Source: a virus
Lineage: Duplodnaviria; Heunggongvirae; Uroviricota; Caudoviricetes
DNA length: 18,379 nucleotides
Reading direction: 5' to 3' (one strand)
IMG/VR virus record: IMGVR_UViG_3300000944_000006
Location: 1 to 18,379 of that record
Both the position numbers and the translations under genes were made by a program. Positions 1-18,379 of the stretch are shown here, in pieces. Positions within the stretch are counted from its first letter, which is position 1; every line of letters begins with the position of its first letter. The notes below the pieces were generated by a model. The model saw only the letters and a program-made list of their open reading frames with translations. It was not told the origin of the DNA and did not search any database.

Positions 1-3000
1 TTAGCCACCTGACACCTTGGTCAAATCTTGCTTGGGTTAGCACATATTCTGCCGTAAAGGTTTCAGCATCTGCCGTTACAGGTAAACTGACAATAGTTAA
101 CGAACCAACCCCTGAATAGTCGCTATGCATACCATAAAATATTATGTTATAAGTAACATTGCCTGTTGGTGGTGTAACTACTCTTCCCCTCGCTGTTATC
201 CTATAAGTGTTCCCTACAATCGCAGGCAAGGCACTTCTCTGTGAAATTGGCTGTTCTGCCGTACTTCTAATCCCAAAACCCTCTAACGGGTCTTCAATTA
301 ATGAGTGGGCAGGACTGCCTGTAACAGGTCTATCAGTATCGGGATGTCCGCTAAAATCCTCAATAAAAAAATCATCGGCGTTCTCGAATGTGTTTGGTCG
401 CAACTGTCTAGCGTTGGTAAGGGATTTGTTCGAATATTCTGCTGATAGCGTAGCAGAAGTACCCGCCGCATCTCTTAAATTACTTGTTTCTGTAAAAAAT
501 TCTGCTAAGTTTGAAAATAGAGAATTGCCATTTAAAGTAGTTGTGTCGCTTAATTGAATTCCCCCTTGGTTGATAATATCATTGCCTTGGTCGTCGCGTA
601 TCACGATACCAAAATTACCATTACCGTCAGTATCCCCTATAATCACCCGCGATACAATTCCGTCTGTAACGGTTATTCGATTACTACCACCATCCAATTC
701 TAAATTAGTATCGCCAATAAAAAGACTTTGTGTGAATGTAGAACTTGCAACAATACGGTCTGCGCCAATAGTACCTTGTACAATAAGATTGCCGTCAATT
801 ACTTGTGTAACAGGTATCCATGTCGTACCATCCCATGCGCGTGTTTCCGAAAACCCTAAAGTTGCGTTAGATATAATCACGGTATCGTTTAAAGTATTTG
901 TAAATCCTACAGTAGAAATAGCGTTATTTGCTATAGTGTTTGACCAAGTAGTTCCTGTCGTGGTTGCATAAAATTGACTAGACCCACGGATTCCATCTTC
1001 ACCATCATTTCCTTTTGGAATAAACAATCCCCATTCATTACCATTACCGTTATCTTGTATGATATACGAATTGCCATCATCAATATTTGAATATACTGAA
1101 TTTATATTAAAATTTGCAGGGTCTGGTTCATTAGACGTAGAAAAATTGCCGATGAATGTTATTTGTGGGGCTGTCGTATCTATTCCACCTACAAAAACTG
1201 TACCATTTTGAATAGTGAAAGGTGTTACGATATCGCCTGTAGATGTATCTACGATTGAAAAGTTTGTGACATCAAAGGTTAAAGAAGACCCGAAATCAGT
1301 TCTTTCTACATTCGAAACACTATTCCAAACCGCATTAGATAAATCGCCAATAAGATTATCGCCAGATGTGAAATTACCATTTTCTGAAATTACTCTTAAC
1401 TGTTTGGTGTTTCTATTCCATGAAACAACTGTCGCAGAAAATGTTGATGTGGTAAGATTGTTTCCTATGAAAATCTGTTCGCCAATACGATAATTTACAT
1501 CATTTACAGGATTATCTACTGTTATAGTGTGTGTAAAATCCGATAAAAGGTTTATTCCAGAAACTATTCCGTCTTGGTCTAACGTAAGTGTATAACCAGA
1601 CGAAATGCCGTCTATAGAATTTAAAGTTTCTTGTATTCTTGTTGTGTTGTCATCAACACTCGTCTCAAAAGTTGTTACTTGCTGTGCAATAGCAATATTT
1701 TGTTCTTCTCGGATAGTGGTTTCAATGTCAAGACGTGCAGAAACATCTGACACTCTAAAGTTGTCTATACTTACCCAATTTTCGCCATTAAATCTATATT
1801 GGTCAAATCTAGGAACACTTACTGTCGATGGTGTGTTTGGCGAAAATACATCATTTCCAACATCAAAATTATTTGAATCTGTGATGCTTTCTTGGCTTAT
1901 ATCAAACCAAATGTCACCAACTTTAGGCGCGGGCGAAAAGTCACTATTAGGAATTATTTCTGAAAAATAAACAGCGATTTGACCGTCTTGTATTTCTGTA
2001 AATCTTGCTGTCCCGACAATAGCTTGTTCTATAGAAGGGTCTGTAACTCTATCCCATGTTTGTGTCACTTCGTTAAATGTGTATGCTTCATTTCTAACTT
2101 CGTTAGTGTCTGGCGAAACACTTATATCAATCCAGACATCCCCATCATTACCTGTTTCAGGCTGTGAAGGTGAAAATAGAATATCAATTCTTCCATCAAC
2201 AATATTTTGGTCAAAGGCTAATATGTCCAAAGAATTGTTTAAAAGAGGGTCTATATATTCGACATAATCTGTTCCGTTATATTCTAAAAGATTTTGCCCA
2301 TCAATCCAGATATCACCTATTGCCGATATTGCAGCAGAAGGTTCTTGCGTTAAGAAATGAAGTCTTACAGATTCGTTTTGAAGTCCAGATGTTAAATTTT
2401 CAAATGCTTGGTCTAAAACATCATTATTGAAATTTATCCAACGATTATTTTTTAAACGATATACATCGCCAGAATCTTCACGTAACCAAAGGTCGCCTTC
2501 ATTACCACCAAAAGGTATTGAAGCACTTCTAAACACAACCAGAAGTTCATCTGATATAGCAGCATTTAAACCTGCGCGTATAATCGCATTGCCAAATGAA
2601 ACAGAATTTGTTCCTGTCCATGTTTGTGTTATGTTATTCCATACAAGGCGTTCAGAAGTTGTTTCGTGTTGCCAAATATCGCCATTTGCAAAAGGCCCAT
2701 CTAAAAAGTAATTAGGTTCTGTGGCAGATATAATCGTCTGATTAGTGCCGTTAAGTATTTCTGCTTCTGATATCTGTGCGTTGCTTGTAATACTTTGAAA
2801 TTCTCCATCGACAAATACAAATCCTTCGTTATTATTTGATGTGTCAAACCAAATGTCGTTTTCTTGGGCATTTTCAGGTGGTGTATCTTGGACAAACACA
2901 GAATTTCCTGAATTATTATTGATATTATCGTCATTGTTGTTGTCATTATCACCAGTGTTATCGCCGCCAATAACGTCATCAGAAGCACCATCATCCCCGC

Positions 3001-3778
3001 CGTCATTATCAGTTCCGTCACCGCCGTCTATAGCACCGCCTGAAACATTAGTTCCGTCACCATCGACAGAACCGCCTGTGTTCAAATGTATTTGTCGACC
3101 AGTGATAACAACACTATCACTTGCAGAAAGATTTAAAGTTCCGCCTGAAGCAATATCCACGTCACCTGCTACTTCAAAATTAGCATCGCCGTTTACAGAA
3201 ACATTTAAATTACCACGAACAAATAGATTCTTATTGTCAAGAATAATTTCAAAATCTTCCCCGCGTATCTTTTGAACATGGTCGCCATTAGGATGATATT
3301 CTTCAAAAGAACCGCTTTTGTGATATATTTGTATTCTTTCTGCACCGCTCGTACCGTCGATTTCTATGAATGAACCACGATTAGCAATAACCGTATTGAA
3401 ACTATATTCTGTAGCATATTCTGAAGACGGTTCTGAAAATAGATTTGTTTTAAGAGGAACATTTGGATTTAAGTTTGTTCCTTTTGCATTTTGGTGCAAG
3501 TCGTTGTTGCCAGAAAGAACGCCTATAACAATAGGGTCTTGCATCGCTTCTACATCGTTAAAGTGAACGATTACAGTAGCATTAACAGGAATAACGTCTG
3601 AAATACCTGTTTGATTTTCAATAGAATTTACTGTGACACTTGCCCAAGGTAAACTTTCTGTCGGTATATCGCTTTTACTAGGCGAATGAAAACCATAGAT
3701 GCGTACACGCACACGACCTGCTTCTAAAGGGTCTTTATTGTCTTCTACTATTCCGTAAAAAATGAAGGGCTTTTTCAT
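1..3778 (-). CDS. gp5: gp5-like baseplate central spike without lysozyme, fused to a long tail-fibre/tip-attachment (J-like) extension; 3' end lies beyond the window (>1259 aa)
   Basis: Manual translation from ATG 3778 is open to the window edge. MKKPFIFYGIVEDNKDPLEAGRVRVRIYGFHS..IPTESLPW is the gp5 N-terminal OB motif. It is followed by EIDGTSGAERIQIYHKSGSFEEYHPNG, then beta-helix repeats ending GRQIHLN (aa 233). Absent from the ORF track because there is no stop in the window. Confidence 0.92.
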   Translation of the reverse strand, partial: MKKPFIFYGIVEDNKDPLEAGRVRVRIYGFHSPSKSDIPTESLPWASVTVNSIENQTGISDVIPVNATVIVHFNDVEAMQDPIVIGVLSGNNDLHQNAKGTNLNPNVPLKTNLFSEPSSEYATEYSFNTVIANRGSFIEIDGTSGAERIQIYHKSGSFEEYHPNGDHVQKIRGEDFEIILDNKNLFVRGNLNVSVNGDANFEVAGDVDIASGGTLNLSASDSVVITGRQIHLNTGGSVDGDGTNVSGGAIDGGDGTDNDGGDDGASDDVIGGDNTGDNDNNNDDNINNNSGNSVFVQDTPPENAQENDIWFDTSNNNEGFVFVDGEFQSITSNAQISEAEILNGTNQTIISATEPNYFLDGPFANGDIWQHETTSERLVWNNITQTWTGTNSVSFGNAIIRAGLNAAISDELLVVFRSASIPFGGNEGDLWLREDSGDVYRLKNNRWINFNNDVLDQAFENLTSGLQNESVRLHFLTQEPSAAISAIGDIWIDGQNLLEYNGTDYVEYIDPLLNNSLDILAFDQNIVDGRIDILFSPSQPETGNDGDVWIDISVSPDTNEVRNEAYTFNEVTQTWDRVTDPSIEQAIVGTARFTEIQDGQIAVYFSEIIPNSDFSPAPKVGDIWFDISQESITDSNNFDVGNDVFSPNTPSTVSVPRFDQYRFNGENWVSIDNFRVSDVSARLDIETTIREEQNIAIAQQVTTFETSVDDNTTRIQETLNSIDGISSGYTLTLDQDGIVSGINLLSDFTHTITVDNPVNDVNYRIGEQIFIGNNLTTSTFSATVVSWNRNTKQLRVISENGNFTSGDNLIGDLSNAVWNSVSNVERTDFGSSLTFDVTNFSIVDTSTGDIVTPFTIQNGTVFVGGIDTTAPQITFIGNFSTSNEPDPANFNINSVYSNIDDGNSYIIQDNGNGNEWGLFIPKGNDGEDGIRGSSQFYATTTGTTWSNTIANNAISTVGFTNTLNDTVIISNATLGFSETRAWDGTTWIPVTQVIDGNLIVQGTIGADRIVASSTFTQSLFIGDTNLELDGGSNRITVTDGIVSRVIIGDTDGNGNFGIVIRDDQGNDIINQGGIQLSDTTTLNGNSLFSNLAEFFTETSNLRDAAGTSATLSAEYSNKSLTNARQLRPNTFENADDFFIEDFSGHPDTDRPVTGSPAHSLIEDPLEGFGIRSTAEQPISQRSALPAIVGNTYRITARGRVVTPPTGNVTYNIIFYGMHSDYSGVGSLTIVSLPVTADAETFTAEYVLTQARFDQGVRWL
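1901..2900 (-). repeat. Six ~60-aa protein repeats (P-x5-7-GD[ILV]W[FILQ]) inside the gp5 extension
   Basis: NDIWFD 2843-2860, GDIWQ 2669-2683, GDLWL 2483-2497, GDIWID 2300-2317, GDVWID 2126-2143, GDIWFD 1901-1918; spacing 174-225 nt. Confidence 0.85.
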
Positions 3779-3783
3779 GAAAA

Positions 3784-3791
3784 TATTTATA
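3784..3791 (-). promoter_or_regulatory. T4-type late promoter TATAAATA for gp5
   Basis: Exact TATAAATA on the minus strand, 5 nt upstream of ATG 3778. Confidence 0.85.
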
Positions 3792-3802
3792 TACGAATAT
3801 TA

Positions 3803-5797
3803 TTAATATCCAAAAATAACGTCTCTATTTGGCGTAGCATATCTTCTCGGTCTAATAACATTTGTTTCATTGACATTAGTGACGTTTTGTGTGTTAGAAT
3901 TTATAGTAAGGCTTTCTTTTTCTTTATCCATACTTTTCTTTTCTTCGCTTTTAACCTTTTGGATATATTTACGGGACATCTCTAAATTTTCTTGCTTTTT
4001 CATAGCAGTTTTAGATTCTATTCTATCCACACGCTTACGTGCTTTAATATTTTCTTTTGCTTTTTCAACAATATTTTGTGCAGAAGAAAATATTAAAGTA
4101 GGTGGTGCTAATTTAACTAAGTTTGTAGACGCTTGTTTAAACAATCCAACTTTTTTCTTTTTATCTGCATTTGTAGTATTGACTTCACTGTTTGCATCAA
4201 CTTCTAAAGCTTCTGTTTTAAACTTCTTGCCGATAACAGGTATTTTAGACAATACATTGTAAGCCATTTCTTTTAGGCGGATTGGTATAGACTTAATAAA
4301 TTCGCCAAAAGTTTCCATGCCAGATAAGAAGGTCGATATTTTGTCATATATAACTTGTTTACCATCTTCTATTTTTTGCTTAATCATGTCCTTAAGACCG
4401 CCAAAGAAACCAGATATTTTCTGCCACATGATAACAAATCCTTCTTTTATATTCCCGCCGCCAAGCTTTTTAGCAAGCAATACTGCGCCTAAGACAATGC
4501 CTGCAATAGCTGCTGCTATTAGAACAACTGGAAGGGAAAGTGCTGTAAATCCTGCTGCAATTGCCATGACGCCTACACGCAAGGCTGTCATTAACGGGCC
4601 TGCTAAAAATCTTAATGGCTTTAAAATTACGCCAAAGAATTTACCGAACTTTTTGAATAGTGCGGTTAGTTTTGCAAACTTTTTGCCAGTGCCAAGTTTT
4701 TTAAGAAATTTCAAAGCAAAAGCAATACCTGTCCACTTCAAAATAAATGCTAAACCAACTTTTCCAAGTAATGCTAATGGAAGAAGTCTTGCAAGAAGAC
4801 CAATCTTCGGGCCTTTTACTTTTTTATTTTTACTTTTACCTTTAAGAAGGTTTAAAGAACGTTGTTTAACAGTGCCTTCGCGAGATTTTTCTTTATTAAT
4901 GAAGTTTTTATTTGTCTTACGCACACGCTTAGGTCGTGTATTTTTCTCAATTTTTTCTATAGTTGAAACAAAGTTACTTATCTTATCCCCAAACATATCT
5001 GCATGTTCTTGAATGCCGTCCATAAGTCCTTGACCAAAGCCTACGACCATTTCAATCATATCTTCGGTGTCTCTTTGCTTGTCAAGCATACCTTCCTGTA
5101 TGCCTTCAAAAACACCTTGTATGAAATCATTCTGCCATTCAATACCATCAGCAATATCTGATAAAATGTCTAAACTTTCTGACATAGATTCAGGTAAAGG
5201 CTTATCGCCACTATCGTCAGTGAAAGGACTGTTGCTGTCAGGCATAGATTTTTTATTTTCTGGCTTATTCTTTTTACCAGTAATAAATTTAAATATCTTT
5301 CCAAGACCACCACCAAAAAACTTCAATAACCTTTTTGATTTATCCAATACAGGTGCAAGTGCGGGTAGTTGCGATAACAGGCCCATTTCAATAATATTAC
5401 CTGCTGTTTTGAACAGGTTTTTAGAAAGAAGGTCTTGTGCTGTTCTAAGCATAGGGAAAAGTTGCGGTAGTTCAGACGCTATTGTAAGGTCTATAATAGG
5501 TTTGATAACTTCTTGATGCGAAGTTCTAGCGACTTTGGAAGTACCTTTAGCAGCAAGTTTTCCAGACTGTTTTAATAGATTTTTAACAGCATCCTTACCA
5601 AACATACCGTCTTCATCGCCGTCTTTGTCATCACTAACAACAGGCAAATCTTTTTTGTTTCTTCTTTTTTGGCGGTTTTTTTCGAGAAAGTCTTGTGTTT
5701 TTTCGTTCTGTTCTTGAACCATCTTGGTCAAAGCATCTTCACGATTTTTCATACTCTCGTTTTTATTGTCGTTATTTTCTTCTTCTTCGTTATCCAA
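3803..5797 (-). CDS. gp29: Tape measure / gp29-like baseplate hub subunit (664 aa from TTG 5797; alternative ATG at 5752)
   Basis: Long, helical-looking, Lys-rich protein with central hydrophobic/amphipathic stretches. It sits directly after gp26/gp51, and its size is close to T4 gp29. Assigned from position and composition. Confidence 0.7.
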   Translation of the reverse strand: MDNEEEENNDNKNESMKNREDALTKMVQEQNEKTQDFLEKNRQKRRNKKDLPVVSDDKDGDEDGMFGKDAVKNLLKQSGKLAAKGTSKVARTSHQEVIKPIIDLTIASELPQLFPMLRTAQDLLSKNLFKTAGNIIEMGLLSQLPALAPVLDKSKRLLKFFGGGLGKIFKFITGKKNKPENKKSMPDSNSPFTDDSGDKPLPESMSESLDILSDIADGIEWQNDFIQGVFEGIQEGMLDKQRDTEDMIEMVVGFGQGLMDGIQEHADMFGDKISNFVSTIEKIEKNTRPKRVRKTNKNFINKEKSREGTVKQRSLNLLKGKSKNKKVKGPKIGLLARLLPLALLGKVGLAFILKWTGIAFALKFLKKLGTGKKFAKLTALFKKFGKFFGVILKPLRFLAGPLMTALRVGVMAIAAGFTALSLPVVLIAAAIAGIVLGAVLLAKKLGGGNIKEGFVIMWQKISGFFGGLKDMIKQKIEDGKQVIYDKISTFLSGMETFGEFIKSIPIRLKEMAYNVLSKIPVIGKKFKTEALEVDANSEVNTTNADKKKKVGLFKQASTNLVKLAPPTLIFSSAQNIVEKAKENIKARKRVDRIESKTAMKKQENLEMSRKYIQKVKSEEKKSMDKEKESLTINSNTQNVTNVNETNVIRPRRYATPNRDVIFGY

Positions 5798-5802
5798 GGT
5801 AT

Positions 5803-5985
5803 TTACTGCTGTTGTTGTTTCTCTTGCTCTTTATTGTGCTTGTTTAATATGCCAATGTAAACGTCACGTTCCCAAAGAACCATATTTTCAAGTTCTGTTA
5901 AAGAATATTTATAAGCATTAATGAGTACAGCATTTGTTTCAAAATAACTGTCTAGGTCAAATTCCTTGACCGTTAGGACAAAAAA
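5803..5985 (-). CDS. gp51: gp51-like hub assembly protein, probably made as the -1 frameshift extension of gp26
   Basis: Frame reads FFVLTVKEFDLDSYFETNAVLINAYKYSLTELENMVLWERDVYIGILNKHNKEQEKQQQQ*. YSLTELENMxxWERDxY is the gp51 motif. No ATG/GTG/TTG precedes the motif. Not in the ORF track. Confidence 0.82.
   Translation of the reverse strand, partial: FFVLTVKEFDLDSYFETNAVLINAYKYSLTELENMVLWERDVYIGILNKHNKEQEKQQQQ
5906..5913 (-). promoter_or_regulatory. Late promoter TATAAATA inside gp51, upstream of the tape measure gene
   Basis: Exact octamer about 110 nt before TTG 5797; it overlaps the AYKY codons, so it could be coincidental. Confidence 0.5.
5955..5985 (-). other. Putative -1 programmed ribosomal frameshift signal (T-TTT-TTG plus hairpin)
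   Basis: Heptamer at 5985-5979, 7-nt spacer, then stem GGTCAA/TTGACC with a 5-nt loop (5971-5955). A -1 shift joins gp26 to the gp51 frame. Confidence 0.75.
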
Positions 5986-6698
5986 TCGTCAAAACCTTTG
6001 ACAGATATTTCGTTGTCCTTACTACAACCTATACAATTAAATTTAGTTTTTATTTCAACAAGTGGCATTGAAGATATAGCTTTTTCAAGTTCTGTCATTT
6101 GCGTCATGTTAAAGCTGTTAAACCACTCTTCAAATTCATCTTCTGATATATCAGATGCAGGCGTAACACTGTCCTTTGTATAAATCTTTTCGACGGAAAG
6201 TTTCATAAGCTGAAATTGTCTATCAACTTCATTATCGTAATTTTTATACACAAAAATAATATCGTTATATGTAAGAAGACGAACTTTTATACCAATATCA
6301 TCTTTAAGAGTAACGTCTGTTATGCGTTTATCGTTTTTTTCGTTTTGAATATTAACATCTGTATCAAGGTCGATTTCTACTTCATTTGATAATTCGCAGT
6401 GTTCACAAGGGATATTATACACATCACGCGAACCAGAAGAAATCATTTTTAATTTTAAAAAGGCCATTTCAAAGTCAGCAATAGGCAATGTTTTAAAATC
6501 TATTTTTTCGCCACTATTAAGACGGTCAAGAATACTAATAACTGTTTCCAGTTTACTTTCGATATCGTCTTCGTCTGTTGTTAGTGATGATGATGCAATT
6601 GCTTTTACGTCTCCTACCTTCATAGGGGAAAGCTTCAATACTTTTCCTGTAATGGGAAGTGTATATACATTTATTGATGATGAAATATTAGGTAACAT
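5973..6698 (-). CDS. gp26: gp26-like baseplate hub assembly chaperone
   Basis: YTLPITGKVLKLSPMKV, LPIADFEMAFLKLKMISSG, CEHC and CIGC pairs, and a C-terminal VKGFDDFL match the T4 gp26 family. Confidence 0.88.
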   Translation of the reverse strand: MLPNISSSINVYTLPITGKVLKLSPMKVGDVKAIASSSLTTDEDDIESKLETVISILDRLNSGEKIDFKTLPIADFEMAFLKLKMISSGSRDVYNIPCEHCELSNEVEIDLDTDVNIQNEKNDKRITDVTLKDDIGIKVRLLTYNDIIFVYKNYDNEVDRQFQLMKLSVEKIYTKDSVTPASDISEDEFEEWFNSFNMTQMTELEKAISSMPLVEIKTKFNCIGCSKDNEISVKGFDDFLS

Positions 6699-7232
6699 TT
6701 ATAGACTCGTTTCTCTGCGCCATTTCTTGAATGACATCGTGATTGTTAAAAGGGCAAGTGTGCTTTGTGATTCGGCTGAAAAGTCTATATTCCCTACGAC
6801 AGATGGATAGACGCCTGTGAAATAAATTTCGTCTATAGGATTATCCATATCGTCTAAGTGAATAAACTTCATGTCCGTTGTATATTCTTTCCAAAATTTC
6901 TGGATTGTTCCTAAATTTGGATTGAAAATTGATGCTTGCCAATCATCAAAAAATTTCTTTATACGGTAATCTTTATCTAAAAGTATCGTTAAAGTAACCG
7001 ATTCATATTGTTCACTATAAGCTAGTTGTAGAAACTTACCAACTTTAATATCACTTGTAGTAAGATTCTTACCACCAATATTCGCGTTTCTGACATAGCA
7101 AGAAAGTAAATCAATATCATTTACCGAATACTCGTCCCTTAGAAATTCAGGTATTGTCAGAATAGTTTGAAATCTATTGACTTGTGCAGGCGGGTTATCC
7201 GTTATTTTTCTACTAAATTCGTTGATATTCAT
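6699..7232 (-). CDS. gp54: gp54-like tail tube initiator (gp19 tube fold)
   Basis: NRFQ, YESVTLTILLDKDYRIKKFFDDWQ, FTGVYPSVVGNIDFS and ITMSFKKW are tube-family motifs; gene lies between gp2 and gp26. Confidence 0.75.
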   Translation of the reverse strand: MNINEFSRKITDNPPAQVNRFQTILTIPEFLRDEYSVNDIDLLSCYVRNANIGGKNLTTSDIKVGKFLQLAYSEQYESVTLTILLDKDYRIKKFFDDWQASIFNPNLGTIQKFWKEYTTDMKFIHLDDMDNPIDEIYFTGVYPSVVGNIDFSAESQSTLALLTITMSFKKWRRETSL

Positions 7233-7918
7233 TATTTCTTCTTACGTGTGCTTCGTTTGTTTTTACGCGATTCTCTTTTAGCGGCCTTAATCGCGTTCTT
7301 TGATTCTACCCAAACTTCTTTCTTAGAAGCTTTAGCAAAACGTTCAGAAGGCAATAGTGTAGCTTTAATCCAATCGTCAGGATGTATAAGCATATATTTA
7401 GAACGCACCTGTGAACGTAGATATTTTTTTACACAAGGCCTTACTTCTGGATATTTAGAAACGTTCTTTAATATTTTCCATGATATCAATACTTTTGTTC
7501 GTGCGTCAAAGCGATTATCACTTGCAAGAAGTTGCATTTTATCAAGTAGAATAATACGTTGTTTCAAAGGTAAATAATGCATATTAATACCCCATATATA
7601 TTTAGCGTCTCTATGGAATACCCATGTCAAAGGAAATCTATCATAATAAGGTAATGTCTTCTTATGTTTCGCGTCATAAAACCAATGATATAATTTACCA
7701 ACCATAACATTTTGCCTGTGACGGCGTTTTTCAGAAAGATACAAGCCCTTTTCATTGATAGCACCTAATTGTTTAACTTGTTCTTTCCACCATTCAGTAG
7801 ATAACCTACGCGCTGCGTTACCTGCTTTTCGTTCTAACTGTCTAAAGACAGATTTATTACGTCCTGCTGTTCCAAGGGCGCTTTGAACATCGTTCCAATA
7901 TTGTGTTTCATCATCCAT
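7232..7918 (-). CDS. gp2: DNA end protector protein
   Basis: GKLYHWFYDAKHKKTLPYYDRFPL, GINMHYLP and CVKKYLRSQVRS are gp2-family motifs. Confidence 0.92.
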   Translation of the reverse strand: MDDETQYWNDVQSALGTAGRNKSVFRQLERKAGNAARRLSTEWWKEQVKQLGAINEKGLYLSEKRRHRQNVMVGKLYHWFYDAKHKKTLPYYDRFPLTWVFHRDAKYIWGINMHYLPLKQRIILLDKMQLLASDNRFDARTKVLISWKILKNVSKYPEVRPCVKKYLRSQVRSKYMLIHPDDWIKATLLPSERFAKASKKEVWVESKNAIKAAKRESRKNKRSTRKKK

Positions 7919-7923
7919 ATATG

Positions 7924-7931
7924 TATTTATA
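7924..7931 (-). promoter_or_regulatory. Late promoter TATAAATA for gp2-gp54-gp26
   Basis: Exact octamer 5 nt upstream of ATG 7918. Confidence 0.85.
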
Positions 7932-8178
7932 TTCCAAACTCAAAAAAATGTATGCTGAATATCTTAGAATTTGGATATTTTTTAACTCTTCCATAAAATG
8001 TCACATTTTTAATATATAATGTATCATGCAAATCGTAACAGCCTTCGTAGCCAAGAATACCTTCTTCTAAACTGTCATCATTGAAAACTGTGTCGTATAA
8101 TGCGCCTGTTTCACAATGAAAAAGTGTAAATTCTTCCTTAAAATAAATGAAGTCGCCTTGTATTGTTGCTTTCGTCAT
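7927..8178 (-). CDS. Hypothetical protein (83 aa), possibly a remote member of the YKYK-TG family
   Basis: ORF fills the gap between gp2 and gp27 and follows a late promoter. N-terminus TKATIQGDF loosely resembles KFKLQGKL. Confidence 0.6.
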   Translation of the reverse strand: MTKATIQGDFIYFKEEFTLFHCETGALYDTVFNDDSLEEGILGYEGCYDLHDTLYIKNVTFYGRVKKYPNSKIFSIHFFEFGI

Positions 8179-8186
8179 AGTGTTTC

Positions 8187-8198
8187 TATTTATAAATA
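8187..8198. promoter_or_regulatory. Overlapping divergent late promoters (palindrome TATTTATAAATA)
   Basis: TATAAATA on + at 8191-8198 (ATG 8210) and on - at 8194-8187 (ATG 8178). Confidence 0.78.
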
Positions 8199-8209
8199 CA
8201 CTTGAAATT

Positions 8210-9985
8210 ATGAGTAATTTAGACGGAATCCGATTTTCAACCGAGTATGAACTACTCGAAGCGACACTTAATACACCAGATGGTAACAGCTACGAAATAG
8301 CTGATATTATCGTTGCGTTAGAAATTGTAGAAGATATTACCAAGCCCTTTATAAAGGGAAGTATAGGCATCCAAGACGCAGTAGGCTTTGTTTCGCAGAA
8401 TATTAATGGTGGTGAAGAATTTATATTAAGATTTAAAACAAAATCTGCCCCGATGGAATATGAATTTAGTAAGACTTTTCGTGTCTATGAAATATCAAGA
8501 CGTGAACAAAAGCAAGCCAAGACATTATACTGGCAGGTAGAAATCATTTCAGAAGAATTTGTTAAGAACATCGACACAAAGATTTCACGCGCGTTCAATA
8601 ACCAATATACTTATCAAATCATACAAAACATTCTTACTAATGATTTAGAAACAGACCAAGATTTTGATTTTGAGCAAGACACTGACATACAAAATTATGT
8701 TATACCGTACATGCATCCTTTTGAAGCTATCAATTTCTTTAAAACACGGTCTATAAATGATAATAGTAATGCATCATTCTATTTCTTTGAAAATAGGGAT
8801 GGTTTTAAATTTATGTCGCTTGAAGGATTAAATCAAAAAACGCCTGTTGAATTTTTTCACAAGCCCTATGGATTTAGTGAACCATTTGCCAGACATAATT
8901 TTGTTGAAGATTTTTTCCCAACAGAAATGGCATATGACAATATTCTTGAAAATAAGAAATCTGGCCTTGAAGGTACACACGGAACTTATATAGAATTGAC
9001 AGAAAAGCGCGTCTTTACGCAAGGTGATAATAGAGCATCACAATTCATTAAAGTTTTTTCGAAAGACCAAGACAATCTTTCTCGAAAATGGTTAGAAAGT
9101 CGCGCGAAGAATATTTCTGATTTTGAAAGTATAAATTATACATTTCATATGAACGGTTCAACACTTCGTACTGTCGGGGATACTTTTAGATTTAATTTGC
9201 CTGCTGCACATACAGACACGACAGGGTTTCTTGAACAGGATGAAAAGCTTGATGGTGTCTGGATTATGAAGCGTATCAAGCATGATATTGTAGGCACTGT
9301 GTATAAACAACATATCGAAGCGTGTAAATTTGAAGGGAATTTGATTGTAACAAATGAAGAAAGGCCAAATAATCTTACGAGTGACCGTGAAGAATATACT
9401 GAAAATGTTACGCGCGAACGTGGTATGAACTGTAATCCACAAGACCTTTCGCCGCGTGGAAGATTAGAAATAATGTCTCATGAAGGTATTGTCATACGGC
9501 GCTATCGTGACACGCAAGGTGTCTGGACAATAGGATTAGGTGTAACACGCTTTGCAGGTGCGTCTATTAATCCAGAACGTTTTACAGGGTTTATATCAGA
9601 AGACCAAGCATTTGACTTGTTCGATGAAGTCATACAGCAATATATAGATGGTGTAAATCGTGCAAAAGAATGTGTTGATTTAACACAAGAAGAATTTGAT
9701 GCTTTGGTATCACTTGCGTATAATGTCGGGGAAAATTTAGGGCCAAAGACTATAGAATATATTCGTGATGGTCGTGTGGTTGATGCTATTAATCTATGGC
9801 GAGCAAATCCAGAATTACAAGAAAGACGTGATAGAGAAGTTACGCTTGCATCTACTGGAACATATTCTGGACGATTTATAAACGTACACACCGCCGATGA
9901 AGACGGTGTGTTAGACTTAAGACCAATACGTTCTATAAGAATTAATAACGGTAACGTTGAAGATTCTGGGGAACTAATTGTTTAA
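8210..9985 (+). CDS. gp27: gp27-like baseplate hub protein fused to a C-terminal GH24 lysozyme (591 aa)
   Basis: The N-terminal ~395 aa have hub-type motifs (EDITKPFIKGSIGIQD, YFFENRDGFKFMSLEGL, LDGVWIMKRIKH). The C-terminal part has HEGIVIRRYRDTQGVWTIG (E-x8-D-x5-T at 9482/9509/9527) and EFDALVSLAYNVG. ATG 8210 follows a late promoter. Confidence 0.82.
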   Translation: MSNLDGIRFSTEYELLEATLNTPDGNSYEIADIIVALEIVEDITKPFIKGSIGIQDAVGFVSQNINGGEEFILRFKTKSAPMEYEFSKTFRVYEISRREQKQAKTLYWQVEIISEEFVKNIDTKISRAFNNQYTYQIIQNILTNDLETDQDFDFEQDTDIQNYVIPYMHPFEAINFFKTRSINDNSNASFYFFENRDGFKFMSLEGLNQKTPVEFFHKPYGFSEPFARHNFVEDFFPTEMAYDNILENKKSGLEGTHGTYIELTEKRVFTQGDNRASQFIKVFSKDQDNLSRKWLESRAKNISDFESINYTFHMNGSTLRTVGDTFRFNLPAAHTDTTGFLEQDEKLDGVWIMKRIKHDIVGTVYKQHIEACKFEGNLIVTNEERPNNLTSDREEYTENVTRERGMNCNPQDLSPRGRLEIMSHEGIVIRRYRDTQGVWTIGLGVTRFAGASINPERFTGFISEDQAFDLFDEVIQQYIDGVNRAKECVDLTQEEFDALVSLAYNVGENLGPKTIEYIRDGRVVDAINLWRANPELQERRDREVTLASTGTYSGRFINVHTADEDGVLDLRPIRSIRINNGNVEDSGELIV

Positions 9986-10097
9986 TATAGTCTTGCGCGA
10001 CCACACGCGGAATATCGTCAAAAGCTTTGTTTAAAAGCTGATTATTTTCAGCTTGATATTCATCATCTTCAAGTAACAGTTCGTCTAATTGTGGCAT
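9942..10097 (-). CDS. Small acidic hypothetical protein (51 aa)
   Basis: Strong SD AAGGAG before ATG 10097 and a sigma70-like promoter upstream; overlaps the 3' end of gp27 by 44 nt on the opposite strand. Confidence 0.6.
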   Translation of the reverse strand: MPQLDELLLEDDEYQAENNQLLNKAFDDIPRVVAQDYIKQLVPQNLQRYRY

Positions 10098-10129
10098 ATT
10101 GATTTCTCCTTTTTTCTCAATACATGTTG

Positions 10130-10158
10130 TATATAACAACATCATTCAAGCTTGTCAA
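10130..10158 (-). promoter_or_regulatory. Host sigma70-type promoter TTGACA-17-TATATA, overlapped by the palindrome TGTTGT-N5-ACAACA
   Basis: TTGACA at 10158-10153, 17-nt spacer, TG-N-TATATA ending at 10130. Confidence 0.6.
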
Positions 10159-10426
10159 ACTGAAAATCAATAATATTTCGACATTTTACTTCTATGTAAA
10201 TTTTCTCCTCTTTAAATTCAGACGGGTCTAGCTTCTTATTGGTTATGATGTAAATTGTGTATTTTTTACCTACTTCAAACAAATTTTTCCATCTTTTCTC
10301 ACTTATATTATATATTATAAGTGATACTTTATTTTCTTCTTTACTATAGAAATAGATTCTTTTAATATGCGAATAGTTTAAGAATCTACCAGTTATTTTA
10401 TATTTGTAACATTTCTTATTAAACAT
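10142..10426 (-). CDS. YKYK-TG family paralogue (94 aa)
   Basis: YKYKITGRF ... GKKYTIYI; part of a tightly packed run of five genes. Confidence 0.8.
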   Translation of the reverse strand: MFNKKCYKYKITGRFLNYSHIKRIYFYSKEENKVSLIIYNISEKRWKNLFEVGKKYTIYIITNKKLDPSEFKEEKIYIEVKCRNIIDFQFDKLE

Positions 10427-10428
10427 GT

Positions 10429-10725
10429 CTATATCTTCTTTACAGATACATTATGCATATCATCTGACATTATTTCATGAACAACAGCAGAGTCTTTGGT
10501 GTTGATTGATGTGTATATAGTGTTTTCGCCCGTCTCGAAAGACAGTTCAACTTTATTTCCAACACTTTTTATAAGGTCTTCTGACTGCGGTATCTTTGAT
10601 AGATATGCGTTTATATCAAGCACAACAGGTGTCCCGCCACTACTCTTTGACATAACCTTATATGCGCTACCAAATTTACCATCGAATGACGTAAGTTTGC
10701 CTTGTAATTTAAATTTCTTTATCAT
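10429..10725 (-). CDS. YKYK-TG family paralogue, diverged (98 aa)
   Basis: KKFKLQGKL ... VLDI ... GNKVELSFET; ATGA overlap with the upstream gene. Confidence 0.78.
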   Translation of the reverse strand: MIKKFKLQGKLTSFDGKFGSAYKVMSKSSGGTPVVLDINAYLSKIPQSEDLIKSVGNKVELSFETGENTIYTSINTKDSAVVHEIMSDDMHNVSVKKI

Positions 10726-10985
10726 AATATTTCTGCCAAATGTGTAATGTTAAACACATGGTCTTGGCAGATATCGTAAGAAAAATAATTCATTTCATAG
10801 CTTGTAGTGAAGTAGATGCGATACTTAGTATGAAGATTAAAATCATATGTATTTAGAAATATATCCTTTACGATACTTATTAAATAATGTCCATTTTCAG
10901 GCGCATTTAATATAAGAACATGATACCTGCCACATTCAACATACCCTTCAATGAAATATTTGTATAATTTATTTGTATCAGTCAT
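10722..10985 (-). CDS. YKYK-TG family paralogue (87 aa)
   Basis: YKYFIEGYV ... KYRIYFTT; overlaps both neighbours. Confidence 0.78.
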   Translation of the reverse strand: MTDTNKLYKYFIEGYVECGRYHVLILNAPENGHYLISIVKDIFLNTYDFNLHTKYRIYFTTSYEMNYFSYDICQDHVFNITHLAEIL

Positions 10986-11316
10986 TAATCGCTATCTTTA
11001 TGATTTTAGCTTCGTCATTAAATAAGTCTACATGTATGGATTTGTGTATAGTTTCTGTTTCATCTGTGTTTGGTAAAAGAGCAACATCAGGGATAGAATC
11101 TTTCGATATGTTATTGCATTCAACATAAACCGATATGCTTTTTTGTAAAAGATTTTTAAACAAGTCATAAAGATTGACGACATGAAGAACATTGATATGA
11201 TATGAAATATTACTATCAAAGGATATTTCCATTCCTAGTTCATCATCATAATTATATAATACAACCCATTGAGAACCTATTTCAACAATTTTGCCTGTGA
11301 ATTGAATTTTATACAT
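10978..11316 (-). CDS. YKYK-TG family paralogue, diverged (112 aa)
   Basis: MYKIQFTGKI ... SISVYVE; 8-nt overlaps with both neighbours. Confidence 0.75.
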   Translation of the reverse strand: MYKIQFTGKIVEIGSQWVVLYNYDDELGMEISFDSNISYHINVLHVVNLYDLFKNLLQKSISVYVECNNISKDSIPDVALLPNTDETETIHKSIHVDLFNDEAKIIKIAIND

Positions 11317-11608
11317 CTATAATTTCCATATTATCTATTTGGATATCTTCAAAAAAGATTTCTTTTGTTGCAAATATTATATCACGATAAAAATAATATG
11401 CATTATTTTTTACCACAAAATACACTCTTAGGATTTGACCTGTAGAAAAAGGAAGCATATGGTAGCTTGGCATGTTAGTTATTCTAAATTTGAATTGTTC
11501 AGTGCGTGTATCTTCATGACTGTAAAATCCTAAAACGCTATTAGATTCACTGTAGAAAATATAGCCTTCGATATATAATTTTTTGGGCAGTTTTGGCATC
11601 TTCGACAT
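11309..11608 (-). CDS. YKYK-TG family paralogue, diverged (99 aa)
   Basis: KKLYIEGYI ... GQILRVYF; first gene after gp53. Confidence 0.72.
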   Translation of the reverse strand: MSKMPKLPKKLYIEGYIFYSESNSVLGFYSHEDTRTEQFKFRITNMPSYHMLPFSTGQILRVYFVVKNNAYYFYRDIIFATKEIFFEDIQIDNMEIIDV

Positions 11609-11640
11609 AATAACAGTAAATCATAATAATAAAATTAGTT

Positions 11641-12111
11641 TTAAGTATTATACAGTTCTCGTTCGTATTCGTCAACAAATGTTTTTAAATATTGTGGCCG
11701 TAAAATTCTTATTACACGTTTGTCTTCATTACGTTTTATAGCGATATCAAGGTTTGTGACAGCCGTACCAAGACCTTCTTTATTGATAAGCCCATCATCA
11801 TCCAGATAATGTGCAACTTCATGTGGATTTTCTGTTAACGCAAGAACTTCGTCTTCAGTTCTATACCAACCAAAATACGGGTCTATGATTTCATTATACA
11901 GTAAGACGACCCAATGAAAATCTTGTGAACCATAAAATTTAAAAGACACATCTTCAGGACGTTCGTTGTGCTTGATATTATACAATGTGAAAACCGCTCT
12001 ATCATCATCAACGCCTGCCTTGAAATAAAGACGTGTCATAACATCTGTTAAAACCTGCGTTTGATTGTCAGGTGTTTTGTAATATAAAAATGGATAGTTT
12101 CTAAACAACAT
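11641..12111 (-). CDS. gp53: Baseplate wedge subunit (LysM-like)
   Basis: FRNYPFLYY, YNIKHNERPEDVSFKFYGSQDFHWVVLLYNEIIDPY. Confidence 0.92.
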   Translation of the reverse strand: MLFRNYPFLYYKTPDNQTQVLTDVMTRLYFKAGVDDDRAVFTLYNIKHNERPEDVSFKFYGSQDFHWVVLLYNEIIDPYFGWYRTEDEVLALTENPHEVAHYLDDDGLINKEGLGTAVTNLDIAIKRNEDKRVIRILRPQYLKTFVDEYERELYNT

Positions 12112-12114
12112 TTT

Positions 12115-13086
12115 TTAGAAACCTGCTAACACGTCATCGCGCATAATAAGTTCTGTTTCTGTAAAGTCTAAATTCATTTCTAATTCAGCAGGAAACCCAT
12201 TCTTATATGATGCAAAATTTCCAAGTGTAGAATAATTGACAGTAATCGTGTTCATCACGCAGTTTTTTACTTTTGGTATAAAAGGGTTTTCTATTATGTC
12301 GCCATTAGGGTCTTTTAAAAGAAATCTTAGTTTAAATTCGGAAGGCATGATAAAATAGTTATCACTTGCGGAAAATTGTTGACCGCGTTCTGCTGTACTT
12401 CTGACGCGATTGTCCGCATCAAATACTTCTGTATTCCCTACGAAATTTTCTGGTGAAGATGAACGGCGCAAAATTCGTATTAAGTCGTATATAGAATCGC
12501 AATCTGCTTCTTCCAAAGGTGACATACGAAATGAGAAGTTAAACGTTCTTAAGTTTGGTTCGCGGTAAAGAACTTCTAAATGTGGACTTGAAACTTTACG
12601 TCTAGCAGCATCTTGTGCATCACGCAATTGATTACTGCCTATACTTGCTATTCCGCGACCTGATGAATTGGCAATATCGCCTGCAAATCGTGAACCGTGA
12701 TTTTTTATTTTATCTAAAAAACTGTCGCTTGTATCCCCGTCTCTAAATGTACGAAAAACACCTACATCAGTTCCTTCCCATGAATGTGAAGACGAAAAGT
12801 TCATATTGAATGGCGCGGGTAAATAAATTGTTTCGTGCTGTATGCGTCTTTGTGCATTTACAGATGATTGTGTGTTTGCAATAGACGTTGTGCGTGACAC
12901 AGAAGCTGTTTCGCCATCAACAGGCAATTCGTTACCGCGCGGGGTTACTGTTCCATCAAAAGTTTGTGGAAGGACTTCAATAACGGATATCGCCATGATA
13001 TTTTCATATTCGTTCTCAATACCAAGCAGTTCTTGTGGATATTGTACGTTTCTTGATAATGTTTGATTTGAAAGTTGTGTAGGCAT
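12115..13086 (-). CDS. gp48: Baseplate tail tube cap
   Basis: IYLPAP, PHLEVLYREPNLRTFNFSFRMSP, MPSEFKLRF, KNCVMNTITVNYS and GFPAELEMNLDFTETE are gp48 motifs. Confidence 0.92.
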   Translation of the reverse strand: MPTQLSNQTLSRNVQYPQELLGIENEYENIMAISVIEVLPQTFDGTVTPRGNELPVDGETASVSRTTSIANTQSSVNAQRRIQHETIYLPAPFNMNFSSSHSWEGTDVGVFRTFRDGDTSDSFLDKIKNHGSRFAGDIANSSGRGIASIGSNQLRDAQDAARRKVSSPHLEVLYREPNLRTFNFSFRMSPLEEADCDSIYDLIRILRRSSSPENFVGNTEVFDADNRVRSTAERGQQFSASDNYFIMPSEFKLRFLLKDPNGDIIENPFIPKVKNCVMNTITVNYSTLGNFASYKNGFPAELEMNLDFTETELIMRDDVLAGF

Positions 13087-13091
13087 ATTTT

Positions 13092-13099
13092 TATTTATA
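13092..13099 (-). promoter_or_regulatory. Late promoter TATAAATA for gp48-gp53
   Basis: Exact octamer 5 nt upstream of ATG 13086. Confidence 0.85.
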
Positions 13100-13114
13100 T
13101 GCCTTGAATGTCGT

Positions 13115-13122
13115 TATAAATA
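13115..13122 (+). promoter_or_regulatory. Late promoter TATAAATA for the gp4-like gene
   Basis: Exact octamer 5 nt upstream of ATG 13128. Confidence 0.85.
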
Positions 13123-13127
13123 ACTTT

Positions 13128-13635
13128 ATGGCACATAAATCAAGATACACACCGTTAAATGAAGAAAAATATTTTGGGGAAGGAGAAATCATTTGTCGTA
13201 GTTCATGGGAACGCGCCATTTGTCGTTACTTTCGATAATACTACTTCTGTTGTGCAATGGTCATCAGAACCTTTTGCTGTACCCTATAAAAAGCCGTATA
13301 GCAGGCGTCTAAACGGCATTCACCGATATTATCCAGACTTCCTTATAGAATTAGAAAATGGTCGTAAGCTACTTTTGGAAATAAAGCCCAAACACGAAAC
13401 TCTTCCGCCTGTAAGACGTAAAAACCAAAAAAGAAAGACATTTGCTAGGCAGAAACTAACATTTCTAGTGAACCAAGCTAAATGGAAATCTGCAAGAGCA
13501 TTTTGTGCTAAGAATGGTTTAGAATTTCAAGTATGGACAGAAGACCACATAAAGTCACTAGGCATTAAGATTGTTTCGGGAACAACTAAGCGAAAGACAA
13601 CAGCAAAGAAGAAAAAGACTGCTAAGAAGCCTTAA
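13128..13635 (+). CDS. gp4: Head completion nuclease (gp4/gp50, TnsA-like PD-(D/E)xK), split by a +1 frame change at 13230-13238
   Basis: First frame: MAHKSRYTPLNEEKYFGEGEIICRSSWERAICRYF(R*). +1 frame: FDNTTSVVQWSSEPFAVPY..HRYYPDF..LLEIKP..VNQAKWKSA..FQVWTE. Joined, they give a complete ~168-aa protein. Confidence 0.85.
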
Positions 13636-13921
13636 ACACTAATTTTTGAACATTAAATGTTGGGTCTTTGTTGTAAAAAAAGTACGGGCCGCTAATAGTA
13701 TCACCACACATAGTGTCAGTTGTGAAATAAATTTCAACGAATTTGTCATGATGTATATGTCGAGTTTTTTTGCACATTTGTAAATGTCTTATATCAACTT
13801 TTAAAACAGTTGTGTACACTCTGCTACTAGGATAATTTATAAAAGCATATTGAGATACTACACCATCAATGTCGATATAAAAATCGCTGTTTATCTGTCC
13901 TGTGAATTTATATTTGTACAT
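13622..13921 (-). CDS. YKYK-TG family paralogue (99 aa)
   Basis: MYKYKFTGQIN..AFINYP..VLKVDI..FVEIYFTT. Confidence 0.85.
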   Translation of the reverse strand: MYKYKFTGQINSDFYIDIDGVVSQYAFINYPSSRVYTTVLKVDIRHLQMCKKTRHIHHDKFVEIYFTTDTMCGDTISGPYFFYNKDPTFNVQKLVFKAS

Positions 13922-13925
13922 GTCT

Positions 13926-14213
13926 TTAATCTTTAAATTCTAAGTGTTTTACTACAAGTGTTTCGTCGCCATTGTATGAATAATAGCTTGAATGCGGTAT
14001 AAGAAACGATTTTTTGTTAGAAACCTGTGTCGTGAAGTAAATTTCTATAAGTTTTCCGCGATTCTTTTCTATCATTTCCTTACACATGTTTAGATGAAAA
14101 ATATCAATTTTCAAAACCTTTATACGGGATTTTATATATACGAAAGCTTTTTTATTTTTATTTGGCTTGCTATAATCTCCTATAGTGCCTACAAATTTAT
14201 ATTTGTAAATCAT
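13926..14213 (-). CDS. YKYK-TG family paralogue (95 aa from ATG 14213)
   Basis: MIYKYKFVGTI..VLKIDI..LIEIYFTT; ATGA overlap with the 14210 stop. Confidence 0.85.
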   Translation of the reverse strand: MIYKYKFVGTIGDYSKPNKNKKAFVYIKSRIKVLKIDIFHLNMCKEMIEKNRGKLIEIYFTTQVSNKKSFLIPHSSYYSYNGDETLVVKHLEFKD

Positions 14214-14398
14214 GGCATCTTCCAATCGGCAGGAATAATACCGCCCGCTTTTAGTTCTTCCAAAGCTTCTATAAGACACAGTTCATCTGTCTTACCCCAA
14301 CCGACATCAGGGTAAGCATCATCATATATGCGAATGCTACGCGCGCGTTCTTTAACAACTGCGACACGTAGCTTTTGTAGTTCGTCGTGTATCAACAT
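14210..14398 (-). CDS. Hypothetical protein (62 aa)
   Basis: Packed between neighbours with a coupled stop/start. Confidence 0.65.
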   Translation of the reverse strand: MLIHDELQKLRVAVVKERARSIRIYDDAYPDVGWGKTDELCLIEALEELKAGGIIPADWKMP

Positions 14399-14404
14399 CT
14401 TCTT

Positions 14405-14746
14405 CTAAAGACCTAGAAATTCGATTTGTTCAAGTGCAGCTTCGACATTTAAATATGTTTCTTGCATTTCTTGGAGAACTTTCTTGTTTCCGCGATTCAT
14501 TTCTTTCAAAAGAATTGCTTTGTGCTTGTGTTTCCCAAAGATTTCTGTCCGAAATGACGCGCCATATTTGTCAGTGCGATATTCACCACCTGTCAAAGAC
14601 ATATAAATCCCACGCGGCCCATTACGACCACGACCATCTTTTTCGTAGCTTACAGACATTCTGATATGCTCACCGCCAAATAATTCACTCACAAATGTAA
14701 GGCCGTTTTCGCGTCTTCCGACAATTTCATTAATTTCATTCTTCAT
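14405..14746 (-). CDS. Hypothetical phage protein (113 aa)
   Basis: SD-like GGGAG upstream; natural-looking protein (SVSYEKDG..RGIYMSL). Confidence 0.75.
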   Translation of the reverse strand: MKNEINEIVGRRENGLTFVSELFGGEHIRMSVSYEKDGRGRNGPRGIYMSLTGGEYRTDKYGASFRTEIFGKHKHKAILLKEMNRGNKKVLQEMQETYLNVEAALEQIEFLGL

Positions 14747-14768
14747 CTCATGTTCTCCCGAAAAGATT

Positions 14769-14792
14769 AAAAAGACCGCCGAATGACGGCCT
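14769..14792 (-). terminator. Rho-independent terminator
   Basis: AGGCCGTC-ATTC-GGCGGTCT stem with G-U pairs, followed by TTTT; 16 nt after stop 14809. Confidence 0.7.
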
Positions 14793-14808
14793 TAAGTATT
14801 AAATGGGG

Positions 14809-15171
14809 TTAGTCCCAACGACTTTGAGCATAGGCTTTCAAACCGATTTTAGTAAGTTCTTCAGCAACAATATCCTGCCAAGCTTTTTTGATATCAATGT
14901 TCTGAACGAGACGTGCAAGACCGTTGCCGCGCGTCCAGTTCTGATACCCGCCGTTGTAAGACTTTTTAAATTCTTCTTACTTAGCAACGATTTTACCGAT
15001 TTTTGAACGTCCATCAATAACGATTTTTGTCCAAGCAAATCCACATGGATATTGGTCATCTTCGCGTGTATATTTCGCGTCAATAGCGGCATCAGCTTTC
15101 GCATAGATTTCTGTCATAAGCGTATTAAACTGCGCGACAGTAGTGATTTGGGCAATGTCTGTAATGGTCAT
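14809..15171 (-). pseudogene. CGFAW-motif phage protein (120 codons) with an internal TAA at codon 65
   Basis: SD GAGGAG. ..PCGFAWTKIVIDGRSKIGKIVAK*EEFKKSYNGGYQNW..QNIDIKKAW..LTKIGLKAYAQSRWD* continues in the same frame up to the terminator. Confidence 0.7.
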
Positions 15172-15203
15172 GATTTCTCCTCTTCAGAACCTTTCCTACA
15201 TAT

Positions 15204-15236
15204 ATTGTATGCCATAGTTTGTTGTGTTTTACAACA
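15204..15236 (-). promoter_or_regulatory. Early-type promoter (TATGG-NN-TACAAT) with the palindrome TGTTGT-N5-ACAACA over the -35 region
   Basis: TACAAT at 15209-15204, TATGG at 15216-15212, palindrome at 15220-15236; upstream of the SD-led gene at 15171. Confidence 0.55.
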
Positions 15237-15262
15237 TAAGTTTTATTACAATTTTGTAATGT

Positions 15263-15472
15263 TTAAGAAATTATTTTTAATGAAACAATATTTTCGCTAT
15301 GCACATCAAGCCAAGACTTCCTCATATCTTCATCTATCAATTGTTTATACGGAACCTTAGATATTAAATATATTGTGTAAAAATTTCCTTCTTCTTTGCC
15401 TGTGTTAGGGAAATTTATATACGCGTTACGATATTCCTTTTCTAACTGTCCTGTTAGTTTATATTTGTACAT
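15263..15472 (-). CDS. YKYK-TG family paralogue, short (69 aa)
   Basis: MYKYKLTGQLE..AYINFP..FYTIYL; the middle segment is absent. Confidence 0.8.
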   Translation of the reverse strand: MYKYKLTGQLEKEYRNAYINFPNTGKEEGNFYTIYLISKVPYKQLIDEDMRKSWLDVHSENIVSLKIIS

Positions 15473-15476
15473 GATA

Positions 15477-15770
15477 TCATTTCACTCTTTTAACATGATA
15501 ATTTAAAATGTCGCTCCATTCTAAATTAATTTGTTTTCTAGTAGATATAGTTTTAACATCTATTATATAGTAAGAAATATCACGCGCCGTCTGGAAATAT
15601 ATTTCTATATATTCACCCTGTTGATACTCTAATAATTGTCGTTGAAAATTTCCTATTCTTAAAACATCTCTATCTTTTGCCATAGCTGTACTAGGATTGT
15701 TTATAAAAATATTTTTTGCAGAATTGTCCATTCCTTTGTTCAACTGACCTGTTAACTTATACTTGTACAT
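15477..15770 (-). CDS. YKYK-TG family paralogue (97 aa)
   Basis: MYKYKLTGQLN..IFINNP..VLRI..GEYIEIYFQT. Confidence 0.85.
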   Translation of the reverse strand: MYKYKLTGQLNKGMDNSAKNIFINNPSTAMAKDRDVLRIGNFQRQLLEYQQGEYIEIYFQTARDISYYIIDVKTISTRKQINLEWSDILNYHVKRVK

Positions 15771-16041
15771 TTGTTGCTCTTTTAATTTTATAATGTAAAA
15801 AATCTTTTTGTTTTATATGAAAGTGGTGTTCGTCAAGAGAAAACTTTTCGTAATGATAGATATCATCTACTAATTCGAAATACAATTCTACAAAATCTTC
15901 TGTGCTATATATGCCTCGTAAGATTGAAGAACAATCTATGTGTAAAACTGTTCTGTCGCCAGTTGTGGTCTGTGGATGATTTAGAAAGAAGTTGCTGCCA
16001 TAGTTATTGATTTGTCCTGTTAATTTATATTTGTATGACAT
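15757..16041 (-). CDS. YKYK-TG family paralogue (94 aa from ATG 16041)
   Basis: MSYKYKLTGQIN..FFLNHP..VLHID..FVELYFE; SD AGGA upstream. Confidence 0.85.
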   Translation of the reverse strand: MSYKYKLTGQINNYGSNFFLNHPQTTTGDRTVLHIDCSSILRGIYSTEDFVELYFELVDDIYHYEKFSLDEHHFHIKQKDFLHYKIKRATNVQV

Positions 16042-16060
16042 AATAAATCCTATTTGGATT

Positions 16061-16089
16061 ATTATAAACCATATGTATAGGTATTTCAA
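16061..16089 (-). promoter_or_regulatory. Sigma70-type promoter TTGAAA-17-TATAAT
   Basis: TTGAAA at 16089-16084, 17-nt spacer containing TATGG, TATAAT at 16066-16061; lies right after the gp32 terminator. Confidence 0.8.
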
Positions 16090-16092
16090 CAT

Positions 16093-16120
16093 AAAAAAAG
16101 ACCCGTAAAACGAGTCTTTT
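16093..16120 (-). terminator. Rho-independent terminator after gp32
   Basis: AGACTCG-TTTTA-CGGGTCT followed by a T-run. Confidence 0.8.
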
Positions 16121-16152
16121 CCACTTAGCAGTAGTAGTGATTAAAATATTTA

Positions 16153-17079
16153 TTAGTCGTCTAATTCAGCTTGAAGTTCTTCAAGAAGATTATCGATTTC
16201 ATCATCGCCAATTTCATCGACTTCTTGTGTGACTACAGATTCTTCAATAACTTCTGCCGTTTGTGGCATAGAATTATCAGGCTCTTTTTTAACATCAACT
16301 ACATCATTACCGCCATCTGTAAAGAAGCGTGATGGGATGTCATCGCTAAATAGTTTTTGAAGCTTTTGATTCAATTCGTCGTAAGGAAGAATATCATCAT
16401 GATTTTCAAATTCTTTTAGAGAATGTTGCTGTGACAGCGTTTCCATAATCTTAGCTTCGTCACCGCCGCCCATAGGAGAAGGCTTTTCGAATTCAGAACC
16501 TGCATAATCTGGGAAATTATTTGTGTTCTTAGCGCAACGTAAAATGAAATCTGCGCCATCGATAGGATGGAAAGGATTAAATTTATGTGCAAATTCGTCT
16601 TTAGGGTTTAAAGCAGATTCAAGCTTTTTGAAAACTGTCGAAGGGATATTGTAAAGAAAAACTTTACCTTCGTTTTCAGGATTTTTTGAATCCTTAATCA
16701 CTTGGATACAGGCAACTTTGCGATATTGTGGTGACATTTTCTTCAGGTACGTTTCCCAAGTATCTTTGTCATCTTTGTATAAACGACCATTCAGGTCATA
16801 TACAGGGTCACGTTCTTCAGGCCCAAGGTTCTTACGCGACTTGCTCACGTAATAACGTGCATTTGGCTTAGAACCGACTTGGATGAAGTAGTTTGTAAAT
16901 TCTACATACGACTTCGCCATGTCTTCTTCGATAGGTGTTAGGAAACGAATCTTTGCAGACCCATTGCCATCAGCATCTTTCGAAAGTTTCCAAAAGCGTG
17001 TGTCTTTTTCATATGTTTTTTTCGTGATTACATTATCTTTATTATCTTCTAATTTCTGTAAAAGTTTATTAAAATCCAT
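16153..17079 (-). CDS. gp32: Single-stranded DNA-binding protein
   Basis: DTRFWKL..DGNGSAKIRFL, VIKDSKNPENEGKVFLY, FNPFHPIDGADFIL and an acidic C-terminal tail. Confidence 0.96.
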   Translation of the reverse strand: MDFNKLLQKLEDNKDNVITKKTYEKDTRFWKLSKDADGNGSAKIRFLTPIEEDMAKSYVEFTNYFIQVGSKPNARYYVSKSRKNLGPEERDPVYDLNGRLYKDDKDTWETYLKKMSPQYRKVACIQVIKDSKNPENEGKVFLYNIPSTVFKKLESALNPKDEFAHKFNPFHPIDGADFILRCAKNTNNFPDYAGSEFEKPSPMGGGDEAKIMETLSQQHSLKEFENHDDILPYDELNQKLQKLFSDDIPSRFFTDGGNDVVDVKKEPDNSMPQTAEVIEESVVTQEVDEIGDDEIDNLLEELQAELDD

Positions 17080-17677
17080 TTATTTTTTTCCTTATTATTT
17101 TTTTAATGGTTTTTGGTTCCTTCAAAAAAGGACATGCTTGTTGAACTAAGTAAATATTACTTTTGTAGATATTATTATTTTGGTAATACTTGCTGTAAAA
17201 CTTAGCAGTAAGTCCTAGTGCTTTGTCCACGCACATGAAGGTTTGGGCGTGGATATTTTCACCGAAAACGTCTTCTAGTATTTTCGGTAAGAATTTCTGT
17301 TTGTCGACCATAACGTATTCTTTGAACGAATCAATAGCTAATAAGTCTTTTTCGACGATTTTTTCAAGATTGTTTTGGATTTTTTTCCATTTTTCATAAT
17401 GCTGTTTGGCATATGGCTTTTTAAGTTCGTTCGCAGACCAAGCATTCTTGTTCTCGTAAAAATTATATGCAACAACACGTATCTTGAAATCTTCAAGCGT
17501 GTCGGTTTTCATAAAATGTTGGAAGGCGTATCTATCCGAACGCTTACGGAATGTATCAGGTAGAGTCTTCACACTACCTTTATATTTAAAGTAATCGTAG
17601 TTGTTATCTTTTTTGAAATGTAAATTTATAGCAAGAAAAGATTTAAAATAGTCTTCGGGGGTTACTTGTGGTGTTAT
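17069..17677 (-). CDS. gp59: Helicase loader (202 aa from a probable ATA start at 17677)
   Basis: The frame upstream of GTG 17572 encodes ITPQVTPEDYFKSFLAINLHFKKDNNYDYFKYKG, the gp59 N-terminal motif; gene lies upstream of gp32. Confidence 0.85.
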   Translation of the reverse strand: MTPQVTPEDYFKSFLAINLHFKKDNNYDYFKYKGSVKTLPDTFRKRSDRYAFQHFMKTDTLEDFKIRVVAYNFYENKNAWSANELKKPYAKQHYEKWKKIQNNLEKIVEKDLLAIDSFKEYVMVDKQKFLPKILEDVFGENIHAQTFMCVDKALGLTAKFYSKYYQNNNIYKSNIYLVQQACPFLKEPKTIKKIIRKKINGF

Positions 17678-17721
17678 TGTTGTTTACCTATGCGTTTCGT
17701 AACTTCTTCTTCATTCCGACC

Positions 17722-17750
17722 TAGATACTTGGTATCGGTTTTCTTGTCAA
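17722..17750 (-). promoter_or_regulatory. Sigma70-like promoter TTGACA-17-TATCTA upstream of gp59
   Basis: TTGACA at 17750-17745, 17-nt spacer, TATCTA at 17727-17722. Confidence 0.5.
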
Positions 17751-17768
17751 CCACAATAACGTATTCAT

Positions 17769-17900
17769 TTACATCATTTTTGAAAAAATTAAATGTTTCG
17801 AAACATGTCTTGTACAGCGTCTAATTTTTAGGACAGGCGAATTTTTATGCTCGTCCTTTATAGGCGCTTCAAGTGTCTTATCGTAATCTTTCACAATCAT
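17769..17900 (-). CDS. Possible 43-aa hypothetical protein
   Basis: ATG 2 nt after the gp33 stop, with GGAAG upstream; below the ORF-track size cut-off. Confidence 0.35.
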   Translation of the reverse strand: MIVKDYDKTLEAPIKDEHKNSPVLKIRRCTRHVSKHLIFSKMM

Positions 17901-17902
17901 AT

Positions 17903-18136
17903 TTATTCTTCCATCTTTAAAAGTTTAAGGCTTGATGCTTCTTTTTCCAATATTGTTTTCAAATTATCGTTAATATAGAAGCGCATTTTCTGAACAGGTA
18001 TTTCATTTTTCGCACACCAATCTATGATGTATTCCATATGTGTTATGTCAGGGTCTTTTTCAACTTCTTTGATTACCATTTCTGAAAAGTTTTGCTTCTT
18101 AGTTGGCGTGTTTTGGTTCTTTACAGATTTCTTCAT
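17903..18136 (-). CDS. gp33: Late transcription co-activator
   Basis: FSEMVIKEV..MEYIIDWCAKNEI..INDNLKTILEKEASSLKLLK; located upstream of gp59-gp32. Confidence 0.85.
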   Translation of the reverse strand: MKKSVKNQNTPTKKQNFSEMVIKEVEKDPDITHMEYIIDWCAKNEIPVQKMRFYINDNLKTILEKEASSLKLLKMEE

Positions 18137-18144
18137 ATTTTATG

Positions 18145-18342
18145 TTATGGTTTCCTTGGCTTTCTTTGGTGATGCGAACAAAAATCTGTGGAATTTACTA
18201 TTGGTCTTACGGATAAAAAATCTTCGTTTGACATATCATTTCCTAAATTTGTTCTGTGAAAAACTTTAGGTGGATTAAGAAAACATGTCCCATCGTAGCC
18301 ATTGCCGTAATAAAATTTACAATCTTTGCAAGTATCGGACAT
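18145..18342 (-). CDS. Small Cys-rich hypothetical protein (CxxC..C..PP..RP..DFC)
   Basis: CKDC, CFLNPP and DFCSHH suggest a metal-binding module. Confidence 0.75.
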   Translation of the reverse strand: MSDTCKDCKFYYGNGYDGTCFLNPPKVFHRTNLGNDMSNEDFLSVRPIVNSTDFCSHHQRKPRKP

Positions 18343-18379
18343 ATATTACACAAACTTTTCTATAACAAATAATATGGCA

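Follow-up and report, generated by a model that had tools for sequence, protein, structure and literature searches.

Textbook contractile tails separate two tasks: locating the host, which lateral fibres on the rim of the baseplate do, and piercing it, which falls to a sharp central spike. The 18,379-nucleotide stretch of viral DNA analysed here (the window) raises the question of whether both tasks might be carried by one protein, as it starts within a gene that encodes a T4-type gp5 spike core and does not stop where such cores usually end. The open reading frame runs on the minus strand from 3778 to 2, comprises 1259 codons in the window and is open at the window start, which is the break point of a circular assembly with an end overlap of 44 nt. 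Reading through the circular junction, with the overlap removed, closed the gene as a single open frame of 1829 codons, in which the core ends at about residue 236 and the frame continues for about 1,590 further residues. A sequence-only reading of this DNA had suggested extending the contig to reach the stop, which lies beyond the junction; its statement that ORF callers had missed the gene was wrong, as the gene is recorded as two partial proteins, the contig being cut inside it. An independent re-assembly of the source run was continuous over window positions 20-3800 with no variants. The genome is rated 100% complete and this is its one gp5-like gene. Coordinates are collected in Table 1.

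Table 1. Features of the spike-fibre gene; positions refer to the window, except in the second row.
Feature	Position	Strand	Basis or remark
Spike-fibre gene, residues 1-1259	2..3778	-	One open frame
Spike-fibre gene, residues 1260-1829 and stop	G000:149464-151175		Beyond the circular junction
T4-type late-promoter motif TATAAATA	3784..3791	-	6 nt upstream of the start codon
gp5-type N-terminal OB domain, residues 7-99	3482..3760	-	T4 gp5 alignment, PHROG 694
gp5C-type linker and triple-stranded beta-helix, residues 104-236	3071..3469	-	T4 gp5 365-563, PHROG 430
Gly/Asp/Asn-rich linker, residues 237-295	2894..3070	-	Composition; 36-residue insertion relative to two homologous fusions
Six ~60-residue (G/N)DxW repeats, residues 296-680	1739..2893	-	Motif and homologue conservation
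Helical, probably coiled-coil segment, residues 681-726	1601..1738	-	Model and conservation in homologues
Conserved middle domain, residues 727-921	1016..1600	-	Conserved in P0009 and giant fibre proteins
T5 pb4-type spike domain, residues 922-1017	728..1015	-	Pfam PB4_spike; holds the GNDGEDGIRG and IDGNLIVQGTIGADRIVA stretches
Fibre segment, residues 1018-1097	488..727	-	PHROG 22201 span
Start of distal module, residues 1098-1259	2..487	-	67% identity to the P0007 C-terminus on L004
Part of 51-nt stretch identical to siphovirus contig L004	1..49	.	Contig break and 44-nt end overlap inside

Analysis of the core showed that residues 7-99 align with residues 11-107 of T4 gp5 (whole-protein E 2e-25 to 2.6e-24) and match PHROG 694 (E 3e-18), with Pfam Phage_base_V remaining sub-threshold (E 6e-4; 20.5 bits vs a cut-off of 23.8). 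Residues 104-198 align with T4 gp5 365-461 and are followed by beta-helix repeats, and the core matches PHROG 430 (E 8e-53). No counterpart of the lysozyme of T4 gp5 (residues ~108-364) was found between the OB domain and the helix by alignment or Pfam scan; a lysozyme domain is found instead on the gp27-like hub protein (8147-9985). Short marine gp5 homologues likewise have no lysozyme, so this domain defines T4 gp5 proper and not the wider gp5 family. Five free-standing gp5 homologues (234-258 aa) stop 0-9 residues past the position of IHLNTG; here GRQIHLN ends at residue 233 (nt 3080) and the beta-helix, unlike a gp5C-type ending, is not the protein terminus. The T4 gp5 alignment and the short homologues thus confirmed that the core ends at the usual place without a lysozyme while the frame continues.

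The extension contains siphovirus central-fibre modules, a conclusion supported by several matches along its length. Residues 234-295 are 69% Gly, Asp or Asn. The six DxW repeats that follow start at residues 308, 367, 429, 489, 547 and 622, with P, GD and W invariant in 7 homologues; all six had been described as GDxW, which is true of five, the other being NDIW. Each repeat was modelled as three short strands and a helix (pLDDT ~70-80 in the repeats, 56 overall), and helices were modelled at low confidence at residues 671-699 and 712-721. Residues 922-1017 match PB4_spike (PF24168; E 3.4e-10; 39.9 bits, cut-off 27) in a scan restricted to residues 900-1110, the match covering positions 202-300 of the 315 in the profile; the whole-protein Pfam scan at E 0.01 did not report it. 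The solved T5-type pb4 fibre chains 8hre and 7zlv were matched at E 5e-5, residues 803-1020 corresponding to pb4 415-654, T5-like 'straight fibre' proteins of Vibrio phages were among the matches, and PHROG 22201 ('tail fiber protein') extends over residues 909-1108 (E 5e-14). The Gly/Asp/Asn linker, helical segment, PFTIQNGTVFV, GNDGEDGIRG and IDGNLIVQGTIGADRIVA stretches pointed out from the letters are all present in the translation.

Over the distal ~730 residues, identity is 59-67% to the end of P0007, a J-type protein, and to the ORF that follows it (P0008), both on siphovirus contig L004; the outer third of the 1,829-residue protein recurs in this lambda-like phage of the same sample. 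P0007 possesses FNIII-A_GpJ and Phage-tail_3 domains and is located after gpL- and gpK-like genes. The G+C content over residues 1101-1400 is 0.41-0.46 (0.44-0.46 at 2..487), that of the genome 0.336 and that of the two L004 ORFs 0.47-0.52; the distal module may have been recombined in from a higher-G+C lambda-like siphovirus lineage of the same sample, which would set the direction of transfer. With PB4_spike and the distal identity, the proposal that the extension is built from siphovirus tip modules was upheld; its DUF1983 call was weaker, the match (now Phage_Tail_Tip, PF09327) remaining sub-threshold at residues 830-865, inside the conserved middle domain (E 7.8e-4; 19.7 bits, cut-off 22). 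A jelly-roll or CBM-like part, also proposed, was met by a language-model lead only: residues 1098-1259 have CBM_4_9 look-alikes at 0.87, and this start of the distal module is possibly a carbohydrate-binding fold. Likewise as a lead only, the last 584 residues have Phage_Tail_Tip clusters as their feature look-alikes, at 0.91. Two structure models were poor (pLDDT 56 and 33) and their fold search gave no match.

The spike-fibre fusion is real and recurrent, as it was found on two further metagenomic contigs at 33-39% identity. One encodes a 1687-aa protein from another run (P0009) that aligns with residues 2-933 at 38% identity through core, a linker of only about 24 residues, and repeats, and that matches Pfam Gp5_OB (E 5e-23) and PB4_spike; the other (L027, a third run) matches residues 7-1023. 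QIHLNTG at the core/linker junction is invariant in all three fusions. Additionally, in P0047, a 2055-aa protein of a T4-like contig of 151 kb, a gp5 core is followed by another kind of fibre, with a Phage_Tail_Tip domain above the cut-off. Giant proteins of 2,275-5,109 aa begin with the middle module and have no gp5 core, and another metagenomic gp5 core (P0151) bears a C-terminal domain like that of VgrG3 along with a GH46-like match. No annotated T4-like relative with the spike-fibre architecture was found among 50,697 phage records.

Gene mapping placed the gene in a baseplate cluster, with genes like gp48, gp53, gp2, gp26 and gp29 upstream and a single PAAR gene two genes downstream, followed by gp25 and gp6; VrlC is directly followed by a neck gene. 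The late-promoter motif ahead of the ATG also precedes the gp2-like and gp48-like genes, and its 7 occurrences in the window, reached in 7/200 shuffles, are not significant alone. In cyanophage S-CAM3, a 295-aa protein assigned to the gp5 position by gene position alone is directly followed by PAAR, gp25 and gp6. As the PAAR gene lies downstream, the fibre would have to exit the spike tip sideways via the linkers. A complex model placed PAAR on residues 227-236 of all three chains with a score of 0.89 vs 0.00 for the best of 3 controls (contact agreement at least 49%, partner pLDDT at least 93), and the mark applied to such models is reached by 51/78 solved complexes and 2/108 mismatched pairs. 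Complexes of T4 gp5 with gp5.4 and of the gp5 helix with PAAR (4JIV, 4JIW) are already solved, so the model's score may reflect those known structures. No tail-fibre family was matched in other frames of at least 400 aa, among which two large ORFs are unannotated and below which shorter fibres could be missed; this weakly suggests that the genome holds no rival receptor-binding protein.

We consider it probable that the gene encodes a spike capped by PAAR, with a receptor-binding central fibre tethered to it, and that this is the sole central spike of a T4-like marine myovirus whose baseplate is of the VrlC type. The first ~236 residues would form the usual trimeric gp5 device, with the OB domain docking on the hub and then a short beta-helix, and each of the three chains would run on past the helix tip via the flexible Gly/Asp/Asn linker into the fibre, in the order DxW repeats, helical segment, pb4-type beta-helical spike domain and distal lectin-like or tip module. 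The three linkers would leave sideways around the PAAR cone capping the tip, the chains would come together again as a trimeric fibre suspended along the tail axis, and the distal module would bind the host receptor. At contraction the tether would allow the fibre to move out of the way, like the central fibre of T5, and the PAAR-tipped spike would pierce. Receptor binding and a central position are suggested by topology together with the homologies, and fibre and PAAR would coexist. Fixing a fibre to the extreme tip of a spike that has to pierce poses a mechanical difficulty, and the PAAR cap competes for the same surface; the linker of only about 24 residues in P0009 also speaks against the arrangement. 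Intact incorporation of so long a protein into the virion is putative.

The contig ends raise the doubt that a false circular closure at the siphovirus-shared stretch gave the protein a foreign end of 570 residues, so that it ends differently after residue ~1259. Both contig ends indeed lie in 51 nt that another phage of the sample has in identical form, the junction was seen in no single contig and its search in IMG/VR gave no match. In the re-assembly, contigs of 19 kb and 42 kb, at depths of 15.4 and 36, meet at window positions 20-49, with a short 86-nt junction contig at depth 39, for which the siphovirus path fits better than a path common to both phages. A further point against the join is that the homologous region of L004 shifts frame just past the shared stretch. 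We nevertheless infer the join of residues 1259 and 1260 from the 44-nt overlap, from ends that are both open in frame in the same gene and collinear with L004, from the read-through of L004 and from the difference in depth. Because L004 passes through the shared stretch by itself, the only possible partner of each contig end is the other end. The C-terminal piece is also contiguous with the myovirus PAAR, gp25 and gp6 genes, and at only 59% identity to the siphovirus copy it is not the siphovirus's DNA; identity in the flanks of the identical run is 71-74%. An artefact is thus very unlikely, and even if true, a spike-fibre fusion of at least 1259 residues stands.

Two other explanations accept the fusion and differ in the fate or task of the extension. 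The fusion may be made and then cut in or near the linker at assembly, so that the mature virion has an ordinary spike with its PAAR cap, and the fibre, now detached from it, is held non-covalently, attached elsewhere or discarded as an assembly aid. T4 gp5 itself is processed during tail morphogenesis, after its lysozyme (established; reviewed in PMC3004832), the low-complexity linker is exposed and variable, PAAR was modelled on the helix tip, and the occurrence of the middle module without a gp5 core indicates that the module does not need a covalent spike. Cleavage is still unlikely in our judgement, as Pfam scans revealed neither a protease domain nor an S74 chaperone nor any known cleavage motif, and the fusion has been kept in three diverged lineages and occurs again with another fibre in P0047, which argues that covalent linkage matters at least during assembly. 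The extension might alternatively be spike-borne cargo as in evolved VgrG, an enzyme or envelope-acting domain destined for the periplasm and not a receptor-binding fibre, given that other metagenomic gp5 cores have C-terminal enzymes (e.g. P0151) and that the spike is known to reach the periplasm (PMC12407873). Pfam and PHROG matched no enzyme family across the 1,590 residues, however; the recognisable parts are fibre modules (PB4_spike, PHROG 22201 and the J-type distal module), the distal look-alikes, leads only, are carbohydrate-binding and tail-tip proteins, and ~170 kDa per chain is far above known spike cargo. Cargo is very unlikely.

Like T4 gp5 with gp5.4 (PDB 1K28, 1PDL, 5IV5), the protein has an N-terminal OB domain and a C-terminal triple-stranded beta-helix in its core, and it shares with T4 gp5 and short marine gp5 proteins the baseplate-cluster position and the order of PAAR-type tip gene, gp25 and gp6. 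It differs from T4 gp5 in its lysozyme, here on the gp27-like protein, and in the fibre residues beyond the helix tip; lengths are 575 residues for T4 gp5, 234-258 for the short homologues, 295 for the S-CAM3 protein in the same gene position and 1829 for the present protein, whose core stops where the short proteins end.

Among fibres of non-contractile phages, T5 pb4 is itself not receptor-binding and carries pb5. Residues 922-1017 resemble pb4 (PDB 7ZLV, 8HRE) through the C-terminal third of the PB4_spike profile. In the T5 pb3/pb4 fibre, three strings run apart at first and then join in a beta-helical spike, and the fibre bends aside by ~160 degrees upon receptor binding (PMC10038345). Unlike pb4, the protein has no FNIII family match in Pfam and no pb3-type hub, its anchor being the covalent gp5 spike of a contractile tail. 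It resembles lambda gpJ-type proteins in its distal ~730 residues and the weak Phage_Tail_Tip match, whereas the hub-forming N-terminal J domains Phage-tail_3 and FNIII-A_GpJ are absent by Pfam; the gp5 core would anchor it and no tail tip cone would be formed. In evolved VgrG (Vibrio cholerae VgrG1 and VgrG3) the chain extends beyond the spike beta-helix and there are PAAR tips, as is established (Shneider et al. 2013, cited in PMC12407873). Here too the chain goes past the end of the beta-helix while PAAR is also encoded, but the gp27-like hub part, in-chain in VgrG, is a separate gene, and the VgrG extensions are effectors of a few hundred residues, while this is a 1,590-residue fibre with no effector family found. 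Known kinds are thus combined in a new way, gp5 and evolved VgrG spikes with pb4 and J fibres; no description of a host-recognition fibre at the spike tip was found for T4-like phages.

Tail fibre modules shared across families of marine phages are reported for Alteromonas phages (PMC10579305), and the present case is alike in that a putative receptor-binding module is common to co-living phages of different tail types. There, the sharing concerns lateral fibres encoded by genes of their own, along with a chaperone, whereas here the module is joined to the puncturing spike. A further conjecture, which we regard as rather doubtful, is that this lineage dropped its lateral long tail fibres and recognises its host in the siphovirus way, by a single axial fibre on the spike tip whose binding would position or trigger the contractile tail, the fibre tip being exchanged with co-occurring lambda-like siphoviruses hunting the same host. 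The 51-nt near-identical stretch and the shared distal module tie the 151-kb myovirus and the lambda-like siphovirus to a probable common host, and this link may be usable for host assignment.

In summary, the predicted spike-fibre protein would merge host finding and piercing in one chain, with parts familiar from the central fibres that non-contractile phages carry (T5 pb4, lambda J). Should virions bear the fibre, host-recognition modules could pass from one tail type to another and also to a new place of attachment, and it would become a concrete question how piercing works for a PAAR-capped spike to which a trimeric fibre of ~500 kDa is tied. The tail fibres of marine T4-like phages are mostly unrecognised (PMC7029224), and with the fibre on the virion these abundant uncultivated phages would gain a candidate receptor-binding protein.

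Our alignment of the spike core with T4 gp5 showed that residues 7–99 correspond to the gp5 OB domain (11–107) and residues 104–198 to gp5 365–461, with the beta-helix repeats coming next, and that a counterpart of the lysozyme part of T4 gp5 (~108–364) is absent from the core in this alignment. The core also matched PHROG 430 (E 8e-53). A 258-codon open frame with the same terminus was found at three IMG/VR loci, and five free-standing gp5 homologues (234–258 aa) end 0–9 residues past the IHLNTG position (230–236). As these short homologues stop there, the sequence-only reading was correct in placing the end of the core at the usual spike terminus, and its observation of a gp5 core without lysozyme continuing in frame into a long extension was confirmed. 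A lysozyme domain is carried by a gp27-like protein of 612 aa (8147–9985, plus strand, opposite to the spike-fibre gene), in which an N-terminal part matching PHROG 350 tail proteins is combined with a Phage_lysozyme domain at residues 444–551; the tail lysozyme is therefore on the hub protein and not on gp5.

The spike-fibre gene runs from 3778 down to 2 (minus strand, 1259 codons) and is open at the first base of the window. The 151,219-nt IMG/VR record (G000), whose first 18 kb make up the window, has a completeness rating of 100% and a 44-nt repeat at its two ends, and closing the circle minus this overlap added 570 codons in frame to give a protein of 1,829 residues. Extension of the contig, as had been suggested, located the stop across the circular junction at G000:149464. 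The gene had not been missed by ORF callers as was claimed, since its two halves are on record as separate partial proteins. Besides the TATAAATA motif upstream of this gene, further copies were observed at 5906–5913, 7924–7931 and 13092–13099 (minus strand). Three of the four motifs immediately precede the spike-fibre, gp2-like and gp48-like genes, and the remaining one is found 109 nt ahead of the TTG start listed for the tape-measure-like gene, in a placement like that of T4 late promoters; taken alone, the total of 7 copies is not significant.

Features of the spike-fibre protein, its promoter-type motif and the re-assembled contigs at the junction
Feature	Position	Strand	Remark
T4 late-promoter type motif, TATAAATA	3784–3791	−	6 nt before the spike-fibre ATG
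Linker	residues 237–295		about 70% Gly/Asp/Asn
Six ~60-residue repeats, P...(G/N)DxW...W	residues 296–680		modelled as three short strands and a helix
Helical segment	residues 681–726		structure model
Conserved domain	residues 727–921		sub-threshold Phage_Tail_Tip match at 830–865
Pfam PB4_spike	residues 922–1017		39.9 bits, cut-off 27
Distal module	residues 1098–1829		similarity to L004 proteins
19-kb contig	window 20–3800		no difference; depth 15.4
42-kb contig			continuation reads as L004 protein; depth 36
86-nt linking contig	junction at window 20–49		depth 39

The proposal that the extension contains siphovirus-type fibre modules was borne out by the PB4_spike domain and by a distal module common to a J-type protein. 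Among Pfam families, PB4_spike stood above its cut-off and Phage_Tail_Tip fell below its own. The PB4_spike match was backed by alignments to solved T5-type pb4 fibres (E 5e-5) and by 'straight fibre' proteins of T5-like Vibrio phages, and this domain takes in the IDGNLIV...IVA motif as well as the short run of G-X-Y. An AlphaFold2 model of residues 296–940, built on a 7-sequence alignment, had a mean pLDDT of 55.9 and gave no Foldseek match in the PDB at E up to 0.001; we took from it no more than the secondary structure of the repeats. CAMP factor, R-Ras and a 'head closure' PHROG also matched weakly, and these hits were taken as chance or as coiled-coil/repeat noise.

The gp5-fibre fusion is real and recurrent. 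An HMMER search run exhaustively over 1.84 billion representatives gave 4,389 gp5-core hits, among them P0009, a metagenomic fusion of 1,687 aa that aligned to residues 2 to 933 at 38% identity through the core, linker, repeats, helix and middle domain; the pb4 motif is common to both further on, the C-terminus is different, and Pfam recognized Gp5_OB and PB4_spike. A second metagenomic homologue (P0013, locus L027) matches residues 7–1023 with one frame change, and these two fusions came from two other sequencing runs. QIHLNTG at the end of the core is invariant in all three fusions, and, compared with the other two, the linker of our phage contains 36 inserted residues. A gp5 core is also joined to a different fibre, with Phage_Tail_Tip above cut-off, in P0047 (2,055 aa), whose 151-kb contig also encodes gp53 and NAMPT. 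Other metagenomic gp5 cores have 300–700 extra residues at the C-terminus, one of them a VgrG3-like lysozyme: P0151 (604 aa) combines a gp5-type core with a C-terminal domain that is VgrG3-like and matches GH46 weakly, a phage spike whose wall-degrading domain comes after the beta-helix, as in evolved VgrG3. Giant proteins of 2,275–5,109 aa (P0010, P0011, P0012 and P0014, loci L020 and L021) open with the middle module (residues ~340–930, comprising DxW repeats, helix and middle domain) but have no gp5 core. For one of them, on a 116-kb contig, a PAAR gene is located 1.7 kb upstream. Close to the giant fibre of L021 is a 291-aa gene that is not gp5-like, so no unfused ancestor layout was established.

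Among 50,697 phage records, no cultivated phage has the extension joined to gp5, so that the refuting case of many T4-like relatives already annotated with this architecture did not arise. Profile-guided scans of IMG/VR and JGI metagenome contigs for the core-to-extension junction yielded no further full example, word-based homologue searches returned only 4 and 3 proteins, swamped by low-complexity words, and no description of the fusion was found in the searched literature, whose coverage is incomplete. In public data the fusion recurs but is rare.

The distal module is shared with L004, a 50-kb IMG/VR contig of a lambda-like siphovirus from the same sample that encodes DUF1833 (gpL-like) and NlpC/P60 (gpK-like) proteins and, after them, a protein of 1,382 aa in which FNIII-A_GpJ and Phage-tail_3 domains were recognized. 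The last ~160 residues of this J-type protein are 67% identical to spike-fibre residues 1098–1260, and the next L004 ORF is 59% identical to residues 1322–1829. The G+C of the distal module (0.41–0.46, compared with 0.336 for the phage genome and 0.47–0.52 for the two L004 ORFs) fits a possible acquisition from a higher-G+C donor. Window 1–49 and L004:6448–6498 share 51 identical nucleotides in a row with flanks 71–74% identical, which looks like a recent recombination junction at a module boundary; an exact search found the shared 45-mer in the L004 contig only. Just past this stretch (L004:6489–6530) the J-type ORF shifts frame and lacks ~32 codons of the spike-fibre gene, so that the distal part of the J-type protein is encoded in an ORF of its own (538 aa), which begins at an internal GTG. 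This frame change could reflect a genuine split of the gene, a frameshift or faulty assembly. A family search with the distal module gave no match, and language-model look-alikes to a CBM_4_9-like part and a tail-tip fibre are leads only; an AlphaFold2 model of the last 584 residues from 3 sequences (pLDDT 33) was unusable.

Both assemblers broke contigs at the 51-nt identical run, within which the contig break and the 44-nt overlap both fall. When the source run was independently assembled anew, several contigs converged at window 20–49, and because they meet inside an identical run the break is repeat-induced. Runs X2 and X3 from the same sample provided no cover, and an exact IMG/VR search with the junction sequence of the spike-fibre phage gave no match. 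We infer the join at residues 1259/1260 because L004 crosses the shared stretch unaided, leaving the two arms of the contig as the remaining partners, because these arms are open in the same frame and collinear with L004, because myovirus genes adjoin the C-terminal arm on the same contig, and because depths differ between the contigs. A protein of 1,829 residues is accordingly very probable. Two observations weigh against this reading, namely how deeply the 86-nt contig is covered and the shift of frame in L004 past the shared stretch; a false circular closure, which would affect only the last 570 residues, is nevertheless quite improbable.

Upstream of the spike-fibre gene are gp48-, gp53-, gp2-like, tube-like, gp26-like and gp29 tape measure-like genes, and downstream are genes for a 101-aa helical protein, an 86-aa PAAR protein, gp25, gp6, a gp7-like protein and a 1,876-aa DUF4815 (VrlC-type) protein. 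This layout matches that of marine cyanomyophages and pelagimyophages, in which a large host-recognition cluster of 34–45 kb usually follows VrlC (PMC7029224). Such a cluster is missing after the VrlC-type gene here (L003:564–7150, G000:139563–146149) and a neck (head-tail adaptor) gene directly adjoins it instead. In cyanophage S-CAM3 a 295-aa protein at the gp5 position, placed by gene order alone, is likewise followed by PAAR, gp25 and gp6; the nearest cultivated gp6 is 32–33% identical. The 101-aa protein (L003:10121–10426, G000:149120–149425, minus strand), between the spike-fibre and PAAR genes, is acidic, probably helical and had no family match; it is unlike the genes after homologous fibres on L004 and L017, and no shared chaperone was therefore recognized. 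No other tail-fibre family match was found among 25 frames of 400 aa or more. Two of these, at G000:65449–66981 (510 aa) and 80033–81499 (488 aa), both on the minus strand, matched neither PHROG nor Pfam; they are the sole large frames left without annotation, and additional virion proteins could be concealed there.

The genome has one gp5 core and one PAAR gene. The spike-fibre protein must be the structural spike; the C-terminus of the core is at the spike tip, and the extension must therefore begin on the tail axis. A complex model placed the PAAR protein on residues 227–236 of three chains with a score of 0.89 (best of 3 controls 0.00), a mark that 51 of 78 solved complexes attained, as did 2 of 108 mismatched pairs, with at least 49% contact agreement between runs and partner pLDDT of at least 93; this result may reflect likeness only, since similar complexes are already solved. 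Processing in the linker, which would part the core from the fibre modules, is unlikely, and there is only a very slight chance that the extension serves as cargo. The proposed fibre function of the extension is plausible. If PAAR caps the tip, the three linkers would have to route around it before the chains re-associate. In the most likely reading, the distal module would bind the receptor, and the tether would let the fibre fold away, leaving the PAAR-tipped spike free to pierce. A precedent is found in T5, whose pb4 spike forms where three strings, separate at first, come together, and whose fibre swings away by about 160 degrees once the receptor is bound (PMC10038345). Overall, the architecture first read from the sequence is supported, and the protein is a spike in the style of gp5 or evolved VgrG that bears pb4- and J-type fibre modules.

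Follow-up and report, generated by a model that had tools for sequence, protein, structure and literature searches.

A GH24 lysozyme domain at the C-terminus of a gp27-like baseplate hub protein in a T4-like phage

Phage T4 is the textbook case of a contractile tail that breaches the cell wall, and its tail lysozyme is part of gp5. In the reference model of the T4 gp27-gp5 device, gp5*, the lysozyme, has no covalent bond to gp27 and is attached to it only through the OB domain of gp5 (PMC3004832). The T4 complex (gp27-gp5*-gp5C)3 (1K28/2Z6B) and the phage analyzed here have in common a hub of the gp27 fold, a gp5 in which an OB domain is combined with a triple beta-helix, and a hub-held GH24 enzyme with an E/D/T triad, as well as the baseplate gene set gp26, gp29, gp48, gp53, and gp54. 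In T4, however, gp5 harbors the lysozyme as an insert that separates its OB domain from the helix, and the helix, until it dissociates, keeps the enzyme blocked, whereas the lysozyme analyzed here forms the C-terminal domain of the hub protein, behind a flexible linker.

Hubs bearing a hydrolase have been described in other phage groups. The trimeric hub gp15 of A-1(L), a myophage of the cyanobacterium Anabaena (PDB 8KEA), carries extra enzymatic domains, including a lysozyme-like domain inserted near the N-terminus (residues 56-265), next to a separate lysozyme-less spike, and the activities shown experimentally are those of its endoglucanase and peptidase domains (PMC10966104). Unlike the phage analyzed here, A-1(L) is not T4-like, and a sequence relationship between the enzymatic part of gp15 and the lysozyme described below was not found. 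The hub gp110 of Staphylococcus phage 812 has a peptidoglycan hydrolase on a gp27-like module, with a weld protein covering the active site (PMC13433997); no counterpart of this weld protein was seen in our phage. In phage 812 gp110, siphophage Tal proteins, and the diffocin hub (8V3W) a gp27-like four-domain module is likewise followed by a hydrolase that works at the tube tip in penetration, but these hydrolases are CHAP or M23-type peptidases or have other folds, and the walls to be passed are thick Gram-positive ones. An earlier note on this DNA had named the Tal proteins of Gram-positive phages as the known precedent, which is true but incomplete, as the myophages A-1(L) (PMC10966104) and 812 (PMC13433997) belong here too. 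Within the same hub family, PHROG 350, the hubs of T4-like cyanophages and of Vibrio phages of 145-160 kb (for example, S-RIM12 Sn310910_014 and D507, respectively) also occur together with a lysozyme-less gp5, in S-RIM12 three genes upstream of it, but they end after the hub module at a length of 373-460 aa. Finally, free GH24 endolysins of the P22 gp19 type (2ANV; FAHEc1 7M5I; AbLys1 8APP) and the free phage lysozymes P0158-P0160 share fold and triad with the lysozyme analyzed here, but stand alone and are without its Cys408/Cys488 pair.

The DNA analyzed, referred to as the window, comprises the 18,379 nucleotides of IMG/VR record IMGVR_UViG_3300000944_000006 and is part of the complete 151-kb genome of an uncultured T4-like phage, in which a hub gene and a GH24 domain each occur once. 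The following features are relevant here.

2-3778, minus strand: gp5 spike, first 1,259 of 1,829 aa, with OB domain and beta-helix; presumed partner of the hub
7927-8178, minus strand: ORF of 83 aa upstream of the hub-lysozyme gene
8187-8194, minus strand: divergent late box, overlapping the box at 8191-8198 and serving the 83-aa ORF
8191-8198, plus strand: T4-type late promoter box TATAAATA, 11 nt 5' of ATG 8210, read from the sequence
8210-9985, plus strand: hub-lysozyme gene, 591 aa plus stop, with a frame that is unbroken also in three relatives and in the Logan contig
8210-9334, plus strand: baseplate hub module of the gp27 fold, aa 1-375 (AF2 model, Foldseek, PHROG 350)
9335-9439, plus strand: flexible linker, aa 376-410 (low pLDDT; length varying among relatives)
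9440-9874, plus strand: GH24 muramidase domain, aa 411-555 (Pfam, PDB sequence matches, model)
9482-9484, 9509-9511, and 9527-9529, plus strand: catalytic codons of E425, D434, and T440 (triad alignment)
9875-9982, plus strand: C-terminal beta-hairpin extension, aa 556-591 (strands in the model; alignment with P0158-P0160)

The gene encodes a single protein (P0002) and is surrounded by homologues of gp5, gp29, gp26, gp2, gp53, and gp48 and a gp54-like gene. The longest frame reaching its stop spans 8147-9985; since the late box lies between the two ATGs and the relatives P0004 and P0005 begin at the residue equivalent to ATG 8210, we regard this ATG as the true start. Seven T4-type late boxes are present in the window as compared to 3.0 expected, six of them 5-36 nt 5' of a gene start and the seventh (5906-5913) about 108 nt 5' of the gp29-like ORF. 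No RNA data set was among the runs listed for this stretch. The divergently oriented 83-aa ORF has no kinship with the DUF7694 gene found ahead of the fused hub in two relatives.

The first 375 residues are modeled with confidence (AF2, pLDDT mostly above 90) and show the four-domain gp27-type fold with its two tube-like beta-barrels. Foldseek matched this part to the T4 gp27 chains 2z6b_D and 1k28_D with E ~1e-14 and TMt of 0.69-0.73 over about 395 alignment columns, and further to P1 gp6, Mu gp44, the pyocin R2 hub, and VgrG. The N-terminal part is thus gp27-like, as the earlier note had claimed, but the length of about 395 aa given there does not hold for the confident module. By sequence, the hub part falls into PHROG 350 "tail protein" with E 1.2e-47 and T4 gp27 into PHROG 1135, so that the hub is not a member of the sequence family of T4 gp27 itself. 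A Pfam search of the whole protein matched no hub family, hhalign of the hub against T4 gp27 gave an E-value of only 0.089 while being colinear across 184 columns, a profile search with the hub against PDB sequences returned no gp27 and one chance match only, and tblastn of T4 gp27, gp28, and gp51 against the 151-kb genome yielded nothing convincing. With sequence searches weak or empty, the kinship with T4 gp27 is settled by the comparison of folds. The hub gene is present as a single copy in the complete genome.

The presumed partner, gp5, runs on across the ends of the record to genome position 149464, and its reconstructed full length is 1,829 aa. Its domains are contiguous, i.e., the OB domain (PHROG 694, aa 9-103) abuts the beta-helix (PHROG 430, aa 111-345, the helix beginning at aa 110-111), and a lysozyme insert of the T4 type between the two is not present; the protein continues into a very long fibre-like extension. 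In accordance with this, a scan of the whole 151-kb genome for PF00959 gave the hub gene as sole match and none in gp5, while T4 gp5, used as positive control, did show the domain. Prediction of a complex between the hub and the gp5 OB domain weakly supports their binding, with a score of 0.59 as compared to 0.17 for the best of three controls, runs sharing at least 72% of contacts, and a partner pLDDT of at least 74. Of 80 solved complexes, 58 attain the mark applied to such predictions, as do 2 of 110 mismatched pairs, and passing scores of 0.60 or lower were obtained for 7 of the 80 solved complexes and for both passing mismatches (2/2). Moreover, since the T4 gp27-gp5 complex has already been solved, the score may reflect likeness rather than binding.

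Behind the hub module, residues 377-406 have a pLDDT below 50, and the linker is predicted to be disordered. It is followed by a GH24 domain that matches Pfam PF00959 (Phage_lysozyme) over aa 423-530 with E 1.1e-17 and 65 bits, the curated cut-off of the family being 22.3 bits, and that is matched by sequence to the PDB endolysins 8app and 7m5i. The domain was modeled with a pLDDT of 93.9 and displays the two-lobed lysozyme fold, with Foldseek matches to 7m5i, 8app, P22 lysozyme 2anv, and T4 lysozyme at TMt of 0.63-0.80 and rmsd values of 2.1-2.9 Å against GH24 endolysins. In the alignment, E425, D434, and T440 of the E-x8-D-x5-T triad correspond to E11, D20, and T26 of T4 lysozyme. The triad is unchanged in each of the 39 aligned sequences of the subfamily, and the motif around it does not vary between fused and free forms. 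The intact triad that had been pointed out before is therefore borne out, and the domain is predicted to be an active muramidase. The strands of the C-terminal hairpin lie at residues 152-180 of the modeled fragment, i.e., aa 556-584; as the extension also occurs in the free lysozymes P0158-P0160, it is part of the lysozyme module rather than a product of the fusion. Taken all together, the 591-aa protein unites a gp27-like module and a peptidoglycan-hydrolase domain in one chain, as found in hub and Tal proteins with a hydrolase, and the reading of the earlier note is upheld in its core by a sole hub gene, a gp27 fold with a C-terminal GH24 domain, and a gp5 devoid of lysozyme that has a long fibre-like extension.

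The same fusion recurs in three metagenomic relatives from other samples (P0003-P0005), which are 46-51% identical to the protein and have the same continuous frame. One relative (L002) comes from a phage of 160.9 kb. Mean pairwise identity among the four fused proteins rises from 0.34 in the linker to 0.52 in the hub and 0.60 in the lysozyme, the latter being the most conserved part. Elsewhere the combination is scarce. It is not common in described T4-like phages, as hub and lysozyme parts were not found together in any of 50,697 phage records. Among the best 150 of about 2,100 representatives of the hub family, the query is the only fused protein and the other 149 are 213-494 aa long; a single-protein scan of IMG/VR revealed no further fused relatives; and alignment scans of IMG/VR and JGI metagenomes gave only distant matches (24-28% identity) to the hub part only. 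A word-index search with the hub profile retrieved 16 proteins, of which only the two fused ones have PF00959. The hub of Synechococcus phage S-ShM2 (596 aa), which emerged from the BFVD fold search as a candidate for a described fusion, was rejected since Pfam domains are absent from it and its alignment is confined to the hub part. The lysozyme-on-hub rearrangement is thus confirmed as real and as rare.

With respect to the origin of the lysozyme part, identities of 44-56% were found to free lysozymes on other phage contigs (P0158-P0160), one of which adjoins a terminase gene, as compared to 20-24% to T4 e and the gp5 lysozyme, from which it also lies far in the tree. Judged by its sequence, the hub lysozyme is not a relocated gp5 domain. 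The resemblance to alphaproteobacterial lysozymes noted earlier was confirmed, as the subfamily is found mostly in alphaproteobacterial genomes (41 of the best 50 matches of the bacterial scan). The further suggestion of capture from a host-side element was not upheld in view of the closer free phage lysozymes, the low GC3, and the age of the fusion. The G+C content is 0.40 in the lysozyme half and 0.34 in the rest of the gene, whereas GC3 is lower in the lysozyme part (0.20 versus 0.28); the difference in G+C is therefore attributed to amino-acid composition rather than foreign DNA, and a recent capture on the grounds of composition was rejected. The fusion appears old enough to be common to proteins that are just 46-51% identical. 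Fused and free lysozymes do not resolve into separate groups inside a clade with 100/100 support, and a single origin of the fused lysozymes is neither shown nor excluded by this tree.

We consider it likely that the product of this gene is the one central baseplate hub protein of a T4-like phage and that each hub subunit carries a linker-tethered GH24 muramidase for penetration. Direct support comes from the folds of both parts, the intact triad, the single copy, the late-promoter context, and the conservation of the fusion. We infer that the protein is present in the virion, forms a trimer, binds gp5, and is enzymatically active, and that its time of action is penetration. By homology the hub would be trimeric, and each subunit would bear its muramidase at the end of a flexible stretch of about 35 linker residues. 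Upon contraction of the sheath, the spike would pierce the outer membrane, the hub would then be in the periplasm, and the three tethered lysozymes would cut glycan strands locally, allowing the tube to reach the inner membrane, while lysis from within would probably be the task of a separate M15 peptidase. Since the link between hub and lysozyme is covalent, the enzyme would be at roughly the place it has in T4 while gp5 is freed of it.

Part of this picture could differ if the linker were cut during tail assembly, so that the lysozyme rides non-covalently in the baseplate or leaves on contraction. T4 gp5 is cut at Ser351, in a linker beside the lysozyme (PMC3004832), and the linker between hub and lysozyme is long, predicted to be disordered, and poorly conserved; however, the four linkers compared show neither an evident protease site nor a conserved cleavage motif. 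We regard such a precursor as unlikely, and it would be a variant of the tethered hub rather than a true alternative to it. The lysozyme may also be asked to do less: most phages with a PHROG 350 hub and a lysozyme-less gp5, such as Vibrio phage D507 and cyanophage S-RIM12, have no Pfam lysozyme on either protein, so that a tail lysozyme may be dispensable, and the GH24 module could be kept mainly as a peptidoglycan anchor or positioning domain instead of for cutting. The muramidase domain of SpmX from Asticcacaulis (6h9d), a GH24 domain repurposed in this way, is indeed among the structural matches. Despite this, the invariance of the catalytic triad and its surrounding motif in fused and free forms, as well as the fact that the lysozyme is the best-conserved part of the protein, make a mere anchor quite improbable.

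That the lysozyme part serves also or mainly as endolysin for lysis from within, for example from an internal start, would be in line with its being the sole GH24 domain of the genome and with its nearest relatives being free phage lysozymes, including the one beside a terminase gene. However, Met406, the candidate internal start for a free lysozyme, was rejected because it has neither an upstream promoter box nor a Shine-Dalgarno sequence, a free-standing GH24 form is missing from the genome, and the genome has a separate M15 peptidase gene (Peptidase_M15_3/PHROG 894, genome 34915-35466) that is likely the endolysin, which leaves a role in lysis very improbable. Hardly any weight can be given to the notion that an error of assembly or sequencing created the fusion and hides a stop or frameshift between two genes. 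It is true that the window stems from one metagenomic assembly, and that the only run containing it, its probable source, offers contigs only, in which minority variants are invisible. Against this, three contigs from other samples have the same continuous architecture at 46-51% identity, and a second assembly of the run, the Logan contig, is identical to the window over 8000-10100 at contig level. A stop between the two domains, which the earlier note had named as a refuting observation, is thus absent from the contigs as well as from the three relatives.

If the tethered hub-lysozyme is the correct reading, it bears on the many marine and environmental T4-like phages whose gp5 has no lysozyme domain: the small fused clade would offer one answer to the passage through peptidoglycan, namely an endolysin-type GH24 domain placed covalently on the hub, about where T4 holds its lysozyme non-covalently. 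Being a natural domain swap in a conserved machine, it is useful for asking which of tethering, helix masking, and maturation by proteolysis the T4 device cannot do without, and it is an example of the exchange of endolysin and virion-lysin modules between phages. The fact that hydrolase-bearing hubs are already documented in A-1(L), phage 812, diffocin, and Tal proteins lowers the novelty and leaves the general picture unchanged.

The move of the lysozyme might furthermore have been coupled to changes elsewhere in the device, with gp5, freed of the insert and of maturation cleavage, growing to a spike-fibre of 1,829 aa and with Cys408 and Cys488 forming a disulfide latch. We put this forward as a speculation that is rather unlikely to hold in full. 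Such a latch would replace the steric block by the beta-helix in T4 and would hold the enzyme fixed or inactive on the virion until the periplasm is reached. Cys408 in the linker (9431-9433) and Cys488 in the lysozyme (9671-9673) are both invariant among the four fused proteins, and the pair is missing from P0158-P0160, the three closest free lysozymes.

The 591-aa protein P0002 combines an N-terminal part that is, judged from its predicted fold and gene context, a gp27-fold hub with a C-terminal part that reads in sequence and model as an intact GH24 lysozyme. An earlier note had placed a lysozyme with an unbroken E-x8-D-x5-T triad on a gp27-like hub and had seen none in gp5; our results are in agreement with these claims. 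PF00959 matched aa 423-530 (E 1.1e-17, 65 bits vs. a cut-off of 22.3), and the triad residues E425, D434 and T440, which align with E11, D20 and T26 of T4 lysozyme, are invariant in P0002 and its three fused relatives (4/4) as well as in all 39 members of the subfamily alignment. The best solved sequence relatives are the endolysins 8app (1e-11), 7m5i and 6et6 and the P22 lysozyme 2anv, with T4 lysozyme being a weaker match of about 1e-3. The module model built on the 39-member alignment (pLDDT 93.9) superposed on GH24 endolysins with rmsd of 2.1-2.9 Å and TMt of 0.75-0.80, as compared to a TMt of about 0.63 for T4 lysozyme. An extra beta-hairpin at aa 556-584 is counted as part of the lysozyme module because free enzymes of the subfamily have it too.

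For the hub part, Pfam gave no hub family match, and aa 12-220 were assigned to PHROG 350 'tail protein' (E 1.2e-47), whereas T4 gp27 belongs to PHROG 1135. A search of the hub profile against PDB sequences did not find T4 gp27, and the hhalign comparison of the two was colinear and weak (E 0.089); therefore, the assignment rests on fold and context. With aa 1-400 as query, HMMER run exhaustively yielded 2,119 representatives (E up to 0.001), and an AlphaFold2 model built on a 100-sequence alignment (A1) reached pLDDT mostly above 90 over aa 10-375. Its top Foldseek matches in the PDB were P1 gp6 and T4 gp27 (2z6b_D, 9mkb, 1k28_D, 1wth_D; E about 1e-14, TMt 0.69-0.73, about 395 alignment columns), followed by Mu gp44, pyocin and diffocin hubs, eCIS hubs and VgrG. 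Co-folding of the hub and the OB domain of gp5 gave weak support (score 0.59, best of three controls 0.17). Of 80 solved complexes 58 passed the mark, as did 2 of 110 mismatched pairs; those that passed with a score of 0.60 or under were only seven of the 80 and both of these mismatches. Runs agreed in at least 72% of contacts at a partner pLDDT of at least 74; since the T4 complex has already been solved, this shows likeness at most.

The genome record is complete (151,219 bp, terminal repeats at its ends), has a G+C content of 0.336 and contains a single match to the hub profile, and the neighbours of the hub gene are homologues of gp5, gp29 (tape measure), gp26, a gp54-like tube protein and gp2, and further of gp53, gp48, gp4 and gp32. 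The features discussed here are:

Window 8147-9985, plus strand: longest frame at the hub-lysozyme locus
Window 8191-8198: T4-type late promoter box TATAAATA, between the two candidate ATGs of the hub-lysozyme gene
Window 7927-8178, minus strand: 83-aa ORF flanked by gp2 and the hub gene and preceded by a late box of its own
Window 2-3778 plus genome 149464-151175, minus strand: gp5, 1,829 aa, crossing the record ends (44-bp terminal repeat)
Window 13159-13635, plus strand: gp4-like head completion protein (PHROG 218; also Pfam Tn7_TnsA-like_N endonuclease, E 6.9e-18)
Genome G000:C1:34915-35466, outside the window, minus strand: 183-aa Peptidase_M15_3 protein (Pfam E 4e-20; PHROG 894 'endolysin' E 2.9e-40)

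No lysozyme is present in gp5: its OB domain (aa 9-103) is directly followed by the beta-helix (from aa 110-111), and the sole PF00959 match in the whole genome is the hub gene. Beyond the helix, gp5 runs through a D/G/N-rich stretch at about aa 250-300 into fibre-like sequence of roughly 1,500 aa. The phage's endolysin is likely the Peptidase_M15_3 protein, of which the 160.9-kb relative carries a 65% identical copy.

We place the start of the hub-lysozyme gene at the ATG at 8210, giving 591 aa, because the late box falls between both candidate ATGs and because the relatives P0004 and P0005 begin at the equivalent residue. The window contains seven TATAAATA boxes (3.0 expected), six of them 5-36 nt upstream of the starts of gp5, gp2, the 83-aa ORF, hub-lysozyme, gp48 and gp4, and the seventh about 108 nt upstream of the gp29-like ORF. 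These boxes at gene starts argue that the hub-lysozyme gene is a late, virion-class gene. At 8187-8198, the palindrome TATTTATAAATA consists of two divergent, overlapping TATAAATA boxes, one toward the hub-lysozyme gene and the other toward the 83-aa ORF, and looks like a compact bidirectional late promoter. For the 83-aa ORF, Pfam and PHROG gave no match, and it bears no relation to the DUF7694 gene preceding the fused hub in two relatives (L002 and L017).

As to its origin, the lysozyme shares 20-24% identity with T4 e and the T4 gp5 lysozyme, and 44-56% with three free lysozymes whose genes lie on small, unrelated phage contigs. Among described phages, nearly all matches listed are annotated as endolysin or lysozyme, the best being from Microcystis phage Mwe-JY13 (40%). 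A scan of one genome per prokaryotic species, based on two peptide patterns from the lysozyme subfamily and hence sampling that subfamily and not all GH24, gave 190 relatives; counted by listed names, 41 of the best 50 of these are alphaproteobacterial (Hyphomicrobiales, Rhodobacterales, Caulobacterales; 32-44% identity). The one bacterial copy examined adjoins tail-fibre genes and therefore lies in a prophage. Maximum-likelihood analysis grouped the four fused with the three free phage sequences in one clade (support 100/100), within which fused and free forms are unresolved; this clade is nested in a mostly alphaproteobacterial group, with T4 e and gp5 far outside. GC3 of the lysozyme part was 0.20 vs. 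0.28 for the hub (genome G+C 0.336), and left no compositional trace of recent import. Taken together, the identities, the alphaproteobacterial matches, the tree and GC3 argue that the module is an endolysin-type GH24 enzyme from a phage pool circulating in Alphaproteobacteria and not a displaced gp5 domain. Hence, the likeness to alphaproteobacterial lysozymes stated in the earlier note stands, whereas the capture from a host-side element suggested there was not borne out, the nearest relatives being free phage lysozymes and composition giving no trace; the source may have been a host prophage or another phage.

The contig bearing P0159, the nearest of the free lysozymes, has genes for a GapR-type DNA-binding protein and a DnaN clamp as well, and this gene content points to an alphaproteobacterial host:

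8001-8627 and 15795-16061: features of L004, a 36-kb ENA contig

On a second free-lysozyme contig, the lysozyme gene lies two genes upstream of terminase. The closest relative of the phage's own gp32 is that of Caulobacter phage Cr30 (37.5%), which fits, and does not establish, an alphaproteobacterial host.

In T4, the helix of (gp27-gp5*-gp5C)3 comes off once the complex has entered the periplasm, after which the three lysozyme domains, still held on gp27 via the OB domain, degrade peptidoglycan (PMC3004832). By analogy, a similar order of events would apply here, with the enzyme tied covalently to the hub by a linker of about 35 residues (aa 377-406 predicted disordered), which is long enough for it to reach the spike flank. 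Cys408 (9431-9433, linker end) and Cys488 (9671-9673, aligned with Leu84 of T4 lysozyme) are invariant in the four fused proteins, and both sites are occupied by different residues in the three closest free lysozymes (P0158-P0160). The pair may form a disulfide or latch joining the linker end to the C-terminal lobe, and offers one lead on how the enzyme might be kept quiet on the virion.

The whole architecture recurs in three other proteins at 46-51% identity: P0003 (JGI), P0004 and P0005 (both ENA), with P0004 on a 160.9-kb contig with gp48 and gp53 downstream. Among the four, mean pairwise identity is highest in the lysozyme (0.60), followed by the hub (0.52), the linker, which also shows indels (0.34), and the tail (0.32), a pattern arguing for a two-domain protein that is long-standing and under selection. 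No place in the 50,697 phage records covers at least 80% of P0002, the 149 hub representatives listed of the 2,119 (query left out) are all 213-494 aa long, further scans for fused relatives gave hub-part matches only, and a BFVD fold search gave no viral protein above TMq 0.58. The searches turned up no GH24 domain at the hub C-terminus of a described T4-like phage. The Logan contig of the sole run that contains the stretch (labelled 'algae metagenome') reproduces 8000-10100 exactly, this being probably the source run and so not independent support.

Lysozyme-less gp5 is widespread outside the T-even group: gp5 of Vibrio phage D507 has 296 aa with OB domain and helix only, that of cyanophage S-RIM12 has 859 aa and no PF00959 match (T4 gp5 as control scores), and in PhiM9 and P10VF the OB and helix parts of gp5 are separate proteins (PMC4621102). 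The hubs of these four phages are unfused. Enzyme-carrying hubs have already been published, and GH24 on a T4-like hub is a variant within that kind. The classic case is the Tal proteins of siphophages. In the A-1(L) hub gp15, a plain spike is surrounded by lysozyme-like, endoglucanase and peptidase domains (PMC10966104), the phage 812 hub bears a CHAP 'cleaver' domain (PMC13433997), and the diffocin hub is cited in the latter paper as well. The long hub of Synechococcus phage S-ShM2 (SShM2_015, L103:4004-5791) was considered as a further fusion and rejected, as it has no lysozyme; with 596 aa, about 150 aa above most family members, and no Pfam domain, its extra length may represent an undescribed insertion in the hub.

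Follow-up and report, generated by a model that had tools for sequence, protein, structure and literature searches.

In T4-like phages, small genes of the early and accessory classes make up the largest pool of genes of unknown function among the well-studied phage groups. In the hyperplastic regions of T4-type phages, accessory genes are placed between conserved core modules (PMC2839356, PMC4122927). A lineage-specific expansion of one small protein has been described for Bacillus phage G, which contains about 35 copies of a zinc ribbon (PMC7824862). Here, we describe a multigene family known from a single phage genome, which has at least 26 members with a predicted OB-type beta-barrel. It resembles the phage G zinc ribbons and the T4-type hyperplastic ORFans in that many diverged copies of a small protein are present, in tandem and between core modules, and likewise in that the role is presumed to be adaptive or conflict-related. 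It differs from the phage G expansion in that the protein is an OB barrel instead of a zinc ribbon, the genome is about one third of the size and the share of the genes is higher (about 11-13%). Compared with the PeSL cassettes of hyperplastic regions, the genes within an array overlap or are 1-4 nt apart, leaving no room for a promoter plus stem-loop, and promoter-like sites are present only at the head of some arrays. Moreover, in contrast to all these expansions, other genomes yielded no relatives: when profiles were searched exhaustively against 1.84 billion representative proteins, which stand for ~15 billion predicted proteins, only the copies of the phage's own genome were returned, and collection scans did not reveal relatives beyond it either.

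Staphylococcal superantigen-like proteins (SSLs) are encoded in a tandem paralogue cluster, and its members bind different host proteins. The OB domains of SSLs and superantigens (TSST-1, 4ohj; SSL7, 2qej) are structural neighbours of the phage proteins at Z 5.0-5.7, but they are part of secreted bacterial two-domain proteins (OB plus beta-grasp) that have no sequence relation to the phage family. Potempin A of Tannerella forsythia (PDB 8b2m/8b2n) is a minimal OB peptidase inhibitor of 98 residues, and potempins, which are diverged paralogues with 4-14% identity, inhibit via their beta2-beta3 and beta4-beta5 loops (PMC9890683). Like potempin A, the phage proteins are predicted to be single-domain OB barrels of ~95-98 residues (Foldseek TM 0.55, VIA Z 5.9). 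However, potempins are secreted lipoproteins with a signal peptide, each co-transcribed with its target peptidase, and the phage proteins have neither; there is also no sequence similarity to potempin A, and its Z is no higher than that of other OB-folds. SSB and PriB (PF00436; 1kaw, 1eyg, 4fdb) are five-stranded OB barrels of ~100 residues in which a helix separates beta3 from beta4, an architecture that is also predicted for the phage proteins, and OB domains of this type account for many of the structural neighbours; unlike SSB/PriB, the phage proteins lack an acidic C-terminal tail and a profile match, and the phage encodes gp32. Finally, Aeromonas phages 25 and 44RR contain a split gene 43 (43A/43B), in which the family-B polymerase is encoded by two cistrons separated by a seg homing endonuclease gene or an untranslated spacer (PMC2988022). 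In the genome studied here, the insert is an OB member.

Size of the family and membership of the ten ORFs

The window, i.e., the whole stretch of 18,379 nt that was analysed, is the opening 18.4 kb of the complete 151-kb genome of an uncultured T4-like phage from one algae metagenome. A run-level search located this genome sequence in one DNA run only, and all family counts rest on this single metagenomic genome. The ten ORFs that a sequence-only reading had proposed as paralogues are all present, on the minus strand (Table 1). When an HMM was iterated over the full set of 420 ATG-ORFs in the genome, with the reversed and shuffled ORFs used as controls peaking at ~12 bits, the family proved to exceed these ten ORFs: at least 26 robust members are present at 13 places, and the 26 take up ~5% of the DNA and account for 11% of the genes. 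Beyond these there are ~5 probable members, which brings the total to probably about 31, with the window contributing 8 to 10 copies. In a phage of 151 kb, a single fold copied at least 26 times thus accounts for about one gene in ten. We consider it very probable that the expansion is real and that the family has an OB-fold.

Table 1. Positions of the ten ORFs and of putative expression signals in the window.
Feature	Position	Strand	Length (aa)	Leave-one-out score	Description
p1	10142..10426	-	94	24.0 bits	robust; last gene in the five-gene array
p2	10429..10725	-	98	25.3 bits	robust
p3	10722..10985	-	87	15.5 bits, E 4.6e-4	robust yet divergent; N-terminus K-L-Y-K-Y-F-I-E-G
p4	10978..11316	-	112		possible, very divergent
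p5	11309..11608	-	99		probable, divergent; first gene of the array
p6	13622..13921	-	99	36.8 bits	robust; BLASTP against p7 3e-15
p7	13926..14213	-	95	31.5 bits	robust
p8	15263..15472	-	69	24.2 bits	short member; no beta3/helix segment in the alignments
p9	15477..15770	-	97	48.1 bits	robust
p10	15757..16041	-	94	50.3 bits	robust; leads the array downstream of gp32
sigma-70-like motif	11647..11675	-			TTGACG, 17 nt, TATAAT; 11/12; consensus match only
sigma-70-like motif	16061..16089	-			TTGAAA, 17 nt, TATAAT; 11/12; consensus match only
terminator-like hairpin	14772..14793	-			between the p10-p8 array and the p7-p6 pair

The proposal of ten paralogues held for eight ORFs, which are robust members; p5 is a probable member and p4 a possible one. 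ORFs p6-p10 are mutually related by plain BLASTP (E 1e-5 to 1e-15). ORFs p1-p3 were recruited in the second round of the HMM iteration and still matched the profile from which they had been excluded; hhalign against the family gave probabilities of 98% and 97% for p1 and p2, respectively. ORF p5 is borderline (HMM 11 bits, E 0.011; hhalign P 0.0044 over 91 columns), and was recruited, with 37.5 bits, under a relaxed iteration threshold only. ORF p4 has no HMM support (E 2.3), and hhalign gave P 0.0017-0.007 over 58 columns. Its N-terminus contains the MYKxxFTGK motif of the family, it is located within the tandem array, and its AF2 model (pLDDT 74.7) has the same strand order and OB-fold neighbours, although this model was guided by the family MSA and hence is not independent of it.

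Members are typically ~95 residues long, with an identity of ~20%. The reading that they are more AT-rich than core genes proved correct: their GC content is 28.8%, compared with 34.7% in ORFs of >=200 aa (p 5e-10) and 32.1% in the other small ORFs (p 1e-4). Translational coupling was also borne out, tandem junctions ranging from -14 to +4 nt; for example, p3 overlaps p2 by 4 nt, p4 overlaps both p3 and p5 by 8 nt, and the start of p7 is coupled (ATGA) to an upstream 62-aa ORF at 14210-14398. The 3' end of p6 overlaps the convergent gp4 gene by 14 nt. The genes start with a 5' motif, ATG-TAC-AAA-TAT-AA, whose out-of-frame TAA terminates the upstream copy; except for their first 15-25 nt, the copies differ along their whole length. 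None of the 26 frames is interrupted, despite a probability of ~0.001 that a random 95-codon frame at this composition remains open, which points to selection maintaining them.

Conserved motifs and predicted fold

The motifs noted initially were found to be family-wide in part: the N-terminal Y-K-Y-K-hydrophobic-x-G, the I-Y-F-T strand and the terminal strand recur across members, whereas IN-x-P and VL-x-ID are limited to a subgroup. Column conservation reaches 96% for K3, 92% for G8 and 85% for F59, and K3, Y4 and K5 in beta1 and the aromatic pair Y58 and F59 in beta4 are kept across members. The similarity extends past the N-terminus, motifs in the middle of the protein and at its C-terminus being conserved as well. 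In agreement with the idea of a conserved scaffold with a variable surface, conservation is mostly found at the hydrophobic core positions of the strands, and the loops show indels and low conservation. The pI of the members ranges from 4.2 to 9.8. As a counterpoint to reading the copies as binders of different targets (see below), K3, K5 and the beta4 aromatic pair could equally make up a common patch for a nucleic acid or a partner.

The small OB-like beta-barrel that had been suggested was recovered, as a match at fold level only, in the AF2 model of the family, which is that of p9 (pLDDT 84.4, pTM 0.72). The model contains strands at 2-12, 21-25 and 35-40, a helix at 44-48, and strands at 54-61, 79-84 and 88-95; this predicted order, beta1-beta2-beta3-helix-beta4-beta5, is that of an OB-fold. 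The N-terminal motif is modelled as barrel strand beta1 (pLDDT ~94). Structural neighbours in PDB, BFVD, AFDB and ESM Atlas are nearly all OB-folds, none of them outstanding, and the matches are weak (Z <=6.7, Foldseek E ~4e-3). These matches to a predicted structure identify the fold only. Most of these OB neighbours are nucleic-acid binders, including SSB, PriB, RPA, Teb1, CST, MCM and aaRS anticodon OB domains, and the leading neighbours listed include the protein-binding OB scaffolds potempin A and TSST-1 (Z 5.7).

The family had not been recognised from its sequence, and profile searches of Pfam, PHROGs, NCBIfam and PDB likewise gave no consistent match. For the SSB family (PF00436), there was no Pfam or PDB-profile match; for an SSB-type homo-oligomer, the predicted complex of two copies scored 0.00, in a program in which the fold itself was poor. 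The cold-shock domain (PF00313; RNP1/RNP2) had no Pfam match in any of the 26 members; K-L-T-G presumably resembles strand beta1 of CspA. Frd.2 (PF03197) is encoded next to gene 32 in T4. One of the 26 members matched PF03197 below the threshold (E 0.0046; 18 bits, the cut-off being 29), and hhalign of the family against T4 frd.2 gave a probability of 0.3%. A potempin-type inhibitor, with a signal peptide or lipobox and a co-transcribed target peptidase, was set aside on account of the N-terminus, which is modelled as barrel strand beta1, and of the neighbours, which are baseplate, replication and small unknown genes. A T4 internal protein was discarded too; the (L/I)-x-E cleavage motif is missing from most members, and the model places the N-terminus in a core strand.

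Genomic placement and expression signals

As had been proposed, the arrays interrupt conserved modules, those of the window being located between gp53 and the hub/lysozyme gene and between gp32 and gp4. Further arrays are present at gp19/gp23, gp17/gp15, gp15/gp14 and UvsX/gp43. The family thus occupies positions between conserved core modules, as do the PeSL-flanked ORFan cassettes of T4-type hyperplastic regions. Members occur on both strands, with 12 of the 26 on the minority strand (Fisher p 6e-4). Several copies adjoin gp32, UvsX, gp43, a RuvC-like resolvase or an exonuclease gene, and HNH and homing-endonuclease genes are present next to two arrays. The two halves of the DNA polymerase gene are separated by an 83-residue member, with a TAATG overlap at each end. 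In the tree, branches are 1-4 changes per site long; because tandem neighbours are sisters, we conclude that the family was expanded by repeated local tandem duplication. The presence in one genome of 26 robust, diverged paralogues with tandem sisters is what characterizes a lineage-specific multigene family. Long branches and the absence of outside relatives fit rapid evolution.

The sigma-70-like motif closest to p5 is located 39 nt upstream of its start, within the 3' end of gp53, and the other one lies 20 nt upstream of the p10 start; genome-wide, 23 sites score >=11/12. For p10, start 16041 is favoured over 16092, because the promoter-like site ends at 16061 and 16092 would be upstream of the transcript. 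The terminator-like hairpin, with a stem of 9 pairs that includes 5 G-C pairs and with a T-run behind it, is the only one in the region. Within the window, no TATAAATA late promoter was found ahead of the arrays. Elsewhere, TATAAATA at 57511 leads an operon with three members, and another TATAAATA at position 137857 (at 57) precedes member 137993. Judging from these motifs, some arrays look late-transcribed and the family does not appear to be uniformly early.

Possible roles of the family

Our best explanation, which we put forward tentatively, is that the copies are putative binding modules, diversified through variable loops, which would serve in host takeover or counter-defence. The family has expanded through repeated local tandem duplication, and its copies are dispersed over the 13 places, mostly core-gene junctions. 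Beta1 (Y-K-Y-K-L-T-G), beta4 (I-Y-F-T) and the C-terminal hairpin are retained, and the intervening loops differ in sequence and length. Each copy may then be a small, stable binding module whose variable loops, the usual ligand face of OB-folds, recognise a different host or competitor molecule, so that the set as a whole would serve host takeover or counter-defence. The two arrays headed by sigma-70-like promoters may be read early by the host RNA polymerase. Potempin A and the SSLs are a precedent for this reading because they use loops for protein targets. If the copies are target-specific binders, they would offer a natural collection of minimal OB scaffolds as well as a compact toolset for host takeover or counter-defence.

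Alternatively, the proteins might be small nucleic-acid-binding OB proteins, acting as ssDNA/RNA chaperones or regulators via the Lys/Tyr residues of beta1 and the Tyr/Phe pair of beta4, with paralogues tuned to differing sequences or stages. We regard this as rather unlikely, even though the majority of the structural neighbours, the conservation of K3, Y4, K5, Y58 and F59 and the location of several copies beside replication and recombination genes argue for it. No profile match to SSB, CSD, S1 or another nucleic-acid-binding family was found, the conserved aromatics alternate like core positions of the barrel, and 26 copies far exceed any known phage need for ssDNA binding, a normal gp32 already being encoded. 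In addition, the pI of several members is as low as 4.2-4.7; with the overall spread in pI, varied targets fit better than one common nucleic-acid ligand.

It seems improbable that the genes are selfish and self-spreading, moving through recombination at the 5' motif or through nearby homing endonucleases with little benefit to the phage. This would account for the 13 places, mostly junctions of essential genes and often on the opposite strand, for the endonuclease genes adjoining two arrays, for the 5' motif that ends the upstream copy, and for the copy lying exactly between the polymerase gene halves, a position at which other T4-like phages have homing endonuclease genes (PMC2988022). However, the protein contains no domain of a nuclease, integrase or transposase, the sequences differ throughout past the shared 5' end, and the copies, which are very old or fast-diverged, are still all open, whereas decay would be the expected fate of purely selfish ORFs without use in a streamlined phage genome. 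We give an equally small chance to a new intragenomic mobile gene that lacks a nuclease of its own and for which the 5' motif would be a portable junction for translational coupling or recombination; copies would insert between or within essential genes, as in the split DNA polymerase, and then amplify as arrays. If self-spreading, the family would show a nuclease-less gene colonising junctions of essential genes, and the copy between the polymerase halves would be a test case for the origin of split replicative polymerases.

Least probable of all, and by our estimate very unlikely, are virion-associated or injected proteins with the conserved N-terminus as a targeting or processing tag, as in T4 internal proteins: the extreme N-terminus is conserved and the remainder variable, late structural genes surround many copies and TATAAATA late promoters may precede two of the arrays, but the N-terminal motif is modelled as a barrel strand and not as a detachable leader, most members lack the (L/I)-x-E motif of the T4 prohead protease, and conservation is also present in the middle of the protein and at the C-terminus. 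The 5' motif considered above for a mobile gene, with its out-of-frame TAA, avoids the late-promoter word.

Membership and extent of the family

The ten small ORFs that a sequence-only reading had proposed as one family of paralogues (p1 to p5 in an array at 10142-11608, p6 and p7 at 13622-14213, and p8 to p10 at 15263-16041) are all present at these positions on the minus strand. Plain BLASTP shows that p6 to p10 are mutually related (E 1e-5 to 1e-15), and that pairwise similarity among p1 to p5 is weak. An HMM seeded with p6 to p10 was iterated over the 420 ATG-initiated ORFs of at least 50 aa in the whole genome (inclusion E 1e-3). At convergence the set comprised 26 ORFs (69-111 aa), p1, p2 and p3 among them, so that the proposed search of the rest of the genome gives 26 robust members. 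In a stop-to-stop six-frame search, these 26 scored at least 32.8 bits and the next frame 12.8 bits, which is a clean gap. Each member still reached at least 15.5 bits with a leave-one-out profile, and reversed or shuffled ORFs used as controls topped out at about 12 bits. All 26 frames are open, the chance of openness being about 0.001 for each. The family is large and maintained and, among the collections searched, confined to this genome.

The idea of one ten-member family held for eight of the ten ORFs; p5 is a probable and p4 a possible member. The borderline p5 scores 11 bits and aligns across its full length in hhalign (P 0.004); a relaxed threshold adds it together with 37975-38304, 131583-131858, 131855-132115 and 136328-136552, with convergence at 31. 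Inclusion of p4 is suggested by its N-terminal motif, a weak hhalign P value, its place among the overlapping genes of the array, and a model, guided by the MSA, whose strands follow the family order. ORFs at 117939-118848, 119441-119722, 38786-39449, 45588-47315 and 54098 have family-like N-termini and were not counted, as neither HMM nor hhalign supported them. In the six-gene array listed in the Table, two ORFs are robust members, and the other four have K-V-Y-I-E-G-like N-termini with no HMM or hhalign support.

Predicted fold and conserved positions

AlphaFold2, provided with p9 and the 26-sequence alignment, returned a model (pLDDT 84.4, pTM 0.72) in which β1, β2 and β3 are followed by a short helix, β4 and a C-terminal hairpin. 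The OB-like β-barrel suggested earlier from the strand pattern agrees with the structural neighbours of this predicted model, which are almost all OB domains. Foldseek (PDB, BFVD and AFDB clusters) and a shape search of the Atlas retrieved SSB, RPA, aaRS anticodon, tRNA_anti-like and DUF5666 domains, among others, at E values of at least 4e-3 and TM scores of 0.4-0.6. VIA-align against 48,161 chains ranked the NigD-like N-domain (Z 6.7), potempin A (5.9) and TSST-1 (5.7) highest, followed by SSB, PriB, Teb1 and CST, where Z values below 8 may mean merely a common arrangement. Because no neighbour stands above the others and Z remains below 8, we assign a predicted OB-fold to the members, but not a family. 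The ESM Atlas yielded no feature matches; its own model was poor (pLDDT 0.53) and its structural rows were disregarded.

Conservation is seen mostly at core hydrophobic positions, and also at K3 (96%), K5 (85%), G8 (92%) and the pair Y58-F59, in line with the motifs noticed earlier, of which the N-x-P-S/T loop after β2 is present in just about half of the members. Insertions and low conservation fall in the loops, as expected for a conserved scaffold with a variable remainder, and the pI values range from 4.2 to 9.8.

Distribution over the genome and history of the copies

The IMG/VR record, of which the window spans bases 1-18379, comprises 151,219 bp (33.6% GC), has direct terminal repeats and an estimated completeness of 100%. 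The phage is a distant T4-like myovirus. In the window, PHROGs identified gp59, gp32, gp4, gp48, gp53 and a hub/lysozyme protein; the gp32 shares no more than 37.5% identity with that of any deposited phage (top match, Caulobacter phage Cr30). The sequence occurs in a single public run, which dates from 2016 and carries the label algae metagenome, and in none of RNA.

The robust copies amount to 7.5 kb and occupy 13 places; they account for about 11% of the genes, which number roughly 240, and for 4.9% of the DNA. Annotation of their neighbours with PHROGs located the arrays between core genes, and they do interrupt conserved modules. Copies lie between gp53 and the hub gene, gp32 and gp4, an endolysin-like gene and a PD-(D/E)XK exonuclease, a RuvC-like resolvase and an HNH endonuclease, UvsX and the polymerase region, tail tube gp19 and a homing endonuclease adjoining gp23, the terminase and gp15, gp15 and gp14, and gp14 and gp13. 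The plus strand carries 12 of the 26 members, as against 33 of the 215 remaining ORFs (Fisher p 6e-4). The impression of AT-richness was correct (GC is 28.8% in members, 34.7% in large ORFs and 32.1% in the remaining small ORFs), and so was that of translational coupling, with tandem members overlapping by 1-14 nt or standing 1-4 nt apart.

In a maximum-likelihood tree, tandem neighbours are sisters and terminal branches measure 1-4 changes per site, which shows that local duplication was followed by deep divergence. The closest pairs are just 35-39% identical in protein, and synonymous sites are therefore saturated.

Search for relatives

As the sequence-only reading had stated, the members belong to no recognised family: Pfam, PHROGs and NCBIfam gave scattered sub-threshold matches, each to a single member. 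The family profile found nothing below E 0.1 among PDB sequences. A weak Pfam FRD2 match on p10 and the position beside gene 32, which p10 has in common with T4 frd.2, led us to consider homology to Frd.2; when the family was aligned with T4 frd.2 in hhalign, the probability was 0.3%, and homology was rejected. When 1.84 billion representatives were searched exhaustively with the profile, 26 matches at E ≤1e-3 were returned, of which 25 are proteins of this genome; the sole foreign one, a 1109-aa repeat protein, was taken as spurious. Megablast searches of phage records with the region, and word-index protein searches for which the family and two single members were the queries, were empty or returned only the genome itself. 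The proposed IMG/VR search, which also covered JGI metagenomes and was made by DNA and peptide pattern scans, revealed no relatives. A search for close relatives of gp32 likewise gave nothing outside this genome, and the only MCP relative (43% identical) is on a 9.4-kb fragment that carries no member. Profiles built from one genome have limited reach, and the collections contain no close relative of this phage.

That small proteins can expand within single lineages is already known. Phage G contains about 35 zinc-ribbon copies, termed unprecedented by the authors (PMC7824862), and hyperplastic regions of T4-type phages are also filled by ORFan genes (PMC2839356, PMC4122927). Compared with phage G, the family described here takes a higher gene share in a much smaller genome; it is also scattered through structural modules, and no relatives were found elsewhere. 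It is the predicted OB-fold family that is undescribed, and not the expansion of small proteins as such. Its interest is raised somewhat by the number of copies counted over the whole genome, by the outcome of the exhaustive search and by the copy that splits the polymerase (see below); the proposed function stays a candidate.

Possible functions of the copies

Our tentative reading is that the copies may be diversified binding modules for host takeover or counter-defence. The variable loops of the predicted OB barrels would form the binding surfaces, diversified among the copies. The nearest worked example of a loop-acting minimal OB barrel is potempin A, which acts through its β2-β3 and β4-β5 loops (PMC9890683).

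Binding of nucleic acids, which we consider somewhat unlikely, would fit the kinds of domain that predominate among the structural neighbours, the conservation of Lys and aromatic residues, and the replication genes that adjoin copies.

Selfish spread of the family is improbable in our view; the positions of the copies between essential genes point to it, and so does the DNA polymerase. The coding sequence of the family-B polymerase gp43 is divided in two (genome 97066-99889, outside the window); its N half corresponds to positions 7-498 of PHROG 262 and its C half to 498-851. Exactly between the halves is a family member of 83 aa, with AGTAATG overlaps linking it to each of them; in other T4-like phages, homing endonuclease genes occupy such split sites (PMC2988022).

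That the N-terminus tags the proteins for the virion is very improbable, since it is a core strand of the predicted model. A capsid-targeting leader was rejected on the same ground, and also because most members lack the (L/I)-x-E cleavage motif of T4 prohead protease targets and because motifs in the middle and at the C-terminus are conserved too.

Expression signals and the 5' coding motif

The presence of a gp33-type coactivator (Table) leads us to expect T4-style late transcription in this phage. Late-promoter words TATAAATA are present upstream of gp48, gp4 and other late genes, and none was found ahead of the arrays in the window. Outside the window, TATAAATA at 57511 heads a three-member operon and another precedes the member at 137993; the timing of expression is therefore probably mixed. 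Sigma-70-like sites scoring at least 11/12 number 23 in the whole genome, and two precede window arrays (Table; p about 0.002 for two sites so placed, a rough estimate of our own).

The DNA encoding Y-K-Y-K was considered as a T4 late promoter and rejected, as the word occurs in no member. The first Tyr codon of Y-K-Y is TAC in 17 of 21 members, compared with a TAC share of 20% over the genome (p 3e-9); for the second Tyr, TAT is used in all cases, 15 of 15 (for example, at window 15770, 16038, 13921 and 15472). Because TAT-AAA-TAT would create TATAAATA, the TAC preference may reflect avoidance of an internal late promoter. Judged from its codons, the N-terminal motif shows conservation at the protein level, since those for Lys, Leu, Thr and Gly vary synonymously. 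The out-of-frame TAA in the 5' words ATG-TA(C/T)-AA(A/G)-TAT-AA is the stop of the upstream paralogue, and gives overlaps of -14 and -8 nt at window 15757-15770 and at five other junctions within arrays of the genome.

Table. Features accompanying the family, with their coordinates
Feature	Position	Strand	Remarks
67-aa ORF	9942-10145	minus	coupled to p1 end; no family match; candidate gene
Sigma-70-like promoter-like site	11647-11675		39 nt before p5; ≥11/12 consensus match
62-aa ORF	14210-14398	minus	between two paralogue groups downstream of gp32; ATGA-coupled to p7
113-aa ORF	14405-14746	minus	between two paralogue groups downstream of gp32
Sigma-70-like promoter-like site	16061-16089		20 nt before p10; ≥11/12 consensus match
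gp33-type late-transcription coactivator	17903-18136	minus	Pfam PF16805, E 3.6e-12
Six-gene array, ORFs 93-105 aa	genome 117939-119722 (outside window)	plus	gp19 to homing endonuclease adjoining gp23

Neither the 62-aa nor the 113-aa ORF has a Pfam or PHROGs match. At its 3' end, the 67-aa ORF shares 44 nt with the convergent hub/lysozyme gene. The divergent genes gp48 and gp4 are separated by a 72-nt gap that contains back-to-back copies of TATAAATA on both strands (13099 minus, 13115 plus; window 13092-13122), which look like a divergent late-promoter pair.
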